From sequence record OR352953.1: a stretch of DNA of 64,000 nucleotides. One strand, given 5' to 3'. The notes beneath the pieces were generated by a model that worked only from the letters and a program-made list of their open reading frames with translations, made no database searches and had not been told where the DNA came from. Position numbers and translations under genes: made by a program. This document shows positions 1 to 64,000 of this stretch, piece by piece; positions within the stretch are counted from its first letter, which is position 1; every line of letters begins with the position of its first letter. Source of the stretch: Escherichia phage AV123.

Positions 1-2
1 CT

Positions 3-752
3 GGATCAGATGACTGGGAAAACTCTACAATTGTTAGTAATATCAATTGTAATGTTTTTAAATGGCGTGGGCTACCATCTAGCTCTACCTTTAATAATAT
101 TCGTTGCCGTAGTATTGACTTTATTGGTCAACACGGAAGCGGAGAAGGAAGTGGTGGCGGTTTCTATACTCGCAGCCAATTCACGTATATGAAGTGGGTA
201 GGATGTACAGCACTTAGCGGAGATGAAACAACAGTTTCTTTTGCTAAAATCTACACTGATCGTTGCGATCAGGTTGGAAATAACTTTGGTGTTCCAACTG
301 CTGTTGATGGAACAGGTCATCGTGGGCCAGTTTTAACTACTATTTCTGAACAATATTTTACAACTTATGATGAATTCCCAGGTGGGCGTGAATTCCCTAC
401 TGGAACAGTTATTCATTGTGCAAGCGGTAAAAAACATGTTGTTACAGTAGGTGGTGCTTTCTTTAGTGCCAACGAGAAAATAAAAGCAACTGTTACAGGT
501 CAAACCTATCTACAGTCTAATGCTTTAAACTGGGCTAGTAATGGCTACGCTAAAGCAGCAGGTACTAAGATTGTTATTCCAGGTGCAGGTGCAAATGGCG
601 GCGATCTTGTGACAACTATAGCACGTGCTACATATGTGACAAATAGTTTGTACACAATAGATATTGCAGATCCAATTGTAACACCTACAGCAGAGAATAC
701 ACAAATTAAAGCTCTGAACCCTGTTACTTTTGTTACTGTCAATAATGCTTAA
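3..752 (+). CDS. C-terminal part of a structural (tail-fibre-like) protein; 5' end outside window
   Basis: Frame is open from base 3 to the stop at 750-752; track ORF 189..752 is an internal Met of the same frame; hairpin terminator follows. Confidence 0.5.
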   Translation, partial: GSDDWENSTIVSNINCNVFKWRGLPSSSTFNNIRCRSIDFIGQHGSGEGSGGGFYTRSQFTYMKWVGCTALSGDETTVSFAKIYTDRCDQVGNNFGVPTAVDGTGHRGPVLTTISEQYFTTYDEFPGGREFPTGTVIHCASGKKHVVTVGGAFFSANEKIKATVTGQTYLQSNALNWASNGYAKAAGTKIVIPGAGANGGDLVTTIARATYVTNSLYTIDIADPIVTPTAENTQIKALNPVTFVTVNNA

Positions 753-756
753 TTAA

Positions 757-776
757 AAAGGGGCGAAAGCCCCTTT
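757..776 (+). terminator. Hairpin terminator (GGGGC-GAAA-GCCCC then T-run)
   Basis: AAAGGGGCGAAAGCCCCTTT directly after the stop. Confidence 0.6.
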
Positions 777-793
777 ATAAAAGGAGTAGTAAA

Positions 794-2755
794 GTGATTT
801 TAACACGTCCAAATAGTGCCATTGCAGACATGGTAGAGTCTCGCTATAGAAAGCGTAGAAGTTTTGCAAGTGGTTTTACCTTAAGAGATGCTCGTGAAGC
901 ATTGCTCTTTGAAACTGACGGTAACTACTATCAGTGGAAAGGTTCTCTACCTAAAGTTGTACCTGCTAACTCTACTCCTACATCTACTGGAGGGATTTCA
1001 GATACAGCTTGGAAAAATGTGGGTAATGCAGATGACATTGCTCAAATAGAATCAGAATTAGATGCTATTGAAGCTGAAATTGAAGATCTTAGAGAATCCA
1101 TTCCAGAAGCTGGTAAATCAGCTTACCAGATTGCCGTAGACAATGGTTTCCAAGGTACTGAGACAGAGTGGTTGGCTTCTTTAAAAGGTGATCCAGGTGC
1201 TCCATTAAAGCTGCTAGGGACGCTATCTAATACCAACCAATTACCTACAACTGGAAACAATGCAGGAGATGCATGGATTGTAGGCGAGAATATGTATGCT
1301 TGGGATGGTACTGCTTGGAGAAAAGTAAACTCACAGGGGCCAGAAGGTAAATCGGCTTATCAAGTTTGGCTTGCAGCAGGAAACCAAGGTACAGAACTAG
1401 ATTATCTTGCTTCAATTAAAGGTGATAAAGGGGAGCCTGGCCCAGAGGGGCCACAAGGTGTACCAGGTAACAATGCTAATGGTTTTGATTACCAAGGTGC
1501 AGCTAATTCCGTTTCAGATCTTCCTTCTGCATCTCCTGGAAACACATCTCAAGCATGGAATATTGGTACATATCTATACGTGTCAAACGGTGTAGAATGG
1601 ATCAATATGGGCGCTATAGTGGGGCCAAAAGGAGATAAAGGCGACAAAGGAGATAAGGGTAACACTGGTGATTCAGCTTATCAAGTCTGGTTAAACGCTG
1701 GTAACGTTGGTACTATTGACGAATATATTGCCTCTCTGAAAGGAGAAAAAGGTGATAAGGGAGATAAGGGTGATCAAGGTGAGCAGGGTATACAAGGCTT
1801 GACGGGGCCAACTGGTGCAGGGTTGACCATTATTGATATTCTGACTGACACTTCTGAACTACCACAAACTGGAGAAGATGGTGATGGTTATCTGATCAAT
1901 AATGAACTTTGGGTTTGGTTGCAAGGAGCCACACAGTGGACAAATGTTGGTCGTTTAGCTGGTACTCCAATCACTGCAAAAGGACACGTTGCGTCTGCAA
2001 GTGCACTTCCTCCTACATCCAATTACGGTGATGCTTATTTGACGGAAGATACAGGTCATCTTTACATTTACACCTATGATGAACAAACTCAAACTGCTGA
2101 ATATGTAGATATGGGTAGTTTGAAAGGTGATAAGGGTGAGAAAGGTGACGCTGGTACTAACGGTACAGACGGTGCTACTTGGATTGTTAAAACAACAGAT
2201 CCAATCTCTAGTGATGGTAAACAAGGTGATTATGCCTTTAATATCTCCACTGGCGAGGTGTTCTTAAAAACATCTGCAACTGTCTGGACTTCTCAAGGTA
2301 CACTACCTAGCATCACAGATGCACCTAGTGACGGTAAGATCTATGCTCGTAAAGATGGAGCATGGGAAGAACTAACTAGTTCTGTAGATGGTCAAGATAT
2401 AGTTCCAACAAAAGTAACAGCTAATTTTATAGAGGTTACAGCATACACCAACAACTCTGTTACAGGGGACTGGACACCTCCAGGAACACATAACATGAAT
2501 GTGTTGAATCTTACTGGTAACTCTACTATAAAAGCATGGCCTGGTGTCGAAGATAGCACAAAACCTAAACCATTCTCTGCAATAGTTTATCTTATCCAAG
2601 ATGCCACTGGGGGTCATACTGTTACTTTAGATCCATCTTACAAAGTAATTGGTTCTAGTGATATTAATACAGATCCTAACGGAGTAACAATACTACAACT
2701 AACATATTGTGGTGTTGGTGATTACGTGGATGCTATTGTTGCTAAACGCACATAA
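794..2755 (+). CDS. Tail fibre protein with collagen-like Gly-X-Y repeats
   Basis: GTG start 7 nt after AAGGAG; repeated GDKGDKGDKG / GEKGDKGDKGDQGEQGIQGLTGPTG triplets in translation. Confidence 0.75.
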   Translation: MILTRPNSAIADMVESRYRKRRSFASGFTLRDAREALLFETDGNYYQWKGSLPKVVPANSTPTSTGGISDTAWKNVGNADDIAQIESELDAIEAEIEDLRESIPEAGKSAYQIAVDNGFQGTETEWLASLKGDPGAPLKLLGTLSNTNQLPTTGNNAGDAWIVGENMYAWDGTAWRKVNSQGPEGKSAYQVWLAAGNQGTELDYLASIKGDKGEPGPEGPQGVPGNNANGFDYQGAANSVSDLPSASPGNTSQAWNIGTYLYVSNGVEWINMGAIVGPKGDKGDKGDKGNTGDSAYQVWLNAGNVGTIDEYIASLKGEKGDKGDKGDQGEQGIQGLTGPTGAGLTIIDILTDTSELPQTGEDGDGYLINNELWVWLQGATQWTNVGRLAGTPITAKGHVASASALPPTSNYGDAYLTEDTGHLYIYTYDEQTQTAEYVDMGSLKGDKGEKGDAGTNGTDGATWIVKTTDPISSDGKQGDYAFNISTGEVFLKTSATVWTSQGTLPSITDAPSDGKIYARKDGAWEELTSSVDGQDIVPTKVTANFIEVTAYTNNSVTGDWTPPGTHNMNVLNLTGNSTIKAWPGVEDSTKPKPFSAIVYLIQDATGGHTVTLDPSYKVIGSSDINTDPNGVTILQLTYCGVGDYVDAIVAKRT

Positions 2756-2757
2756 TC

Positions 2758-2776
2758 AAAGCCCCTTCGGGGGCTT
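2758..2776 (+). terminator. Hairpin terminator
   Basis: AAAGCCCCTTCGGGGGCTT (UUCG-type loop) after stop. Confidence 0.6.
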
Positions 2777-2794
2777 ATTGTTTAAGGAGATTAA

Positions 2795-4681
2795 ATGTAT
2801 CCTATTCCTTTATTTATGTCAACAACATCAGCTTCAGTAGTAACAGCTACATCTATAACTACTTCCTCTATTGGTATTGCAATAGTTGGTGGTAAAAAAC
2901 AACTGACATACACAGTTACACCGGAAGATGGTGCATTATTTGATATAGCTTTTTCATCTTCAGATGATACCAAAATGGTTATAGATAATAATGGTATGAT
3001 GGAGTTTGTTGCCGAAGGTGGTTTTGATGCAATAATGACAGCTAAAAATAATTTAGGTGCTGTCTTAACTGATCAATCTGGTGGTTATGCTTCAGAATTA
3101 AGTGTGTACACTGAAAGTCTATCGGCTATGGATGTAGGCACTACTCAACAGTTGGTTGCTACAATCCGTCCAGAAGGTGCTAAAGACCTTCCAGACATGG
3201 TAATTACATACACCACAACAGATCCAGAAGTAGCTACTGTAAGCTCTACAGGATTAATAACTGCTCTTAAAGATGGCAATTGCCGTATAGGTTGTACTGC
3301 AACGTATCAAGGAACAGTTGTGGCCTCTGATAGTTCTTATTTAGGTGTTAATGCTATTCCTGTTATTTCTAATGTAACAGCCGTGGCAAACAGTTATGGA
3401 GACGTTCGTGTTGCTTGGGATGTAACTGATCCGCTAGATGGTGATACTTATACTGTAGAAGTATTAGATTTAAGTGATAATAGTGTCCAGTGGACTACAA
3501 CAACCACAAATACTTACGCCTACTTTGATATCTCTGACTCTATTCCTCTTTATGGGTTTGCTCCAACATACCTTAAAATTAGCGTTAAGAGCACCAAAGC
3601 AGCAGCCGTTATCTTTAATAGCTCAATAGCTACAGATGATTCATTCATTAAAGAAGTTATTGTCTTTGCTGGACAAGATAACGTAAATGCACACTTTACA
3701 GAACTATCTGGCGCAAATAAAGCAGCAATGAGTAGCACAACAGCCCGTAATGCATATGCTACGCAACGTGGTTTAGCAAATGCTGAAGTTCTTCCGTTAA
3801 ATGCAGCTTCTGGATCATCAGCAGCAGATAAATATGCAGATGATAAAGCCGGAACAGGAACGCCAGACAACTACTGGTATGATCTGGATAACACAGCAGA
3901 TGGGCCATGCTTAACTAACTTTATCACTAAAGTCACACCTTATGCAAGTAAGGTTAAAGCAATTATTTGGGGACAAGGTGAAAATGATGCTGTATCAGCA
4001 TCTTCGACTGTTGCAGGTAGGTACAGTAACACTACACGTTACCATGATGCTACGATAGCTATCTTTGATAAGATGCGTACAATAGTTCCTGCTTCTCAAG
4101 CAAAAATTGTTTGGCAGATCCTAGGACGTTCTTATTTATATGGTGTAGAAGTTAATGGTGTGGATTGGCAGAAGTACAGAAATGTACAAAGAACCATCTC
4201 TACAGCACGTGATGATGTTATCATTGGTTCTTGGGTAGATGGTGCTGAACGTTACAGTGGTTATGTTTATGAAGAAGGTATTGATGGTCGTATCCATTAT
4301 ATTTCTTCTGTATACCAAACAGCAGCTACAAAACTTGCTAAATCGGCAGCAGACGGTACAGACTTAACATCAGCGTCACCTGTTTGGGTTGATATGTCTG
4401 TTCCAACAGGAGGAGCCGCTGTAAGACAAGCTAACCAAGATGCAATTATCTCTTGGGAACCAGCAGGATATACTAAACATTACTTCCGAAATGTAAACGT
4501 CCTCACAGCAGCAATTCTTACAGAACAAACCCTGGATACTAACACTTACACATTTACTTATGCAGATCAGGTTGAACAATATGGATTTGCAGCAGGTACA
4601 ACAGCGTTTGATGTTGCACACTATGATGCTGATAATGACGTGTTATCACCTCTTGTCAGATTTACAGTCAATGTTACATAA
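2795..4681 (+). CDS. Large tail fibre/spike protein with possible SGNH/SASA-type esterase motif
   Basis: AAGGAG RBS; T/S/V-rich Ig-like N-terminal region; IIWGQGENDA resembles the W-x-QGE-xD motif of sialate O-acetylesterase-like hydrolases. Confidence 0.55.
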   Translation: MYPIPLFMSTTSASVVTATSITTSSIGIAIVGGKKQLTYTVTPEDGALFDIAFSSSDDTKMVIDNNGMMEFVAEGGFDAIMTAKNNLGAVLTDQSGGYASELSVYTESLSAMDVGTTQQLVATIRPEGAKDLPDMVITYTTTDPEVATVSSTGLITALKDGNCRIGCTATYQGTVVASDSSYLGVNAIPVISNVTAVANSYGDVRVAWDVTDPLDGDTYTVEVLDLSDNSVQWTTTTTNTYAYFDISDSIPLYGFAPTYLKISVKSTKAAAVIFNSSIATDDSFIKEVIVFAGQDNVNAHFTELSGANKAAMSSTTARNAYATQRGLANAEVLPLNAASGSSAADKYADDKAGTGTPDNYWYDLDNTADGPCLTNFITKVTPYASKVKAIIWGQGENDAVSASSTVAGRYSNTTRYHDATIAIFDKMRTIVPASQAKIVWQILGRSYLYGVEVNGVDWQKYRNVQRTISTARDDVIIGSWVDGAERYSGYVYEEGIDGRIHYISSVYQTAATKLAKSAADGTDLTSASPVWVDMSVPTGGAAVRQANQDAIISWEPAGYTKHYFRNVNVLTAAILTEQTLDTNTYTFTYADQVEQYGFAAGTTAFDVAHYDADNDVLSPLVRFTVNVT

Positions 4682-4683
4682 AC

Positions 4684-4713
4684 AAAAAGGAGCCTATTGG
4701 CTCCTTTTCTTTT
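4684..4713. terminator. Bidirectional hairpin terminator between convergent genes
   Basis: AAAAAGGAGCCTATTGGCTCCTTTTCTTTT lies between + gene end 4681 and - gene end 4717. Confidence 0.65.
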
Positions 4714-4716
4714 ATC

Positions 4717-5148
4717 TTAATCAGTGAAAATTACGCTTACATCTTCTTTAGAGAAGAGTTTATGATCTTCACCTTTTGTCTCAAGAGTTTCATACAGGTT
4801 AAGAAGTTCTGAAACATCCTTCTCTACCAGTTTCTTCAATGTTGCAATTTTCTGTTTGCGATTCTTAATACGTTCAGCTACAACCTTACGTTGGTATCCG
4901 GCAGTACGATAACCTGAGAAAGTTACACCAGTGAGACTTGCAGTTACAGGATCGTAATGACGTTCAATCTGAAATTTATTAAAAGGTACAGCGTCATCAC
5001 GAATAATCTTACCGCCATTACTTACTTGACGAAGACCAGTAACTTGTTCCAGTCGTGCCATAGAAATCTTTGGAGACAGACCAGAGTCCAGGTTCATACC
5101 GTTGTTAATCAGTGCTTTCAGGGTGATTTTGCTGTTCAGTGTACTCAT
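4717..5148 (-). CDS. Hypothetical protein
   Basis: GGAGGAA RBS before ATG at 5148; overlaps 3' end of the methyltransferase gene. Confidence 0.5.
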   Translation of the reverse strand: MSTLNSKITLKALINNGMNLDSGLSPKISMARLEQVTGLRQVSNGGKIIRDDAVPFNKFQIERHYDPVTASLTGVTFSGYRTAGYQRKVVAERIKNRKQKIATLKKLVEKDVSELLNLYETLETKGEDHKLFSKEDVSVIFTD

Positions 5149-5836
5149 TTAGTCGTTCCTCCGCTTGCTTAAAAATATTTACATCGGCTTCACAGCCTAA
5201 GTATTCTCTACCTGTTAAAAGTGCCGCAACTTGTGTTGTTGCACTTCCAGAGAAGAAGTCTAAGACTACATCTCCTTCGTTGGTGTGTATATTAATAAGG
5301 TCACAAAACAAAGTCAAGTGCTTTTGTGTTGGATGAAAACGATCTGCTCCTTGATAGATAGGATACTCAAACACACCCTTATGGTAGGAAGCATTGAAGG
5401 TTGGCTTCGAACCTTTAACACAAACAATAGCCATCTCTTTAGCGTTACTAAGGTAGTTAACACCACTGTTGATGGGTACAGGGTTTGTTTTAATCCATTC
5501 AATAGTACGGAACATACGAAAACCAAGCGGTTCAAGGATTTCACGTAGCTCCTGGATCTTCCAGATATCATACCAAACTATGCAAGTACCACCTTTTCTA
5601 AGCACCCTATAGGCTTCTTTGAATACTTCTTTAAAGTAAGGAATATCTACAACATCCCAATCACCAAAGTTGTAAGATACACGGAATCTATCTGTATCTT
5701 TTCCAGTAGGCTCTCCAGATTGAAAATTTGTATCACGAGAAATAGCATATGGTGGGTCAGTAAGAATCAAATCTACACTGTTGCTTTCGAGGGTTTGCAG
5801 GTAGTTTAATGCGGTGTTGTTTACAAATTCGCTCAT
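5105..5836 (-). CDS. DNA methyltransferase (beta-class N6-adenine or N4-cytosine)
   Basis: LILTDPPYAI (DPPY motif) precedes DFFSGSATT (FxGxG SAM motif); that motif order defines the beta class. Confidence 0.8.
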   Translation of the reverse strand: MSEFVNNTALNYLQTLESNSVDLILTDPPYAISRDTNFQSGEPTGKDTDRFRVSYNFGDWDVVDIPYFKEVFKEAYRVLRKGGTCIVWYDIWKIQELREILEPLGFRMFRTIEWIKTNPVPINSGVNYLSNAKEMAIVCVKGSKPTFNASYHKGVFEYPIYQGADRFHPTQKHLTLFCDLINIHTNEGDVVLDFFSGSATTQVAALLTGREYLGCEADVNIFKQAEERLNEYTEQQNHPESTD

Positions 5837-5854
5837 TATATCTCCTTCAAAGAA

Positions 5855-5874
5855 AAGGAGCCGTTAGGCTCCTT
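5855..5874 (-). terminator. Hairpin terminator
   Basis: AAGGAGCCGTTAGGCTCCTT between genes. Confidence 0.5.
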
Positions 5875-5896
5875 ATATTCACACAATATTTAACTA

Positions 5897-6844
5897 TTAG
5901 AAACAGTGCAGGAAGTTTCGACCATACTGCAAACCAATAGGAGCAAATGGGATATCATCATCGAAATCTTGAACAACAGGTTCTGGCTCTTTCGGTGCTG
6001 GCTCTTTCTTCTCTACTTTTTTAGTTTCTTTCTTAACTTCTTGTACTGGGGTAGACATTCCACGGATAGCAGCAGCTACTTTATCAGACAAAGCAAGAAC
6101 TTCACGAGCAGCTTCAATAATCTCTTCTGCCGTTACAGTTTTACCTGTATGATCACGACAAGCATTAAGAATTGCGTGTCCAACTGAAGCACCAAGATCA
6201 TAATCAGTTACATCAACGCCACGATCTTTAGCAATTTCAGCTTTCAGAGTAACAGTTGCAGATTGTACCACACCAGCCAAATCGAAAGCATCACCTTTCA
6301 CACCAGCACGTAGAAGCTCCAGAGCGCCGTTTACAGCGTGTCCTGTTTCAATCCCTACGGTATCACGTTTTTTGTAGTTAGGCTTGCTACCATCGTTATT
6401 AGATGGCTTATTTCCACCTTTTGAAGAAGATTGTGCTTGCTGAACACCTTCTGTTGAAAGAATAGTGATTTTACCTTTAGAGGAATTGTAGTATGTTTTG
6501 CCATTCCATTCAGAAGGTTTAACATCCATAGTTAGTTCTACACCTTTTTCGATAGTAACCCACTTATCACCATCTTTAACTTGCAGGTTTTCATGTTCTG
6601 GGTGCAGTTTAACTTCACCTAAGCTAACCCAAACACCTTTATCATCAGCACCAGCACCTTTCTCTTTAATAAGCAGAGATGCTTTGTGAGTTGATTCAAT
6701 TTTCTTATCTGGCTGACCTGCAACCTTAATATAAGAGACTTTCATTTCATCAAACTTATCTAGTTTGACATATTCGACAATACCTTCAGCCCAGAATGCT
6801 TCTTTTTTAGTACGGCGGTCGATTTCAGAATTAATTACTGGCAT
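5897..6844 (-). CDS. Putative ssDNA-binding protein with SSB-type acidic tip motif
   Basis: GAGGAG RBS; translation contains DFDDDIPF (E. coli SSB C-terminal tip) 18 residues before the end; K/E-rich linker. Confidence 0.45.
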   Translation of the reverse strand: MPVINSEIDRRTKKEAFWAEGIVEYVKLDKFDEMKVSYIKVAGQPDKKIESTHKASLLIKEKGAGADDKGVWVSLGEVKLHPEHENLQVKDGDKWVTIEKGVELTMDVKPSEWNGKTYYNSSKGKITILSTEGVQQAQSSSKGGNKPSNNDGSKPNYKKRDTVGIETGHAVNGALELLRAGVKGDAFDLAGVVQSATVTLKAEIAKDRGVDVTDYDLGASVGHAILNACRDHTGKTVTAEEIIEAAREVLALSDKVAAAIRGMSTPVQEVKKETKKVEKKEPAPKEPEPVVQDFDDDIPFAPIGLQYGRNFLHCF

Positions 6845-6860
6845 AAATTCTCCTCTATAA

Positions 6861-7259
6861 TTACATTACTTTAACACAAAACTCTCGTAAAAGAGTAGCG
6901 TCAGTTTCTTCCAACAGGTATTTACCAAGACCAATACCAAAGCCTATTTCACCACTTTCAAAATGGAGAATTTGTATCTTTTCTCCACCAAGATTAATTA
7001 CTTTTGCTTTTCCAGGATTATCCAAAACATCTCGTATTGTATCCTGTAATAACATAAGCTCACGTTTTGTGATAGTGGTTTCAGATATCTCTTTGTTTTC
7101 TACTCTCACTGTTAAACGATTGTATCCACCAAAGAGACACAGTATTTGAATAAAAAAGGTATTATCTTGAGGTTCAACATCTTTTTTGGTTAGCTCAAGA
7201 CGATTAGTTTCTCTACTGTAGAACGTCTCGACTAAGATTTTAGAACGATTATCTGTCAT
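6861..7259 (-). CDS. Hypothetical protein
   Basis: ORF with GAGGA RBS in operon context. Confidence 0.5.
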   Translation of the reverse strand: MTDNRSKILVETFYSRETNRLELTKKDVEPQDNTFFIQILCLFGGYNRLTVRVENKEISETTITKRELMLLQDTIRDVLDNPGKAKVINLGGEKIQILHFESGEIGFGIGLGKYLLEETDATLLREFCVKVM

Positions 7260-7302
7260 TCAAGTCCTCATAATAACACATAATTATAATGTTTGTCAAC
7301 AC

Positions 7303-7896
7303 TTAAATTTTAAATTCTTCATTGTTAAATGAATCCAGTGTACGTACTTCTGGTTCTTTGGGAATGAAAACGTCTTTTACAAAACGGAACATAGGGAAAC
7401 GTTCTGCCATTTTACGGACGTGTGCTTCTTTACCTGTGTATCGGTGATTAATAGTGCAAATATTAGTCTTCAATGCAAATTCAAAATCTGGATGATATAC
7501 ATAGTTTTGACCATCCCAGTAACACAGGCAGATAGCTACATCAAAGTTCCATACGATTTCACTGCGTACACCTTCTTCCATGATCATAAAGTTAAACTTA
7601 AGATCTTTATAGTATGCTTCAAATACCCATTTCAAATGTGGTAGTTCGGCATAAGTGTGTTCTGTTTGCTTAGTAAGTTGTTTCACATTACGTGCACCAA
7701 CACCCAACATCAAAAATTTCTCTACTAATACGAGTGTATTGTGGTTAGGCATACGCAAGTAAATGTCAATATCTTGCGCAGGTTTCTCTAATCGCCAATC
7801 ACGTACAGCGCCGCCAGCTACAATTGCAAACGGATCTACCAGTTGGCACATACGTAATACTTCTAAAGCTCGTACTTTTTGATCTTCAATATTCAT
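7303..7896 (-). CDS. Pol-beta superfamily nucleotidyltransferase (CCA-adding / poly(A) polymerase head-like)
   Basis: GGAVRD followed by DIDI catalytic motif in the N-terminal 50 residues; 197 aa. Confidence 0.6.
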   Translation of the reverse strand: MNIEDQKVRALEVLRMCQLVDPFAIVAGGAVRDWRLEKPAQDIDIYLRMPNHNTLVLVEKFLMLGVGARNVKQLTKQTEHTYAELPHLKWVFEAYYKDLKFNFMIMEEGVRSEIVWNFDVAICLCYWDGQNYVYHPDFEFALKTNICTINHRYTGKEAHVRKMAERFPMFRFVKDVFIPKEPEVRTLDSFNNEEFKI

Positions 7897-8033
7897 ATTT
7901 TCTCCTATCTCTTATGGTCTTTGCGTTATTCTAGATGTTCAAACATCTAATTATGAAATGGTTTAAAAGTGCGGAACAACCTTGGCAATCACAGATTGTT
8001 CCACATAAAAACTCCTTTAAAATCAAATAGATA

Positions 8034-10613
8034 CTAGTGACAACTGGCCCATGAGTTACCAACATCGTAACCAGCAGTGAGAGGTACATTAAGATTGTAA
8101 TACTCACCAGCTTTATTAACAGCGATAGATGCTAATTCTCCAGCACGACTGTAGGCTGTAAACCAACCACCTTTTGGAGACTCATGTACGTTAGCCCAAA
8201 TCTTGCCAGTACGTTTCTCTTCCTCTTCTTTCCAGGCATTAACTTTATCCAAACATTCTTTATCAATTTTCTTTTGTTCATCTGGATCATCAACTTGAGT
8301 CCAACCTAAAGATTCTTTAGAGAACCATTTAAAATGCACCAGATCACGAGTTACTTCAAGCTGTGCTTCATCGTGATATGCAATCATTTGTTGAACGAAT
8401 GACTTATTTTTCCAGTCATCAACAAAAAAGTCAACAGCTAATCCTTCTTCTTCGATAAGATCGTCGTAGATAACCATTGCTCTTTTTGCACAAATAACAC
8501 CACCACTCTGGAACAGAGAGTTAAGTATTGCGTGTGCAGATCGTGTAGGTACTTTTCTACCATCAATACCAAGAATGTATTTCTTACCTGTTTTAACCCA
8601 AAAATCATGCAGACGTTCTTTAAGAAGCGCAAGAGGTTTTGCAGCTTCCCAGAAAGCATCGTATACAAGCTGTCCTGTATACATATCACTACCTATAGTT
8701 TTTGCTACTTTTGCAGCTTGAGCACCATAAGTAATACCATACTTAACAGATTTAGCAGGGCTTCGTTCAAACTTACGACCAATAGTGTCAGAAATACGTC
8801 GAGCCATCATTGTATGAACATCATTAGGTTTTTCCAATAACAGAGCATTACAATATTCGTGTGGTTCCTGCTCGTACCGCCAACAGTAGTGTGATTCTAT
8901 TTTTGCCTCAAGAGAATCAAAGTCATAACCAATTTGGAAATATTTTGGAACTTCTACACCAAATAAGTTACGCATTTCATATCCGTACAGAGATGTTACA
9001 CGTGGGATATTTGCTACTAACCTATGTTTCATACGAGACGTAGCTGCATCACACGTTGCAGCAGGAGTTGGTATACGACCATCAGCCCTTACTGCCGCCA
9101 GATAACCTTTATCGTAATCCTCTTCATCTTCTTCCCAATCAGCACCACCCCCTAGGATAGAGTTTCTACGATGTTTATACGTAAGATACTGCACAATCTG
9201 CGTAGCATAAGGAAACTTTTCACCTAGTGCTTCCAAGTTAGGACAAATATCCTTCTCTTGCCCTTTTGTAAAGGAAGGGTTAGTAAGCACTTTAACACCA
9301 CGACCTTTAGCTTTAGCAATACGATCTCTTAGTTTCCATTCCAAAGTTTCTGGTGTGCACTCCAGATGATCACATCTGTCCTGGCAGAAGTTAGATGCTA
9401 ATGTTTGATCAACATAGTCACGAATAGCTTTCTCCATTTGTGCTTCATCTTTCTTAATCTTAGTGCCAGATTTAAGAGTGATATCTTTATCTTTATATTC
9501 AGATGGACTCCAACCTAAACCAACCAGCCAATTTTTAATATGCGTAGTGTCGTCTAAAGTAGCAGGTACTGTAGGATCACAAATAGGTTCCTCTGCTGGA
9601 ATAGGGAGTTTAAACTCTTTACCTAATGCAAATAACCACCAACCATCTTCTTTTTGTACAAGTTCACCAGAATGTTTCTCTGCAAACTTTACCATGTTAC
9701 TTGAAGGTTCACCATTCTTTTTAAACTGTAGTTTAGGTGGAATGAATGATTTCAAATAACCTTTAGTAGCAGGTTTAGGAGGTAGCACAGGTTCTGCCTC
9801 TAAACGACATGCTTCCATTCGAGCATCCAGATCACGAATATTATCTTCTGCTTGTTTCATATTGAAAGCAAAGCCACGGTGCTCTTGACGTGTAATAATA
9901 TCAGCTACACGTTGTTCTAAGTTAAATGGTTCAGACCACTTACTATAATCACCCCACTCTTCCATCAAATAACGGAACACTGCGGTGTTAGCTTTGTTAT
10001 CGTAAATACAGTAATACAGCATATCTGCTGCAAATGTTCTAAATCTTTCAGCTTCAGGAATGTTTTTTCTGAAATCAATTTTAACATCCCCTCCAGCCTT
10101 CTTAGATAACTCTGCCAGACTATGACCACCGAAGCGATCAGGGTTTAGTGTCTTACTTAAGATCATAGTATCACAAATTTCAATGTTACTATTACCCCAA
10201 GTATTGTACTTAACACTGTAGTTGAGTTTAAAAAATAATTTAATTGCCAGTAAGTCGAAGTTAATGATGTTGTGTCCAACTACTTTGGTAATTTTATAGT
10301 TTGAATTACCTTTAAATTTACCTGTTCCATTTACAAAATCAGGAAAATCTTTAAGAGGGAAATGGGTATATTCTAAATGCTCATATTCCTCCAGTCGGTA
10401 TTCATACTTTCCGTCAGTCTCAACATACGGACGACCATCGAAAAGATATTTATCACCATCATGGAAAGCAATAATCTCTCCAGTATCATGACTTTCGCAC
10501 ACAATACAGTGCATTGCAAAACTATCTTTTAAACGATATGGACTTGCCAAGTAATCTACACTTTCGTCATTAAGCAAGTTGTTACTTTCAATGTCGAAAG
10601 TAAAAGCTCCCAT
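8034..10613 (-). CDS. Family A DNA polymerase
   Basis: AGGAGGG RBS; motif A-like DFDSLEAKI, motif B-like RSPAKSVKYGITYG, motif C YHDE; 859 aa. Confidence 0.85.
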   Translation of the reverse strand: MGAFTFDIESNNLLNDESVDYLASPYRLKDSFAMHCIVCESHDTGEIIAFHDGDKYLFDGRPYVETDGKYEYRLEEYEHLEYTHFPLKDFPDFVNGTGKFKGNSNYKITKVVGHNIINFDLLAIKLFFKLNYSVKYNTWGNSNIEICDTMILSKTLNPDRFGGHSLAELSKKAGGDVKIDFRKNIPEAERFRTFAADMLYYCIYDNKANTAVFRYLMEEWGDYSKWSEPFNLEQRVADIITRQEHRGFAFNMKQAEDNIRDLDARMEACRLEAEPVLPPKPATKGYLKSFIPPKLQFKKNGEPSSNMVKFAEKHSGELVQKEDGWWLFALGKEFKLPIPAEEPICDPTVPATLDDTTHIKNWLVGLGWSPSEYKDKDITLKSGTKIKKDEAQMEKAIRDYVDQTLASNFCQDRCDHLECTPETLEWKLRDRIAKAKGRGVKVLTNPSFTKGQEKDICPNLEALGEKFPYATQIVQYLTYKHRRNSILGGGADWEEDEEDYDKGYLAAVRADGRIPTPAATCDAATSRMKHRLVANIPRVTSLYGYEMRNLFGVEVPKYFQIGYDFDSLEAKIESHYCWRYEQEPHEYCNALLLEKPNDVHTMMARRISDTIGRKFERSPAKSVKYGITYGAQAAKVAKTIGSDMYTGQLVYDAFWEAAKPLALLKERLHDFWVKTGKKYILGIDGRKVPTRSAHAILNSLFQSGGVICAKRAMVIYDDLIEEEGLAVDFFVDDWKNKSFVQQMIAYHDEAQLEVTRDLVHFKWFSKESLGWTQVDDPDEQKKIDKECLDKVNAWKEEEEKRTGKIWANVHESPKGGWFTAYSRAGELASIAVNKAGEYYNLNVPLTAGYDVGNSWASCH

Positions 10614-10680
10614 TCTCCCTCCTTAAAATATTTCTAAAGTCTTAATTTGTTAATACTGTACCATAAATTAATTGTTTTGT

Positions 10681-10699
10681 AAAGGGGCTTTCGCCCCTT
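10681..10699 (-). terminator. Hairpin terminator
   Basis: AAAGGGGCTTTCGCCCCTT. Confidence 0.55.
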
Positions 10700-10703
10700 C
10701 TTG

Positions 10704-11099
10704 TTATTTATTGTCAGCACTTAATTGTACTTTAATAAGGCAATTAGGGACACCATTGGTATTTCTCAAGCCTACACGGTCAATTTTAACTGTCCCTGTT
10801 AAGCCACTAAAAGTGGAAACAATGTTATTAATGTTTTCATCCTTACTAGCGATATCAAGAACAACTTTATCACTAACATTTTTCAGCATACGATCTACAA
10901 GCTCTCCCACAAAACCACTGGTAGTTTGAATGAGAAGGTATAGGCAACCATCCTCAAACCACAAATGTTCACCATAAGCATAACCATATGGTTCTAACTC
11001 CGATCCATCTTGAAATTTAAACTTAGCAACAGTTTTCGTATAATCATACCCTAACGCAGAAGGGGATACACCATAGAGGATATTTTCGTTGTCTTTCAT
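10704..11099 (-). CDS. Hypothetical protein
   Basis: Start moved to internal ATG (MKDNENIL) with AGGAGAG RBS, 11 nt downstream of primase stop; track ORF extended into the primase gene. Confidence 0.5.
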   Translation of the reverse strand: MKDNENILYGVSPSALGYDYTKTVAKFKFQDGSELEPYGYAYGEHLWFEDGCLYLLIQTTSGFVGELVDRMLKNVSDKVVLDIASKDENINNIVSTFSGLTGTVKIDRVGLRNTNGVPNCLIKVQLSADNK

Positions 11100-11109
11100 A
11101 TTTCTCTCC

Positions 11110-12882
11110 TTAATAAGAACCATCAGGAATATTCTCTGGGTTACTTGTATATTGATCGTAATCGTGAAGTGTAGCTGTTTTAATCTCATAGAAGAAACTA
11201 CCTGCTGCACCAGTCTCTGAGAACTCACGGTTCTTTAGAATGTAGCAATATGTACGGTTACGTTCCATAGGATCTTCAGCTTGTTTATCACGCTCCAGCG
11301 CAATTGTAATACCAGCACCTTTAGCAAGGAAGCTACTACCCATTGCATCATCTTCTACAATATGTTCATTACTATTGTTAGAAGACTTTTTAACGTGTGA
11401 AATTACAACAATGGTAATTGCGTACTCTTTCATAATGCGTTTCAGCCACGTCGCAAGTTCCTCTTGTTGTGACACGTCCATACCAGAAAGCAAATCAGAA
11501 TAAGGGTCGATAACAAGAATGGTTACTCCGAAATAAATAATCATTTCCAGAACCTTCTCTTTAATCACATCTACGTTAGCTCCACGATCATCACAAACAT
11601 AGAAACGTGGTGTTCCATCTTCTCGTTCGTAAAAATCACGAATCTTTTCTTCATTATCTTTTAAAATCTTTTCCTTCTCTTCTTTTGTTTTACGGTGAAG
11701 AGGGATATGCAAGAATGAAGACAGCAAGTTACGAGAATACTTCTTATACGTTGCCTCCAAAGATAAAATACCAAGAGTATGTTCTGGGTGTGCAAGAATA
11801 ATGTGTTTCGTAATCTCGTTAACCAACAGTGTCTTACCGATACTTGTTTTTGCAAGTATAACAGTAATTTCTTCTTCTACCAAGCCTCCACCTAACATAT
11901 TAGAAGCAACACGCATGAATGGAGGAAGGGTGATCATTTTAGCTTCCAGGCATTCCAGGGCTGCTTCATACAGTACGTTAGAAGCGTAAACACCAGCAGG
12001 TGTGTACAGTTTAGCTTTGAAAAAGCGATCAATAAAATGATCAATTTTTCCTTCTACTAGTGCCTGGTTAGGATCTTTAACATCCGTTAGTTCCATCACG
12101 TAAACTTTATTACGTGGTAAGATTTTAACACATTTCTCAACTGCTGCACGTCCAGCTTCATCATTATCCATACATAGAACAATCTTTTTAAATTGATCTA
12201 AGAATTTATAACGATGTTGAAGCTGCTTATGCAGAGATGTTTCGCCACAAGTACCAGATACTACAGCAGGAACAGGATATTTACCACCCTTATTATAATC
12301 TTTTAGCATCTGTGTTGCAGCCAGCATATCGTGTTCACCACCAACGATTAGAATAGTACCGCTGTGGTTACGATATTTAAACTCCCCAAAAAGATCACAA
12401 TCCTTTCCTGTTTCACCGATAGGATGCGAGAAATCTTTTGGATCGATACGTTGTTTATACCCAGCAATATTGTAATCTTTAGTTGTAGGGTATAGTGTTG
12501 AAATTACTTCGCCAGTAGCCTCATCGTACATATAGCGTACACCGAAAGGCTTAGAGATATCTTCACGAATACCACGATAACCTTTTGGATTAGTTCCAGT
12601 GCTGGCTTTTAGTTTATCATGTACTTCTTGATTAAACTCACTACCCAAGATATCCTCCTCTTCAATTTCTTCGCCGTGTGCATTTAACCATTTTTGATCA
12701 GGGATAGTAAAGCCACAAGAAAAACAATGTGCGCCTCGATGGTCTTCATCGGCATCTAAGCCATATACCATCAAATTGTTTTGTGATCGATCACGCCCTC
12801 CTTTCATACAACGAGGACACCCAGTATGTCCTTCTTGACTTAGATCAATGTTATACCCATATTTATTTACAACATAAGACAC
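11110..12882 (-). CDS. Primase-helicase (T7 gp4-like)
   Basis: GTG start after GGAGA; N-terminal Cys4 zinc ribbon (CPRC...CFSCGF), TOPRIM-like DNDEAG, DnaB-type Walker A AKTSIGKT. Confidence 0.85.
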   Translation of the reverse strand: MSYVVNKYGYNIDLSQEGHTGCPRCMKGGRDRSQNNLMVYGLDADEDHRGAHCFSCGFTIPDQKWLNAHGEEIEEEDILGSEFNQEVHDKLKASTGTNPKGYRGIREDISKPFGVRYMYDEATGEVISTLYPTTKDYNIAGYKQRIDPKDFSHPIGETGKDCDLFGEFKYRNHSGTILIVGGEHDMLAATQMLKDYNKGGKYPVPAVVSGTCGETSLHKQLQHRYKFLDQFKKIVLCMDNDEAGRAAVEKCVKILPRNKVYVMELTDVKDPNQALVEGKIDHFIDRFFKAKLYTPAGVYASNVLYEAALECLEAKMITLPPFMRVASNMLGGGLVEEEITVILAKTSIGKTLLVNEITKHIILAHPEHTLGILSLEATYKKYSRNLLSSFLHIPLHRKTKEEKEKILKDNEEKIRDFYEREDGTPRFYVCDDRGANVDVIKEKVLEMIIYFGVTILVIDPYSDLLSGMDVSQQEELATWLKRIMKEYAITIVVISHVKKSSNNSNEHIVEDDAMGSSFLAKGAGITIALERDKQAEDPMERNRTYCYILKNREFSETGAAGSFFYEIKTATLHDYDQYTSNPENIPDGSY

Positions 12883-12894
12883 ATGATTCTCCTA

Positions 12895-13164
12895 CTAAAA
12901 TGATTCGTTTGTCTCCATAATATATTGCATTTCCAAATCTTCCATATGTTTCTTAAATTGGTAAACAATTTCCGATGGGGAAATATCTATATCAAAAAGT
13001 TCTTTTGTGCCAGAATAAAACCTAATACCATCAACAATAAGACCACCATAATAATCCCAATCACTTTCTCGTGAGAAAGGATTAGGTTCTTCATAATAGT
13101 AATCTACTTCAACAATAATAGGTTCTTTATTATCTTGTTTATACTCAAAATCAAAAGTGTTCAT
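12895..13164 (-). CDS. Hypothetical protein
   Basis: ORF in operon, overlaps neighbour by 1 nt. Confidence 0.45.
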   Translation of the reverse strand: MNTFDFEYKQDNKEPIIVEVDYYYEEPNPFSRESDWDYYGGLIVDGIRFYSGTKELFDIDISPSEIVYQFKKHMEDLEMQYIMETNESF

Positions 13165-14108
13165 TATAAATCCTCGATAAGCAGTCTGCGGGTTTCATTT
13201 AAATCATCAATATTGTAGTTATCTCTTACATACTTAGCAAGAGCCAATCCTTTCTCAATACAAACATCAGGAGATTCGATTAAGTATTCTACAATATCTT
13301 TCCACTCTTTAACTGAATCAGCAAAGAAGATTAGGTCTTTAAATTCTTCAGTATAATAGTTCTCTCGTGGTGAACAAACGAGTGGCAAACCTTTAGCACC
13401 AGCTTCAAGAATTTTTAAATTACTTTTGGCATTATTAAAATGATTATTTACCAATGGAGCTATGGAGATTTGATGACCATCGTATGCTTCCATATAACAT
13501 TCATAAGGACGAATACCTTCATAAACACAATCTGGTTGAATATCTTCTTTAATTTGCAACCATTGAGCACTACTTAACTCTTCGTGATCTCTACGAAATC
13601 CACATAAAGTTAAATCTTTACCAAAATCAGGAAGAATTGCTAAATCATGTTTATGTGTTTCACTTCCCGCCCAAACTAGTGGACTTTTAGAATAACGGTC
13701 TTTCGTAAGAACAAACTGTCCTTCATCAAAAGGTAATCCGTTAGGCACAATATGTACATTATCATTGTATTGGCTTAATTCAACCTTTAATGCCGGAGTT
13801 GTTGTAGTTACAAGATCGCTTCTTTCAAGGAACCATTTTAGGTCATCTCGGATTTGATTTTCAAATAGTCCTTCAAGCATATGCCCTTCAGGAATAATTA
13901 AAGAATCATCCAGATCCATTACCAATTTAAACCCAAGTTGTTTAAGAGCCAGGAAACCTGGCTTTCCACGTGTTGGTACTCCATTGAACACAAAAATATT
14001 ATGCTTAGGATTAATTGTCAGTTTGCGTTTATATGGCAAAATGATTCTATGAAAATCACATACACTATACTTTTCATTTCCGCGTGTGTCAAGAATAATA
14101 TTAGGCAT
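13164..14108 (-). CDS. Glycosyltransferase (GT-B fold, GT4-like)
   Basis: C-terminal KILEAGAKGLPLVCSP matches the GT4 E-x7-E region; paralog of adjacent gene. Confidence 0.6.
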   Translation of the reverse strand: MPNIILDTRGNEKYSVCDFHRIILPYKRKLTINPKHNIFVFNGVPTRGKPGFLALKQLGFKLVMDLDDSLIIPEGHMLEGLFENQIRDDLKWFLERSDLVTTTTPALKVELSQYNDNVHIVPNGLPFDEGQFVLTKDRYSKSPLVWAGSETHKHDLAILPDFGKDLTLCGFRRDHEELSSAQWLQIKEDIQPDCVYEGIRPYECYMEAYDGHQISIAPLVNNHFNNAKSNLKILEAGAKGLPLVCSPRENYYTEEFKDLIFFADSVKEWKDIVEYLIESPDVCIEKGLALAKYVRDNYNIDDLNETRRLLIEDL

Positions 14109-14119
14109 ATAACTCCTTG

Positions 14120-15094
14120 TTAAAGACTTTCAATAACTTGACGACGCAGTTCATTGGCATCTGCAAGATTATAATTAAGACGAACGTGTTCTGCAAGCAT
14201 CATACCACGATCTTCTGTGTATCTAGGGTTCCTCATTAGCTTGACAACTTCATAATGCCAAGATGCTTTAGAATCTGCATAGATAACAGCCTTTGCATCT
14301 ACCGGATTGAAGTACGGCAGCACAGGAGAACAGATAATAGGAAGACCCTTTGCACCTGCTTCCAAAATCTTCAAATTGCTTTTACAGTTGTTGAAGTCAT
14401 TATCTACCAGGGGAGCAATTGCAATACTGTGACCGTCATACACAGACATATACTCACCTAAATTTTTAATAGCTGGTTTATACTGTGCATTTGGAATTTT
14501 ACGTTTTATTTTAACCCACTCCGCAGTAGTTAGATACTGACTGTTATTTCCAACAGGTGCAGAAGGATACACTTCATACCCTGCAATTGTCAATAGTGTA
14601 TCATCAAATGTATTAGCTACAAGAGATAAATCAGGTTCGTGGCTTGCTCCTCCAGCCCAGATAATAGGCGTGTCAGAATTACGGTCTTTTGTCAAAGTAA
14701 ATTGACCTTCGTCGTAAGGTAGTGCGTTTCTAATAACGACAACATTACGATTTAAATGACGAATTTTGTAAGCTAGGTATTCTGTTGTTACAGTAACAAC
14801 ATCTGCTAACTTGACCATCTCTACAATAGTCTTTGAGTGATTAGTAAATACGCCAGCCATATAATGTTCAGGATTAAGTGAATAAAAATCATCTAAATCA
14901 ACAATAATCTTAACACCTTGTGCCTTCAGGCGTTTAACCTCGTCTGCTCCACGAGAATACACTCTATTAAAAACTAAAACGTCTTTCTTAGGTTTAAACG
15001 TATTTCCAGCAAATGGCATTACAATACGATGGTAATCACAACCACTGCCTAACTTATTATCACACTTAAGTACAGGAGTATTAGGATTTACCAT
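14120..15094 (-). CDS. Glycosyltransferase (GT-B fold), tandem paralog
   Basis: KILEAGAKGLPIICSP and YDGHSIAIAPLVDNDFNNCKSN parallel the upstream gene; start set at internal ATG with GAGGAGG RBS. Confidence 0.6.
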   Translation of the reverse strand: MVNPNTPVLKCDNKLGSGCDYHRIVMPFAGNTFKPKKDVLVFNRVYSRGADEVKRLKAQGVKIIVDLDDFYSLNPEHYMAGVFTNHSKTIVEMVKLADVVTVTTEYLAYKIRHLNRNVVVIRNALPYDEGQFTLTKDRNSDTPIIWAGGASHEPDLSLVANTFDDTLLTIAGYEVYPSAPVGNNSQYLTTAEWVKIKRKIPNAQYKPAIKNLGEYMSVYDGHSIAIAPLVDNDFNNCKSNLKILEAGAKGLPIICSPVLPYFNPVDAKAVIYADSKASWHYEVVKLMRNPRYTEDRGMMLAEHVRLNYNLADANELRRQVIESL

Positions 15095-15767
15095 ATTTTT
15101 GAGCCTCCTCATAAGAGATAAAAGTTTTACCATTGCGAAGATCCTCCAGTGATTGTTTATATTGTTCCCAGTTTACACCAATCCCCTGTTCTTTCTCTTC
15201 TTTTGACAGATTCGCAAAAGGTAAAGGATTGTCTCCAAATACATCATCAGGATGGATAAACGCCATAATTCGAATAGGACATGGCACGCCTTGAATACCT
15301 CGGTTCAAACCTGCCAGTGGAACGCGATGAATCCACTCTGCATCTTCATATCCATAACCGTGGGTGTATGAGCGGAAATAGCCAGCTTTCTCAATAACTG
15401 CACGGGAATACATACCAAACTGGCACATACCTAGTTCCCAAATAACCACTTCCCCTTCAATACCTTTTACTTTATCTTTAAAGTATTCAGGCATACCAAA
15501 GAAATCCCAACCATTTTCCTTCGCCTGTTTTACAAAATATGTTTCCCAACCTTGAACAACAGGATAGCAATCATCATCAAAAATAAACCAGTAATCATAC
15601 CCTTCATCATAAAACTTTTTCATCAGTTCATTACGAGCATATGCAACACCTTTTCGTTCCCGATCATACTGTACAACAAAAGTAGCATTAGGATCAGTCA
15701 CAAGATAATCTTTAAGAGGACGCTTACCTACAGTAATAACACCAACACCAATTTTTGTATTTTCCAA
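15081..15767 (-). CDS. Putative GT-A-like glycosyltransferase
   Basis: TTG start after AAGGAG; WFIFDDDCYP DxD-type motif. Confidence 0.45.
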   Translation of the reverse strand: MENTKIGVGVITVGKRPLKDYLVTDPNATFVVQYDRERKGVAYARNELMKKFYDEGYDYWFIFDDDCYPVVQGWETYFVKQAKENGWDFFGMPEYFKDKVKGIEGEVVIWELGMCQFGMYSRAVIEKAGYFRSYTHGYGYEDAEWIHRVPLAGLNRGIQGVPCPIRIMAFIHPDDVFGDNPLPFANLSKEEKEQGIGVNWEQYKQSLEDLRNGKTFISYEEAQKYGKS

Positions 15768-15776
15768 AATAACTCC

Positions 15777-16340
15777 TTAAATAATTTTATTCATGTCTTG
15801 ACAATGTAAAAGGTGTGAAATAGCTTTTCTAGGATCATCATTACCTAAACGGTATGTGTGAAATAAGTATAACCCACGTAGTAAACCTAGCCTTTTATTG
15901 TTAGCGTGTAATGCTTTAGAGAAAATTATATCAAACTGTATTGACCTTTCCTCAAAAGGGATTTCATTCCACAGACTCTTACGAAAGAGAAGAAAGAATC
16001 CTGCTAAGATAGCATCTGTAGGTACTTCCTCTATTGAGTTTCCCCATTCTAGATGTGCTCTTTTTGCAATCTCAATGTGGTGTAATATATTCGGATCTTC
16101 ACTTCTTTCATTATTAAATAATTGATATGTTGATCCCAATCTGTTACAAGATGCACCAAGAACATCAAAATCAGGATTTGAACGGACAATTGATTCCAGC
16201 CAAGCAGGTTGTTCTGGAAGAAGAAACATTGTATCAATGTCTCTTAGGCAAATCCAACTATCTTCTGGTAAGACACTTATTGTGTCATTGATACCTTTTC
16301 CAATATCTCCAGAAAGATAGGGAGTTATGTGAAATATCAT
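15777..16340 (-). CDS. Putative nucleotide-sugar glycosyltransferase-like protein
   Basis: GGAGGGAG RBS; LRDIDTMF DxD-like motif. Confidence 0.4.
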   Translation of the reverse strand: MIFHITPYLSGDIGKGINDTISVLPEDSWICLRDIDTMFLLPEQPAWLESIVRSNPDFDVLGASCNRLGSTYQLFNNERSEDPNILHHIEIAKRAHLEWGNSIEEVPTDAILAGFFLLFRKSLWNEIPFEERSIQFDIIFSKALHANNKRLGLLRGLYLFHTYRLGNDDPRKAISHLLHCQDMNKII

Positions 16341-16397
16341 ACTCCCTCCGTATTATTACTTTAGCATTTTTAGACTAAAAAGTCCAAATGGTTTTAC

Positions 16398-16592
16398 CTA
16401 TTGATTACGTTTTGCGAGTTCCATTTGGATAGCTAAACTGTGATCTCGTGCTTCCATATACTCTTTATATGTTTCATTAAGATGATCACGACAAACATCA
16501 CGCAGTTTAATCAGTTTATCTGTAGGGATACCACTAAGATCATCCCAAGATTTTACAACTTCACCAGTATCATTGATCCCAATGGTTTTCAT
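16398..16592 (-). CDS. Hypothetical protein
   Basis: AAGGAGG RBS. Confidence 0.45.
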   Translation of the reverse strand: MKTIGINDTGEVVKSWDDLSGIPTDKLIKLRDVCRDHLNETYKEYMEARDHSLAIQMELAKRNQ

Positions 16593-16800
16593 CTACAACC
16601 TCCTTAATTGCTACAGCACAGTTTTTGCAGATACACTGCCCTTTACCTTTAGAAATCTGAATGTAAGGTTCATTTTCATTTTCGCCCTTACGTGAGTCAT
16701 ATATTACAGTATTGAAGCACACAACGCAAATATTTTTTAAGATTGTATACTTATCAACTTTCTTTTTTGTTTTAAAGTTAACTTCAATAACATCAGCCAT
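16570..16800 (-). CDS. Zinc-ribbon microprotein
   Basis: Start ATG overlaps upstream stop (TGATG); two CxxC pairs (CVVC...CKNC). Confidence 0.45.
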   Translation of the reverse strand: MADVIEVNFKTKKKVDKYTILKNICVVCFNTVIYDSRKGENENEPYIQISKGKGQCICKNCAVAIKEVVDENHWDQ

Positions 16801-17078
16801 CAGTGTAACACTCCCAGTATATTGCTTTGTGACATAACCATAGAACATTCAACATTATCGTGACTACGTGAAAAACGTTCCCAAACCTCTTCATCGACTC
16901 GTAAAGCTATACAAGGATAGACGTTATCATTGATCATTTCAATTGAATAAACATCCATATTGTCTTCGTCTTCGATGAACATCATTGCAAACTGTTCTAA
17001 ATGTTTCCTAATGTAATGTACATCCTCTTCTGTAAGACCAATAACAAGATAACTTGCAACGATAACGCCATCTTTCAT
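16800..17078 (-). CDS. Hypothetical protein
   Basis: ORF in operon. Confidence 0.45.
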   Translation of the reverse strand: MKDGVIVASYLVIGLTEEDVHYIRKHLEQFAMMFIEDEDNMDVYSIEMINDNVYPCIALRVDEEVWERFSRSHDNVECSMVMSQSNILGVLH

Positions 17079-17088
17079 CTATATCTCC

Positions 17089-17598
17089 TTAGCGATAAAA
17101 TTGATGTTCTTTGTAGCGGTACACTAGAACCATATCTTTTTCCCAGTGTGCTCTTATTGTAGATTTTTTAAAGTATAATGCTCCTTTTGTAATATCTAAT
17201 GCAATTCGTAATTCTGGAAAATGCGTATCGAGATAAAGTAGACGTTCTGCTATAGCCTTAGCTTCCTTCCACTTATCACGTTCCATAACGTTGAATGTCT
17301 TTGTGTAAGAGAATTGTCCTTTTTGAAACAAAACTTCTTTTATAGTATCAGGGAAATATGAATCTCTAGCCCTATTCAATACTACATTACCAACAGCAGA
17401 CATACCGCGCTTTCCTTGATTACGACTTTCTGCATAGATTGCACAAGCTAATAGATTTTCTTTACTATCACGCTTTGTACACTTGTGAACTACTTTAGCA
17501 GTTTTTACGTTTGCAGCTTCGGCTTGCGCCACAACAGGTGTAAATGTAAAAGCAGTTAAGGATAGTAACGCAATTGCGACAAAGGTTTTTATTGACAA
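17089..17598 (-). CDS. Secreted cell-wall hydrolase (SleB / Hydrolase_2-like), candidate endolysin
   Basis: TTG start after AGGAGG; N-terminal signal peptide ending AQAEA; AVGNVVLNRARDSYFPDTIKEVLFQKGQFSY resembles the SleB-type core. Confidence 0.6.
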   Translation of the reverse strand: MSIKTFVAIALLSLTAFTFTPVVAQAEAANVKTAKVVHKCTKRDSKENLLACAIYAESRNQGKRGMSAVGNVVLNRARDSYFPDTIKEVLFQKGQFSYTKTFNVMERDKWKEAKAIAERLLYLDTHFPELRIALDITKGALYFKKSTIRAHWEKDMVLVYRYKEHQFYR

Positions 17599-17660
17599 AC
17601 TTGCCTCCTATTTTGTTAAACGAACTTTTATTGTAACACAGAAGAGGCTGTTTTGCAAGT

Positions 17661-17680
17661 GGAGGGGGATAACCCCCCTC
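17661..17680 (-). terminator. Hairpin terminator
   Basis: GGAGGGGGATAACCCCCCTC. Confidence 0.5.
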
Positions 17681-17690
17681 TTACATTCTG

Positions 17691-18293
17691 TTAGATACTG
17701 TAAACCTTCGTATGAGTTACTACACCATCTTCTACAAAATCAATACGTTCTTGATCCGTAACTAGTGCAGACAATACTTTAAATTTAATTGTTACACGTT
17801 CAAAAGCTGGTTGACCATCTTTAAGATAATTATGTTCAGTTGTTACTGTCTTGTTTACAAAATCAACTTTTGCTTTACCGTTTTCGCGCAAGTGGAATGT
17901 TTTTCCTGCTTTATACACAATTTCAACATTACCTTCGAGAGTAATTCCTTCAAAAAGTTCACCCTCTTCTTCATTTTCTTCATTTTTGAACAGACGACGA
18001 AACTCTTCCATATCAAGATAAACAACATCTTCAGAATAACTATCAGTAAGGTATGTCTTACCATCCATTAACCCGAAATATTGCCAGATTGCAGAATAAA
18101 CATCACTAGTTGATCCAAGGGTTTCTCTGAGTTTAGTTCCACGGATTACTTCATAAACTTCAAAATTGAAACCAGACTGCAAAGCATTAAACAGTACATC
18201 ACTAACTTCTAAAGCATAATCTTCATTGTTGTCAATATCCACAAGAAAATTACCGCTGCGAATAAGTTTTTGACCTTCTAAAGTAATACCCAT
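17691..18293 (-). CDS. Hypothetical protein
   Basis: GAGGAGAA RBS; acidic 200-aa product. Confidence 0.5.
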   Translation of the reverse strand: MGITLEGQKLIRSGNFLVDIDNNEDYALEVSDVLFNALQSGFNFEVYEVIRGTKLRETLGSTSDVYSAIWQYFGLMDGKTYLTDSYSEDVVYLDMEEFRRLFKNEENEEEGELFEGITLEGNVEIVYKAGKTFHLRENGKAKVDFVNKTVTTEHNYLKDGQPAFERVTIKFKVLSALVTDQERIDFVEDGVVTHTKVYSI

Positions 18294-18322
18294 TGTTTTC
18301 TCCTCTTCTATTTAAAATATGC

Positions 18323-18338
18323 GCCCCGAAGGGCGCTA
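18323..18338 (-). terminator. Hairpin terminator
   Basis: GCGCCCCGAAGGGCGC. Confidence 0.5.
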
Positions 18339-18345
18339 TGATTTA

Positions 18346-18942
18346 TTACTCGAACCAATCGTCGCCAGCGCCAAACGCTTTAACTACATCATAAATGTCA
18401 AGTCCAGCTTTACCTACACCATATGCTTTCAGTTTCCATTCGCTATCTTCCCGCACCAGGGAGGCAACGTGGCAAATGGTATTACCTGCAAGTTCTGGAG
18501 CCAAGAAGTCAAAATCCAGCAGTTCAACGTTACGTTCATCATCGAAGATTTTAAGGAAACCTTCGGTAGCGTGACCAAGGCGTTTCTTACCCGTTTCGTC
18601 ATCAATAGTGATTACGAATGCAATTTCCTGTGCTTCAGCAGAGATATTATCCAGTGTAACATCAATCTGCTCCATTTGTCCTACACCGTCACGAACATCT
18701 TCACCTGCAAAAGTAGAACGTTCAGGATCAAATTTCTGTGCGTAGCATACCAGGTGGCGAGGAGACAACAGTTCCGGCAGACCAGATGCATTGTGTCGGC
18801 AAATCAGAGCACTAACATCCAGATCCAGTTTTTCGTTAGATTTCCAAGAGAATTCCAGACGAATGCGTTTCAGTGCTGGTGCAATCTTTTTCAGAGAAAC
18901 TTTTTCGCTAGAACCTTTTTTCAGGGAAATTTTCTGAGTCAT
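18346..18942 (-). CDS. TerD-family protein
   Basis: N-terminal ISLKKGSSEKVSLKK and acidic GEDVRDGVGQME region resemble TerD signatures; about 198 aa. Confidence 0.65.
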   Translation of the reverse strand: MTQKISLKKGSSEKVSLKKIAPALKRIRLEFSWKSNEKLDLDVSALICRHNASGLPELLSPRHLVCYAQKFDPERSTFAGEDVRDGVGQMEQIDVTLDNISAEAQEIAFVITIDDETGKKRLGHATEGFLKIFDDERNVELLDFDFLAPELAGNTICHVASLVREDSEWKLKAYGVGKAGLDIYDVVKAFGAGDDWFE

Positions 18943-19014
18943 AATTTATTATCTCCTTTGTTGTTAATTTACGTTGTCTATTTTACTAATCTTTTCTACA
19001 AAGTCAAGCGTTTT

Positions 19015-19809
19015 TTACGCTTTTGCTCCAAATTTTTTAACCCACTCGCCAAACTCTTCGGATAGCAGTTTATTGTAAAGTTCTTCGTCAGACAAGGACA
19101 AATCTGCAATACCGATAAAATCAACGTTATCGTATTCTTTTGCCAAGTCTTTCAGGAATTTAAAGTTTGCATTACCTACACCAACCATAAACCAGTAAAC
19201 AGGAGTGTTGCGGTGTTTGTTCAGCAAACTACGTACTGCTGAAGTATCCATGTTCTCCCCGTCAGTTTGGAAGAAAATCATTGCAGGAGTACGATCAACT
19301 TGTGCATCAGTATCTACAACCTGTTCTACAACAGTACGTGTAACTTCTACACGTTCTTTTTTACCAGTTAGTTTAGCAAGGAAACCCTTAGCCGGAACTT
19401 CTTCATACTCAACGACTTCGCGTGTAATATTTTTCATAGGTACACTACCGAAGTATGTATCATAGATCTCTTGCATTACTGGAGCATAAGCTGTACCACC
19501 ATTGATGCAAACATTAGACATACAAGAGCCGACATAATCATCATATACATCAGCCGTTGCAGGAGGCAGTTCAAAAGAAGAACTATTGAAAGCCCACATG
19601 TCAATCTGTGCATTATCATCAAACTTCATACCAAACGGCAGCAGCTTACCTACAAAATCACTGACAGTGCCATCACGATACAGCTCACACATACTACCCG
19701 AAATATCTAAGGCGCTACCTACACGAAGAACAACATCGTTAATCTTTTTCTTACGCAGGGATACAGTAAGAGTTTCTTGACGTTTTTTAAGACTGATTTT
19801 ATTGGACAT
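19015..19809 (-). CDS. vWA-domain protein (TerY-like)
   Basis: MIDAS motif DISGSM after a hydrophobic strand; TerD-like ISLKK N-terminus. Confidence 0.6.
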   Translation of the reverse strand: MSNKISLKKRQETLTVSLRKKKINDVVLRVGSALDISGSMCELYRDGTVSDFVGKLLPFGMKFDDNAQIDMWAFNSSSFELPPATADVYDDYVGSCMSNVCINGGTAYAPVMQEIYDTYFGSVPMKNITREVVEYEEVPAKGFLAKLTGKKERVEVTRTVVEQVVDTDAQVDRTPAMIFFQTDGENMDTSAVRSLLNKHRNTPVYWFMVGVGNANFKFLKDLAKEYDNVDFIGIADLSLSDEELYNKLLSEEFGEWVKKFGAKA

Positions 19810-19810
19810 A

Positions 19811-20080
19811 TTATTTCTCCTTTCTGACTGTAATGTTAGTAACTTCTAAATCCACTTCTACCACTTCTGTATCATATAAAATACAGTTAAGTTGACCTCT
19901 TTGTGAACCGTTCAGACACATTGCTTGGTTTGTATTAACCTTAATAAACACTAAGTTTCTGAACGTATCTAAACCAGCATCTTGATAGGCAACATAATAT
20001 ACGAATGTATCACCTGTGTCAAGTTCTCCAAAACATTTAGGTTCATCTGATTTGTCGTCTTTGATATTAAATTTAAGCAC
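19811..20080 (-). CDS. Hypothetical protein
   Basis: GTG start after AAGGAGA. Confidence 0.45.
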   Translation of the reverse strand: MLKFNIKDDKSDEPKCFGELDTGDTFVYYVAYQDAGLDTFRNLVFIKVNTNQAMCLNGSQRGQLNCILYDTEVVEVDLEVTNITVRKEK

Positions 20081-20636
20081 TGTCTTCTCCTTTACCTGCT
20101 CTCAAGCCTAAATAGAAAGCCTCTCTGGTGATCTTTTGCAACTCGTTTAAAGAGATAGTTACAACTAAATCATCTTCAATTTCTAGCTTTGAGTCTTCTT
20201 CTGTCTCAATGCAAGTATTATGCACTTTGTGGTAAGGATTGTCAACACGTTTAAATTTATTATTTTCAGTGCTGAAGAAGCAATCTGGATCTTCTTCCCC
20301 ATCACCCCAACCCTGGTTAGGATCTTCTTCAGATCTTTCTGTTGGGATCTCGCCTGTAAAGTGCTCTTCTAATACCAGAGCAATCCCATCTCCAAGATCG
20401 GAAGAGAACATCAAATTACAAACTTCTTCCCAAGGCATAGACCACTTAAATCTTTTACGATTGCCATGTTTATCTTCTTCGTTAGAGAAAACACTACCAT
20501 AGCTATCATAATTCCCATACATCTCTTCGACAACCTTACCACCTTTCAAAAGAAATAGGTAGCAAGGAGAGCCATCGAAAGAGGTAGAAAGAGCAGCATT
20601 ACCAGACTCTTTGCACAAGAAACTAAAACACCCCAT
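20073..20636 (-). CDS. Hypothetical acidic protein
   Basis: Start overlaps upstream stop (TAATG). Confidence 0.45.
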   Translation of the reverse strand: MGCFSFLCKESGNAALSTSFDGSPCYLFLLKGGKVVEEMYGNYDSYGSVFSNEEDKHGNRKRFKWSMPWEEVCNLMFSSDLGDGIALVLEEHFTGEIPTERSEEDPNQGWGDGEEDPDCFFSTENNKFKRVDNPYHKVHNTCIETEEDSKLEIEDDLVVTISLNELQKITREAFYLGLRAGKGEDSA

Positions 20637-20836
20637 TATACACCAGCCTTAAGATCAATTAAAGCCAAAGTTGTTTCAGAGTGTGTTTGCTCGTCTACAG
20701 GTGCAGTCATATGATAATACAAAAAATCTTCGGCATCATACCAATCTGATTCTTGACCTTGTTTCCAACCATCAATGAAAGCATCTTCCATAATGGTTTG
20801 CAATTCTTCACGAGTTAAGTGAATATCTTTACTCAT
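20636..20836 (-). CDS. Hypothetical protein
   Basis: Coupled ORF. Confidence 0.4.
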   Translation of the reverse strand: MSKDIHLTREELQTIMEDAFIDGWKQGQESDWYDAEDFLYYHMTAPVDEQTHSETTLALIDLKAGV

Positions 20837-21069
20837 TACACATTCTCCTCTTTTACCAATTCCATTGTTGAATTGTCAAAACCATCTTTAGAAGAATAGG
20901 TATAGACAGCACGTAGTTCTCGCAGGACAGTGAATACATTAGGATCATCTAACCAAGCATCCTGGAGGAGAACATAACGATCTTCATTGTCATACTGGAC
21001 AGCAATCATAGAGCCAGACAGTTTGTAAATTTTAATATTCATAATATATTTCTCCTTAAAGTAGACCAC
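20836..21069 (-). CDS. Hypothetical protein
   Basis: Coupled ORF. Confidence 0.4.
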   Translation of the reverse strand: MVYFKEKYIMNIKIYKLSGSMIAVQYDNEDRYVLLQDAWLDDPNVFTVLRELRAVYTYSSKDGFDNSTMELVKEENV

Positions 21070-22159
21070 GTTTAACAGTTTGAATCATACCATCTTCAAG
21101 AGATTGCACTTCTTGAATGTAATCAATACGAGCAGCACGGGCTTCAGTGTTGATTCGGTTAGTTTCTTCCAACATTTTAACTAAGTTTTCTTGATCACGA
21201 CGCAATGTTTCAATATCCAATACTTGACGATTAGCAAGTTGTGTAGCTTCAATCTGGTTTTGTGCAGCCAGATCACTACCCATTGCAATAGCAGCATTAA
21301 ATTCATTCAGTACGTTGTTCTGTGTATCGGCTGCTTTCTTCTGGCGCAGACTTTCAATATACATAGAAAAGTTTGCAGAGTAAGCAGGAATAACATTGTT
21401 CACAATATTACGGGCTGATCGCATCAAACTTGCAGATACTTTCTGCATACTTTGTACACGTGGCCCCATCTGAACGCACAGTAAGCGTAAGGCTTTCAGG
21501 TCTGCAATACGAATTTCAAGCAGATCCATAGTGTCACGAGTACGTTGACGCTCTTCTACTTCATTTTCAGGTAGTGTATTAAGGCGAACTTCTTCTTTTT
21601 CATAAGTAGCTGTTAGAAGCTCTATATCCCTGTTTAAGCTAAGAGCATATTTTGCAATAGCCTCCTCTAAACGTTGCAGATATCGTAAAGAATCTTCTTC
21701 TTTTTTCAAGTCTGTTTGGAGTGTCTTTACCAAACCCTCAATACGATTATTGATGGTGTCAAATTCTCCAAACAAATCTTCTTTCATACCTAATACTTTC
21801 TTAACTAACTTACCTAAACCTTTAGATTGTTTAATAGAATTAGGATCAAGTTGCTTTGCTTGCTTAATAAGTGCAGTTAAACGTTCACTCATTTCATCTC
21901 CCTGAGATGAACGCTGGTGTTTAAGCACTTCAGCATTAAGGTTACGAAGAGTAAGTCCTGCATCAGCACCAACTTGTTCAATCTCTTCACGAGACATTGG
22001 AGGCAGCATTTGTACAGGTCGTGCAACAGCAGGGGCATATACAGGACTTGCATCCATAGCACTTGGAGCAAACAAAGACTTACTTTTTTCTGTTGTTGCC
22101 GTGAATACACTCATTTCAGACGGTTTGCTTTTTACGGCACTGATAAAAGGACTGGACAT
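21056..22159 (-). CDS. Coiled-coil protein, possibly TelA-like
   Basis: 367 aa, extended heptad-rich helical regions; size and context within Ter-type cluster fit TelA/KlaB; no diagnostic motif seen. Confidence 0.4.
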   Translation of the reverse strand: MSSPFISAVKSKPSEMSVFTATTEKSKSLFAPSAMDASPVYAPAVARPVQMLPPMSREEIEQVGADAGLTLRNLNAEVLKHQRSSQGDEMSERLTALIKQAKQLDPNSIKQSKGLGKLVKKVLGMKEDLFGEFDTINNRIEGLVKTLQTDLKKEEDSLRYLQRLEEAIAKYALSLNRDIELLTATYEKEEVRLNTLPENEVEERQRTRDTMDLLEIRIADLKALRLLCVQMGPRVQSMQKVSASLMRSARNIVNNVIPAYSANFSMYIESLRQKKAADTQNNVLNEFNAAIAMGSDLAAQNQIEATQLANRQVLDIETLRRDQENLVKMLEETNRINTEARAARIDYIQEVQSLEDGMIQTVKRGLL

Positions 22160-22227
22160 TCAATTTCCTCCATATTCTTTAGTAGATGGTGATACCTCTG
22201 TACCACCATCATAACACAAATTAAGTA

Positions 22228-23079
22228 TTAAACAAACATATCTAAATAATTTGTAGTAATAAATGCTCCATCTGCTTCCAGATTAACATAACCAGTAGCA
22301 TTAGTGGTTAAGAAATCCAGATCGAAGGACTCTTTAACACCCCGTACCTCAACACGAGAGATATCGAATACAGGTAGTGTAACAGCCTCTTCGTGCAATA
22401 CCGTACCTTTGTAGGTTGCCTTAATGATAAACTTGATATTACCCGTTCCAGCATCATACAAAACACTTTCAAACCCTTTGAGAGTATATTTATCACCAGA
22501 AGTGAAGTGCAAAGTTGCTTTGTTTACAGTACGTTTTTTACGAGGAGTTCCTTTCACACGTTTATGATCACTACGTTTTTTGTACTTAGGAATGAATACA
22601 AACGATACATTCTGAAGAAAGGTATCAACATCAAGGATTTTAATATCCTCTGTTGCAGCAAATTTTGAAGTCGTTGCATCAAAATGCTTTTCCCTGCGAT
22701 CATACATAAAGATATCAAACCGATCTTCTAAATCAAACAAATTATGTATTTTAATTTCAGAATGCTTGCGCATTGCAGCAACCTTGAACTCTTCAAAACG
22801 TGGGTGTTCTACAAGTTCTTCAAGTTTTACACCAAAGACAGTATATTGCTTCGGAGTTTTTTCTGGTGTTGGCATTACAGAAGCATAATCCCCGATTGCG
22901 CTCTTAAAGCAAAATTGTTCTTGACCTGTATTTTTACCAACGAATTTACAGTATTCATCATTGTGCATACTTTCCTTAGTAGTACCAACAAACTCAAAAC
23001 CATCTTTATTCTTCTCAAGAATTTCTTGATTAAAGATCCAACCTTCCAGGTGATATACTTTACCAACTTCTAGTTTCAT
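22228..23079 (-). CDS. Hypothetical protein
   Basis: AAGGAG RBS. Confidence 0.5.
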   Translation of the reverse strand: MKLEVGKVYHLEGWIFNQEILEKNKDGFEFVGTTKESMHNDEYCKFVGKNTGQEQFCFKSAIGDYASVMPTPEKTPKQYTVFGVKLEELVEHPRFEEFKVAAMRKHSEIKIHNLFDLEDRFDIFMYDRREKHFDATTSKFAATEDIKILDVDTFLQNVSFVFIPKYKKRSDHKRVKGTPRKKRTVNKATLHFTSGDKYTLKGFESVLYDAGTGNIKFIIKATYKGTVLHEEAVTLPVFDISRVEVRGVKESFDLDFLTTNATGYVNLEADGAFITTNYLDMFV

Positions 23080-23114
23080 CTGTTTCTCCTTCTTATTTAA
23101 TCTGTATTAAATTA

Positions 23115-23720
23115 TTAACGACGACGTGAGCTACTAAAACTACGTTTCGACGAAGAATAACTTTTCGAAGACTTACTATAAGAGCTAATAGGACTTGAGT
23201 AAGACTTACGAGCAGAGTAATCACTATTCACTTTTGTTGTTGACGGGCGTGAATACGTTTGTACACTTTGCTGCTTAATTGTGTTTTGTTTAGTGGTTGT
23301 ATATGTATTCCCTTGTTTATCATAAAAACGATGCTTTTGTGTTGTATATGCTTTACTATTAGTTGTAGGAGCAGCGTTGTTATTGATAATTGTTGTATTG
23401 CTACCGCCATCTCTATAACCACCACCGCCACTATTACCACTCAACATATGACCAAGAAGCATACCTGTAGCAAACTCACCTACACCAGAAGAACCACTGC
23501 CGCCTCCTTGCACAACAACTGTTGAAGGTTGTGCAGGTGCTGCTTGAACAACTTGAGGTGCAGGCTGATTTACATATTGTTCATCTACCATCTGATTTGG
23601 TGTTTGTTGGTAACGTTGATTTTGTACATTTTCAGAATCATCACAACCTACCAGCAATGCACTACCTAAAACAACTGCAACAATAAAAGATTTAATGTTT
23701 TTCATTTGTAACCCTCTCAT
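23115..23720 (-). CDS. Putative lipoprotein with low-complexity Q-, G- and S/Y-rich regions
   Basis: Signal peptide with lipobox LVGC; C-terminal YSSPISSYSKSSKSYSSSKRSFSSSRRR. Confidence 0.55.
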   Translation of the reverse strand: MRGLQMKNIKSFIVAVVLGSALLVGCDDSENVQNQRYQQTPNQMVDEQYVNQPAPQVVQAAPAQPSTVVVQGGGSGSSGVGEFATGMLLGHMLSGNSGGGGYRDGGSNTTIINNNAAPTTNSKAYTTQKHRFYDKQGNTYTTTKQNTIKQQSVQTYSRPSTTKVNSDYSARKSYSSPISSYSKSSKSYSSSKRSFSSSRRR

Positions 23721-23898
23721 TTAAAGTCTCAACACAATTTTTAAAATCCCTAGAGAAACAATACATCTGTTCTCCGTTCCTGTTGATAGTAATTGTATGG
23801 TTATCAATGTATGTTGTCAAGATAAAAATCAAACAAAATAACCCTAAAGCAAAACAAATATTTTCAAACAGAATCCAAAGAACACGTAAAACTACCAT
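23692..23898 (-). CDS. Small hydrophobic protein (tentative)
   Basis: GAGGTGA RBS; fills otherwise empty gap upstream of lipoprotein gene. Confidence 0.3.
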   Translation of the reverse strand: MVVLRVLWILFENICFALGLFCLIFILTTYIDNHTITINRNGEQMYCFSRDFKNCVETLNERVTNEKH

Positions 23899-23937
23899 CA
23901 GATCACCTCAACAAAGCCCCCGAAGGGGCTTAATGAA

Positions 23938-24915
23938 TTAAGCAACAGTCTGGTCTTCTTTTTCAGGGAAGATTAAACTTGCAATAACACCCAACCCAAG
24001 AGTACCTAACACAATATACATACTGATCGTCGGATCAATGTGTGCTGGCAGGAAACTCATTTTTGCGTGCAGAGTTTCTGCAAACGGGTGATACATCAGT
24101 TTTACACCCACAAATACCAGGACTACGATAACTGCTTTCTCCAGATGAACCAAATACTTCAGTGCAACACTAAGAACAAAGAACAGAGCACGTAAACCTA
24201 AGATTGCACAGAGCATCGAAGAGAACACCAGTAGAGGTTCTTGTGTCACTGCAATTACTGCTGGAACAGAGTCTACTGCAAAGATTACGTCAACCATTTC
24301 CATTACAAACACACAAACCAGAGCCGGAGTTGCTACACGAACACCATTTTTGATTGTGAAGAACTTCTCACCATCCATCTGATCAGATACAGGGAACAGC
24401 TTACGAACAATGCGAGTAGCCCAGTGTTTAGAGTAATCAACTTCTGCATCATTATCTCCAGCGAATACCATTTTAGCCGCACAGAAAAGGATGACAGCAC
24501 CGAAGAAGATATTAACATACCAGCCCAAACTCAACAAGTAAGTACCTACTGCTACAAACACACCTCGGAAGACAATCGCACCTGCAATACCCCAAAGTAG
24601 AATCTTGTGCTGCAAGTGTGTGCTTTTAATACCAAAACTTGCGAAGACTGCCACAAATACTACTAAGTTATCTACAGAAAGAGATTTCTCCAACACATAC
24701 CCACTCAAAAACAAGCTCGCAAAATCAGCACCGTGTTGGAAGTATACAAAACCATAGTAGGCTAATGATACCCCAATCCAGAAAATTGACCAGCCAATTG
24801 CAGATTTAAATGAAATTTCTTTGTTTTCTCTGTGTCCAAAGAAGTCAATACAAATCGACAAGACTAAAATACCCACTAAAACAACCACATCAATAATTGG
24901 GAAACCCAGTTGCAT
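23938..24915 (-). CDS. TerC-family integral membrane protein
   Basis: Multi-pass hydrophobic profile; LEKSLSVDN matches the TerC E-x-SLS-x-DN motif. Confidence 0.75.
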   Translation of the reverse strand: MQLGFPIIDVVVLVGILVLSICIDFFGHRENKEISFKSAIGWSIFWIGVSLAYYGFVYFQHGADFASLFLSGYVLEKSLSVDNLVVFVAVFASFGIKSTHLQHKILLWGIAGAIVFRGVFVAVGTYLLSLGWYVNIFFGAVILFCAAKMVFAGDNDAEVDYSKHWATRIVRKLFPVSDQMDGEKFFTIKNGVRVATPALVCVFVMEMVDVIFAVDSVPAVIAVTQEPLLVFSSMLCAILGLRALFFVLSVALKYLVHLEKAVIVVLVFVGVKLMYHPFAETLHAKMSFLPAHIDPTISMYIVLGTLGLGVIASLIFPEKEDQTVA

Positions 24916-24933
24916 TCTTTTCTCCTCTTTAAT

Positions 24934-24952
24934 GCGGAGGACAATCCTCCGC
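24934..24952 (-). terminator. Hairpin
   Basis: GCGGAGGACAATCCTCCGC. Confidence 0.45.
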
Positions 24953-24992
24953 TCTATGTCTTATACTATAAACTGTTTTTAAAGAAAGTCAA

Positions 24993-25241
24993 CTAGTTCA
25001 GTTCTGTAATTTTAAGTTTATCTTCTTTGTTAATGACAGGGAAAGCTACAGCATCACCTACGTCATCAATAAAGCAAATAGCAATACCACCTTCCACTTT
25101 GCTAATCTGACCATTAAAGGCGTGATACGGGGCAGGAACTTGATCTCCATCTTCAAGGAGAATAGCCTCGTAAACCTTGCCGATAGTACAATCACGAGTG
25201 TTTCTAAATTTTTCAAGCACTTCAACATTTACTTTACGCAT
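24993..25241 (-). CDS. Hypothetical protein
   Basis: GAGAGGA RBS. Confidence 0.45.
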   Translation of the reverse strand: MRKVNVEVLEKFRNTRDCTIGKVYEAILLEDGDQVPAPYHAFNGQISKVEGGIAICFIDDVGDAVAFPVINKEDKLKITELN

Positions 25242-25255
25242 ATAAAAATCCTCTC

Positions 25256-25462
25256 TTATTTGTTAGATTGAAAGATACCACGAAGTACCGCAAGAATGAA
25301 CGTCACACAGACTACACTCCAAAACGTTACAGGAACATGATGCCAGTCTAAGCCGATAATGTCAATCATATAGTTGTATGCTAAAAGCAGTAGCCAACTA
25401 GGGATTAACACAATCAAAAACACAACAATAAAACAACCTAATACTGCTAAAACACCTGCCAT
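25256..25462 (-). CDS. Small membrane protein
   Basis: AAGGAG RBS; two hydrophobic helices. Confidence 0.45.
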   Translation of the reverse strand: MAGVLAVLGCFIVVFLIVLIPSWLLLLAYNYMIDIIGLDWHHVPVTFWSVVCVTFILAVLRGIFQSNK

Positions 25463-25471
25463 ACTTTCTCC

Positions 25472-26188
25472 TTATTTCAGTTTGTAAACAATTACATTTA
25501 AACCTTTGTTTACTAGAGTTTCTTCGATCATAAGTTTTACAATACTCCAAGAACCTCCAGCCAAACCACAACCAAGCATTGGTAAACCTACAATTTTACC
25601 GCCTGAAGATACAACATCGTCTCCCATACTATCTAACGCATTGTAGATAGCTTCATAATTCAGGTCACGCTTACCTTCCTCACGACGACTATAACCATAT
25701 TGTCCATATAAATTATAAATTGTCAAATTGTTTTCTGTATACTTAGTAAACGTACCTAATTTTTTATAATCACCACGTTTAGTGGCACAATCTGCTTTAA
25801 ACGCACCAGGCCACTTACTTTTAATTTTTGGTGCAATACCACTACCCATAGTGCAAAAACAGTTACAGCAGTGTGCTATAGCGTCTATATCGCCTCTCTC
25901 GGCTGCTGCTAAAAGATCACCGTATACCTCAATGATACCTGCTGGATAACTTGTTACAATTTCATCTTCCCAGTACATTTTCTCTACACCACCGATCAGT
26001 GCAAAGTTTTGTGTAATGCGATCATCAATATAGTTAAGACCTGAAACATACACAGCATATTCATCCTGTGCTGTAATACCTTGTACACGAATTCTTAAGA
26101 CACCATCTTTATCTGTTGCTACACGCCCAAAATCTTTTTCTGTAATATTGGTGATAGGATCTCCGAAAGTCATTACTTTATTAGACAT
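25472..26188 (-). CDS. Macro-domain protein (OARD1/TARG1/Poa1-like ADP-ribose processing)
   Basis: IAHCCNCFCTMGSGIA and LPMLGCGLAGGSWSIV...VIVYKL parallel the H-x-C-N...G-x-GIA and GCGLD...VYTL motifs of that macro family; start ATG overlaps upstream stop (ATGTCTAA). Confidence 0.7.
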   Translation of the reverse strand: MSNKVMTFGDPITNITEKDFGRVATDKDGVLRIRVQGITAQDEYAVYVSGLNYIDDRITQNFALIGGVEKMYWEDEIVTSYPAGIIEVYGDLLAAAERGDIDAIAHCCNCFCTMGSGIAPKIKSKWPGAFKADCATKRGDYKKLGTFTKYTENNLTIYNLYGQYGYSRREEGKRDLNYEAIYNALDSMGDDVVSSGGKIVGLPMLGCGLAGGSWSIVKLMIEETLVNKGLNVIVYKLK

Positions 26189-27038
26189 AATAATCCCCTT
26201 TAACATTAGATTTGTTGATAATGTTGCTTTCAAAAAATTGACGTAGGAAATCAAAGTTCTCTTTATATTTTTCAATGTTATTGTAGCCTTCTGCAAGGCA
26301 ACCAAAGAACAGTTGTTCTACATAATACAAAGGAAGCTGTGAAAGTGCAATTTTAAAATCAACTTCGCTTTGACTCATTAGATACTTAATAGGACGAACC
26401 AAACATTTAGCATCAGTTTCTTGCTTAATCATCTTAATAAAAGCTGCCAGGTTATTGATATAGTTGAAGTTAAGTGCAGCTTCGGTGTTGGCTTCTGTAC
26501 CTTCATACTTTGCAAAGTACAGGAAAAACGTATCGTTTTCAACACCTTCTTTGTCTAAAATTTCAATAAGTTTTTCTTCGTGCGTTCCTGTAATATTAAC
26601 ATCATCAATGAAAATCAGAGTTTTATTACCCCAGAAATCACGATTGATAGAGAAAGTGTCACCATCGATCAAAGCCTTACGATCTTCTTTGCTAAGAAAT
26701 CCATAATCATTGATATAGCTCACTTTACGATGAACGATATCCCACTCCACTGGTTTACCACCTTTGATAGAGATTAGGTAGTTGAGGTGATCTACAAAAT
26801 GTTCAGATAACACTGTAGCTGCATTTTTCACATAGTTATATGGAGATGGAATAACAACAAAACTTTCATTTACCAGTCGTTCTTCATACTTGGAAAAGAA
26901 ACTTTCAGCCAGAATGCGCCCCATTCTTTTTGCTGCCTGGTTACTACCAAACTTTAGTTTGGAATAATCTGCAATGTTAAATTTTGCTTCCTTCAGGTTA
27001 GTAAAAGTATTAGCAAAATGTTGAATTTGATTACGCAT
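26181..27038 (-). CDS. Phosphoribosyltransferase-like protein
   Basis: TLIFIDDVNITGTHEE resembles the type I PRTase PRPP-binding loop. Confidence 0.5.
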   Translation of the reverse strand: MRNQIQHFANTFTNLKEAKFNIADYSKLKFGSNQAAKRMGRILAESFFSKYEERLVNESFVVIPSPYNYVKNAATVLSEHFVDHLNYLISIKGGKPVEWDIVHRKVSYINDYGFLSKEDRKALIDGDTFSINRDFWGNKTLIFIDDVNITGTHEEKLIEILDKEGVENDTFFLYFAKYEGTEANTEAALNFNYINNLAAFIKMIKQETDAKCLVRPIKYLMSQSEVDFKIALSQLPLYYVEQLFFGCLAEGYNNIEKYKENFDFLRQFFESNIINKSNVKGDYYV

Positions 27039-27687
27039 TAATAAGTTCCTCTTTTTTAAGTTTAGCCAACAAGTCTTCTGGATTAATAATATGACAGAAC
27101 TTCATCCCTATGTCAACAGCTTTTCCATCATAAATCAAACTATCTCCAACGTGTAAAATCTCCTCTGGTGCGAGATCAAACGTCACCATTTCATCAAAAG
27201 AGAGTTTAAAAAACCTAGGATCTGGTTTACACAAGCAAAACTCGTCAGAAAAATGCATAAAGTCGAATGGTAATTTTGTTAAACCAGAATATACAGCTAA
27301 GAAACTACCTGGTACAAAATTAGTATTGCTCTTAATACTCAAAGAGTAGGTTGAACTTAGCTCTTCCAACTTCTTGCAAAGTTCAGGATTCAATGTTGGA
27401 GGATGTTTTATAAACATTGCCAAACAATCTCTTTTTAACCCATCCACTTTATCAAGATCAATGTTCAAACGAGTAGAAAGTGTTACCCAAGCATCCTTAG
27501 ACGTTCCACAAATGCCTTTTTCTGCTTTTAAATCCAAGAGAGTTTTTACCTCTTTATATACGGTAGCTGCTTCTGCCTCAGAACAAGAGGCATACTCGGC
27601 AATAACCTTGTTACGCTCTTCTGCATACAAAGGGTTAGCAGTAATAAGAGTATTCCATACATCAAAAGAAATATGCTTAACAGTCAT
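27031..27687 (-). CDS. HAD-superfamily hydrolase-like protein
   Basis: ISFDVWNTLI (motif I-like) and HVGDSLIYD (motif IV-like); start set at MTVKH after GGAGG. Confidence 0.5.
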   Translation of the reverse strand: MTVKHISFDVWNTLITANPLYAEERNKVIAEYASCSEAEAATVYKEVKTLLDLKAEKGICGTSKDAWVTLSTRLNIDLDKVDGLKRDCLAMFIKHPPTLNPELCKKLEELSSTYSLSIKSNTNFVPGSFLAVYSGLTKLPFDFMHFSDEFCLCKPDPRFFKLSFDEMVTFDLAPEEILHVGDSLIYDGKAVDIGMKFCHIINPEDLLAKLKKEELINA

Positions 27688-27689
27688 TT

Positions 27690-27845
27690 TTAATCCTCCG
27701 TCCAAAAGAATATCATCTGCTTAATTTTATTGATTTCTTGATGTAGTAACTTTCCAGCATGTGATTGATCTTTAATATTGACAGCAAGAATTTCAAGTTC
27801 CGTTAGTTTTTCTTGGATAGCTTTATATTCATCATCTGTAAGCAT
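27690..27845 (-). CDS. Small ORF (51 aa), not in track
   Basis: AAAGGGGAAG RBS before ATG at 27845; stop abuts HAD RBS. Confidence 0.3.
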   Translation of the reverse strand: MLTDDEYKAIQEKLTELEILAVNIKDQSHAGKLLHQEINKIKQMIFFWTED

Positions 27846-27856
27846 TTTCTTCCCCT

Positions 27857-28048
27857 TTAGAATGGTAATCTTTGTATGTCACTTATCCCCACACCAAGAA
27901 GTCTAGCAACATCCTTATCTAAAAGCAACTCTTTTTGTTCTAAAATGTTAATCAGATCTCCTAATACTTCTTTAATGTCACGATCATTTTTAGCAACGTG
28001 ACCACCTGCTGTATCAACTTTATCTTTAAAAACAAAATAATGATCCAT
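27857..28048 (-). CDS. Hypothetical protein
   Basis: Start set at second ATG (MDHYF) with GGAGGA 5 nt upstream. Confidence 0.4.
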   Translation of the reverse strand: MDHYFVFKDKVDTAGGHVAKNDRDIKEVLGDLINILEQKELLLDKDVARLLGVGISDIQRLPF

Positions 28049-28066
28049 AATATCCTCCATATAAAT

Positions 28067-28089
28067 AAAGGAGGCTTTCGCCTCCTTTT
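28067..28089 (-). terminator. Hairpin terminator
   Basis: AAAGGAGGCTTTCGCCTCCTTTT. Confidence 0.6.
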
Positions 28090-28094
28090 ATCAC

Positions 28095-29255
28095 TTAGTA
28101 AGAACGACCACCAAACACATACTCTGTGTAGTTTTTACGTTCTTTGTTTTTAATAACAACTTCAATGTTGTTGCCTTTATCATCGGTGAACACAAAGTGA
28201 TAACCGTCACCACCCATTGTACGGATGTGTTTTTCATCATACATCAGCAAGATACGGTCTACACCCCAGTAGTAGTCACCTTCTTCATCTTTATCTTCTA
28301 CGGTAACGACTCCTTCCATTTCAGGAAGATGCTCTTCTCCTAGCTTATGGTCTACAGCTACAACATAACGATTACCGCTAAACAAACCTTGTGCTGTCAT
28401 ACCGTCAATATCGGTATCTGACGAAACATCTCCTGTACGATCTACACCGTTAACTTTCAGAAGTTTAACCTCTTTTGCAGCATAGCGGTGTTCAGTAATA
28501 CTGATACCCATCAATGCAAGTGCATCAGAGAATTTGTCATTAGGGTAACGGTTAAGTTCTTCTACTAATGACTGAACAATATCAAAGTTCAAATCCACGG
28601 AGAGATTATAAAGCGTTTCAAAATCTGGTAAGAAGGCTTTGTTCTCCAGATTTTTAGCCAGATAATCATCCATAGTAGCTTTAGGTAGTTTCTTATAGCT
28701 AAAACTGTAGAAAATACGGCTAGGACGATTACGCAAAAATTCTGATACATAACCATCATTTTTAGTCAATACAAACAGTTTGTCGTAGCCACCAACACCA
28801 TCCAACAGGGTAAGCAAACCATCTTGTGCATCTTTTTCAGCATACAGTTTATCAAATTCATCGATCATAATCATCACAGGTTGTGTGATTTTAGACATAA
28901 AATTGATAAAACCTTCGCCATTAAAAGCACTGCCGATAGAAATAGTAGGAATACCCATTTCACGAAGAGCAGAAGACAGCATTTTAGCTTGCAAAGTTTT
29001 ACCGCTACCTTTCGTACCCTCAAGGAGAACACCTGTGTTTTTACCTTTGCGGCTAAGGAACGTTTTGATAATACGTTCTGATTTATCATCAGTATCACCG
29101 TATGTTACTGAAGGCACTTCCATATCGTTTTTAGGATACAGGAAGAACTCACCACTTTGAGTAACACCTACACCAAAAGTTCCTGCTGGAATTTCTTCAA
29201 TATCTGTACCAGATTTCTGACGCAGGAAGATTTGATTGCCGAATACTGTAAACAT
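28095..29255 (-). CDS. P-loop NTPase (AAA-like), paralog of 43218..44345
   Basis: Walker A GTKGSGKT, Walker B MIMIDEFDK; aligns along its length with the + strand paralog. Confidence 0.65.
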   Translation of the reverse strand: MFTVFGNQIFLRQKSGTDIEEIPAGTFGVGVTQSGEFFLYPKNDMEVPSVTYGDTDDKSERIIKTFLSRKGKNTGVLLEGTKGSGKTLQAKMLSSALREMGIPTISIGSAFNGEGFINFMSKITQPVMIMIDEFDKLYAEKDAQDGLLTLLDGVGGYDKLFVLTKNDGYVSEFLRNRPSRIFYSFSYKKLPKATMDDYLAKNLENKAFLPDFETLYNLSVDLNFDIVQSLVEELNRYPNDKFSDALALMGISITEHRYAAKEVKLLKVNGVDRTGDVSSDTDIDGMTAQGLFSGNRYVVAVDHKLGEEHLPEMEGVVTVEDKDEEGDYYWGVDRILLMYDEKHIRTMGGDGYHFVFTDDKGNNIEVVIKNKERKNYTEYVFGGRSY

Positions 29256-29275
29256 AGTTTTCTCCTCTATTTAAT

Positions 29276-29746
29276 TTAGTCAGATTCCCAAATGTTGTCT
29301 TTCTTAACCCACATTCGTTGATTATCTGAACCTCTATAACGTTTCGTTGTTGGTTGATTCATATCATACTTACCATCTATCACTATGTCAACCAGTTTTT
29401 TAATTTTCTCTGGAATTTCTTCAAAAAGATATCCTGTATATAAGACAATATCTTTTTTGTTTCCAAAACAATCTCTTACCTTCTCAAGAACATACTCTAC
29501 AGTGTCAATGTTCTCTTTGTCAAGAGGTTCACCACCTAAAACTGTTAATCCTTTAATGAAAGGTCGAGATAAATCTTCCAAGATAAGATCTAATGTTTCA
29601 GCAGTGAACTCTTGTCCGTAGTTATACGACCAGGCTTTCTGGTTAAAGCAGCCACGGCAACCGTGGCTACAACCGCTCACCCACAAAGAGCATCTTACAC
29701 CGTCACCGTTGAGCATGTCAACAGGTTCATATCCGGCGTAATTCAA
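29276..29746 (-). CDS. nrdG: Anaerobic ribonucleotide reductase activating protein
   Basis: Radical-SAM CxxxCxxC cluster CSHGCRGC near N-terminus; 156 aa; directly downstream of nrdD with ATGA overlap. Confidence 0.85.
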   Translation of the reverse strand: MNYAGYEPVDMLNGDGVRCSLWVSGCSHGCRGCFNQKAWSYNYGQEFTAETLDLILEDLSRPFIKGLTVLGGEPLDKENIDTVEYVLEKVRDCFGNKKDIVLYTGYLFEEIPEKIKKLVDIVIDGKYDMNQPTTKRYRGSDNQRMWVKKDNIWESD

Positions 29747-31542
29747 AAGTGTTTCTCCCTTTCTAGTACCTCTTGCATTTTACCTTTATTATAAGGGCGA
29801 GAGTTAGGGGCAGAAAGGTATCCTGACACTCTTCTGATCACAGATATGGATTCTTCTTCATGATTACCGCAACTTGGACACTCGAAGCCTTTAGCTGTTG
29901 CCTTAAATTCACCATGAAAACCACATTTGAAACACTGATCTACAGGTTGGTTCACGCCAAAATAAGGAATTTTGTTGTAGGCATAATCTACAAGAGTTTC
30001 CAGTGCTTGCAAGTTATTTTTAAGGTTTGGTGTTTCTACATAACCTATGTTCCCACCATTACTAATTTGTGCAAAACCTTCCTCATAATCCCATTTTTGG
30101 AACGGGGTAGTGTGCATCCATACAGGTTGATGGAAAGAGTTTGTCAAGTAGTCACGATCAATAGAACCAGGATAGCGATCATTTAACGCTTTGGCAAATT
30201 TATAGCACAAGGATTCTGCTGGTGTTCCATACAAACTAAAAGCTAAACCAGAACGTTCTTTAAATGTGCAACAGATATCCTTCATATATTGAAGGATGTT
30301 TTTACCCATTGCTTTTGGATTGGTGTTATTTGGGTATAAAATCTCCATAGCTTCTGCTAAACCTACATAACCGATACTAATAGAGGCATAACCACCTTCA
30401 AATAGTTTACCAATCTCTTCATTAGCTTCTAGTCGAGCTAAAGCCCCTTCCATAAACAATGTAGGGTTTTGAGATGCTTTGGTATGTCTAATACGGTTAA
30501 CACGTAGCATATGTGCCTTATACGCCATCTCCATATGTTGTTCCAACAGTTCAGTAAATAAGATGCCCTTTTCACGGGACTCTGCTGCAATGATAGGTAA
30601 GTTTAAAGAAACTACGCCTAAGTTGAAACGACCATCATATTTTTCACCTTGCTCTGTTGCATAGTATGACAAGAAGCTACGGCAACCCATGCTTGTGACA
30701 CGACCATCTGAAGATCCTGTAACTTCTTTGTTTAAAGGTACAGAGATAAAATCAGGATAAATGCGTTCAGCACAACACTCCATTGCCAGTTGCTTCAAAT
30801 CATAGTTTGGATCGCCAGCTTTCATGTTAACACCATCTTCCAAGAAGAAGATAACTTTAGGAAACACAGGAGTTACCCTATCTTTTCCTAATCCTTGTTT
30901 GTGCACCATTAGGTAGTTTTTAGTGATCATTCTACCAAAAGCAGAGGTATCCAAACCTAAACTAATTGTTATAAAAGGTGACTGACCATTTACACTCATT
31001 AGGGTGTTCACCTGGTAGATTAAAGTTTGCATTGCATCGTAAACCTGTTTATCTACCATACGCATAGCAATATCATAATCGCCAACATCGGCATATATTT
31101 TGTTAAAACTTGCTTTAACGTATTGACTAAGCCCAGTATCAATATGTGCACAAGTTTGTCCACCATATTGGCTAGAAGCTACTGCTTGAATAATTTGAGT
31201 TAGGACAGTAGTTGCTACGCCAATAGATTTTGGTTTTTCAATATGTGCATTACCAATACGGAAACCGTTCTCAAGCATATCTTGGTAATTTACCAGGCAA
31301 CAATTAGTTAGAGGTGAGAGTAAATAATCTAAATCGTGAATGTGACCATACCCACTTTTATGCCATTCTGCTAGATCTTCCGGTAAAATATGGGTCATTG
31401 CCATGTGCTTGCTTAGGATACCTGCTAGTAAGTCTCGGTGAGTATTAACAATCATTGCAGGTTTGTTTGCATTTTCACGAGTAAATTCTTCGGATGTTTG
31501 TTCGAGGAATCCGATTACATCCTCATATAGTTTTTGGGTCAT
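29743..31542 (-). CDS. nrdD: Anaerobic ribonucleoside-triphosphate reductase
   Basis: C-terminal zinc ribbon CFKCG...CPSCG and glycyl-radical-like RVSGYL; start set at MTQKLY after GGAGGA. Confidence 0.85.
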   Translation of the reverse strand: MTQKLYEDVIGFLEQTSEEFTRENANKPAMIVNTHRDLLAGILSKHMAMTHILPEDLAEWHKSGYGHIHDLDYLLSPLTNCCLVNYQDMLENGFRIGNAHIEKPKSIGVATTVLTQIIQAVASSQYGGQTCAHIDTGLSQYVKASFNKIYADVGDYDIAMRMVDKQVYDAMQTLIYQVNTLMSVNGQSPFITISLGLDTSAFGRMITKNYLMVHKQGLGKDRVTPVFPKVIFFLEDGVNMKAGDPNYDLKQLAMECCAERIYPDFISVPLNKEVTGSSDGRVTSMGCRSFLSYYATEQGEKYDGRFNLGVVSLNLPIIAAESREKGILFTELLEQHMEMAYKAHMLRVNRIRHTKASQNPTLFMEGALARLEANEEIGKLFEGGYASISIGYVGLAEAMEILYPNNTNPKAMGKNILQYMKDICCTFKERSGLAFSLYGTPAESLCYKFAKALNDRYPGSIDRDYLTNSFHQPVWMHTTPFQKWDYEEGFAQISNGGNIGYVETPNLKNNLQALETLVDYAYNKIPYFGVNQPVDQCFKCGFHGEFKATAKGFECPSCGNHEEESISVIRRVSGYLSAPNSRPYNKGKMQEVLEREKHF

Positions 31543-31560
31543 TAATCCTCCGTGGAAAAT

Positions 31561-31584
31561 AAAAGCCAGCATTAAGCTGGCTTT
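31561..31584 (-). terminator. Hairpin terminator
   Basis: AAAAGCCAGCATTAAGCTGGCTTT. Confidence 0.55.
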
Positions 31585-31631
31585 AGGGTGGATCTTTATT
31601 TTAAATCTTTTTCGTAAGATTGTCCTTGATC

Positions 31632-32582
31632 TTAGTCAAGGTTTTTGGTAATACGTGTACAACCGTCAGAAGTCAAACCGTCAACTTGAGTTTCCCAAGT
31701 ACCATGAATATTTCGGAACAATGTTGTTACACCTTTTGGTTCATTAATAATGATTGCCATAACAAGTTTAGGATCGATAACAGACATAATCTTTTCCTCA
31801 ATACCCTCTGTAATAACATTATTACGCACAATATTAATTACATCTTCTTGTACAGTAAGAGTGCTTACGTTCTTAAGAGTATATACCTGCTGCGTAGTGT
31901 AAATGATACGAACATAACTTACAGAACGAGTAGGCACAGGTTTACGTGGACGACGAAAACGTGGTTTTGGTGAAGATTCAGTCTTACTTTCATTTTTTGA
32001 ATAATACTCCTCAAACAGTTTAGTAAATGTTTTTACATCAACTACAAACCGATCTTTCCTATATGGAGAATTCTTATGTGCACCATTAATACCACTATTT
32101 TCATCGAAGAAAGTAATGTTTTCTTCAGTTGAATACATTAGATAATGATCTGCATTTTTCCAATGTGGTTGTGGACAATGAGGATTACAAACGGAAAGCA
32201 AGTAATTAATATTTTCCTCCGTGGCCTCAGTATCCAGGAAACACGTATTATGCACAGTCAGTTGTACTTTTTCAGCCATATCTTTTTCTTTATCCTCTTT
32301 AGCAAGATATTCAGTACGAATAATCTCCAGAAAACCTTCAGGTGTTACTTCCATAAATGTATATTCAGGATGAAGCTCCATATATTCAAATCCACAACCA
32401 TCTAATTGCTGTAGAAAGTTAGGGTAGAAGAACAAGTCATTAACACTGTGAATCAGATCATTGATTTCTGCTTCGGTTGTGTAACCAAAACTCTTGTGAA
32501 TTGCTTCGTTAAGAATATGCAGGATACCCATCTCTTCTGCTGCTTTTTTAACTTCCAGTTTATTAGCGTAAAATGCAATCAT
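31632..32582 (-). CDS. Hypothetical protein
   Basis: AAGGAG RBS; 316 aa. Confidence 0.5.
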   Translation of the reverse strand: MIAFYANKLEVKKAAEEMGILHILNEAIHKSFGYTTEAEINDLIHSVNDLFFYPNFLQQLDGCGFEYMELHPEYTFMEVTPEGFLEIIRTEYLAKEDKEKDMAEKVQLTVHNTCFLDTEATEENINYLLSVCNPHCPQPHWKNADHYLMYSTEENITFFDENSGINGAHKNSPYRKDRFVVDVKTFTKLFEEYYSKNESKTESSPKPRFRRPRKPVPTRSVSYVRIIYTTQQVYTLKNVSTLTVQEDVINIVRNNVITEGIEEKIMSVIDPKLVMAIIINEPKGVTTLFRNIHGTWETQVDGLTSDGCTRITKNLD

Positions 32583-32599
32583 TATGTTCTCCTTCTAAA

Positions 32600-33034
32600 T
32601 TAGTTTAAAATTTCTTTTGCAATGGTAGAAGCAAGTTTTCCATCATATTGATTCGGATACTCTGCTTTAAGGTGTTTCATCATATCTGGCATTTTCTTGC
32701 CTGTCAAGGCAAATTCTTCAGCAATAGCTCGAAGATCATCTTCAGATAGCATTTCTGGCAAATATTTTTCCAGAGTGGTGATATCACGCATAGCTCGCTC
32801 ACACTTGCTAATGGAGGCATTAACTTTCTTAAGTGAGTCTAGTTCCTCTTTAGCATGTGCAATACCAATCTTAACAATGTTAATCATAATATCGTCTTCT
32901 GATTTATTCAGATTTGCCTTTTGAGTACGAGCAAGGTCAAACTCACCAATAATATTAGTTAACAAAGCAAAAGCACCCTTATCGGTTGTACGTGCTAAGA
33001 TACGATCTGCTTTCATTTGTGTCACAATAGACAT
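32600..33034 (-). CDS. GatB/YqeY-domain protein
   Basis: LEKYLPEMLSEDDLRAIAEEF...MPDMMKHLKAEYPNQYDGKLASTIAKEIL matches the YqeY signature (yLP...G...DGk...v...L). Confidence 0.6.
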   Translation of the reverse strand: MSIVTQMKADRILARTTDKGAFALLTNIIGEFDLARTQKANLNKSEDDIMINIVKIGIAHAKEELDSLKKVNASISKCERAMRDITTLEKYLPEMLSEDDLRAIAEEFALTGKKMPDMMKHLKAEYPNQYDGKLASTIAKEILN

Positions 33035-33046
33035 TCTATTCTCCTC

Positions 33047-33619
33047 TTATTTGCTAATGCTTTGAATCTTATTTACAACACGGTTTATTGCCAGTGAAGC
33101 CCTAGGCTCCGCAATACCTGTTGCATAGATATAAGGATGACCTTTTGGAGACTCCCTCATACCGAATGAACCTAATTCTAAACCATATTCATCCTCTACG
33201 TCAACCCCAATATTAGTGGGTACTAAATATGTTTTAACTCCATAATAAGTAGAGAAGAAACAGCGCATAGAGTTAGCATACTCTTCAATTGTAGCATCAG
33301 GGTAGAACTCAATCAACTCCAATTTCAAGAAAATATTAAAATGGGTATCATCTAAATTTTCTTCTGTGCGGTAACATGGTGTTAGTGCCATATAAGGATT
33401 ACCTGCTGCAAATTCAAAACCATCCTTCTCCATTTGCAGGAAAGATTGTTCTGCACTAGCTACATAGTATTTACCGTTAGGATGCCCTAATGGGCGATCC
33501 TCTTTATTTTCTGGTAGTGTGTACGCCAGTATATCAGCATCCACGAGATATGGAACTTCCAACATTTGTGCAAACCGACCATAGTAATCAATAGCTTGAG
33601 CTATTACTGCAACATTCAT
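33047..33619 (-). CDS. Hypothetical protein
   Basis: GGAGG RBS. Confidence 0.5.
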   Translation of the reverse strand: MNVAVIAQAIDYYGRFAQMLEVPYLVDADILAYTLPENKEDRPLGHPNGKYYVASAEQSFLQMEKDGFEFAAGNPYMALTPCYRTEENLDDTHFNIFLKLELIEFYPDATIEEYANSMRCFFSTYYGVKTYLVPTNIGVDVEDEYGLELGSFGMRESPKGHPYIYATGIAEPRASLAINRVVNKIQSISK

Positions 33620-33867
33620 GATCGACCTCCATTGCGGAATGCACGTTTAGTAATGTTCGACATAGTGATCAAATCTTGAAGCGTCATATCAGGAAAATGC
33701 TGTTCAAGAACACCTTCAACAGCGCCTACAATATCTGATAACTCAATAAGTTGCATCAGCTTGCAATCTTGATCAATAGCATCCTGAAGTTCATAAAGCT
33801 CTTCTTGAATTTTAGCAATAGAACCATATTCCTCTTTGCTAATCTCCTTCAAATGATACCCTGCCAC
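33616..33867 (-). CDS. Small all-alpha NTP pyrophosphohydrolase (MazG-like)
   Basis: GTG start after AAGGGGG; EELYEL...ELSDIVG metal-binding-type helices; 83 aa. Confidence 0.45.
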   Translation of the reverse strand: MAGYHLKEISKEEYGSIAKIQEELYELQDAIDQDCKLMQLIELSDIVGAVEGVLEQHFPDMTLQDLITMSNITKRAFRNGGRS

Positions 33868-33877
33868 TTTAACCCCC

Positions 33878-35614
33878 TTAGTTTACCAGTTTATTTATGT
33901 CTGGTAAAAGATTTATTTCACCTAAAAAATCACCTTCACCTTCCTCTAGCCAACTCTCATATGCTTGTGCATGATTATAGTTACCATCAAAAGAATCTGC
34001 AACAAATTTTTCTACAGTTTTTCGAGATGTGCCAGCGCCAAATACACCAAGTTTAATACCATTGATCGGTAAAGTGGTACTTGTGGGTACTTTCTCTGTT
34101 GCAACACGGTTGATATCTATAATCTCCTGTACGGTTGTGTTCCATTGTAAGCATTTAACACAACGGGTATGCGCTACATACAGTAGGTTTCGCTCTGCCT
34201 CTTCCAGTCCTACCCATTCACCAGTCTTTTTATCATAGTTGGAAGGAAAATCATTAGCAACAATAACCTGATCCCACTCCAAACCTTTAGACTTGTGTGC
34301 TGTAGTCAGTGTGACTTTTGCTGTAGGAGAATTTCTATGCGTTCTAAGTGTATGTGCTATAGTGTTTGCCTTACCAGAAACTACGATGTTTAACAAGCGT
34401 TTAGCATCTGGATCAGCCTCTGCACACTCAACAAATTCATCCCAGTCTGCGTAAGGTAATACAGTTTCATGTTTTACTTTCTCAATATCTCCTCTACGAA
34501 GAGCATTAACACTATCTACCATAGAGATAAAATCCCTGGTATCTACGTTAATAATAATTTCTTCCCCATCTGCAATACGATCCATTGCCTCCATAAGCAA
34601 GGTTAAATTCTTGCGAAAGATGATAGTGTAAGGTTTTGTATAGTCTACAACATCTGATTTGTAGCTACCTACTACAGTATCAAAGCCTTTACCAACCAAA
34701 GGATGACGCAAAGGTTCTTTATCGCTTAAAATCATATTGGCAATGTTTGCCACTTTGGGGCCAAAACGGAAGCAAGCAGTTAATGGAAGCTCTGCCCCAT
34801 ATGTAGAGGTTTCCTTCATCATATTTTGGCTTCCACGGAACTGGTAGATGCTCTGATATTCGTCACCCACCACTACTACTTGTTTTGCAGATTTAGCATT
34901 TCGCAGAATAGACAAGAATGCAGGGTTAACATCCTGGAATTCATCCCCAAAAATAATGTCATAACCAAGATCAGCACCAGACAATTCAAACAATTTTACA
35001 TAGGTGTCATGCGTCATCAAAGTATCTGTATTAGGATCAATGCGCTCTCGCCACAATTGTTTTGCATACTTAACTACTTCTGTAATTAGTTTGTGTTCGT
35101 TAATACCTTTTCTTTTAATATCTGCAAGATGTACACCAGGAAAATGTTTACGGCTGATAAAAGGATCATCCGAAAATTCAAACTTACCTACGGTTTGCTT
35201 GATCATTAAACCAATCATAGCACGAGTTAAAAGTGTTTTCCCTCGCTTATCAATAAGATTATTAATCTTAAATTTCTTTGCTATTTCACTACCTGTACCT
35301 GCAACGTTAACATACTGTCCTTCTGGTCGTGACAGTTTTGCACGTAAACGATGATCCAGGAATTGATAGCAAATAGAATGCAATGTACGGCATTCTACAT
35401 TTAGTGGCATCTTACGTCGTGCTTCTTCTGCCATGCTTTTATTGAAAGCTAAGTAAAGAATGCGATCTTCTGTACTGTTAGCCAGCAAATAAAGTGTTGA
35501 CGTTTTGCCTGATCCAGATTTAGCTTGGATAGTTAAAAAGCGATGGTCTGGAAAAGCCTCCTTAATAGCTGTTTGCTCTTCTGTTGGAGTGAAGCTCAAC
35601 TCTTTCTTAGCCAT
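33878..35614 (-). CDS. UvrD/Rep-family DNA helicase
   Basis: Walker A AKSGSGKTS, motif II GDEFQD, C-terminal TAHKSKGLEWDQV; start set at MAKKELS. Confidence 0.8.
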   Translation of the reverse strand: MAKKELSFTPTEEQTAIKEAFPDHRFLTIQAKSGSGKTSTLYLLANSTEDRILYLAFNKSMAEEARRKMPLNVECRTLHSICYQFLDHRLRAKLSRPEGQYVNVAGTGSEIAKKFKINNLIDKRGKTLLTRAMIGLMIKQTVGKFEFSDDPFISRKHFPGVHLADIKRKGINEHKLITEVVKYAKQLWRERIDPNTDTLMTHDTYVKLFELSGADLGYDIIFGDEFQDVNPAFLSILRNAKSAKQVVVVGDEYQSIYQFRGSQNMMKETSTYGAELPLTACFRFGPKVANIANMILSDKEPLRHPLVGKGFDTVVGSYKSDVVDYTKPYTIIFRKNLTLLMEAMDRIADGEEIIINVDTRDFISMVDSVNALRRGDIEKVKHETVLPYADWDEFVECAEADPDAKRLLNIVVSGKANTIAHTLRTHRNSPTAKVTLTTAHKSKGLEWDQVIVANDFPSNYDKKTGEWVGLEEAERNLLYVAHTRCVKCLQWNTTVQEIIDINRVATEKVPTSTTLPINGIKLGVFGAGTSRKTVEKFVADSFDGNYNHAQAYESWLEEGEGDFLGEINLLPDINKLVN

Positions 35615-35615
35615 T

Positions 35616-36092
35616 TCAACCTCTCTTAATTTGTTTAACAAGCATAGGAACAAAATCTCGTTTTAAAATTTGTTCAATAATATGATCAGGTAGCTGTTGG
35701 AAATTATAATTAAAAGCTACTGTCTCACCTTTAGGTGTTTCTACCCGCACATATAACATGTTACGAAGTTTATCCACTTGTGCTGTATATTCTAAACCAT
35801 GTAATTGATGCATTGCAAACATCAAATCATCAGTTTCAGTTTGTAATCTATCATTTGCTTGCATCAAGGACAAGGTAAAAGGTAGATTTTCCCTAAGAGC
35901 CACCTTCTTAGGAACTAGTGAAGGAAAATACTCACCAATAACTTCCTGTGTAAGCTGGATACACTCTTTTTCAAGTTGGTTTTGTTCCTTAAGTTCACAA
36001 ACACTTTTTTGTAAAGTGTTAACCTCTTTTTGCAAAGCTGCTAGTTGAGCACTTAACTTTCTTTTTTGATTACGACCAAAACGTTTAGACAT
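35616..36092 (-). CDS. Hypothetical coiled-coil protein
   Basis: AGGGGGAA RBS. Confidence 0.5.
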   Translation of the reverse strand: MSKRFGRNQKRKLSAQLAALQKEVNTLQKSVCELKEQNQLEKECIQLTQEVIGEYFPSLVPKKVALRENLPFTLSLMQANDRLQTETDDLMFAMHQLHGLEYTAQVDKLRNMLYVRVETPKGETVAFNYNFQQLPDHIIEQILKRDFVPMLVKQIKRG

Positions 36093-36100
36093 ATTTCCCC

Positions 36101-36616
36101 CTAGTAAAACCCTTTAACAATCTGTATTAACTCGGCACAACGGTTGACCAACTTTTCCTCATACAATACACGTTGTGGCATATGTTGTATAATATACTCC
36201 ATTTGCTCATGCCATGTCCACTTTTCTTTTTTGTCTGGGATAACATCACTAGCACGAGAATTATCTTTTAATGTTTGTATAATCCAATTGCTTGGAAAGT
36301 GCTCTCCACCTTTCTTAAATGGTTTATAGTGGCCTAGAGTAAATTGAGAATCCCCTGTTAGAGCACCCAATTTATTTAGATGGATAATCAAACTACGAAA
36401 CACATAGTATTCATAGATGTTATCCACCGTATAGCAAGCATAATATTTCAAGATGCCCTTATCTCGCGGATACTTACCAACATCCAGATTGCACCAGTTG
36501 ACATTTTCTGGATCATAGTGGTGTTCCTTAAGCCATATTTCTCTTTCATCAAAGTCTGGATATATTACCGCTCTGCTTACAGAGTCAACAAGTGGAGATT
36601 GAGCATCAAAAAACAT
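36101..36616 (-). CDS. Hypothetical protein
   Basis: AAGGAA RBS. Confidence 0.5.
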   Translation of the reverse strand: MFFDAQSPLVDSVSRAVIYPDFDEREIWLKEHHYDPENVNWCNLDVGKYPRDKGILKYYACYTVDNIYEYYVFRSLIIHLNKLGALTGDSQFTLGHYKPFKKGGEHFPSNWIIQTLKDNSRASDVIPDKKEKWTWHEQMEYIIQHMPQRVLYEEKLVNRCAELIQIVKGFY

Positions 36617-36637
36617 TATATTTTCCTTATTGGTTTG

Positions 36638-37003
36638 TTAAACGTTTTCTAAATCTTTTAAGGCATTACCCAACGTTAGAACAATAACATCATTTGCTGC
36701 CTCTTCCCCATTGATATTGGTGAAATTTGGTGTTACAAAAGTAACCATATAAAACTCGTCCACCTGGAAGATAGCAATAACACCATCCATCTTAACATCT
36801 TGACGAAAGGAAAAACCAATCATCTTCTCTTGCAAAGGCATATCCCCTTCCTTCATTACTGCCAGGGAGTCTTCAGGAATGTTATATTTATCTGCTCCGA
36901 TGTAGATGTATGTAATGTTATCTTTATCGTGATGATACAGGGTTGCTTTTTCCATATCTAAACCTGACAGATCAAATACGTTAATTTCTTGTGTAGTCTT
37001 CAT
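36638..37003 (-). CDS. Hypothetical protein
   Basis: Start set at MKTTQE with GGGAGGA RBS. Confidence 0.45.
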   Translation of the reverse strand: MKTTQEINVFDLSGLDMEKATLYHHDKDNITYIYIGADKYNIPEDSLAVMKEGDMPLQEKMIGFSFRQDVKMDGVIAIFQVDEFYMVTFVTPNFTNINGEEAANDVIVLTLGNALKDLENV

Positions 37004-37367
37004 AAATATCCTCCCAAATCCAATAATCATCTGTGTAAGTAGGATGCCTTTTATCCCACTCTGTTCTAGCCCAAGCAACCGCTGCTACCAACACATCACC
37101 ATGACAAGGTTGAGGTGCGCAGAAGCAAACTAAGTCTTTCCCTTCTAATTCTAACAAATCCTCAAGAGTGATTTTACCACAACGAATTTGTTCCCACAAC
37201 CACTCTTTATATCTTTGTATAGTTGACCCTCGTGGTTCATCATCCTTTAACTTAAAAGGATTTGCAAACTTTGAGGCTTTTAACCCCATATGAGGCATAG
37301 CTCTGCCAATGTAAACTGCACCTTCAGGTATTACTTTACCTAAGTGGTAAAAATTTAATACTTTCAT
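36981..37367 (-). CDS. Hypothetical protein, DUF4326-like motif pattern
   Basis: YIGR...NPF and GKDLVCFCAPQPCHGDVL; start ATG one nt after upstream stop. Confidence 0.35.
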   Translation of the reverse strand: MKVLNFYHLGKVIPEGAVYIGRAMPHMGLKASKFANPFKLKDDEPRGSTIQRYKEWLWEQIRCGKITLEDLLELEGKDLVCFCAPQPCHGDVLVAAVAWARTEWDKRHPTYTDDYWIWEDIYEDYTRN

Positions 37368-37368
37368 A

Positions 37369-37719
37369 TTAACCCAAACACATCTGTGCAATCAAGCCCT
37401 GTATAAATTTATTAGCTTCTTTACTGTCGTAGTCAGTCTCTTCTGGATATCCATCTTCATCGTACACAACTGTACCTTCAATATACCCTGCCTCAATTAA
37501 GGCGCGGATCATATCAAATTGCCAGCATGAGTTACCAAATGGACGTTTACCATTAAAACACTCTTCTTCTCTCCATAACGTAGAGAGTAGTTGTCGGAAA
37601 TATTCCCGTACAGTGACAGTACCAAGATCTGAATCCTCAAACATAACATCCAAGGCATCAGGATTGCTTTTCTCTACATAAGGAATATATTTAACACCAT
37701 TAATAGTTACATCAAGCAT
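37369..37719 (-). CDS. Hypothetical protein
   Basis: AAGGAGAAA RBS. Confidence 0.45.
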   Translation of the reverse strand: MLDVTINGVKYIPYVEKSNPDALDVMFEDSDLGTVTVREYFRQLLSTLWREEECFNGKRPFGNSCWQFDMIRALIEAGYIEGTVVYDEDGYPEETDYDSKEANKFIQGLIAQMCLG

Positions 37720-38082
37720 TTATTTCTCCTTATCATCATATTCTAGGAACATATCTGCACGATATGCTTTACGCTCTTCAAACTTAGCAGGATCTACAAC
37801 AATAAGCAATACAAGGTTAACATCTAAATACTTCTTAACAAATAGAAATAAATCTTTTCCACAGTTAAAACCTACACCAGTATAGGCATCCCCATATTGA
37901 TCTACTGATTTAATCTTCTTACTAACCGTACACTCTATGCTATTCTTTTCTTCTTGGTATAAGGCTTTCCCACCCCAATATGTAAAGAATTTAGTACCGT
38001 CAGCACCAAGTTTAAAACCCTCTGTTGCATGTCCCGCAAATGAAAGTAAACATAACCAAGTGATCATCAGGTACTTTAGCAT
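37720..38082 (-). CDS. Secreted hypothetical protein
   Basis: Start at MLKYLM with GGTGG RBS; signal peptide ending AGHA. Confidence 0.45.
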   Translation of the reverse strand: MLKYLMITWLCLLSFAGHATEGFKLGADGTKFFTYWGGKALYQEEKNSIECTVSKKIKSVDQYGDAYTGVGFNCGKDLFLFVKKYLDVNLVLLIVVDPAKFEERKAYRADMFLEYDDKEK

Positions 38083-38083
38083 T

Positions 38084-38566
38084 TTAACCACCCAATTGTA
38101 AATGTTTAGAAAGAACAATATCCCATTGATCACCACAGCCGTTATCTATGCGGAACATAATGTACGTATCATCTTCTTCTACGACATATAATACCTCATA
38201 GGAATTACAACAACCTTCCCAATTTTTAACAGCCTCTGGTGTATCATGTGTAAGAATTTCATTACCATCGTATGACCAAAACAAAGGGGTAAGGTTTTCG
38301 AAGGTCAGTGAAGTAGGGTTTACTTCATCTTTAACTGCTTCCTCATATTCTTTATGCGTTTGTACTGCTTTAGTTAGTGTACTCATGTCTATCTCCTTTT
38401 CTCCTTCTTGACTATGGAGGATAGCGAACTCTCTAAACTCCACTTCACGCCATGTTTTTAGGTAGTGCTTTATAATTTTATCAACATCTGCCTGTTCAAC
38501 ATTACTTTTCAAGCAATAGTAATCATGGTCTTCGCCCATTCTACCCCATATGCTATACCTTGTCAT
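38084..38566 (-). CDS. Hypothetical protein
   Basis: ORF in operon. Confidence 0.45.
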   Translation of the reverse strand: MTRYSIWGRMGEDHDYYCLKSNVEQADVDKIIKHYLKTWREVEFREFAILHSQEGEKEIDMSTLTKAVQTHKEYEEAVKDEVNPTSLTFENLTPLFWSYDGNEILTHDTPEAVKNWEGCCNSYEVLYVVEEDDTYIMFRIDNGCGDQWDIVLSKHLQLGG

Positions 38567-38834
38567 CTGATTGATCCTTTACATTGCTCTTGGTATACAC
38601 AGGAATAACATCGTGTTGATCTTTATTACTTTCATCTGTTAAAGCCCAAAACAACTTACCTGCTGGATGTTTAAAGATGTAGGCAATAGGTTCCTCTTCC
38701 TGTGCTTCTTTGCTACGGATACCATCCCGCCAGGCAAGCCAAGTGTAGATCATCACTTCTTGACGTTCTTCTTCGTTAGGCCACATATGTGGTGGGAAGG
38801 TTTTATCAAACCATTGCTTAAATTCTTCGGTCAT
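38553..38834 (-). CDS. Hypothetical protein
   Basis: AAGGAG RBS. Confidence 0.45.
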   Translation of the reverse strand: MTEEFKQWFDKTFPPHMWPNEEERQEVMIYTWLAWRDGIRSKEAQEEEPIAYIFKHPAGKLFWALTDESNKDQHDVIPVYTKSNVKDQSDDKV

Positions 38835-38844
38835 AATCTACTCC

Positions 38845-39009
38845 TTAACGTACAAAGTTAACCTCTGCTTCTTTCAGCTTTGACACTTCTACATAACCAC
38901 CATGATCATCTTTAATCCATTCTTTTCCTTTACGGATGATAACAGGGTAGGTAGAGTGAGTAAGTTTAGGTACAGATCTTTTTGTTTTAGTGATAGAAAT
39001 GTTTTGCAT
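38845..39009 (-). CDS. Small ORF (54 aa), not in track
   Basis: AAGGAG 6 nt before ATG at 39009. Confidence 0.35.
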   Translation of the reverse strand: MQNISITKTKRSVPKLTHSTYPVIIRKGKEWIKDDHGGYVEVSKLKEAEVNFVR

Positions 39010-39069
39010 AATAATCTCCTTAGTAAACTTTACATAGAGTCTAGATTATTTAGTAGATAGAGTCAATAA

Positions 39070-39336
39070 CTAATTACTGTTAGATCTGTATTCTGTCTTC
39101 CATTCACAATGGTAAACTTCAACAGGTTCTAACTTCCAGTGTTCAGGAACTAGTTCAGGACAATATCTACAAAAGAGAAATAGATAGATAACTAAGACAG
39201 GTATTAAATAGTAAAATGGTATACGATCATAACCATACTTACGAGATAACATGTAGACATATAGATATGGTATAACAATTAAACCTATAACTATAAGTAA
39301 GAAGAGAAGTATAAACCTTAGTGTAGTAACATCCAT
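39070..39336 (-). CDS. Small membrane protein
   Basis: AGGAGAA RBS; two TM helices. Confidence 0.45.
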   Translation of the reverse strand: MDVTTLRFILLFLLIVIGLIVIPYLYVYMLSRKYGYDRIPFYYLIPVLVIYLFLFCRYCPELVPEHWKLEPVEVYHCEWKTEYRSNSN

Positions 39337-39500
39337 AGTATTCTCCTATACAGTAATATACTCTGTTCCTGCCCCTCCATGAGTGACAGGAACAATATCT
39401 ATAGAGAATACTAACTCGCTTCGCTCGTCACCTTTCAGGTTTAGGGTAGCATGTTTTTCTGAAAAAGTCAATACTCTCCACAAAACTTTACAAAATACTT

Positions 39501-39773
39501 TTACATAGGTACAACAGAATCTGTTTTGAAGTCGTACATATGATTTACACCTGTGATTTTTGACATAGAGATTGCACGTTTAGCACCTGCAATTACCTGG
39601 TCTGTCTTCTTAATCTCTTCACGGAACTTACGTACAGTTAAAGAGAAGAAACGATGATCCATCCATTGACGATTCACACGATCACGCTTGAAGTGACGGA
39701 AATCTTCAATCTGCTTATTGCGCAATCGGCGCAGTACATGCAATAGTTGATAGTAAGGGTGTTTATTTTTCAT
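39501..39773 (-). CDS. Hypothetical basic protein
   Basis: GGAGAA RBS. Confidence 0.45.
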   Translation of the reverse strand: MKNKHPYYQLLHVLRRLRNKQIEDFRHFKRDRVNRQWMDHRFFSLTVRKFREEIKKTDQVIAGAKRAISMSKITGVNHMYDFKTDSVVPM

Positions 39774-39776
39774 AAA

Positions 39777-40205
39777 TTATTCTCCAAATCGAAAATCGTC
39801 AATATCATCAAACCATACACAATGGCGAGTCCTTTCTTTTTCTGTTGCAGACATTGTTTCAACAGCTTTAGGACTAAGCACAACAGGAGTGTAACGAATA
39901 GGTCGTTCATAATAGTAGCCATACTTTTCTGTATTAGCTGCCTCAAAGACTTTACGGCGTTCTTCAAGATCTTCTATGGTGAATCCTACCATATAACCAT
40001 CATGTTTGCTACCCCATCCTTCCTCACTTTCAACAATCGGGATATAAAAGCCGTTACGCGTCCCTGACACTGGTTTTTCTTGAGCCTGAAGGCAAGCCTC
40101 CCATCCTGCTTTAAAGACGTTATAGAGCGATTTACGCACGTTATGAGTGCCGCTTTCGCTTGCTGGATAGAGTTCATTAAATTTGTCTTGAATTTGTTGT
40201 GTCAT
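39777..40205 (-). CDS. Hypothetical protein
   Basis: AAGGGGCG RBS. Confidence 0.5.
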   Translation of the reverse strand: MTQQIQDKFNELYPASESGTHNVRKSLYNVFKAGWEACLQAQEKPVSGTRNGFYIPIVESEEGWGSKHDGYMVGFTIEDLEERRKVFEAANTEKYGYYYERPIRYTPVVLSPKAVETMSATEKERTRHCVWFDDIDDFRFGE

Positions 40206-40348
40206 ACTCGCCCCTTAGTGATTATTTGACCAGCTAAACAAATAGCTTGTAGTACAATAAAGAAGTAGCCTAATTTTACACTACCTAATACCCAGAATGC
40301 AATGTTTGCAAACAAACAGAAAGCAATATTAAGTTTAAAGAATAACAT
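40202..40348 (-). CDS. Small hydrophobic ORF (48 aa), coupled
   Basis: GAAGGGG RBS; ATGA overlap with downstream gene. Confidence 0.3.
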   Translation of the reverse strand: MLFFKLNIAFCLFANIAFWVLGSVKLGYFFIVLQAICLAGQIITKGRV

Positions 40349-40549
40349 TTAATCCCCTTCATATTTAGGTAAAGGCATATATGCCACAATAGGAGGGTAA
40401 TCAAAGTGAAAATGATGGTTCACCACAATAATCTTACCAGACATACTTTTATGCACTTCACAATACCCTTTTTCACCATCTTCCATTACCACCACATACT
40501 CACCTAGTGGGATATCGTATGGATCTTCTACTTTTACCCATCCTGTCAT
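40349..40549 (-). CDS. Hypothetical protein
   Basis: GAGGAG RBS. Confidence 0.45.
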   Translation of the reverse strand: MTGWVKVEDPYDIPLGEYVVVMEDGEKGYCEVHKSMSGKIIVVNHHFHFDYPPIVAYMPLPKYEGD

Positions 40550-40698
40550 TTTGTAAACTCCTCATAGTAAGGTAAAGCCTTGATCAGTTGTTCTGAAGTG
40601 CCATTTTGCACCCACGTAACACCATTGTCAACAGAAACATACCCTTTTTTGTCAATAAATTTACGCAGACAACCAGTGAACTTATTTTTGTAGATCAT
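40546..40698 (-). CDS. Small ORF (50 aa), coupled
   Basis: ATGA overlaps at both ends; AAAGGAAAG upstream. Confidence 0.35.
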   Translation of the reverse strand: MIYKNKFTGCLRKFIDKKGYVSVDNGVTWVQNGTSEQLIKALPYYEEFTK

Positions 40699-40862
40699 TT
40701 CTTCTTTCCTTTTTTGATTACAGCCCCATCACTTCCTTGCCAAACTTCCGCTCTAAATTCCATCTCAAACCACTCACCACCGCAAAAACGGCTGTGTTCA
40801 ACACGTCTATCTTCCTTCATTGCTTCTTTAGCTTCGATAGAAGTTAGTTCGATGTTTTGCAT
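40695..40862 (-). CDS. Small ORF (55 aa), first gene of - strand block
   Basis: AAAGGAGAAAAG before ATG at 40862 (MQNIELTS...); track ORF 40695..41036 is an upstream extension. Confidence 0.4.
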   Translation of the reverse strand: MQNIELTSIEAKEAMKEDRRVEHSRFCGGEWFEMEFRAEVWQGSDGAVIKKGKKK

Positions 40863-40980
40863 TTGCTTTTCTCCTTTCATTTGGTATGCGCTAATCTTAA
40901 CAAAATAAAAATGTATGTCAATACTTGATTTGAAATTAGTTTCTGGTACTCTGTGTGTATCGTAACAAAAGAGGTTAGAT
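40863..40980. promoter_or_regulatory. Divergent promoter region at strand switch
   Basis: 118-bp AT-rich gap between divergently oriented first genes (- 40862, + 40981). Confidence 0.4.
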
Positions 40981-41271
40981 ATGAACATCACACTAGCAAC
41001 TAAGAATATTACAGAAACTTTCGATGGTTTTGGCATTATTATTGCTGTTCATGGGCATAACGAAAAATGGTTAGCCTCTTTTGAAGAGGACAAAGAACGC
41101 AATGTACGTTTGAATGCACCAATCAAAGTTTTACACCAGGTAGGTGAGAATAAGAAACAATGGAGATCATACAAAGAGTGGAACATTACAAACGAATTAA
41201 TACACAAACTTGACAAAGTGCTAAACATGTTCGACAATGCACCAAGCAGTGCAAAACGTGTTTTACTATAA
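40981..41271 (+). CDS. Hypothetical protein
   Basis: ORF with AGAGG RBS. Confidence 0.5.
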   Translation: MNITLATKNITETFDGFGIIIAVHGHNEKWLASFEEDKERNVRLNAPIKVLHQVGENKKQWRSYKEWNITNELIHKLDKVLNMFDNAPSSAKRVLL

Positions 41272-41282
41272 AGGAGAGTGAT

Positions 41283-41636
41283 ATGAAAATTGTACACGAT
41301 GAAATTCAATTTGAAGAGAGTGATCTTCTTGATCTGGATGTGACACTAAGTAAACTGATCTACAACGCACTTTCTGCATATCGTGCAAAAGTGATAGCCA
41401 CAAACAATGTTAAAATTCCTAGCGGGTTACTTCGTCGGATGTACCCACACGCTAAAGGTGACTATCTACCTTATATGGAAGAACGAGCAGCAGAACACTG
41501 GTTAGAAATTCTTGAAAAAATGGAGTCCTCTTTTAAGGATTCAACTCCACCTGAAGAAGTTAATGAAAAACAACGGCAAGAGCGTTTAGAAGGTCGTATT
41601 TTGTTTGCTAAGTATTTCCATAATTTGTGGAGCTAA
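41283..41636 (+). CDS. Hypothetical protein
   Basis: AAAGGAGAG RBS. Confidence 0.5.
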   Translation: MKIVHDEIQFEESDLLDLDVTLSKLIYNALSAYRAKVIATNNVKIPSGLLRRMYPHAKGDYLPYMEERAAEHWLEILEKMESSFKDSTPPEEVNEKQRQERLEGRILFAKYFHNLWS

Positions 41637-41716
41637 ACATATCTGGTAAAATCACTTATATGTTCTTAGTATACTTGTGTAAAGAAGTTATCGGTCTAAT
41701 TAATTAAGGGGAAGAT

Positions 41717-41968
41717 ATGATTCAGTTTCAAAAAGGTCAAAAGATGACAGTTCACGATGCAGAGGAAATGGAGTTTGCACTTAAACTTCTCGAAAATGCT
41801 GGGTTTGTGTGGATCAACGGTGGAGAGAAGCCTACAGCTTGGCTTCCGCATGAGAAAATAGCCAACCACACCTTCCCTGATAGTATCAATTGGCATTCTG
41901 ATGGTAAGATTTGCCGTGGAAGTTACCCAACAGGTGTTGAGTGGACTATTAAATTAGGAGGGCTTTAA
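41717..41968 (+). CDS. Hypothetical protein
   Basis: AAGGGGAAG RBS. Confidence 0.5.
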   Translation: MIQFQKGQKMTVHDAEEMEFALKLLENAGFVWINGGEKPTAWLPHEKIANHTFPDSINWHSDGKICRGSYPTGVEWTIKLGGL

Positions 41969-41969
41969 T

Positions 41970-42308
41970 ATGTTTAGTAAAGAAATGAGAGAAGTAATTG
42001 CCACTTTGGTAGTTGATCATGGTGTTGAAGTTGAGCGTCACGTTTGGAACGATGAACCTCCTTTCTTCGATTTGGCATCACGAGCTAAAAGTCATATGCA
42101 CCTGCTGGAAGACGGTAATGAGTTTGTTCTCCGTATGCGTTATGATCGAGAGTTTCGAATTCCGCTTGACACTGAACCAGATGGTGTAGTAATGTGGTTG
42201 GCAGAACATTTCGCATACGATGCACTACATGGAAGAAGTTTTGGTAATGAGCGTTGGGATGCCATTTGTCGTAAGCATAATATTGAACCAGAGTACGGAG
42301 TTTTATAA
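41970..42308 (+). CDS. Hypothetical protein
   Basis: AGGAGGG RBS. Confidence 0.5.
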   Translation: MFSKEMREVIATLVVDHGVEVERHVWNDEPPFFDLASRAKSHMHLLEDGNEFVLRMRYDREFRIPLDTEPDGVVMWLAEHFAYDALHGRSFGNERWDAICRKHNIEPEYGVL

Positions 42309-42559
42309 TGTTAAGTATCAAACCTAAAATGATAACAGCAGATGAAGCAGACTTTATTTTCAAATGTGGACGTGTATGGAGAGAATTCACAAAAGGGAAT
42401 GAAGTGGTGGTTGTTGTCGAACACAAGATATCTATCCAGGATCTGTTTGGACAATATGTTGATGTTATTAAATTAGGTATTGACAAGGGTTTAGTTGAGG
42501 TGTTAACATTAGATCAAGTTGAAGCAGAGCACCTCGACAAAGTAGTGGTTGAATTTTAA
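42308..42559 (+). CDS. Hypothetical protein
   Basis: Coupled (TAATG). Confidence 0.45.
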   Translation: MLSIKPKMITADEADFIFKCGRVWREFTKGNEVVVVVEHKISIQDLFGQYVDVIKLGIDKGLVEVLTLDQVEAEHLDKVVVEF

Positions 42560-42579
42560 AATACAGATGGGAGAAAGGT

Positions 42580-42753
42580 ATGAGTTTCTTTGTTACAGTA
42601 TTTATGGCTATCTGGATTGTAGTCTCACTCGTTCTTTTCCTGGTGGGTTGTCTGGAAGAGATTAAGAAAGCGGTTATTTGCGGTTTCTTTGGCTTTATTA
42701 TCTCTCCTGCCTGGATGTGGTTCTTCATTATGATTGGTTTCCTTAAAAGGTAA
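42580..42753 (+). CDS. Small membrane protein (57 aa), not in track
   Basis: GGGAGAAAGG RBS; two hydrophobic helices. Confidence 0.4.
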   Translation: MSFFVTVFMAIWIVVSLVLFLVGCLEEIKKAVICGFFGFIISPAWMWFFIMIGFLKR

Positions 42754-42767
42754 GTGAGGAATAAAGA

Positions 42768-43205
42768 ATGAGTAAAACAAACGCAATCGCAGATAAAGCA
42801 ACTGATGTACTTCTGAACATGGTTAACGTCACTATTCAAACAATGAGTGATGTTGTAGAGTTTGGAAAACAACAAATTCCAGAAGTAATTCATCAATTAT
42901 TAATGTGGAAAGCAGTATCCGCAGGTTTATGGCAACTTTTTAGTATTTGCTTTATGTTTATTACTTTTATTGTTGTGCGGAACCTCATAAAAGCAATTAA
43001 AGATAAAGAATGTCTGTGGTCACGAGATCGCTATGGTGAGGTATCTGCTTTGCCTATTGTTGGTCTTGTTGTCTGTGCTTTCTTTTTCTTTTTAGGATTT
43101 GTTATTTTCTTTTCGAATTTCGATTGGCTAAAAATTATTATTGCACCAAAAGTGTATCTGATTGAATTTGCTGCTGATTTAATTCGTTCATCTCAACAAA
43201 GATAA
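42768..43205 (+). CDS. Membrane protein
   Basis: GAGGAA RBS; several TM segments. Confidence 0.5.
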   Translation: MSKTNAIADKATDVLLNMVNVTIQTMSDVVEFGKQQIPEVIHQLLMWKAVSAGLWQLFSICFMFITFIVVRNLIKAIKDKECLWSRDRYGEVSALPIVGLVVCAFFFFLGFVIFFSNFDWLKIIIAPKVYLIEFAADLIRSSQQR

Positions 43206-43217
43206 AAGGGGTTTAAA

Positions 43218-44345
43218 ATGAAATACACGATTTATGGTGATATTGTAAGTGTAAATAAAGATATGGGCGTGGAATCTAACTATCTTCCACCTGGATTCTA
43301 TACTGTTAGTCGTGATCCCCTTGGCAATTACTTTTTAAGCCGTGGTAATCTAACAGGTGTACCGGATGTTCTGTATGGTGAAACAGAAAAACGAGCAAAT
43401 CACGTTATTCGTACATTCCATCGCCGGAGTGCACAAGGTAAAAATACAGGTTTGCTCCTGACAGGCACTAAGGGCAGTGGTAAAACTATGTTAGCCAAAC
43501 TCATTAGTCGTGACCTTGTAGAAGAAGGTATTCCAACTATTATGGTTACTCAAGCCTACAGCGATGCTAATTTCATTGAACTTATTAGCAAGATCACCGA
43601 CAAAGCAGTGATTATTTTTGACGAGTTTGATAAAGTATATGAGAAGAAACAAGATCAAGAAGCACTTCTCACTTTGTTAGATGGTACTGGCAGTGGTAAT
43701 AAACTGTTTATTCTAACTAAAAACAGTGGCTTTATCTCTGAATTCTTTCTAAATCGTCCTAGTCGTGTGTTTTATAATTTTAATTATGATAAAATCTCAC
43801 TAGAAACTATGATTGACTATTTAGATAAAAACCTGGATAACAAAGCACACTTTGATAATTTCCAAAGGCTTTGGGATGTAAGTTTAGAGTTGTCCTTTGA
43901 TGTGATCCAAGGTATAGTAGAAGAACTTAATTTCTACCCTGATTTATCCTTTAAAGAATGCATCTCTATGATGGGCGTTTCTTTGGGTGGTGGTAATAAG
44001 TGGGATATCAGCAGCGTTGTTATTAATGGGAAACTTCAGAAAGTTAGCTGGGTATCTAGTTGGCATAACTTCACACCTGCAATCTTTTTAGGTGGCTCGT
44101 GCACACTAGACGTGTACTTGTCATCTCCAAGTGATGCAGACTCTAAAGAAGCCCTTGCTAATAGCTCTTACGTGGTTTTTGATGATGAAGGAGATGCTCG
44201 AATTCCATTGAATGCGACAAAAATGAAAGCAGATCTTATTACAGGCGGTAAAATCGTTGTGTTTAGTGATGATCCAGAAGATTCTTTCCGTATTGTTCTG
44301 GAACCAACTATCACCAATGGTGCAACTTTGGCAAGCGTGTTTTAA
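43218..44345 (+). CDS. P-loop NTPase (AAA-like), paralog of 28095..29255
   Basis: Walker A GTKGSGKT, Walker B IIFDEFDK; LLTLLDG and NRPSR segments shared with the - strand paralog. Confidence 0.65.
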   Translation: MKYTIYGDIVSVNKDMGVESNYLPPGFYTVSRDPLGNYFLSRGNLTGVPDVLYGETEKRANHVIRTFHRRSAQGKNTGLLLTGTKGSGKTMLAKLISRDLVEEGIPTIMVTQAYSDANFIELISKITDKAVIIFDEFDKVYEKKQDQEALLTLLDGTGSGNKLFILTKNSGFISEFFLNRPSRVFYNFNYDKISLETMIDYLDKNLDNKAHFDNFQRLWDVSLELSFDVIQGIVEELNFYPDLSFKECISMMGVSLGGGNKWDISSVVINGKLQKVSWVSSWHNFTPAIFLGGSCTLDVYLSSPSDADSKEALANSSYVVFDDEGDARIPLNATKMKADLITGGKIVVFSDDPEDSFRIVLEPTITNGATLASVF

Positions 44346-44360
44346 GTAAGCCAGCAAATA

Positions 44361-44388
44361 AAAACCCGCTCCGGCGGGTTTTCTTGTA
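44361..44388 (+). terminator. Hairpin terminator
   Basis: AAAAACCCGCTCCGGCGGGTTTTCTT. Confidence 0.65.
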
Positions 44389-44419
44389 TTGATGCCAGAT
44401 TTAATAAGAGGAGTAATAG

Positions 44420-45409
44420 ATGACAGCACCAAAATCATGGGAACAATATAAAGAAGAGTGTATACCAATAGCAGAGAGTAAGCAAATCCAAATCTTAGGA
44501 TGGACGGGACAATGGAAAGGGGTCCACACAAAACTTGATTTGTTGTGCCATTGTGGTTATAAATGGGATACTACAAGTATTAACAGTTTTAAATGTGGTA
44601 GCGGTTGTCCACAATGTAGGAGGAAGAATATAAGGAAGTCACAAACAATGTCCGACGATCAACATATTGCAGATTTCTTTTCTACAGGGGAATTTAAGGA
44701 AGGCACTATCTTCACTAACACAGGAACACGGGGTAAAGGATGTAGGAATATTATCTGGATGGTTGAATGTCCTGTTTGCTCTCATGATGAATATGTTCAA
44801 GCAGGTGTTTGTGATGGTAAATTTTACTCTGAAGGAGATAACCTTAAACGAGGGTATATTCCGTGTCGTTGTGGGAACTATCGGTATACAGAAGACCAGA
44901 TCACCTATAGGGTAAAAAAGGAAGTAGAAGGGAAAGGGTATGTCTGGGTAGATTGGATTACCAAACCCTCTTCTATAGGTAAGTTTAAATATCTTTGTCT
45001 TGTGCATGGTGAGCAGATAGGGAGTGCTAATAATTTATTAAGCCTCGGTCGAGGTTGTCCTATGTGTGCTGGTCATAGTCAGCAGCAGTTATATATTAAT
45101 ATTGTTAAGGATGATAATATTATAGTTGCTCTTAAGTTTGGTATAGCTAAAGATAGTGATAGGCGATTAAACATTCAAAATAGCCGTAATCTGTTTTTTA
45201 TGGAACGTATTTGTTTATATGATTTTAGCACAGTGAAACAGTGTAAGGCTGCTGAAAGAGCTATAAAGAAAAAATTAAAAACTGGTATTTTAACAGCAAG
45301 AGAGTTGAAAGACGGTCATACAGAAACAGTAAGTGTTTCTGATTTGGAAAATCTTCAAAAAATTATTACACAATATGGTGGCAAGTTAGTATACAATAAG
45401 GAGGTGTAA
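44420..45409 (+). CDS. Multi-zinc-ribbon protein with C-terminal T5orf172 (GIY-YIG-like) type region
   Basis: At least four CxxC pairs; C-terminal LYINIVKDDNIIVALKFGIAKDSDRRL resembles T5orf172 core. Confidence 0.4.
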   Translation: MTAPKSWEQYKEECIPIAESKQIQILGWTGQWKGVHTKLDLLCHCGYKWDTTSINSFKCGSGCPQCRRKNIRKSQTMSDDQHIADFFSTGEFKEGTIFTNTGTRGKGCRNIIWMVECPVCSHDEYVQAGVCDGKFYSEGDNLKRGYIPCRCGNYRYTEDQITYRVKKEVEGKGYVWVDWITKPSSIGKFKYLCLVHGEQIGSANNLLSLGRGCPMCAGHSQQQLYINIVKDDNIIVALKFGIAKDSDRRLNIQNSRNLFFMERICLYDFSTVKQCKAAERAIKKKLKTGILTARELKDGHTETVSVSDLENLQKIITQYGGKLVYNKEV

Positions 45410-45961
45410 ATGCGGATTACTGATAAGTATGTGTTCTTCTTTTCAGCAAAAGATGAATTTAGCAACTGGTATCTATCATCTTTTATTGAACCTTTAGCAC
45501 CCAAGTATAATAATTCTATTACAAGTTCTGTTGAATTTACTTGTGTGGAACAATATATGATGTGGAGAAAAGCATGTTTGTTTTATGATTACAGTATTGC
45601 ATCTTCTATTTTAACCGGAGATCTAAGATATACAGGAGAAAAAGAACAAGCATATTATAAGCGACTAGGCAGATTAGTTAAAGATTATGATGAAGATACC
45701 TGGACTTCTTTACGGGAGAAGATTGTCAAACGTGGTTTGTATCTTAAATACACACAAAATGAAGATCTCAAAAATAAACTTATAACCTACGCAGATAAGG
45801 AGTTCGTAGAGGCAAGCCCTTATGATTCTATTTATGGTATCAAAATGGGGATGTGGGATCGTGACGTGGAAAATAAGGACTGTTGGAAAGGACAAAATCT
45901 TTTAGGAAAATGGCATACAGACCTTGCTGTTTATCTAAAAGCACAATCTGATATTTCCTGA
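45410..45961 (+). CDS. NADAR (YbiA-like) domain protein
   Basis: FFFS...SNWY...F...EQYMMWRKA...LGRLV...EASPYDSIYGIKMG...GQNLLGK matches NADAR signature blocks. Confidence 0.65.
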   Translation: MRITDKYVFFFSAKDEFSNWYLSSFIEPLAPKYNNSITSSVEFTCVEQYMMWRKACLFYDYSIASSILTGDLRYTGEKEQAYYKRLGRLVKDYDEDTWTSLREKIVKRGLYLKYTQNEDLKNKLITYADKEFVEASPYDSIYGIKMGMWDRDVENKDCWKGQNLLGKWHTDLAVYLKAQSDIS

Positions 45962-46177
45962 TATTTTGAAAATTTTTATTTTTATAAAAAGGGGTGTGGG
46001 TTTCATGTACGGAAATTCACCCTCTGAATAATATATTCAGAGTAAATATTATTTTGTACTCTGTTAATAAATTATTTAATTTGTTTGTTGGATTATGATA
46101 TCTGGTTTTTAAAAGGCATACTATCTCTTAACTACTATTTATAACAGAACAGTAAAATCATTTTTATAAAAAGGACA

Positions 46178-46390
46178 AAATTATTTAAAGTTTTTACAGA
46201 TTTTTGGATACAAATTTTGAAAATGAAAAGTTCAAGTTTGGTCAAAATTATTTAAAGTTTTTGTATGTATTTCTATCCAGATTTTGAAAATGAAAACTTC
46301 AATTTTTTAAAAATTCCCCAGTTTATTTAAAGTTTTTTTGCCTTTTTCCGTAGAAAAATCAAAAATGAAAAGTTCAATTTCGTGTTTTTA
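46178..46390. repeat. Three tandem direct repeats (66-78 bp units)
   Basis: AAATTATTTAAAGTTTTT...TTTTGAAAATGAAAAGTTCAA recurs at about 46178, 46244 and 46320. Confidence 0.6.
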
Positions 46391-46394
46391 TAGG

Positions 46395-46510
46395 TGTGTT
46401 AATGAGAATCATTTTCGTTTGTAAATGAGAATCATTATCATTTAACTATGTAAGTGATAATCATTCTCACTAAGAGAATGAGAATCATTAGCAAATGAGA
46501 ATTTTTCTCA
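46395..46510. promoter_or_regulatory. Cluster of Fur-box-like palindromes
   Basis: AATGAGAATCATT (46401), AATGAGAATCATTATCATT (46424-46442), GATAATCATTCTC, and perfect inverted repeat AATGAGAA-TTT-TTCTCATT (46492-46510). Confidence 0.5.
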
Positions 46511-46774
46511 TTTAGAGAATAACGCGCAGGGGTGGTGTTTGTCTCGCGCTCCCGTGTCCCCTCGCCATACAATAAGAATAGCATAACCAACAACAAAAGC
46601 AAGCGATTATTTTTATCTTTACATTTCTTTACAAATTTATTTTAGACGAGCTACCAGCGATCAACCTTCCAACCAGTGCCCCCTGGTATGTTAGCCCCGC
46701 CTTTACGCCGTGGGGATGGCGCTTCCTCTTCTGTATGTAAAACAGTATAAGCCCGATCCCTGGGCTTGTCAAGA

Positions 46775-47041
46775 TTATTTTTTGTTTTCTTGCCAGGATA
46801 GGACACCTAACCAAAAATACATGTCGCCCCGCGCCCCTGGCGGGATCTTGCTTTCCCCGCCGCCACTGCAAGCCCATAGATAACCATTTGCGAACGTATC
46901 AAAATGATCTATTTCTTCCACCTTATGATCGCCCAGGTTGAGAACGGTTTCAACCTTTAAGCCCGTTGCGCTTGCTACCTGGTGCACCGTGCCGCCTTGC
47001 CAGCCTAATGAGTGCATGAGGTGTGAAGTAGTATTTGTCAT
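46775..47041 (-). CDS. Hypothetical protein, GC-rich gene on opposite strand
   Basis: AAAGAAAGGGCG leader and GCGCC...GGCGC hairpin upstream on - strand; GC-rich codons. Confidence 0.45.
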   Translation of the reverse strand: MTNTTSHLMHSLGWQGGTVHQVASATGLKVETVLNLGDHKVEEIDHFDTFANGYLWACSGGGESKIPPGARGDMYFWLGVLSWQENKK

Positions 47042-47246
47042 GGTATCGCCCTTTCTTTGATGTGCGCCCTGGTTGGCGCGGTAGAAAGATAATAGCCCTT
47101 TCCTTTATAGATAGCAAGCAAAAAAGAAATGAAAAAAAGATTAAAAAAGGGGTTGACGGTTGGAACGATTAACGCTATTTTGTTAGCCGTTCCAGTGTGG
47201 ATCACTGTAGCAATTGTTGTTTCAATCATTCTATAAGGCGCACACT

Positions 47247-47529
47247 ATGAGCAAGGTAATTAATCATAAAGAGTTAAACCCTACCCTTTCAATGAGTGAA
47301 TGTACCGATGGTTTTTGGCTGTATGATGATACGCGCGGTATGAATTTAGCCATGCGTGAAAAAAACAGAAGAGGCGGCGTATATTAAAGCCCTGGGCTAC
47401 TATCAGGAGCGATTAAAGGAAGTAGAAAACAATTATAATAACCTAAAAGCAAAAGTAGATCACTTTATCAGCCAGGTAGCTCATGACGACGATGATCACT
47501 ACTGCGAACAATGTGGATCATATAGTTAA
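47247..47529 (+). pseudogene. ORF interrupted at an A7 run (possible +1 frameshift or sequencing error)
   Basis: Frame from ATG 47247 stops at 47385-47387; downstream frame is open to 47527-47529 and reads as a coiled-coil continuation; A7 run at 47359-47365. Confidence 0.35.
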
Positions 47530-47547
47530 AATTATCTAAAAATATTC

Positions 47548-47607
47548 TTGACAACGTTTTTTAATCTGATAAGATGTAACAAATAAGGCGGGAAGTGGTT
47601 TCCCACC
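47548..47607 (+). promoter_or_regulatory. Sigma70-like promoter plus leader hairpin (PeSL-like cassette)
   Basis: TTGACA 47548-47553, -10 TAAGAT, hairpin GGCGGGAAGTGGTTTCCCACC 47587-47607, then RBS and ATG 47633. Confidence 0.55.
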
Positions 47608-47632
47608 AGGCAATCAAAGAAAGGGTAACACA

Positions 47633-47995
47633 ATGAGCAAGCAAATCAATACTATCATGTTAAACCTGGTATCTTTCCGCGATGACGTGAAAAACCTTCC
47701 GCGTGATGCAGTGGATGCACGGATCGAAAGCTATCGCACACAGATCGCAACATTACCGTTAAAACGTGATCAACATGCCGCTAATATGATGCTTGATGCT
47801 ATGATTAAAAAGATGATTCAGTGTGATATTACCCTGGCTTATGAATATGCTGGCGATCTATTTGTAACATACAATAAACCCGTTCCAGGTATGAGCACAA
47901 CCGAAGAATTGCATGCCTTAAATCTGAGACAAGATGCATGGGATAACATGCGCCGTGTTATGGTATGGGTAGAAAGCGGCAAAATTTACGCGTAA
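47633..47995 (+). CDS. Hypothetical protein
   Basis: AAAGAAAGGG RBS after cassette. Confidence 0.55.
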   Translation: MSKQINTIMLNLVSFRDDVKNLPRDAVDARIESYRTQIATLPLKRDQHAANMMLDAMIKKMIQCDITLAYEYAGDLFVTYNKPVPGMSTTEELHALNLRQDAWDNMRRVMVWVESGKIYA

Positions 47996-47998
47996 AGA

Positions 47999-48051
47999 TT
48001 GACATTGCACTAAAACCTGATAAGCTATCTTAAAGCGGGAACTATTCCCGC
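47999..48051 (+). promoter_or_regulatory. Promoter plus leader hairpin
   Basis: TTGACA 47999-48004; hairpin GCGGGAACTATTCCCGC 48035-48051. Confidence 0.5.
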
Positions 48052-48070
48052 TTACATAGGATAAAACTTT

Positions 48071-48217
48071 ATGAAACAATATGTAATGAGTATTCACACC
48101 AAAAACGGCGCTACTGTTACGACTCCGGCACGGTTTGCACTTGTAAACCGTTGCAAAAGACTAAAACGAGAGCTAAAAAACAACCGTGCAACGGGCTTTA
48201 AACGCTGGGGAGGATAA
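48071..48217 (+). CDS. Small basic ORF (48 aa), not in track
   Basis: ATG 48071 after hairpin; stop 48215-48217. Confidence 0.3.
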   Translation: MKQYVMSIHTKNGATVTTPARFALVNRCKRLKRELKNNRATGFKRWGG

Positions 48218-48219
48218 TC

Positions 48220-48480
48220 TTGTTTTTTCTAAAAGTTTTTGATAATGTGATCGCTTTTGAACATGCTACAACGTTCGACCTGGCGAGATACGCTATCAGG
48301 TTTAAAGATAATGTTTATCCCCGTGCTGGCGGCGGTTACACTATTTTTAATCATCGCAACGCGCAACTAACTGATATAACTAATCCAGATCCTGGAGTGT
48401 ATCGGATAGGCTGGCTACCGTCAAAAGATGCGGCAAGCATGTTTAAGGTATGTAAACTACTAACAGAAGAGGCGAACTAA
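48220..48480 (+). CDS. Hypothetical protein
   Basis: TTG start 8 nt after GGGAGG. Confidence 0.45.
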   Translation: MFFLKVFDNVIAFEHATTFDLARYAIRFKDNVYPRAGGGYTIFNHRNAQLTDITNPDPGVYRIGWLPSKDAASMFKVCKLLTEEAN

Positions 48481-48481
48481 C

Positions 48482-49036
48482 ATGGGGCGTGAATATGTGA
48501 TCCAGTCCTGGGTAAAGCATGATGCTAATGATCCGCGCATAATACCAGATGACATGATCGATCACATGGTAGGGTATAGCGGGGAGCAGATAGGAAATCG
48601 AGCGGCAAAGAGCAACGGCAACACCAGGACGCGATCCGTTCGCCCTGGATGGCTGGCAAATGGTAACGCTGACATTGCAAGCGCCGCAGATCCAAGCGAT
48701 GACGCTAAAAATAATCCCTTATACAGTATTGATCCGGCTTTTAAGGTGTTGGAAGAGTATCCCGCTAAATTAGCCGCACTAGATAAAGCATACGAAGAAA
48801 AACGGGTGGCATGGACTGTATACAACACCGCTAAAATGGTGCTAGATGCAAAATTGATTAAAGCCCAGGAGAAGATCAATAAACTTGTTACCATAGCGCG
48901 AGAGGAAGACCAGGACGACCAGGAGGAAGAGGAAGAAATCATGCCTAACCTGGAAGAGGAAGAGATCCAGCCATACACGCCGACAGAAGAGGAAAAAATA
49001 CAAGCCTTAAAAAATTATAAAAATTGTATTGTGTAA
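48482..49036 (+). CDS. Hypothetical protein with acidic E-rich C-terminal region
   Basis: Coupled to upstream (TAACATG). Confidence 0.5.
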   Translation: MGREYVIQSWVKHDANDPRIIPDDMIDHMVGYSGEQIGNRAAKSNGNTRTRSVRPGWLANGNADIASAADPSDDAKNNPLYSIDPAFKVLEEYPAKLAALDKAYEEKRVAWTVYNTAKMVLDAKLIKAQEKINKLVTIAREEDQDDQEEEEEIMPNLEEEEIQPYTPTEEEKIQALKNYKNCIV

Positions 49037-49039
49037 GGC

Positions 49040-49095
49040 TTGACATATGCAAACAAGCCCCGTAATATGTACCACATAAAGCGGGGCAACGCCCC
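49040..49095 (+). promoter_or_regulatory. Promoter plus leader hairpin
   Basis: TTGACA 49040-49045, 17-bp spacer, TAATAT 49063-49068, hairpin GCGGGGCAACGCCCC 49081-49095. Confidence 0.55.
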
Positions 49096-49117
49096 ATAAG
49101 GTGAAATAAAAAATCAC

Positions 49118-49145
49118 TTGACACCTGAAATCAGTAAGCTATAAT
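49118..49145 (+). promoter_or_regulatory. Consensus sigma70-like promoter
   Basis: TTGACA 49118-49123, 16-bp spacer, TATAAT 49140-49145. Confidence 0.6.
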
Positions 49146-49182
49146 GCTTATATAGATTGAAACATTACTAAGGAATAAAAGC

Positions 49183-49362
49183 ATGGCTATTATTGCAAAG
49201 ACTGAGATCGTAGGTTTAGATTCTATCATCCTGGCATATGAGGAAGCTATAGAAATGTATGTGGTTTCCTATGGTGATTATATCCGTGAATATAAATCTA
49301 TTGATCTAGCTTTTGAATGCTATATTCGCCAGGTCAATAAAGCATATGATGATTATCGTTAA
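49183..49362 (+). CDS. Small ORF (59 aa), not in track
   Basis: AAGGAA RBS; sits behind two tandem promoters. Confidence 0.4.
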   Translation: MAIIAKTEIVGLDSIILAYEEAIEMYVVSYGDYIREYKSIDLAFECYIRQVNKAYDDYR

Positions 49363-49381
49363 AAGTTTTAGTCTTGTGCTA

Positions 49382-49411
49382 TTGACAACGAACGATAGTA
49401 CAAGCATAATA
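49382..49411 (+). promoter_or_regulatory. Sigma70-like promoter
   Basis: TTGACA 49382-49387 and CATAAT about 17 bp downstream. Confidence 0.45.
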
Positions 49412-49457
49412 ACTTTTATCGGGAATACTCCTAACTAATCAAAAGAGATTAAAGACT

Positions 49458-49823
49458 ATGGCTAAAAATATCAATGTTTCTGCTTATGCTACCCTGGCTA
49501 ACACTGCTAAAATTGAACTATCCAGCATTGAAGCGGTACATATTAGCGCCCGTCGCTGGTTTCAAAAGTCTTATGGTAATACTTATTTCTCTTTGATGGT
49601 TGACGTTGAGATCGGCGGTAAACTGATTGAAGTCGTTAACGTTCCGTTTCAATATGGTTATGGTGATCATTTTGATACCGTTGCCCTAGAAGAGTTTAGC
49701 AAGGTTATCAACCTGGAAGGTAAAGAGTTTTCAAATTATGCATACCTTTCCCGTTTTTGCCGTGATAATGGGATCGCTGTATACAGTCATGCAAGCGATG
49801 TTAAACGTAAAAAAGATTTATAA
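49458..49823 (+). CDS. Hypothetical protein
   Basis: AAGAGA RBS. Confidence 0.5.
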   Translation: MAKNINVSAYATLANTAKIELSSIEAVHISARRWFQKSYGNTYFSLMVDVEIGGKLIEVVNVPFQYGYGDHFDTVALEEFSKVINLEGKEFSNYAYLSRFCRDNGIAVYSHASDVKRKKDL

Positions 49824-49829
49824 AAAGCA

Positions 49830-49887
49830 TTGACAGCACGAATAAAAAGCATATAATACTTATATCGAGAGCGGGAATAGTTCCCGC
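49830..49887 (+). promoter_or_regulatory. Promoter plus leader hairpin
   Basis: TTGACA 49830-49835, TATAAT 49852-49857, hairpin GCGGGAATAGTTCCCGC 49871-49887. Confidence 0.6.
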
Positions 49888-49911
49888 CTCACTGAAAAAG
49901 AGATTAACATC

Positions 49912-50151
49912 ATGGCTAAATCTAAAATGTTCTTAGGTCACAAAAACAAAACTCATTGGAATGTAAGCCTTTGGATCAACAACGATGAAGGTTTTTATAA
50001 TCTTGCGCGTGAATTTATCGCAGCTAACACCAATAAGAATGACGCAGCGCGGGATATGATGTTATTTCTTGAAAGTATGGATCAAGATAAAACGCCAGAC
50101 GGATTCAAGTTCAGTAAAACCGCGATCCGTGCCGCTATGGTTGGAATGTAA
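49912..50151 (+). CDS. Hypothetical protein
   Basis: AAAGAG leader. Confidence 0.5.
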   Translation: MAKSKMFLGHKNKTHWNVSLWINNDEGFYNLAREFIAANTNKNDAARDMMLFLESMDQDKTPDGFKFSKTAIRAAMVGM

Positions 50152-50246
50152 AGGAGGTATAAAAATGAAACATCGTTCGACCTATCTCACAAAACGTTTT
50201 AGCTTAGATCATAAGTTAGGCTATTACGGAAGAAATAGAAAATAAT

Positions 50247-50306
50247 TTGACACTGTTTAAAATTCTGGTATAGTTTATCACATAGGGCGGGAAATGGTTT
50301 CCCGCC
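50247..50306 (+). promoter_or_regulatory. Promoter plus leader hairpin
   Basis: TTGACA 50247-50252, TATAGT, hairpin GGCGGGAAATGGTTTCCCGCC 50286-50306 (9-bp stem, 3-nt loop). Confidence 0.6.
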
Positions 50307-50328
50307 AAATCAAAGAAAGGTTATCATT

Positions 50329-50556
50329 ATGGCTATCGTTATTGTTCGCGTATCCGGTACGGTTGGAAGCTCCCAGGTAGTAGCAGTTATCACAGAGAAG
50401 AAAGGGGATGATCTTCACTCCTCCTTGAATAGCTGGGCGGTCGCTAACTTTGGGCAATGGTCGAGCGTTGAGTACATCGAATCCTACCAGGTGCCAACGA
50501 TTAGCCTAACCGATCTAAATGTTGATCGCTTGTTGTGCCTGGATCAATTAAACTAA
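50329..50556 (+). CDS. Hypothetical protein
   Basis: AAAGAAAGG leader. Confidence 0.5.
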   Translation: MAIVIVRVSGTVGSSQVVAVITEKKGDDLHSSLNSWAVANFGQWSSVEYIESYQVPTISLTDLNVDRLLCLDQLN

Positions 50557-50564
50557 AAATAATA

Positions 50565-50620
50565 TTGACAAGATAACTAAAATCAGTAAAATGTAATGCA
50601 TAGGGCGGCAATAGTGCCGC
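50565..50620 (+). promoter_or_regulatory. Promoter plus leader hairpin
   Basis: TTGACA 50565-50570, TAAAAT, hairpin GCGGCAATAGTGCCGC. Confidence 0.5.
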
Positions 50621-50643
50621 TCCTAGTGAGAGAGATTATCAAG

Positions 50644-50859
50644 ATGGCTAATATCCGCACACTGTTAAAAAATGCAAGTCAAGTTTTATTTTCAGATGAC
50701 GAGTATTTCAACAAAGACATTACAGGCGTGAAAAATTTAAAAGACGTGAAGGATGTTATCGGTATCCGTGGATCTTTACGTAAAGGTGACATATACGGTA
50801 ACAAGGTGCAATATAAACTGTCAAAAGATTATGATTTTACTTTGACATTTATTTCATAA
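50644..50859 (+). CDS. Hypothetical protein
   Basis: Start at MANIRT after leader; track start is an upstream extension through the hairpin. Confidence 0.5.
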   Translation: MANIRTLLKNASQVLFSDDEYFNKDITGVKNLKDVKDVIGIRGSLRKGDIYGNKVQYKLSKDYDFTLTFIS

Positions 50860-50865
50860 AACCGC

Positions 50866-50926
50866 TTGCAATACTGCAAAAATAAAGTAAACTGTATTCA
50901 TCAAGGCGGTGGAATAGCCCACCGCC
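50866..50926 (+). promoter_or_regulatory. Promoter plus leader hairpin
   Basis: TTGCAA, TAAACT, hairpin GGCGGTGG-AATAGC-CCACCGCC 50905-50926. Confidence 0.45.
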
Positions 50927-50949
50927 TAACAAAGAGAAGAGGAAACATC

Positions 50950-51120
50950 ATGATCACTTTCGCTACCCGTGAAGCCGCTCGCAACGTTGCACGTAAAGTT
51001 AACGCCGCCAACCTGGGCGCTACGCTTAAAGCCCCGGTAAAAGATGAATCAGGTAAATGGATCTTCCCTGGTCTGCGTCACGCTGATAAGCTGGGAACGT
51101 TAACGCTAAAAAATAAATAA
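50950..51120 (+). CDS. Small hypothetical protein (56 aa)
   Basis: AGAGAAGAGGAAA leader then ATG 50950. Confidence 0.45.
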   Translation: MITFATREAARNVARKVNAANLGATLKAPVKDESGKWIFPGLRHADKLGTLTLKNK

Positions 51121-51127
51121 AATCCGC

Positions 51128-51186
51128 TTGACAGTAGCATCATTTATAAGTAAAGTAACAACAACGGCGGGAAATGGTTTCCCGCC
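51128..51186 (+). promoter_or_regulatory. Promoter plus leader hairpin
   Basis: TTGACA 51128-51133, TAAAGT, hairpin GGCGGGAAATGGTTTCCCGCC 51166-51186. Confidence 0.6.
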
Positions 51187-51206
51187 ATCAATAAAGAGAT
51201 AAGATC

Positions 51207-51566
51207 ATGAAATCAGTAAAAGCAATTAAAACTTACATTGTGTCGGCTATTTCTTTTGATGGTACTACAACCGAAAAAGAAAAGATCACCGAACTGATGC
51301 GCCGTTTTAACTCTGAATACTGGTATCCCGATAATCAAAAACGTTACAATTATAACGTGATCAAGGCGATAGCCTCATGGTTACAAGGTTTACCGTCAGA
51401 CATTAACATCGCCTTTGATTATAACGAGATTGATCATTTATTAATTGAATGGAAGTACATAAAAGAAACAAGCAAAGAAACAACCGTTACCCGTGAGCGG
51501 GAAAATTATTGGTTATATATTGCAAGCATGATCGTAATCCTGGCAAAACAGCATAACGTGGCGTAA
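51207..51566 (+). CDS. Hypothetical protein
   Basis: AAAGAGA leader. Confidence 0.5.
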   Translation: MKSVKAIKTYIVSAISFDGTTTEKEKITELMRRFNSEYWYPDNQKRYNYNVIKAIASWLQGLPSDINIAFDYNEIDHLLIEWKYIKETSKETTVTRERENYWLYIASMIVILAKQHNVA

Positions 51567-51581
51567 TTAAGAGGAAGAAAC

Positions 51582-51719
51582 ATGAACGCATCACAGCAGA
51601 TCGAAAAATTCAACCGCAGCAAGGCGCGTAAAGATTGGAACGAAGAGATCACCAAAAAAGGCGACAAGCGGAACAAAACAAAGAGAGATCGCAGCACAAA
51701 AAGATACTGGAACGAATAA
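51582..51719 (+). CDS. Small highly basic ORF (45 aa), not in track
   Basis: GAGGAAGAAA RBS; K/R-rich product; terminator follows. Confidence 0.35.
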   Translation: MNASQQIEKFNRSKARKDWNEEITKKGDKRNKTKRDRSTKRYWNE

Positions 51720-51723
51720 CAAA

Positions 51724-51747
51724 AAAGGGCGCAATAAGCGCCCTTTT
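51724..51747 (+). terminator. Hairpin terminator
   Basis: AAGGGCGCAATAAGCGCCCTTTT. Confidence 0.65.
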
Positions 51748-51838
51748 AGCTTATATAGAGGCTTGTTACCCATAGGCAATGGTAACGCCAGGATAAGCCT
51801 ATAAATCAACGTTAGACGGCTTTACAGGAGCTTTAAAA

Positions 51839-52021
51839 ATGAAATTAGACGAAATAAGCAAGGCACTAGCCCAGGGGCAAAGGTTATGCGCCCGATATCG
51901 TGATCAATATGGCTTCATAACTAGCGGCGTGATCCTGGGGATTGAAGGCAATAAGATTTTTATTGACACGTTGAAAAACGTTGTATATAGTGACAATATA
52001 ATCTCAATAAAACATATATGA
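51839..52021 (+). CDS. Hypothetical protein
   Basis: AGGAG RBS. Confidence 0.45.
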   Translation: MKLDEISKALAQGQRLCARYRDQYGFITSGVILGIEGNKIFIDTLKNVVYSDNIISIKHI

Positions 52022-52029
52022 GGCAAGAA

Positions 52030-52431
52030 ATGAAAAAATTATTGATCGCTGGTTTAATCTCTTTTGGCATGGTTGGAACATCTAGCGCGGCGATATCCTC
52101 CACAGTAGCAGAATTAAGCGCCGTTGATGCAATGGAAAACGTCATGCTTATTAATAATGCGATCCCCGATGAAATCATGGAGGATTCACACATGATCGCT
52201 TATGGTGCTGTTACACAACTAACGGCAAAAATAGATAAATCTATTGTTAACGGCTTAAATGAAGATGTGCCATGTGAAATTATTACCAGTGTGCTGACTA
52301 CTCAAAATTTTACGCCGTGGTTAAAAAGTATTCAAAAAGTACACAGTACAGCCGCAGATCGTAGCAATGAAAAACTAGTGTCAGCACTTGCAACGTATAC
52401 CCTAGCAAAATGCACCGAGATAAAAGATTGA
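52030..52431 (+). CDS. Secreted hypothetical protein
   Basis: Start at MKKLLIAG with GAGG RBS; signal peptide ending SSAAIS. Confidence 0.5.
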   Translation: MKKLLIAGLISFGMVGTSSAAISSTVAELSAVDAMENVMLINNAIPDEIMEDSHMIAYGAVTQLTAKIDKSIVNGLNEDVPCEIITSVLTTQNFTPWLKSIQKVHSTAADRSNEKLVSALATYTLAKCTEIKD

Positions 52432-52456
52432 CAACATAGAAAGCACGTTATAAGAT
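52428..52456 (+). promoter_or_regulatory. Sigma70-like promoter
   Basis: TTGACA 52428-52433, 17-bp spacer, TAAGAT 52451-52456. Confidence 0.5.
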
Positions 52457-52478
52457 ACACACAACAAAGGAGAACTAC

Positions 52479-52781
52479 ATGAACGGCATAGCTAAAACGT
52501 TTTTTCTTTTTTCTGGTGTAAATGATCCATCAATAAAAGTCGATAGTGTAAAAGAAAACAATACTATCACCGCTAAATTGTTTCAAGATGAAACAAATAA
52601 CGTGCTAATCATTAATCTTAAAGAAATAACGAAAGGTTATTATACTATTGCTTACCATGCAATCTATCGTGCTGGTACTAGTGAGGAAGTGCAAACAAGC
52701 AACAACGAAAGCGCGGCACTACCTGGTGATCTGGTGCTGGGCGTTATCAGTTTAATTGTCAATGATTTTTTTAAGGAGTAA
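52479..52781 (+). CDS. Hypothetical protein
   Basis: AAAGGAGAA RBS. Confidence 0.5.
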   Translation: MNGIAKTFFLFSGVNDPSIKVDSVKENNTITAKLFQDETNNVLIINLKEITKGYYTIAYHAIYRAGTSEEVQTSNNESAALPGDLVLGVISLIVNDFFKE

Positions 52782-52785
52782 AACC

Positions 52786-52881
52786 ATGCCCTATTTACAT
52801 TTATTTTTCGGTATCTTATTGACAGGATCTTTTTTCTTCTGTATGCTTGTTTCTATTGTAAACCACGTTTTAAGACATTAA
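52786..52881 (+). CDS. Hydrophobic micro-ORF (31 aa), tentative
   Basis: AAGGAG 7 nt upstream of ATG. Confidence 0.25.
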   Translation: MPYLHLFFGILLTGSFFFCMLVSIVNHVLRH

Positions 52882-52890
52882 GGAAACAGC

Positions 52891-53010
52891 ATGAAAATTA
52901 TTCCCGTACAATATAGCGTAATAAATCCAGCATACGAGGAAGGAAGGAAAACAAGCATGGCTTTATGTTGTATTGCTACTATAGCCATGTTGTTATACAT
53001 TGTGTTTTAA
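52891..53010 (+). CDS. Hydrophobic micro-ORF (39 aa), tentative
   Basis: AGGAAA RBS; C-terminal TM helix. Confidence 0.25.
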   Translation: MKIIPVQYSVINPAYEEGRKTSMALCCIATIAMLLYIVF

Positions 53011-53110
53011 TAGGTTTTATAGTTGTACGCTTTAAAGGCTTGACAATTTTTTGTTATGCTTTAAACTATATCTTGAAAACGGCAAAGGCCGCAAACAAAA
53101 GGGTAAAATT

Positions 53111-53434
53111 ATGAAATCTGTGATCGGTGTTTATTTGGATAACTCTGATTTTTTCTATCATCGCGCGCGTTTACTTGATGCTATTGAAATGATAGAATCA
53201 GGCTTTAAAGAGTATCGCCTTGCACATGATGACCTGGAAGCATTACAGGGCAATAGTGTTTTTACATTGCAAGCGAAAGCACTATGCAAAAGCCGGATCG
53301 AGATTGCAAGTAAAAAGATACAACGCGGCATGTCCTGGTTGCGCACCGCAGAAATCAACATGGGGCAATGGTACGGCGAAAACTTAGAAAATAAACGCAC
53401 TTTTGTAAATGTAGAAAATCTTAAAGATTATTGA
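53111..53434 (+). CDS. Hypothetical protein
   Basis: Start at MKSVIG; TTGACA at 53040-53045 upstream. Confidence 0.5.
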   Translation: MKSVIGVYLDNSDFFYHRARLLDAIEMIESGFKEYRLAHDDLEALQGNSVFTLQAKALCKSRIEIASKKIQRGMSWLRTAEINMGQWYGENLENKRTFVNVENLKDY

Positions 53435-53496
53435 TTGACAGCACACCTAACAGATAGTATATTGTATCTCATAGAGCGGGGAAATGGTTTCCCCGC
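53435..53496 (+). promoter_or_regulatory. Promoter plus leader hairpin
   Basis: TTGACA 53435-53440, TATATT, hairpin GCGGGGAAATGGTTTCCCCGC 53476-53496. Confidence 0.6.
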
Positions 53497-53516
53497 CTTA
53501 ACAGAAGAGATAAGCT

Positions 53517-53801
53517 ATGAAGATCACAAAAGCACTTTCCAACTATGCAGCACGTCGCGGATTATGTTTAACCGTTGAAAATTTAGGGAAAGAAGATTTT
53601 TTGTGCTTTTGGGAGCTTGAGAATGATAATGAGTGGATCTTCTCTTATTCTATCTGCGAAGATCAAAACGGTTGTTTATTAACCTGGCGCGGTAATATCT
53701 ATCTACCGGAAGAAATCAAAGAAGAATTACCAGGCACGATCATGACTGAGAAACAGCTTAAGGAAGTGATCAATTTTGTAGGGCAAAACATTAAAAAATA
53801 A
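53517..53801 (+). CDS. Hypothetical protein
   Basis: AGAAGAGA leader. Confidence 0.5.
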   Translation: MKITKALSNYAARRGLCLTVENLGKEDFLCFWELENDNEWIFSYSICEDQNGCLLTWRGNIYLPEEIKEELPGTIMTEKQLKEVINFVGQNIKK

Positions 53802-53802
53802 T

Positions 53803-53862
53803 TTGACACTAGGCAAACAACGTAGTAAAGTTTATCACATAGGGCGGGAAATGGTTTCCCGC
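53803..53862 (+). promoter_or_regulatory. Promoter plus leader hairpin
   Basis: TTGACA 53803-53808; hairpin GCGGGAAATGGTTTCCCGC 53844-53862. Confidence 0.55.
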
Positions 53863-53885
53863 TCACAACAGAAGAGAAACAAATC

Positions 53886-54056
53886 ATGATCCCAACTATG
53901 TTTTATGTATCGCGCAAAGGTCACAATATTTTTTGGTCTGAAGATTTAAATGAAGCCATGACGTTTGCCCGTGATCGTGTTGCTATCGGTGGCGTTAACA
54001 TTACTGTAACCGATGAAAACGGCATTGAATACTATAACGGCGACGATGAAGAGTAA
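53886..54056 (+). CDS. Small ORF (56 aa), not in track
   Basis: AGAAGAGAAA leader. Confidence 0.4.
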   Translation: MIPTMFYVSRKGHNIFWSEDLNEAMTFARDRVAIGGVNITVTDENGIEYYNGDDEE

Positions 54057-54063
54057 TTAATAA

Positions 54064-54084
54064 GGCGGGGGAGTATTCCCCGCC
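54064..54084 (+). promoter_or_regulatory. Intercistronic GC-rich hairpin without own -35/-10
   Basis: GGCGGGGGAGTATTCCCCGCC; no T-run after it. Confidence 0.4.
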
Positions 54085-54103
54085 GTCAATAAAGAGGTAA
54101 ATC

Positions 54104-54373
54104 ATGAAAATATCTTTGGACGTTGCAATCAAGGCCATTGAATCCGGTTACACCCTGGTAAAAGATGATAAGGCTAAAACCGTGCACCACGTTAACAAGG
54201 AAACAGGCGAAAGCATGATCACATATAAAACCGCCTATTTTCTCCAATCAGTAGCAGATCCGCGCGTACAACGCCAGGTTACGGCGGCTATTGCTAAAAA
54301 ATTATGTGCTTTACAGGGTACAAGTTTTAACGAGATCGCCCCGTGTTTTGACTGGTCGAGCTTGAAAAAATAG
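54104..54373 (+). CDS. Hypothetical protein
   Basis: AAAGAGG leader. Confidence 0.5.
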   Translation: MKISLDVAIKAIESGYTLVKDDKAKTVHHVNKETGESMITYKTAYFLQSVADPRVQRQVTAAIAKKLCALQGTSFNEIAPCFDWSSLKK

Positions 54374-54374
54374 T

Positions 54375-54430
54375 TTGACAACAATTATAAATCGGGTAGA
54401 ATGTATTTCGTAGGGCGGCAATAGTGCCGC
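54375..54430 (+). promoter_or_regulatory. Promoter plus leader hairpin
   Basis: TTGACA 54375-54380, TAGAAT, hairpin GCGGCAATAGTGCCGC 54415-54430. Confidence 0.55.
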
Positions 54431-54453
54431 TCACAACTAAAAGAGAAATCAGC

Positions 54454-54648
54454 ATGGCGCTTAAAAAACTAACAAGCAATACTCGTTGGGATGAAATCGA
54501 CGGAGAAGTTTACATTTTCGCCCGTAAACCAGGTGATCAAAAATGGTCTAAGGCTTTTACTTGCCACCCTGCAACAATAGACCTGATAAAAAGGGAAGGT
54601 TTACGTGAAGCGGTAGCAAGAAGTTTACTGATCCCTTATAAAAAATAG
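54454..54648 (+). CDS. Hypothetical protein
   Basis: Start at MALKKL after leader. Confidence 0.5.
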   Translation: MALKKLTSNTRWDEIDGEVYIFARKPGDQKWSKAFTCHPATIDLIKREGLREAVARSLLIPYKK

Positions 54649-54713
54649 TTTGACAATACGCGGTTATCTGGTAAAGTGTACGACATAGGGCGGGGCAATA
54701 AGGCAACGCCCAT
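54649..54713 (+). promoter_or_regulatory. Promoter plus degenerate leader hairpin
   Basis: TTGACA 54649-54654; GGGCG...CGCCC stem. Confidence 0.4.
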
Positions 54714-54729
54714 TAATGAGGGTAGAATC

Positions 54730-54834
54730 ATGTTAGAGAAAATTTTCACGGTTGTAATAGTTGGCCTGGCGTTATCGGTTGGATTGGTTGCAACTATGGC
54801 TAACATGATCCTATCTTCCCACGGTATTGGATAA
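54730..54834 (+). CDS. Hydrophobic micro-ORF (34 aa), tentative
   Basis: GAGGG leader; single TM helix. Confidence 0.3.
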   Translation: MLEKIFTVVIVGLALSVGLVATMANMILSSHGIG

Positions 54835-54844
54835 GGTGAATCAA

Positions 54845-55060
54845 ATGATCACGAATAAGACAGGTAAAACAGAATTTTTACGCGGCTTGCAAATAGGTAA
54901 ACCTGAGATCTGGCATTGCACTAAATCCGCGCATAATGAAATGAAAGATTTTACCGCTACTTTACAACGTGTTAAAATATCTATCACGCAGAAAAAAGCC
55001 TTGTTAGTAGTAGAAAACGAGATACCGCAAACCATTATTATTGTCGAGCGTACAGCATGA
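54845..55060 (+). CDS. Hypothetical protein
   Basis: AAGGTGA RBS before ATG 54845. Confidence 0.45.
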   Translation: MITNKTGKTEFLRGLQIGKPEIWHCTKSAHNEMKDFTATLQRVKISITQKKALLVVENEIPQTIIIVERTA

Positions 55061-55443
55061 AAACTGAAATCATTATTGAAATCATCAACGGTTATAAAGA
55101 AGCCTTTATTTTTGCTGAATCAGCCAGGGATCATGAAGGCTATTTTATTGATAACTTAGACGATTATGATTTTTCAGATCAAGCCCATCAGCGGATCATT
55201 CATGACGTAGCGGCTTATTGTGATGCCAATGATGCTGCTATCTCTGAGGCAATGAGCGACGGCGCTACAGCAAACCAGATCGGGAATGATTTACATTTTA
55301 CCCGTAACGGTCACGGCGTAGGCTTTTGGGATCGCCCTGAAATATACACTACTAACACCGCCAACCGCCTAACAAATGCAGCTAAATTAATGCCATCGGT
55401 GCATGCTTACATTGGTGAAGATAATTTGATTTATATTGAATAA
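55057..55443 (+). CDS. Hypothetical acidic protein
   Basis: ATGA coupling. Confidence 0.5.
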   Translation: MKTEIIIEIINGYKEAFIFAESARDHEGYFIDNLDDYDFSDQAHQRIIHDVAAYCDANDAAISEAMSDGATANQIGNDLHFTRNGHGVGFWDRPEIYTTNTANRLTNAAKLMPSVHAYIGEDNLIYIE

Positions 55444-55449
55444 AAAGTA

Positions 55450-55508
55450 TTGACACCGATCCCCAATATGTTATTATTTACCACGTAGGCGGGAAATGGT
55501 TTCCCGCC
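55450..55508 (+). promoter_or_regulatory. Promoter plus leader hairpin
   Basis: TTGACA 55450-55455; hairpin GGCGGGAAATGGTTTCCCGCC 55488-55508. Confidence 0.6.
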
Positions 55509-55531
55509 AGGTAATCAAAAAGGTAAATACT

Positions 55532-55921
55532 ATGCGCAACCTGGTTTCTGTTTCTAACGTTGAAAAATTCCAATCTTTACAGGGTATCGTTAACAACGTA
55601 GCGCCTTTTTTAGTCAATGGCTTGATTGCAAAGATGAAAAATAAACATCATGCGGCATGGTCTGCTTACTGCTTTGATAATGATGAAAAAGCGGCTGAAA
55701 TGATGTTAAATATGCTGTTAGACAGTGTAGAATCATCTTTACCGGAAAACATCGCAGAAGAGATCACCTATCGTTATAATATGGCGATCACTTACCAGGA
55801 GGTTGCGCAATTTAATATGATGGATGATGACGAACAACAGGATCAGGAAATGTTCTGGGAGTATGCAGATCGTCAATCGGCTTTTGATGAAAAGTTAGCG
55901 ATGTATTATAACGAATATTAA
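55532..55921 (+). CDS. Hypothetical acidic protein
   Basis: AAAAAGG leader then ATG 55532. Confidence 0.5.
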   Translation: MRNLVSVSNVEKFQSLQGIVNNVAPFLVNGLIAKMKNKHHAAWSAYCFDNDEKAAEMMLNMLLDSVESSLPENIAEEITYRYNMAITYQEVAQFNMMDDDEQQDQEMFWEYADRQSAFDEKLAMYYNEY

Positions 55922-55934
55922 TACACGGTAAAAG

Positions 55935-55962
55935 AAAGGGGCGCACTAAGCGCCCTTTTTTG
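55935..55962 (+). terminator. Hairpin terminator
   Basis: AAAGGGGCGCACTAAGCGCCCTTTTTTG. Confidence 0.7.
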
Positions 55963-56305
55963 TATTCTTTTTCACAATGGAAGCGACACGTAAAGAATAG
56001 GCGTAAAGGTGGCGTAAAACCATCTAAAACCGACTGTAACCGCTTAAACAAGGTAGGAATGATTAATCACCTTACCAGGATGAAAAAGCTGTTATAAAGC
56101 TATCTAGAGCGTTTAAAGCACATAGGAAATAATTTGCTTTTTATCTTGCCTTTTATCCTGCTTTTGATTATTATTATGGAACGGGCGGCACCTGGGGACA
56201 GGGGAAGATAATCACCGGAAGATCCCGCTATATATTAATAGCTAATACCTATCAAACAACAAAACATCAAAGGAATAAACTATCAAATCTTTACAATCCT
56301 ACCTA

Positions 56306-56365
56306 TTGACACCGGATCGCCCTTATACTAAGATGTATCACGTAAGGCGGGAAGTGGTTTCCCGC
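56306..56365 (+). promoter_or_regulatory. Promoter plus leader hairpin
   Basis: TTGACA 56306-56311, TAAGAT, hairpin GGCGGGAAGTGGTTTCCCGC. Confidence 0.55.
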
Positions 56366-56384
56366 TCAATATAGGAATCATATC

Positions 56385-56615
56385 ATGATCGAACAAATTA
56401 AACGCGCTGAAGCTATTAACGGCAATGTGATCTATTCTGTCAGCAATAACGAAAAAGGCGTACCCTATGCAGCGGTGATAGTACAGCCTGACGGTGATTA
56501 TTGGTTTACTGTATACGGATCTTATTCTTTTGGGCGTCCAGTACATGATAAAATTTTGAAAGTAGCTAATCCCACTGGGAAGAATATCACAGTAGAAAAA
56601 TTTTTTGAAAAATAA
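56385..56615 (+). CDS. Hypothetical protein
   Basis: AGGAAT leader. Confidence 0.5.
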   Translation: MIEQIKRAEAINGNVIYSVSNNEKGVPYAAVIVQPDGDYWFTVYGSYSFGRPVHDKILKVANPTGKNITVEKFFEK

Positions 56616-56690
56616 CTTGCTTTATAGCCTCTGTTAACTTATAGTTATCGTGTAGGGCAAACAATTTTAAACGGTAAACGAGGAATCACC

Positions 56691-57074
56691 ATGAGCAATA
56701 TCATCAACCTGGCGGCTACTGTAAACGGTAAAGACTTTAACGGCGCTGTAGACCGTGATCCTATGTGGTGCTTGTCAGTGTTTAAAGGTGACTTGGTTGA
56801 AGTTAGAACAACCGAAGGGTATAGCGATGATTATAAATGCGAGATCCATTTACACAACTGGTACACGGGTAAAACTTATGCACTGAATCATGCGTTTATC
56901 GGCAAGGTTGAATATAGAGAAATGATCGACGAAGAAACGGGGCAAGATTTTAGCGAGCATGTTTATATTCGTTCAGAAACATTAGCCGAACGTTTGATCG
57001 AGAAAATGAAAGCAAAAAATAAAATTAATTTATCTCATTGGATTGATATAACAAACGATCCAGCTTATCAGTAA
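56691..57074 (+). CDS. Hypothetical protein
   Basis: ACGAGGAA RBS. Confidence 0.5.
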   Translation: MSNIINLAATVNGKDFNGAVDRDPMWCLSVFKGDLVEVRTTEGYSDDYKCEIHLHNWYTGKTYALNHAFIGKVEYREMIDEETGQDFSEHVYIRSETLAERLIEKMKAKNKINLSHWIDITNDPAYQ

Positions 57075-57088
57075 ATAACATTTCAAAC

Positions 57089-57116
57089 AAGGGCGCTTAT
57101 TGCGCCCTTTCTTTTT
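57089..57116 (+). terminator. Hairpin terminator closing the island
   Basis: AAGGGCGCTTATTGCGCCCTTTCTTTTT. Confidence 0.7.
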
Positions 57117-57321
57117 ACCTAAATAAAGATGATAGCTTTTACCTATCAAAAACGTTCACCGAAAAAAGTGAATAGATCGCGGTATCGAGCTAATCAAGGA
57201 GCAGATGAACAACCATACCATGAAGATCATAAGGCGCTTACAACGTGTTTTAGACCGCTTATTTTTAATTTCTTCATGTAATTACCTGGCAAAAACAGCC
57301 TTTTTCTTGTCTTTCCTCTTA

Positions 57322-57397
57322 AATGATAATCATTCTTATTTATAGCTGATTATTTATGCAATAAATTGCATAATGCAATAATGAGAATCATTCTTAA
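57322..57397. promoter_or_regulatory. Fur-box-like sites flanking an 18-bp palindrome
   Basis: AATGATAATCATT at 57322-57334 (exact Fur-box core), TAATGAGAATCATTCTTA at 57378-57395, palindrome TATGCAATAAATTGCATA between them. Confidence 0.5.
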
Positions 57398-57689
57398 CTT
57401 AAGACCATCTAACCTATAAAATAATAAGTTATCTAACTAAATTAAAACTAATTATCTCACCTTTATTTATAACTTACTGTTACTATCTCATTGATAACAT
57501 TGTATTAAACAATAATAACTAATATAAATCATTACTAAGCTAAATATAATCTATCTAACCCTTAAAACTACAATTATAATCTATCGAATTGTTGCACAAA
57601 GTAACTATTAAATTGTTAGTAACATTACTAAATAATTCACATCCTATCTATTTATGATCTAATCTTTACCTTCCTATCTATTACTTAGA

Positions 57690-57737
57690 TAATCATTTCA
57701 TACAGTAACCATTTCATGTAGTAATCATTCCATACAA
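57690..57737. repeat. Three tandem 16-bp iteron-like repeats
   Basis: TAATCATTTCATACAG / TAACCATTTCATGTAG / TAATCATTCCATACAA. Confidence 0.55.
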
Positions 57738-58241
57738 TAACTATAACAAGAAATATAATTCGCAAGCGTATCATTAGCAGCCTATGCCGGACACATAGGC
57801 GGCTAATAATAACGCAACTACACACCCCACATAATAACCATCACCGATAGTTATTATTTGTGCTTATGTAGCTTGCAACAATTGCAAGCGCAACAATATA
57901 CTAGGGTATATTGTATCCCTTACATTGTTGCGGTGCGTTATTATTAGCTAATGTTTAGAACATTGGCTATAATATAAGCTATCCAATAATAAACATGGTG
58001 AATAATGACACTGATGATCATAATGCGCCACCCTCCAGGGGGCGCTATGTGAACACAAAGAAATCTTTCTTGTCAAGAAAAATATCACCATTATTGCGCA
58101 AAATTATTTATATCTGAATAGATGATTTTTCATACTATTGCCCCCTTGATTATTACCATTTGTTGAGCCTACTTTCTTAAAAGCGCAATAAAATAGAATT
58201 ATATTGATTTTTAGTCGGTTTTATAGTACAGAAAGTATGCA

Positions 58242-58455
58242 AATGATAATCATTATCAGCTATCTTCCACGGGTGGCACTATTTCACACCAGATCATTTC
58301 ATTTGGCAAGGTGTATATAGATGTTTAGACTTGCCAAGCCATTGATTTCCTTAGAATTTATCTGTTTTGTTGTGAGTAGTACCTTTCTTGCTTAGAAAAT
58401 AATCAAAAGTCTTATAAGTCATTGAATGATAATACAAATGATAATTATTCTCATT
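58242..58455. promoter_or_regulatory. Fur-box-like sites upstream of the 58.8-kb gene block
   Basis: AATGATAATCATTATC at 58242-58257 (16/16 to positions 4-19 of GATAATGATAATCATTATC); AATGATAATTATTCTCATT at 58437-58455. Confidence 0.5.
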
Positions 58456-58814
58456 GATATTTGAGGGGGACGGTCGGCAGAAATCGGGGGGTGCTGAAAA
58501 TCGCGTTAAGCACCTCTCGCAAGCGAGCAGTATTTTGCGGCAAGTTATTGATATTATTGACTTTACGCTTATGAAAAGGGGGTGTGTCGAAATAAATCGG
58601 GTATACCGGAAAATTTTTGTGGCATAGATATTTATTTGTCTATATTATGTACAAAGGGGTGTGTTAAAAATAATAGGTATATATAGAATAATTGATAGGG
58701 AATATCTATACTAATTCCTCCATTAATGATATTCCTATGCTACTGCTCTTGTAATAGATGAAAAGACGCTGTATGATGTGTGGCATGAAACGTAAACTTA
58801 TAAAGGAGTCTGAT

Positions 58815-59180
58815 ATGTGTGTTCCTCTTAGCAGTCCACTGCTGTTAGAATTTTACAAAGCATGGATGCAAGATCATTCCTCAATGCATCGTGAGAATGT
58901 TGGTTTGTGTATTTGCCTTATGGATTATCTGGCAACCACTATGTCAAAGAAAAAACCTACGCGAGAAGATATAGAACATTTCAAAATGGTTCGCAGTAAA
59001 ACGCTGGAAGAGATGAAATTGCAATTCACGTGTGCTGGGCTATCCTCCTTCCTGCCCTTTAATGATGATCTTCTGTGTTATGAAGATGAAGGTAAGAAAC
59101 ATTCTTGCCATACTAACCCAGGGAGATTGCAGTGGGTGAAAGACAGACTCGAAGATGCAAATAATGCTTGCATTGAATAG
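58815..59180 (+). CDS. Hypothetical protein, paralog family member 1
   Basis: AAGGAG RBS before ATG 58815; shares LLxFY, GLCxCL, LxPFN, RxQWVxDR blocks with 60961..61329 and 61953..62537. Confidence 0.5.
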   Translation: MCVPLSSPLLLEFYKAWMQDHSSMHRENVGLCICLMDYLATTMSKKKPTREDIEHFKMVRSKTLEEMKLQFTCAGLSSFLPFNDDLLCYEDEGKKHSCHTNPGRLQWVKDRLEDANNACIE

Positions 59181-59250
59181 AAATGCCTGTACACTGTGTT
59201 CCATAAGATATGCAATATCGCGCATAACAAACTACTAATGAGAGGTGTAA

Positions 59251-59568
59251 ATGAGAACCTTAGCTTTGTATATTGATCCTCACTCCATTCGAGAAATGCG
59301 AGATGTACAACAGGATTATGAATTCTACCCAGAAATTTGTGAACGCTATGAAACTATTCTTAGTTCTGTAGAAGATCCAGATACTAGTGAAACAGGTGTT
59401 TCCCACTTACTGTGGATGTTGAATGAAATTCAGGATGGGTGTAATGATATGTCTGAAACCAAACGCCATCGTTGGCTAGGCTATATTCAGGGTGTTATGG
59501 TTATGAAAAACCTTATTACAGTGAATGATGAACGTAATGCTACACGCCCCGTCTTTAATGGAGCATAA
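59251..59568 (+). CDS. Hypothetical protein
   Basis: GAGAGGTG RBS. Confidence 0.5.
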   Translation: MRTLALYIDPHSIREMRDVQQDYEFYPEICERYETILSSVEDPDTSETGVSHLLWMLNEIQDGCNDMSETKRHRWLGYIQGVMVMKNLITVNDERNATRPVFNGA

Positions 59569-59569
59569 C

Positions 59570-59785
59570 ATGAAAAGCATTCAGGTGTGTATTGAAAATA
59601 ATTGTGGTTATCTGGGATTGACACATGTTGCTTTCCCTCTTATGTTAGATGCCGATATCGCTTACAGCGGAGTTGCTTATGTGTCATTCAAGACAATGAG
59701 CCAAGTACCTGGCTGGAAGTGGGAAGTAGTTGATGTTGTTGAAGGAGAAGACTATGTTTTCCTTCCACACGAATATACTGTTTAA
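59570..59785 (+). CDS. Hypothetical protein
   Basis: Start at MKSIQV, 1 nt after upstream stop. Confidence 0.45.
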   Translation: MKSIQVCIENNCGYLGLTHVAFPLMLDADIAYSGVAYVSFKTMSQVPGWKWEVVDVVEGEDYVFLPHEYTV

Positions 59786-59799
59786 AAGAGGAAAAGAAG

Positions 59800-59976
59800 A
59801 TGGATAAAGAGACTACTGTGTACTTAGTAACAAAGAATACCCCAGGCTGGAGCCAATGCAGCACTGTACCTTACAAAATCTGTGCAACACTAGAACTAGC
59901 ACAACGTGCAGAAGCAGAAGTGAATGCCATGCAATACAGCTATGGTGAAATCATTCCTTTTACTCTTGAACAATAA
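59800..59976 (+). CDS. Small ORF (58 aa), not in track
   Basis: AGAGGAAAAGAAG RBS. Confidence 0.4.
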   Translation: MDKETTVYLVTKNTPGWSQCSTVPYKICATLELAQRAEAEVNAMQYSYGEIIPFTLEQ

Positions 59977-59987
59977 GGAGTTGTGTA

Positions 59988-60440
59988 ATGTTTGAAATTG
60001 GTAAAGTGTATCGTTTTAAAAACCCATCTTATATCCGTAAGTTTGCTAACGTGTCTGAGTGCAATAGCAGGATTGCTTCTTTTTTAGGTGATTCCTATTT
60101 TCGTGTATTAGATGTGGATGATTGGTATGGTGTCACTGCTTTGCAATCCTTAGCAGGAGAACAAGAAATTATCGCTCAAAATGAAGGAGACTTTCTTCAG
60201 TGTTACACGTTGCTTGCAAAAAGTGAGTTTGAGTATTTTGTAGAAGTTTTAGAGGAAGCACCAAAAAGTAAACACGAAGAGAAATACCTGCTTGTAGTGG
60301 ATGGAGTTCCGATCATGGAAACCATCTCCCGTGAGGAAGTTGAAAAAGAGGCGAAACGTTACAAGCTGAATCGTACACAGAGTGTAGTTGAAGTCTATTC
60401 TCTTGTTGGTGTTGCAGATATTAGTGTGAACATTGTATAA
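59988..60440 (+). CDS. Hypothetical protein
   Basis: AAGGAG RBS. Confidence 0.5.
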   Translation: MFEIGKVYRFKNPSYIRKFANVSECNSRIASFLGDSYFRVLDVDDWYGVTALQSLAGEQEIIAQNEGDFLQCYTLLAKSEFEYFVEVLEEAPKSKHEEKYLLVVDGVPIMETISREEVEKEAKRYKLNRTQSVVEVYSLVGVADISVNIV

Positions 60441-60651
60441 TATATGTGTAATGACAGATACATTCTTCGTGTATCTGATAAGTCCCCTATGTTTGACTGG
60501 CGGGCTGGTGGCTACTAGCTCCGATGCAAGGTCTGACAGACGTGGAAAAGGAGGCTTATGTGTATACAAAAGAAGAGATAGAAAGTAGCCTTTATTTGAC
60601 AGATAACATTAAGAATGGTATCTTTGAGTGTAAATTGAAAGGAGAGGAAGA

Positions 60652-60951
60652 ATGACTATTACAGAAAAACTGCGCTGTATTGCAAAGCAAAGTGGAGAAG
60701 GCTTATGGTTTCCTATTGAGGAAATTATTCAGGACTGTTATGATCAGGCTAAGACTGGCAAATACTCCAAAGCATTTAAACCATCTGTTTTCGGTTTGGA
60801 TGATTATCCAAAAAATGAACAAGCAAAGAAACGACAAGTTGATTTGATTGATCTGGCTATGGAAGCACTACGAGAGCATGGACTTAGTAAGGTGTATGCT
60901 TTAAACACCAAAGAGGGCTTTGTAGATTCAGTGATCGTAGACTGGTATTAA
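60652..60951 (+). CDS. Hypothetical protein
   Basis: AAAGGAGAGG RBS. Confidence 0.5.
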
Positions 60952-60960
60952 GGAGAAGTC

Positions 60961-61329
60961 ATGCAAGAGAATAGTAAAGTGTGTAGCATGAAAAGCAGCC
61001 CCTATTTGCTACAATTTTATGAGTGGTGGTTAGAACAAGAAGATACAAACTTTAGCAAAAAGCATTATGGTCTTTGCACGTGTCTTGTAGACTTCTTATA
61101 CAATATTGCTTGGATAAAAGATGTTGAGAATGTAGCAAACCTCCAGTCCTCTGTACGAGAGGAAATGAAGGAACAGTTTAAGAAAGCGGGTTTGAACCAT
61201 TTACACCCATTTAATACAGATTTCTCACATTACTTTACGGAAACAGAGTTAGGCATTGCACACCTTAACAAAGAACGTGTACAATGGGTGATTGATCGTA
61301 TTCGTGATATGGAGGAATACAATGGTTAA
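60961..61329 (+). CDS. Hypothetical protein, paralog family member 2
   Basis: AAGGAG RBS; conserved blocks as in member 1. Confidence 0.5.
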   Translation: MQENSKVCSMKSSPYLLQFYEWWLEQEDTNFSKKHYGLCTCLVDFLYNIAWIKDVENVANLQSSVREEMKEQFKKAGLNHLHPFNTDFSHYFTETELGIAHLNKERVQWVIDRIRDMEEYNG

Positions 61330-61540
61330 GTTTAAAACTTTCTGTGCGATTACTGTTTGCCTTATTCTTGCATACGTGTTATTCTCTGGTATCGTTCGTT
61401 TAGGCGAGTATATGGCAAGAGAAGCTCGTGAAAGTGCAGCTAAAAAAGAACAGTGTATTGTGTTCAAGCATCAAAGAGATGCTGAAAAGTTTCTCGCACT
61501 TGATTGTAATCGCTATGTATCTTATCAAATGTATGAGTAA
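61322..61540 (+). CDS. Small membrane-anchored protein
   Basis: GGAGGA RBS before ATG 61322; N-terminal TM helix. Confidence 0.45.
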   Translation: MVKFKTFCAITVCLILAYVLFSGIVRLGEYMAREARESAAKKEQCIVFKHQRDAEKFLALDCNRYVSYQMYE

Positions 61541-61549
61541 GGAGGATTT

Positions 61550-61774
61550 ATGGTAAAACGTCTGGAATGGGATGCGTGTACTGCTCACGCTTGTCACTGT
61601 GATATTGTTGAAGACCCTAATGGAGAAATGGTGTATTATGAGGATTACGAAGCATTGCATAATGCTGTGATCGCTTTACTGGATGATATTAGCTCACGCT
61701 ATCCAGGACAACAGTTTACGTGTCCACATATCCAACTGTTAGCCAAACTTACGGAGTATCCAAGTGTTCCATAG
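61550..61774 (+). CDS. Hypothetical protein
   Basis: AAGGAGGA RBS. Confidence 0.5.
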   Translation: MVKRLEWDACTAHACHCDIVEDPNGEMVYYEDYEALHNAVIALLDDISSRYPGQQFTCPHIQLLAKLTEYPSVP

Positions 61775-61775
61775 T

Positions 61776-61943
61776 ATGGGTATCCCTGAACAACTGCTAT
61801 TTATTGTAGGATTAGTAGGTTTATTGGCGGCTGGCGCTAAAGCCGCTTCTCACACGCATCACATAATGTTAAGATTTCTATTCCTACTCCCTTCTATCCT
61901 TGTATTATTAGTCATACTGATTGATAACATTTTTCACAATTAA
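61776..61943 (+). CDS. Small membrane ORF (55 aa), tentative
   Basis: Fills gap between genes; two hydrophobic helices; no clear RBS. Confidence 0.25.
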   Translation: MGIPEQLLFIVGLVGLLAAGAKAASHTHHIMLRFLFLLPSILVLLVILIDNIFHN

Positions 61944-61952
61944 GGAGAGGCT

Positions 61953-62537
61953 ATGAGTAAAGTTATACCAAGCAGTTATGAATTATTACAGTTTTATGTG
62001 TATTATATAGACTGGGTTAGTAGATCGAATGTTAAAGACAATGCGATGTTTAGTAAAAACATCTGTTTAACAGAAAGTATCTTCCGTTACTGGCACACAG
62101 GTAGAAAGTGTACACACAGTGAAGCTATGCGCATTGTAGGAGAATATCTGGAGCAATTGCAAAAAGCAGAGCTACCTGTCCTTCACCCATTCAATGAATC
62201 TAAAGAAGAATTAGAACAAGAATGTAGGGAAGGTAAGTGCCATTTGAATGAAAAACGTATCGAATGGGTGAGGCAACGTTTAGCCGATGCAGGGAATCCT
62301 CCTAGTGACTCTGACTATACGTGGTATGATGTAGAGGGTTTAGTTCAAGGTTTTGAGGCTTGTGCTATAGGTAATACCAACTTTGCCAAAGTTTTATGCG
62401 AGGTTTATGATCTGGCAGATAAAATCCGAAATCACGGATGGAAACAAGAGCATAAAGAATCATATGAACGCCTTGACAAGATTTTCAAACAGATCTATTC
62501 TAACCACAAAGAGATGTTCCAAATGGAGGATGTGTAA
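61953..62537 (+). CDS. Hypothetical protein, paralog family member 3 (extended)
   Basis: AAGGAGAGG RBS; conserved blocks plus C-terminal extension. Confidence 0.5.
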   Translation: MSKVIPSSYELLQFYVYYIDWVSRSNVKDNAMFSKNICLTESIFRYWHTGRKCTHSEAMRIVGEYLEQLQKAELPVLHPFNESKEELEQECREGKCHLNEKRIEWVRQRLADAGNPPSDSDYTWYDVEGLVQGFEACAIGNTNFAKVLCEVYDLADKIRNHGWKQEHKESYERLDKIFKQIYSNHKEMFQMEDV

Positions 62538-63223
62538 TGAAAGAGATTATGTTTGAAGGGCATCGTTACGAAGTTCCAGACAATGCAAATTTCATGGCTC
62601 GTGATATCACTGGAGATGTGTTCTGGTTTGAAGATGAACCTGTGTTTTCTTCGAACAAACACTGGTTTTCACAACAATCTTCTTCGGAAAATATGACTTT
62701 TGGCTACGTAGAGCCTAAAGTGCGCTGCAAAGCAGCTTCTTCTTTGGTAAAAATTTCCCAAGATGATCAAGAAAATACTCCAGATGTTGTTAGTGCACTA
62801 CTGAAATACATTGCAGAACTTGAGAATAAAATTAAAGAAGCAGAAACTAAGGTGAAAGCACGATCAGCCATCATTGAAGCTATGTCTGAACGTATCTTAG
62901 AGCTAGAAGATTTGTGTGGAGAGGCTTATCAAGTGGTCGGTGCACTGGCTTATGAAGCACAAATGTTTGAAACTTCAGAACAAGTTTCACATATGTTAGA
63001 TAATTTAAGTGAATGTAAAATGATTCATGATGATGTATTGCCATTTTGTTGCAATGTTAACAAAACAGAGCAAACAGAAGATTCAGAAACAGTTTATGTT
63101 CCGCTGATGTGTGTTCCAGATCATTTAAAAGGTGTATTCTCTTGTAAATGGTCACTGTTGAGCGTTACTAATTGTGGTGAAAACTATTCTGCCAACATTG
63201 AATTGCTAAAACACGTTAAATAA
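62537..63223 (+). CDS. Hypothetical protein
   Basis: ATGA coupling. Confidence 0.5.
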   Translation: MKEIMFEGHRYEVPDNANFMARDITGDVFWFEDEPVFSSNKHWFSQQSSSENMTFGYVEPKVRCKAASSLVKISQDDQENTPDVVSALLKYIAELENKIKEAETKVKARSAIIEAMSERILELEDLCGEAYQVVGALAYEAQMFETSEQVSHMLDNLSECKMIHDDVLPFCCNVNKTEQTEDSETVYVPLMCVPDHLKGVFSCKWSLLSVTNCGENYSANIELLKHVK

Positions 63224-63233
63224 GGAGAGTAAT

Positions 63234-63638
63234 ATGTGGTCTGTTAAAATCAAATATAATGCGCAGTATTATGGTGGAAAGCCTTACGAAGTTGTTATTT
63301 GTGACTGTATCTCTAAAGAAGTTGCACAGCTTTGTGGCACTGGTGTTAGTGAAGCTATGAACAAAATGCATAACTCGACTGTGCGTTACCTGGATCAAGA
63401 TATTCCAGAAGATGTAAATGACTATGCTTACGAAGTTATTTACAGTGAAGGTAAGAAGCTCTCTATTGAAGATGCACTTAAAGCACTACCTGCTATGTGC
63501 AGCCCAACACCAGAAGCAGTTAAAGAGATTTTACCAGAATCCAACCCCGATGAATATGCCTCTATGGTTGCTTCAGACATGTGGAATCTCTGTCGAGAAA
63601 CTATGATTAAAAATCTTGTGGAAATGGCGCATGAGTAA
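63234..63638 (+). CDS. Hypothetical protein
   Basis: AAGGAGAG RBS. Confidence 0.5.
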   Translation: MWSVKIKYNAQYYGGKPYEVVICDCISKEVAQLCGTGVSEAMNKMHNSTVRYLDQDIPEDVNDYAYEVIYSEGKKLSIEDALKALPAMCSPTPEAVKEILPESNPDEYASMVASDMWNLCRETMIKNLVEMAHE

Positions 63639-63849
63639 AACACACTTTATACATCCGTTTGATCCAAAGAACAAGGCGGTTATACACCGCCGTTGGACTG
63701 AAACGCGCATTACAAAATGTCCTGTGCCAGCAGCACAGGAATATAACAAAACATATAAAGCAGAATTTGTGGAGTACACCTTTGTAAATAACAAAGGGAA
63801 GGAGGTTTATGTTCCAGAATACTGCCTTTGGATAAAATGGGAGGAATAA
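63631..63849 (+). CDS. Hypothetical protein
   Basis: Start at MSKTHF overlapping upstream stop. Confidence 0.4.
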   Translation: MSKTHFIHPFDPKNKAVIHRRWTETRITKCPVPAAQEYNKTYKAEFVEYTFVNNKGKEVYVPEYCLWIKWEE

Positions 63850-64000
63850 TGCAAACATTTTTTATCGACAAGTTCAATAAAAGTATGAATACGTGGATGG
63901 CAACATTCACTATGCAATTTGCGTCATTTAAAGAAGCTCAAGAATGGTGCGATCAACACAAGGATTTTGATTTTTACTATCAAGTTAATGCAAACCTTTC
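63849..64000 (+). CDS. Hypothetical protein, 3' end outside window
   Basis: GGAGGAATAATG start overlapping upstream stop; frame open to window end. Confidence 0.45.
   Translation, partial: MQTFFIDKFNKSMNTWMATFTMQFASFKEAQEWCDQHKDFDFYYQVNANL

Follow-up and report, generated by a model that had tools for sequence, protein, structure and literature searches.

Four boxes that, judged from their sequence, are operators of the Fur family lie in the terminal non-coding region of Escherichia phage AV123, two of them inside the homologue of the direct terminal repeat of phage phi92. These boxes are located in the right one of the two large non-coding gaps of the window, i.e., the whole stretch of 64,000 nucleotides analysed here (record OR352953.1), and the left gap harbours a further array of the same motif. 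It is proposed that the terminal boxes serve as Fur operators at which the Fur–Fe2+ protein of the host would block or insulate transcription across the genome end, a proposal to which we give about an even chance of being correct.

The terminal non-coding region and its boxes

The 1.8 kb around the boxes share 93-97% identity with some 50 Escherichia phages classified in Justusliebigvirus and, on sequence grounds, the source of the window is a phi92-like myovirus of this genus, which belongs to the subfamily Stephanstirmvirinae. The right gap (57075-58757) comprises 1.7 kb devoid of credible genes, with a GC content of 0.32, and is flanked by the homologue of Phi92_gp248 on one side and by counterparts of the genes that open the phi92 record on the other. 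The annotation of the phi92 record includes left and right direct terminal repeats of 343 bp each. The homologue of this repeat maps in the gap, with ...TTTGTTG/AGCC as its left boundary and ...CGCGTTA/AGCA as its right boundary, and is present as a single copy in the window, as expected of an assembled sequence. The records of phi92 and UAB_1 stop at the equivalent of 58508, and the ends of the records of W22, VEcB and PD06 correspond to 58165-58175. Moreover, a 342-bp repeat has been reported in phage BME3 (PMC12210895), and terminal repeats have been described for the Stephanstirmvirinae as a whole (PMC12210895, PMC12695924). Since the homologue of the phi92 repeat is located here and the records of other phages end at both points, the gap can be regarded as the genome terminus, with physical ends that, by homology, would fall at 58166 and 58508 in AV123. 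The sequence-only reading of this DNA had described the region as the right border of an island, a description that has to be replaced by that of a non-coding region at the terminus of a linear genome, to which the phi92 repeat maps with two of the four boxes inside. The right genome end is spanned by a near-invariant block within which the phi92 and UAB_1 records precisely end and which is presumed to be the terminase cut site; a scan of IMG/VR with the 17-mer of the right boundary returned mostly unrelated contigs. The features of the right gap and its borders, together with the array of the left gap, are the following:

46397-46516, plus strand: left cluster of 5-6 co-oriented boxes, spacing 17-29 bp (up to 32.4 bits)
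56691-57074: Phi92_gp248 homologue, last gene of the right-end early block
57089-57109, plus strand: intrinsic terminator closing the Phi92_gp248 homologue (terminator scan; conserved in alignment A2)
57120-57250: well-conserved non-coding block
57318-57344, plus strand: box 1, CTTAAATGATAATCATTCTTATTTATA, exact 13-mer core (25.3 + 25.9 bits, T5/E. coli matrix)
57354-57373, no strand: inverted repeat TTATGCAAT-AA-ATTGCATAA, 9-2-9 when extended (sequence reading)
57376-57402, plus strand: box 2, CAATAATGAGAATCATTCTTAACTTAA, G variant (21.4 bits, T5/E. coli matrix)
57780-57950, plus strand: multi-hairpin element of 170 nt between the box pairs (conserved)
58166-58508, no strand: homologue of the 343-bp direct terminal repeat of phi92 (BLAST, 96.5% identity)
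58199-58227, plus strand: predicted promoter-like element TTATAT-17-TATAGT with invariant TTGATTT, inside the terminal repeat (alignment A1)
58238-58258, plus strand: box 3, TGCAAATGATAATCATTATCA (27.7 bits, T5/E. coli matrix)
58423-58459, plus strand: box 4 complex, TGAATGATAATAC-AAATGATAATTATTCTCATTGATA (20.2 + 24.5 bits, T5/E. coli matrix)
58496-58522, no strand: conserved block GAAAATCGCGTTA/AGCACCTCTCGCAA across the presumed right genome end (near-invariant, alignment A1)

Direct reading of the sequence confirmed the four boxes that had been reported in the right gap, namely AATGATAATCATT at 57322-57334, AATGATAATCATTATC at 58242-58257 and the variants AATGAGAATCATT at 57380-57392 and AATGATAATTATT at 58437-58449. 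As had also been claimed, the 13-mers match the core of the Fur consensus, being identical to positions 4-16 of GATAATGATAATCATTATC. The likeness extends well past this 13-bp core: the box 3 segment 58239-58257 agrees with the 19-mer consensus at 17 of 19 positions, and the 15 nucleotides at 58244-58258 (TGATAATCATTATCA, core TGATAATnATTATCA) constitute a perfect 7-1-7 site (15/15), while boxes 1, 2 and 4 agree with the 19-mer at 14-15 positions. Box 1 consists of overlapping sites on the plus and minus strands with a 6-nt offset.

Boxes 1 and 2 are located 0.85 kb upstream of the 343-bp terminal repeat. Box 3 lies within the repeat, 77 bp from its left boundary, and box 4 about 60 bp from the right boundary, the box 4 21-mer (58433-58453) ending 55 bp short of it. 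Box 2 adjoins the -35 hexamer of a sigma-70 promoter predicted at 57394-57422 (TTAACT-17-TAAAAT), and the promoter-like element at 58199-58227, which is kept in five phages of three lineages, has its 3' end 11 nt before box 3. The predicted sigma-70 promoters are weak consensus matches with a modest enrichment (22 versus 14.5 expected). A similar promoter-like element (repeat family D20) is found upstream of the ORF at 53051.

Boxes occur at homologous positions in phi92, phAPEC8, ukendt, ZCKP1 and KP13-26, which represent three lineages of the Stephanstirmvirinae. The core of box 1 is kept in phi92, phAPEC8, ZCKP1 and KP13-26; box 2 is G/T polymorphic in close relatives and degenerate in phAPEC8; box 3 takes the form AAATAATAATCATTCTCA in phAPEC8 and ZCKP1 and is missing from KP13-26; and the box 4 complex is the best-kept box block, present in all five aligned phages (alignment A1). 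In the terminal-repeat alignment, the identity of the box columns was 0.84, marginally higher than a background that is itself well conserved (0.67); this value was equalled or exceeded in 260 of 5000 random windows, and the conservation of the box columns at 57.3 kb and in the left gap was not above background. The boxes are one among several conserved elements of these regions, and not the most conserved one.

Regarding these other elements, the intrinsic terminator at 57089-57109 is annotated also in phages PATM and phAPEC8. A 50-aa ORF (57129-57281) was discarded as a gene, since lineages differ by a 1-nt indel that disrupts its frame although the surrounding block is conserved. The 18-mer TATGCAATAAATTGCATA occupies 57355-57372, between boxes 1 and 2, where an 18-bp palindrome had been noted between the 57.3-kb sites; its position stands, but the element is an 8-2-8 inverted repeat rather than a perfect palindrome. 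In five phages (alignment A2), it conforms to the pattern TTATGCA-N6-TGCATAA, with invariant outer 7-bp arms and a variable centre, and the inverted repeat is probably a site for another dimeric protein. Between the predicted box 2 promoter and the multi-hairpin element, the sequence is AT-rich and contains short repeats, and part of it is deleted in Phapecoctavirus. The multi-hairpin element is closed by a perfect 15-bp inverted repeat (GCTAATAATAACGCA / TGCGTTATTATTAGC), and RNAalifold predicted 49 pairs from nine sequences, 15 of which show compensatory changes. The terminal repeat also contains the conserved block TTGCCAAGCCATTGAT, located between box 3 and the box 4 complex, and three GGGTGTG-type repeats and the probable promoters of the first gene are found past its right boundary. 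Searches for tRNAs and Rfam families in both gaps returned nothing relevant, the permissive threshold giving three weak matches that were all far under gathering scores, and DnaA boxes (TTWTNCACA) are absent from either gap.

Likeness to Fur operators and chance controls

The relationship with Fur operators was explored with weight matrices in both directions. A phage-only matrix made of nine window sites was used to scan the enterobactin gene region of E. coli K-12 (26 kb), and its top eight matches all fell in the fepA-fes, fepD-entS and fepB-entC intergenic regions, which are Fur-controlled bidirectional promoter regions. The entC site scored 29.4 bits and the best match elsewhere in the 26 kb 9.9 bits, with leave-one-out scores of the window sites ranging from 19 to 31 bits. 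Only sites from T5 (five boxes) and E. coli (four) went into the reverse matrix, which is independent of the window; at 14 bits or more, 15 of its 16 window matches were in the three box clusters, where they form pairs on the plus and minus strands with a 6-nt offset. Moreover, the box 3 16-mer AAATGATAATCATTAT is identical to the E. coli entC operator at all 16 positions, and the G variant, which is used four times in the window, is the core of the aerobactin operator, in the sequence situated 20-60 bp upstream of iucA in 791 plasmids, with 100% identity.

The logo of 250 unique sites reads TGAGAAT-GAGAAT-C-ATTCTCA, with TG(a/c)(g/a)AAT GAGAAT C ATTCTCA as its flank form. The common G at hexamer position 3 deviates from the classical GATAAT. 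Fur boxes have been described either as 6-6-1-6 hexamers or as double 7-1-7 sites offset by 6 bp (PMC11353095, PMC7536154), and the phage boxes agree with this layout, as seen in the logo and in the paired strand matches. In bacteria of very diverse phyla, 69 intergenic loci carry an exact copy of the phage-type 19-mer GAGAATGAGAATCATTCTC, and the ORFs flanking these loci are enriched in ZnuA (six), ZIP (four), FeoB (three), FecCD (two), FUR-family (two) and ABC-3 (one) proteins. Compared by eye, the spacing and half-sites of the IHF, CRP, ArgR, Zur (E. coli), NsrR and Irr (ICE) motifs fit the boxes less well than those of Fur. We infer that the boxes are Fur-family operator sequences, to which Fur would bind. 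The E. coli Fur operators of iucA, entC-fepB, fepA-fes and fepD-entS have the same consensus, the 6-6-1-6 layout and the 6-nt offset overlaps; however, they are located upstream of iron-homeostasis genes, unlike the phage boxes, and over one promoter, whereas the phage boxes lie in the terminal repeat or in convergent intergenic DNA, often as spaced tandem arrays.

Iron-related genes were not found near the boxes, and PHROG searches with 20 neighbouring proteins returned only families of unknown function, with no candidate binder. A classical Fur-regulon role is, thus, not evident, since there is no iron gene nearby; this absence of metal-homeostasis genes weakens the case for membership in the regulon and leaves the claim of Fur binding unaffected.

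The boxes might alternatively be chance products of AT-rich, repeat-rich non-coding DNA, and the gaps, with about 32% GC and many other repeats, are the kind of sequence in which such products could be expected. The shuffled-sequence control, which the sequence-only reading had named as a check, placed the motif far above the composition-matched expectation and indicates that it is not a by-product of AT-rich DNA. Over the 64-kb window, AATGATAATCATT with up to one mismatch occurs 11 times versus 0.46 expected, a count that none of 100 shuffles reached, and the Fur 19-mer consensus with up to three mismatches occurs five times versus 0.03 expected. Even when the gaps alone were subjected to dinucleotide shuffling, the right gap had four positions versus a mean of 0.027 and the left gap five positions versus 0.012, with none of 1000 shuffles as high in either case. 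Chance would also fail to explain why diverged genera have the sites at homologous positions, so that its probability as an explanation is practically negligible. The strong sites of the window are all in three non-coding clusters and the three homologous clusters likewise account for every match with up to three mismatches in a complete relative of 148 kb. It had been argued that the presence of the motif on both sides speaks for function rather than chance, and this argument is sustained by its occurrence in both large non-coding gaps together with its persistence in relatives.

Box arrays in the left gap and in other phages

The left array is situated between the convergent genes gp223 (plus strand) and gp224 (minus strand), 12.0 kb away from the right end inferred for the genome (58508), and is adjoined by three 67-75-bp direct repeats. 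A promoter of a coding gene is not evident at this array, and the GC-rich conserved block beside it folds no better than shuffled sequences (z = 0.5) and shows no covariation. The array persists in Phapecoctavirus and Klebsiella phages, in which single copies weaken, strengthen or are replaced, and in the Vequintavirinae phages PVP-SE1 and CR8 it is found beside the same GC-rich block.

A BLAST search with the left gap produced an unexpected match to T5-like phages over the box array. In T5, copies 1-4 of direct repeat C and palindromes E-I (9468-9640) constitute an array of TTTAAATGAGAATCATT boxes, which score 20-29 bits with the window-derived matrix. This array belongs to Repeat Region 3, the injection-stop region, where it immediately precedes the major nick (9661-9668) and the shear point near 9618. 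Repeats and DnaA boxes are dealt with in the fullest published account of Repeat Region 3, which has no word on Fur or iron (10.1101/866236). The arrays of T5 and the left gap resemble each other in that both are co-oriented, contain 5-6 copies and occupy non-coding DNA between convergent genes, at a distance from the end of about 8% of the genome (9.5/121.7 kb in T5 and 12.0/148.6 kb for the left array). However, T5 has a 10-kb terminal repeat with the array inside, whereas the repeat of the window measures 343 bp; paired DnaA boxes and the inverted repeats IRC/IRD accompany the T5 array, whereas the gaps of the window lack DnaA boxes; and two-step DNA entry is a trait of T5, with none known for phi92-like phages.

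When IMG/VR was scanned for pairs of exact boxes separated by 4-30 bp, at least 120 loci with box arrays were recovered from contigs of uncultivated phages, versus a chance expectation of about 0.003 (a rough estimate), which suggests that box arrays may be widespread among phages. Among the matches listed, the contigs range in GC content from 0.18 to 0.63, and the arrays hold 2-9 boxes with a period of 23-45 bp and are co-oriented in 92 of 101 loci. The commonest recognisable neighbours among the matches listed are terminase large subunits of at least four unrelated types, the arrays being upstream of the terminase in cos/pac-type layouts and downstream in T7-type layouts; the contigs with a terminase neighbour probably represent only about ten independent lineages. 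A DNA-binding family common to the array neighbourhoods was not found among the matches listed. Recognisable promoters of coding genes are lacking at most arrays of other phages. Three IMG/VR array loci had no match by BLAST among cultured phages, and none of the whole-contig loci carries an assembly terminal repeat.

On phage DNA, Fur sites are known from the sitABCD cargo promoters of lambdoid prophages (PMC6969025). Cargo boxes of this kind are single operators of iron-related cargo genes in temperate phages, whereas the AV123-type phage is virulent and carries its sites at the genome terminus, with no iron gene. Another cargo gene of a temperate phage, stx1, has a Fur box upstream. In the packaging region of lambda, cosB includes the IHF site I1, which is likewise a site for an abundant host protein tens of bp from the terminase cut, although the protein and the motif differ. 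We know of no role of Fur in packaging or injection.

Proposed action of Fur and alternative explanations

According to the proposed mechanism, pre-existing Fur–Fe2+ of the host would occupy the boxes once the phage DNA enters the cell, each box acting as an extended operator of about 27 bp with room for two dimers. The resulting Fur–DNA complexes would act as a block or insulator at the genome end against sigma-70 transcription and perhaps also against other processes that track along the DNA, an effect that would depend on iron and on the genome copy number. A host binder of the Fur family, rather than a phage protein, is favoured because the motif occurs in unrelated phages and hosts, has the Fur layout and is present in bacterial metal regulons. 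For the two box pairs of the right gap, repression or insulation would be the most conservative outcome to assume, and the likeliest of those considered; steric repression of transcription is the established mode of action of Fur, and the location of boxes 2 and 3 beside promoter-like elements agrees with it. Operator-type repression fits the box pairs better than the arrays, since most of the latter lack recognisable promoters of coding genes. Timing, iron sensing and help in end formation are candidate benefits for the phage.

Several alternatives have to be weighed against this repression by host Fur. The boxes could be architectural landmarks for DNA-end transactions instead of transcriptional operators, whether bound by Fur or by another protein, and might serve to position the terminase or a nickase at the repeat boundaries, to slow it there, or to pause DNA entry as in T5. 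Boxes 3 and 4 lie inside the terminal repeat within some 100 bp of its boundaries (77 and about 60 bp, respectively), the T5 counterpart is placed in the injection-stop region by the shear point and the major nick, and among the IMG/VR matches listed the arrays are found by terminase genes, where genome ends are expected, and are iteron-like in their common orientation (92/101) and their period of 23-45 bp. Nevertheless, the largest array of the window is 12 kb away from the terminus, the non-coding DNA of phages concentrates near termini anyway, so that the association is partly expected, DnaA boxes do not accompany the boxes of the window, unlike in T5, and the terminase-neighbour contigs amount to probably only about ten independent lineages. 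Such an architectural role has to be taken seriously as an alternative, though it is less likely than repression. The binder could also be a protein of the phage, such as a small terminase subunit, a replication initiator or an early repressor, with the likeness to Fur arising by coincidence or mimicry. The tandem, co-oriented, iteron-like left array with its 67-75-bp direct repeats, the proximity of terminase genes in other phages and the dozens of small neighbour proteins of unknown function would suit a phage-encoded binder, which is nevertheless unlikely: the same 21-bp motif appears in unrelated phages with GC contents of 0.18-0.63 and at least four terminase types, with no shared DNA-binding family among the neighbours (in both cases among the matches listed), and it has the asymmetric layout of a Fur box and lies beside metal-uptake genes in many bacterial phyla. 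The box sequence is not specific to the phage's own small terminase, as the same motif accompanies at least four unrelated types of terminase and also occurs in metal regulons of bacteria.

Finally, the boxes could work as a sponge, in which about ten strong sites per genome, multiplied by replication, titrate the Fur pool of the host; host iron uptake would then be derepressed, or Fur-repressed phage promoters would be released at high copy number. Each genome has many strong sites, none of them beside an iron gene, and the arrays of other phages reach 8-9 boxes among the matches listed. Fur boxes in multicopy are able to titrate Fur, as the Fur titration assay shows, and a cell contains thousands of copies of Fur. 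For titration, however, fixed sites in the terminal repeat and conserved neighbours are needless and remain poorly explained, and T5 destroys the host DNA early, which would make derepression of host genes pointless there; a titration role is very unlikely.

Beyond repression at the genome end, Fur-box arrays could be a general cis device of tailed phages, which would recruit the host metalloregulator to the terminus for DNA entry or end formation. This generalization is quite unlikely to hold. If true, the box array would be the long-sought protein-binding part of the T5 injection-stop signal, and phi92-like phages would have a staged entry in which the 46.4-kb array bounds a first-entering block of about 12 kb of early genes. 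In the literature searched, no paper connects Fur boxes with phage termini, with the injection-stop region of T5 or with phi92-like phages; subscription papers are thinly covered in it, and a prior report is possible. A terminal repeat of a virulent phage with conserved Fur boxes and no iron gene points to an undescribed use of a host regulator. Moreover, the injection-stop repeats of T5 have been catalogued for decades without a function, and reading them as Fur boxes would supply a name and a candidate binder, which would make the T5 injection-stop problem open to simple tests.

Repeats and conserved blocks of the two gaps

Both non-coding gaps that hold boxes resembling the binding site of the bacterial iron regulator Fur (Fur-type boxes), i.e., the left gap between gp223 and gp224 and the right gap containing the terminal repeat, carry further repeated or conserved sequences:

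45988-46005: copy of a second repeat family, where the left gap begins
46160-46380: direct repeat in three copies of 67-75 bp (ATTATTTAAAGTTTTT...TTTTGAAAATGAAAAGTTCAA), directly preceding the left box array
46510-46772: non-coding, GC-rich block with a conserved sequence
46772-46767 (TTGACA) and 46749-46744 (TATACT), minus strand: conserved sigma-70 promoter with a 17-nt spacer, pointing into the GC-rich block
57120-57250: segment with the highest conservation in the right gap, GATAGCTTTTACCTAT...AATCGCGGTATCGAGCTAATCAA
57780-57950: conserved multi-hairpin element, recognized by an inverted repeat and covariation
58463-58487: copy of the second repeat family, right edge of the terminal repeat
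58576-58600 and 58653-58677: copies of the same family, between the terminal repeat and the first gene

Taken together with the left box array, the direct repeats resemble an origin-like iteron region. The second family has the form (A/G)AGGGG(G)TGTG...AAATAAATCGG, and in T5-like phages GGGTGTG-type sequences come after the box array too. The GC-rich block always directly adjoins the box array and is kept across Stephanstirmvirinae and Vequintavirinae, in phages of Escherichia, Klebsiella, Salmonella, and Cronobacter. A structured RNA in this block was supported neither by folding nor by covariation, and a 1-nt indel argues against a coding function. The 57120-57250 stretch is likewise judged to be non-coding, because an indel breaks the frame.

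A perfect 15-bp inverted repeat closes the multi-hairpin element, in which 15 of the 49 predicted pairs exhibit compensatory changes (nine phages from three lineages). The element may form a structured RNA, or its DNA may adopt a cruciform; a few G-U pairs speak weakly for the plus strand, and Rfam returned no match for it.

Promoter-stem-loop cassettes

Small early genes of the window are preceded by a recurrent cassette:

47565-56382: seven to eight copies, each a strong sigma-70 promoter with the stem-loop GGGCGGGAAATGGTTTCCCGCC after it

These cassettes are reminiscent of those, also made of a promoter and a stem-loop, that T4-type phages carry.

Fur-type box arrays in T5 and viral contigs

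Arrays and matches elsewhere include the following:

T5 AY587007.1 (L036), 9468-9640: Fur-type box arrays, made up by the copies of direct repeat C and palindromes E-I of the injection-stop region
L105, position 4871 (near coordinate 148 of the T5 terminal repeat): TGATAATCATTATCA, perfect sequence match to the 7-1-7 Fur core (two 7-bp arms, 1-bp centre)
L141: 8 copies with a 38-bp period
L107: 28-bp repeat in four perfect copies, located at one end of the contig

No mention of the Fur-type nature of direct repeat C or palindromes E-I was found in the accessible T5 literature. Arrays of this kind also occur in chee24 (L035, 1500-1700) and oldekolle (L034). The TGATAATCATTATCA match lies about 150 bp from the T5 left terminus, apparently inside coding sequence. 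Co-oriented, regularly spaced arrays of 2-9 Fur-type boxes are present in at least 120 viral contigs from IMG/VR (L039-L158), whose GC content ranges from 0.18 to 0.63 and in which terminase genes often lie less than 2 kb from the array.

Follow-up and report, generated by a model that had tools for sequence, protein, structure and literature searches.

The early genes of phage N4 (Schitoviridae) are transcribed by an injected virion RNA polymerase. Its left-end block contains the gene for gp3, a protein of 104 amino acids, together with gp1, gp2, and the RNAPII subunits, and these last three have been named as early gene products (PMC4496689). In P22-like (Lederbergvirus) prophages, mosaic proteins of 250–400 amino acids annotated as EaA, and often as "ead/Ea22-like", are encoded in the early-left N–cIII–erf–abc2 … int operon, between abc2/erf and int. 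Lambda Ea22, a pro-lysogenic exo–xis protein, resembles the genes described here in being early, accessory, and modular and in lying in a neighborhood of similar type; versions of Ea22 in Stx phages have been reported to swap C-terminal domains (PMC10834534). The literature and databases searched assign no function to any member of the family considered below. The papers on EaA/P22, Stephanstirmvirinae genomes, N4 gp3, and CRISPRi-ART contain no functional data on it, and those on Ea22 concern a different domain.

The stretch of DNA analyzed (the window, 64,000 nucleotides) comes from a phi92-like myovirus (Justusliebigvirus) and carries three related genes on the + strand, here called paralogs A, B, and C. 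Positions 58166–58508 (no strand assigned) correspond to a 343-bp direct terminal repeat and mark where the packaged genome has its left physical end: position 1 of the UAB_1 record, in which the repeat_region is 1–343, aligns with window position 58166. A direct terminal repeat of 342 bp is described for BME3 (PMC12210895). Paralog A (58815–59180, 121 amino acids) starts ~650 bp from the left genome end and is the first gene past the left terminal repeat. Paralog B (60961–61329, 122 amino acids) is a bare domain and the ortholog of phi92 gp006 and UAB_1 gp008, and paralog C (61953–62537, 194 amino acids) is the ortholog of phi92 gp010 and UAB_1 gp011. All three ORFs were present at these coordinates, and each has a strong Shine–Dalgarno sequence 6–8 nt upstream of its ATG (AAAGGAGtctgatATG before 58815, TAAGGAGaagtcATG before 60961, and TAAGGAGaggctATG before 61953, all on the + strand). 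Sigma-70-like matches upstream were not enriched (39, against 30 ± 5 expected from shuffles), and because they are at the background level, no promoter is claimed. The paralogs lie at the left end of the genome among small, tightly packed genes, which as a block are most likely the first to be transcribed. A sequence-only reading of this DNA had described them as early-type genes, and synteny supports that description indirectly, given the position of A and the positions of homologs in N4 (gp3), Gutmeister, and the P22-like pL operon; in three unrelated phage types, the family is located in early or accessory-early regions. We know of no injected virion RNA polymerase in a phi92-like myovirus.

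The same reading had proposed that the three products are paralogs sharing four ordered blocks, with a C-terminal extension on the third. Their paralogy was borne out by BLASTP E-values far beyond chance, with 39% identity over 115 amino acids between A and B (E = 5e-26), 30% over 114 amino acids between B and C (E = 2e-11), and 40% over 48 amino acids between A and C (E = 3e-9). An 18-sequence family profile matched A, B, and C over the whole ~105-amino-acid domain (E = 3e-55, 2.6e-52, and 1.3e-58, respectively), and an HMM built from the three sequences found no fourth copy in the 64-kb window. In the multiple alignment that had been suggested as a check, three of the four blocks (LLxFY..W, LxPFN, and RxQWVxDR, the last of which reads RIEWVRQR in C) were common to A, B, and C, but GLCxCL, which reads GLCICL in A and GLCTCL in B, is missing from C, where the corresponding residues are NICLTE. 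Of the 115 family members aligned, all but C have the G-L-C triplet in register. A, B, and C are true, old duplicates of one small helical domain.

The shared ~105-amino-acid domain was confidently predicted to be a six-helix bundle. The AlphaFold2 (AF2) model of B (mean pLDDT 87.3, pTM 0.81) has helices at residues 14–25, 31–35, 38–53, 58–75, 88–97, and 104–121. Structure prediction, another of the proposed checks, also gave a confident helical model for the domain of C (residues 1–~113), in which the AF2 pLDDT was 81–97 per 10-residue block and at least 89 from residue 11; the order of the helices is that of B, with the short second helix not called (five helices of at least four residues). 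Conservation is limited to helix 1, the GLC turn, the segment EM..QF..AGL…PFN, and the last helix, and there is no consensus at positions 24–36 and 43–67. The invariant or near-invariant residues (B numbering) are L16, F19, Y20, W23, G37-L38-C39, E68, Q72, F73, L78, P83-F84, N103, R106, and W109-V110. A and B carry every one of them, and C carries all except the in-register G-L-C, with extra residues between Y20 and W23. C39, at the N-terminus of helix 3, is found in 114 of the 115 members and R106 in all 115; P83 and F84 are invariant, and E68, Q72, and N103 are at least 92% conserved. The near-invariant polar residues are shared by phages whose hosts are alpha-, beta-, and gamma-proteobacteria.

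The extension claimed for C is also real, at ~75 amino acids (residues ~116–194; 62298–62534, + strand), and is predicted to consist of a short disordered linker and three helices. The pLDDT is <50 in the linker (residues 116–120), ~58–74 in the helices (residues 124–136, 143–159, and 165–184), and ~37 at the last four residues. Full-length C matched PHROG 27059 (E = 2e-138); the extension gave only weak PHROG matches (24126, E = 3.5e-4), and a search with the extension alone found no homologs. The idea that the extension is a second domain copy in decay was rejected, as hhalign against the family profile gave a probability of 0.3%.

Paralog A of the window is a recombinant of two tandem paralogs, the ancestral A and an adjacent A'. 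Codons 1–~105 derive from the ancestral A; A' supplied the final ~16 codons (…DRLEDANNACIE) as well as the DNA downstream of them. Compared with A145, which has both parents, window positions 58815–59143 matched gene A at 94.5%, and positions 59130–59275 matched the 3' end of gene A' at 93.8%. The two blastn segments overlap at nt 316–329 of gene A (window positions 59130–59143, + strand), a microhomology of sequence CAGTGGGTGAAAGA that encodes QWVKD, and the switch between the parents is visible at this junction in a three-way DNA alignment. The unequal crossover occurred inside these conserved QWVKD codons and deleted ~496 bp relative to four-copy relatives, the A145 segment at 56863–57359 being missing from the window; its product is an in-frame, full-length chimera and not a pseudogene. 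The fusion is also seen in UAB_1 gp001. The window phage and UAB_1 have three copies, and four occur in phages 97% identical to the window phage, such as A145; phiWec186 (Phapecoctavirus) has nine copies within 16 kb, while an unrelated 141-kb contig has two. Copy number shifts rapidly between close relatives through tandem duplication and unequal crossover, and the left-end region is indel-rich among relatives, with matches to a 5-kb query spanning 4.7–5.9 kb. A fifth, weak match in A145 (62260–62730, at the profile positions of the C tail, E = 8e-7) was considered as a module shared with the gene just past the window end, a reading rejected when the PATM ortholog proved to have no similarity by BLASTP.

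In gene "accordions", such as poxvirus K3L and the amplification of accessory genes in T4, the antagonized host factor is known and the change in copy number was observed under selection. The locus described here is similar in that tandem diverged paralogs change in number by unequal recombination between close relatives, but its paralogs are old (30–50% identity). Their age follows from the lack of DNA similarity among them beyond a 21-nt block and from the position of B, whose nearest relatives are proteins of other phages and not A or C. The description of the set as diversifying found no support on a recent timescale: among orthologs in 95–98% identical phages, pN/pS was 0.07–0.34 (0.07–0.22 for B), like that of neighboring genes, and gave no sign of positive selection. 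Each copy is under purifying selection, and these values, together with the Shine–Dalgarno sequences, indicate that the genes are functional. B and C are kept as orthologs across the group (clusters P0002 and P0005, 150–206 members).

Beyond this group, the family comprises 1193 clusters (50% identity) with a cutoff of E ≤ 1e-3, or 456 with a cutoff of E ≤ 1e-10. Most members have 100–120 amino acids; tandem two- and three-domain proteins occur, P0017 and P0050 being natural tandems, as does a fusion with DUF551. Judged by profile similarity, a single domain family joins phi92 gp006 and gp010, N4 gp3, the EaA module, and PHROGs 2510 and 27059. N4 gp3 matched the 115-sequence family profile with E = 2.7e-21 and Gutmeister gp8 with E = 7e-27, and the "N4 gp3-like" gene of Gutmeister corresponds to N4 gp3 in position. 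The likeness of N4 gp3 to the window proteins extends to domain size, the motifs LCxxL, LPFN, and CHLNxxRxxW, and the left-end early position; the N4-like podoviruses differ in having a single copy, against 3–9 here, and identity is only ~30%. In the EaA-type proteins the domain is internal (e.g., residues 86–200 of P0104 and 89–193 of P0135) and is accompanied by an N-terminal helical stalk, Pro/Ala-rich linkers, and other modules, unlike A and B, which are free-standing domains, and C, which is a domain with a short helical tail. Among the PHROGs, A, B, and C all matched phrog_2510 (E = 6.5e-22, 1.3e-25, and 2.4e-17, respectively) and phrog_6418, so that one domain family is split there into several unannotated clusters (2510, 27059, and 6418); PHROGs has no record of the fold, of the connection with N4 gp3 and EaA, or of the changes in copy number.

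Pfam gave no match for A, B, C, 20 long or fused members, or the 115 members, apart from DUF551 in the fusion partner, and the Pfam family Ead_Ea22 (PF13935) was detected neither in A, B, and C nor in the long fusions scanned, P0104 and P0135 among them. No NCBIfam family matched, and neither PADLOC nor the catalogued anti-defense and defense families gave a profile or structural match. Predicted structures of relatives in BFVD aligned at TM 0.6–0.75, and the PDB held no relative by sequence profile or by fold. The solved C-terminal domain of lambda Ea22 is a mixed alpha/beta dimer (beta-beta-alpha-beta-beta-alpha), in contrast to the six-helix bundle predicted here, and this difference, with the lack of a PDB match by sequence or fold, indicates that Ea22 is not homologous in the domain considered. 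A scan of genome contigs with a narrow pattern returned one 367-bp contig, which has no bearing on host range. The domain is common (>1000 clusters) and is encoded among the genes that model phages such as N4 and the P22-like phages express first, yet it is absent from Pfam, NCBIfam, and the PDB.

The best explanation, to which we give a probability of roughly 40%, is that this is a small, early, phage-specific binding domain that engages host proteins and whose copies are varied by crossover. The earlier suggestion of a host-factor binder or anti-defense protein is plausible in that it would fit both the architecture and the context. The domain may be a non-enzymatic binding module in which a conserved helical scaffold presents two variable, indel-rich segments, and right after DNA entry it would bind, and then neutralize or redirect, targets of host take-over or anti-phage defense proteins. 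The proteins are mildly acidic (family median pI 5.2 and median net charge −4; pI 5.9, 5.3, and 5.6 for A, B, and C), which makes a DNA-binding role unlikely. Different paralogs would have different partners or partner variants, and the tandem fusions and the coiled-coil stalk of the EaA/Ea22-type proteins might add avidity. Three observations count against this explanation: the near-invariance of several polar residues, the lack of positive selection among orthologs, and the near absence of the family from plasmids, where broad anti-restriction proteins are often present. The variation in copy number (3, 4, and 9) and the captured crossover make the family a reasonable candidate for anti-defense or host-range screens, and linking phi92 gp006/gp010, N4 gp3, and the EaA module provides tractable systems for a single question.

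A more specific proposal, which we regard as possible but doubtful, is that the domain is a counter-defense or take-over effector with a new fold, whose site at C39, E68, Q72, N103, and R106 would engage some component shared among Proteobacteria. The 3–9 diverged copies in phi92-like and Phapecoctavirus phages, reshuffled by unequal crossover, would then be a repertoire directed against different immune variants of the host, and N4 gp3 and the EaA module of P22-like prophages would be this same weapon in a different form.

The same five residues might instead form the site of a small enzyme or of a small-molecule or nucleotide binder, such as a sponge for an immune signal, with the additional copies raising the dosage or the range of ligands; this we consider rather unlikely. 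As judged from their conservation, the near-invariant polar residues would suit a site for catalysis or ligand binding no less than a scaffold that binds proteins. They are kept, with P83 and F84, across phages of very different hosts, a target so widely conserved is more likely to be a small molecule or universal component than a fast-evolving defense protein, and the tandem and oligomer-tethered forms also suit sponges. However, the family matches no enzyme or known sponge in fold or sequence, the conserved residues may merely cap helices and pack the core, and purifying selection acts on C even though it has no GLC triplet. H101 reaches only 72% conservation among the members and the preceding Cys is just the majority residue, and no zinc or metal site with four conserved Cys/His was found, C39 alone being near-invariant.

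A role in the development of the phage itself, as cofactors or modulators of early transcription or replication like N4 gp1/gp2 or lambda Ea22 and not as weapons against the host, seems quite improbable to us. It is very unlikely that the copies are redundant or near-neutral passengers of a recombination-prone accessory region, without individual roles: near-identical phages do differ in copy number in an indel-rich region, and one copy was deleted at no obvious cost, UAB_1 and the window phage both being viable, but the retained copies have pN/pS well below 1 with Shine–Dalgarno sequence and frame intact, orthologs of B and C persist across the group, and the crossover preserved the reading frame. 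Were they ordinary redundant accessory genes, the value of the analysis would be limited to improving the annotation of about 100 genomes already deposited. Anti-restriction DNA mimics of the Ocr/ArdA type have a strongly acidic surface (pI ~4) and, as is frequent for broad anti-restriction proteins, occur on plasmids as well as phages; such a mimic was rejected here on the pI of 5.3–5.9 and the near absence of the family from plasmids, with one match in 72,556 plasmid records.

The sequence-only reading proposed a three-member paralog family among the early-type genes, and pairwise BLASTP bears out the family relationship. Paralogs A (58815–59180) and B (60961–61329) share 39% identity over 115 amino acids (E = 5e-26), B and paralog C (61953–62537) share 30% over 114 amino acids (E = 2e-11), and A and C match at E = 3e-9, so that these are genuine paralogs. 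All three are plus-strand ORFs with canonical Shine–Dalgarno sequences 6–8 nt before the ATG. Because the in-frame ATGs 5′ of A, at 58758 and 58785, lack a Shine–Dalgarno site, and because the same 366-nt frame is annotated identically in the relative UAB_1 (as gp001), 58815 is the best start of A. Paralogs B and C are orthologs of phi92 gp006 and gp010, respectively. Three of the four sequence blocks proposed as common to the family (LLxFY..W, LxPFN, and RxQWVxDR) occur in all three proteins, but GLCxCL is confined to A and B, with NICLTE in its place in C. The C-terminal extension described for C is also present, at approximately 75 amino acids. Neither a three-paralog nor an 18-homolog profile detected a further copy in the 64-kb window.

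The AlphaFold2 model of B, based on an 18-sequence alignment (mean pLDDT 87.3, pTM 0.81), predicts that the shared domain consists of six helices (residues 14–25, 31–35, 38–53, 58–75, 88–97, and 104–121). In the C model, the domain has a pLDDT of 81–97 per 10-residue block (at least 89 from residue 11), while values are below 50 at residues 116–120 and no higher than 58–74 in three additional helices. The extension of C had no profile similarity to the domain and only marginal matches to PHROGs.

A word-indexed search found only 16 relatives, whereas an exhaustive profile search of 50%-identity clusters reached far wider, with 1193 representatives at E ≤ 1e-3 and 456 at E ≤ 1e-10. Members are usually 100–120 amino acids long, but there were also tandem two-domain proteins (P0017, P0018, and P0021), a three-domain protein (P0050), a fusion to DUF551 (P0057), and mosaic proteins of 250–400 amino acids (P0104, P0118, P0119, P0123, P0124, and P0135), in which a helical segment precedes the domain at the N-terminus and other modules follow it, with Pro/Ala-rich linkers connecting the parts. 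One metagenomic homolog (P0020, 176 amino acids) has a hydrophobic N-terminal extension of approximately 55 amino acids that resembles two transmembrane segments; this variant may be anchored in the membrane, or its start may have been mis-called. With tblastn, the mosaic proteins corresponded to the genes annotated "EaA protein" in P22-like phages; on a prophage contig, the order N, cIII, Arf, Erf, Abc2 … EaA-like … DUF551 … int is that of an early-left operon. N4-like podoviruses carry free-standing copies annotated "N4 gp3-like", and a 115-sequence profile picked up N4 gp3 itself (E = 2.7e-21). Phages of Rhizobium, Burkholderia, Achromobacter, Delftia, Pectobacterium, Klebsiella, and Shigella were added through BFVD structure matches and tblastn, and all the relatives there are labelled uncharacterised. 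The domain occurred in one of 72,556 plasmid records; none of the 115 members matched Pfam, and searches of NCBIfam, PADLOC, and PDB sequences returned no match. The domain family is real, widespread, and phage-restricted, and is located in the early or accessory-early gene blocks of three unrelated phage types. More than 100 records list the genes as "hypothetical", and they already belong to PHROG clusters; what is new is that phi92 gp006/gp010, N4 gp3, and the EaA module are joined as one family, that no fold relative is known, and that three-, four-, and nine-copy dynamics are documented, with a captured crossover. In kind, the family belongs with those early accessory gene families of phages that can expand.

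Copy number has been altered by recombination. The relative A145, 95–98% identical over the window, carries A, B, and C plus a fourth copy, A′, adjacent to A, and 496 bp of A145 (56863–57359) are missing from the window. Over nucleotides 1–329 the window's gene A matches A145 A, and from nucleotide 316 on it follows the 3′ end of A′ and then the sequence beyond that gene, the switch of parent falling within a shared 14-mer (CAGTGGGTGAAAGA) that encodes QWVKD, the family's most conserved motif. It follows that A in the window arose by unequal crossover of two tandem paralogs, as a chimera that keeps the reading frame. The chimera also occurs in UAB_1, and the four-copy form in PATM. A and A′ are mutually closest (51% identity), whereas B has higher identity to proteins from other phages (45–48%) than to A (39%), and C has at most 34% identity to everything compared. 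The biggest expansion found here, in the Phapecoctavirus phiWec186 (LC739535.1), comprises nine copies in 16 kb of small early-type ORFs (11070–26901), three of them in tandem at 11070–12259 straight after a long non-coding region; an unrelated 141-kb contig has two.

As for function, we tentatively suggest (probability of about 0.4) that these proteins are stoichiometric binding modules that would act on components of the host as soon as the DNA has entered, for host take-over or counter-defence. Partner specificity would come from variable segments, and avidity from multimerisation, by tandem fusion or by tethering to a coiled-coil stalk. Among 115 diverse members, positions 24–36 and 43–67 (B numbering) lack a consensus and differ in length; P83, F84, and R106 are invariant, and L16, F19, Y20, W23, G37, L38, C39, E68, Q72, F73, L78, N103, W109, and V110 are at least 90% conserved. 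The family is mildly acidic (median pI 5.2, median net charge −4). The conserved polar residues could form a pocket or cap helices, which is the main reason for retaining the unlikely alternative of a small enzyme or ligand sponge acting through an invariant Cys/Arg site. Somewhat less likely still is a role in regulating the phage's own programme. The literature searched assigns no function to EaA, N4 gp3, or the phi92 genes. Redundant, near-neutral passengers are improbable, and each copy is under functional constraint: the pN/pS values of A, B, and C, 0.07–0.34 from small counts, are near those of neighbouring genes and indicate purifying selection between close relatives. The earlier description of the set as "diversifying" consequently holds for copy number and old divergence, but not for current substitutions. 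The proteins are sensible candidates for anti-defence screens, although the family by itself reveals no new biology.

About 40 phi92-like myoviruses (Justusliebigvirus, Stephanstirmvirinae) share 94–97% identity with the region. The UAB_1 record begins at the physical left end of the genome, and 58166–58508 is the counterpart of its 343-bp direct terminal repeat, so that A starts approximately 650 bp from the genome end. A terminal repeat of 342 bp has been reported for BME3 (PMC12210895). The AT-rich 1.7 kb 5′ of A (57110–58815), which spans the terminus and includes the repeat counterpart, contains no credible ORF. It carries three copies of a 25-nt repeat (AAGGGGGTGTGTCGAAATAAATCGG-like; 58463, 58576, and 58653), three of a 37-nt repeat (58005, 58237, and 58432), a perfect 15-nt inverted repeat (57802–57816/57934–57948), and a hairpin (57883–57924), elements that probably function in packaging, in replication, or as early promoters. 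Downstream of A is an uninterrupted run of small, often overlapping plus-strand genes, every one in a PHROG of unknown function. The gene after A is 318 nt long in the window and UAB_1 but 459 nt in PATM ("GAP32_442-like"; window 59143–59275 compared with A145 56863–57504 and PATM 4624–5082), and a 5-kb query matched spans of 4.7–5.9 kb, differing by record; the first few kilobases past the terminus are therefore an indel hotspot. Between A and B, 59988–60440 encodes a 150-amino-acid product that matches phrog_3710 (E = 1e-38) and, weakly, phrog_2980, annotated "goF mRNA metabolism modulator" (E = 3e-6); a goF-like gene is annotated in the corresponding region of the Eryne record.

The window also contains arrays of a palindromic motif close to the E. 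coli Fur box (consensus GATAATGATAATCATTATC), at 46398–46492, 57322–57338, 57377–57396, 58239–58257, and 58437–58455. The top site (GCAAATGATAATCATTATC), within the terminal repeat, matches the consensus at 17 of 19 positions and the second-best (GTAAATGAGAATCATTATC) at 16 of 19; the core pattern has nine matches against 0.2 expected, and the sites are confined to two non-coding regions. Those of the terminal region also occur in UAB_1, PATM, and A145, and the 46.4-kb array in A145. They could serve as host Fur sites that tie early transcription to iron, as a means of titrating Fur, or as operators or iterons of a phage protein. Finally, four UNVERIFIED records named "Campylobacter phage" (MG065639, MG065645, MG065656, and MG065689; host C. 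jejuni, chicken) share 95–98% identity with this coliphage group over the window's length, and their host labels are probably wrong, for example because E. coli phages were co-isolated from the same samples.
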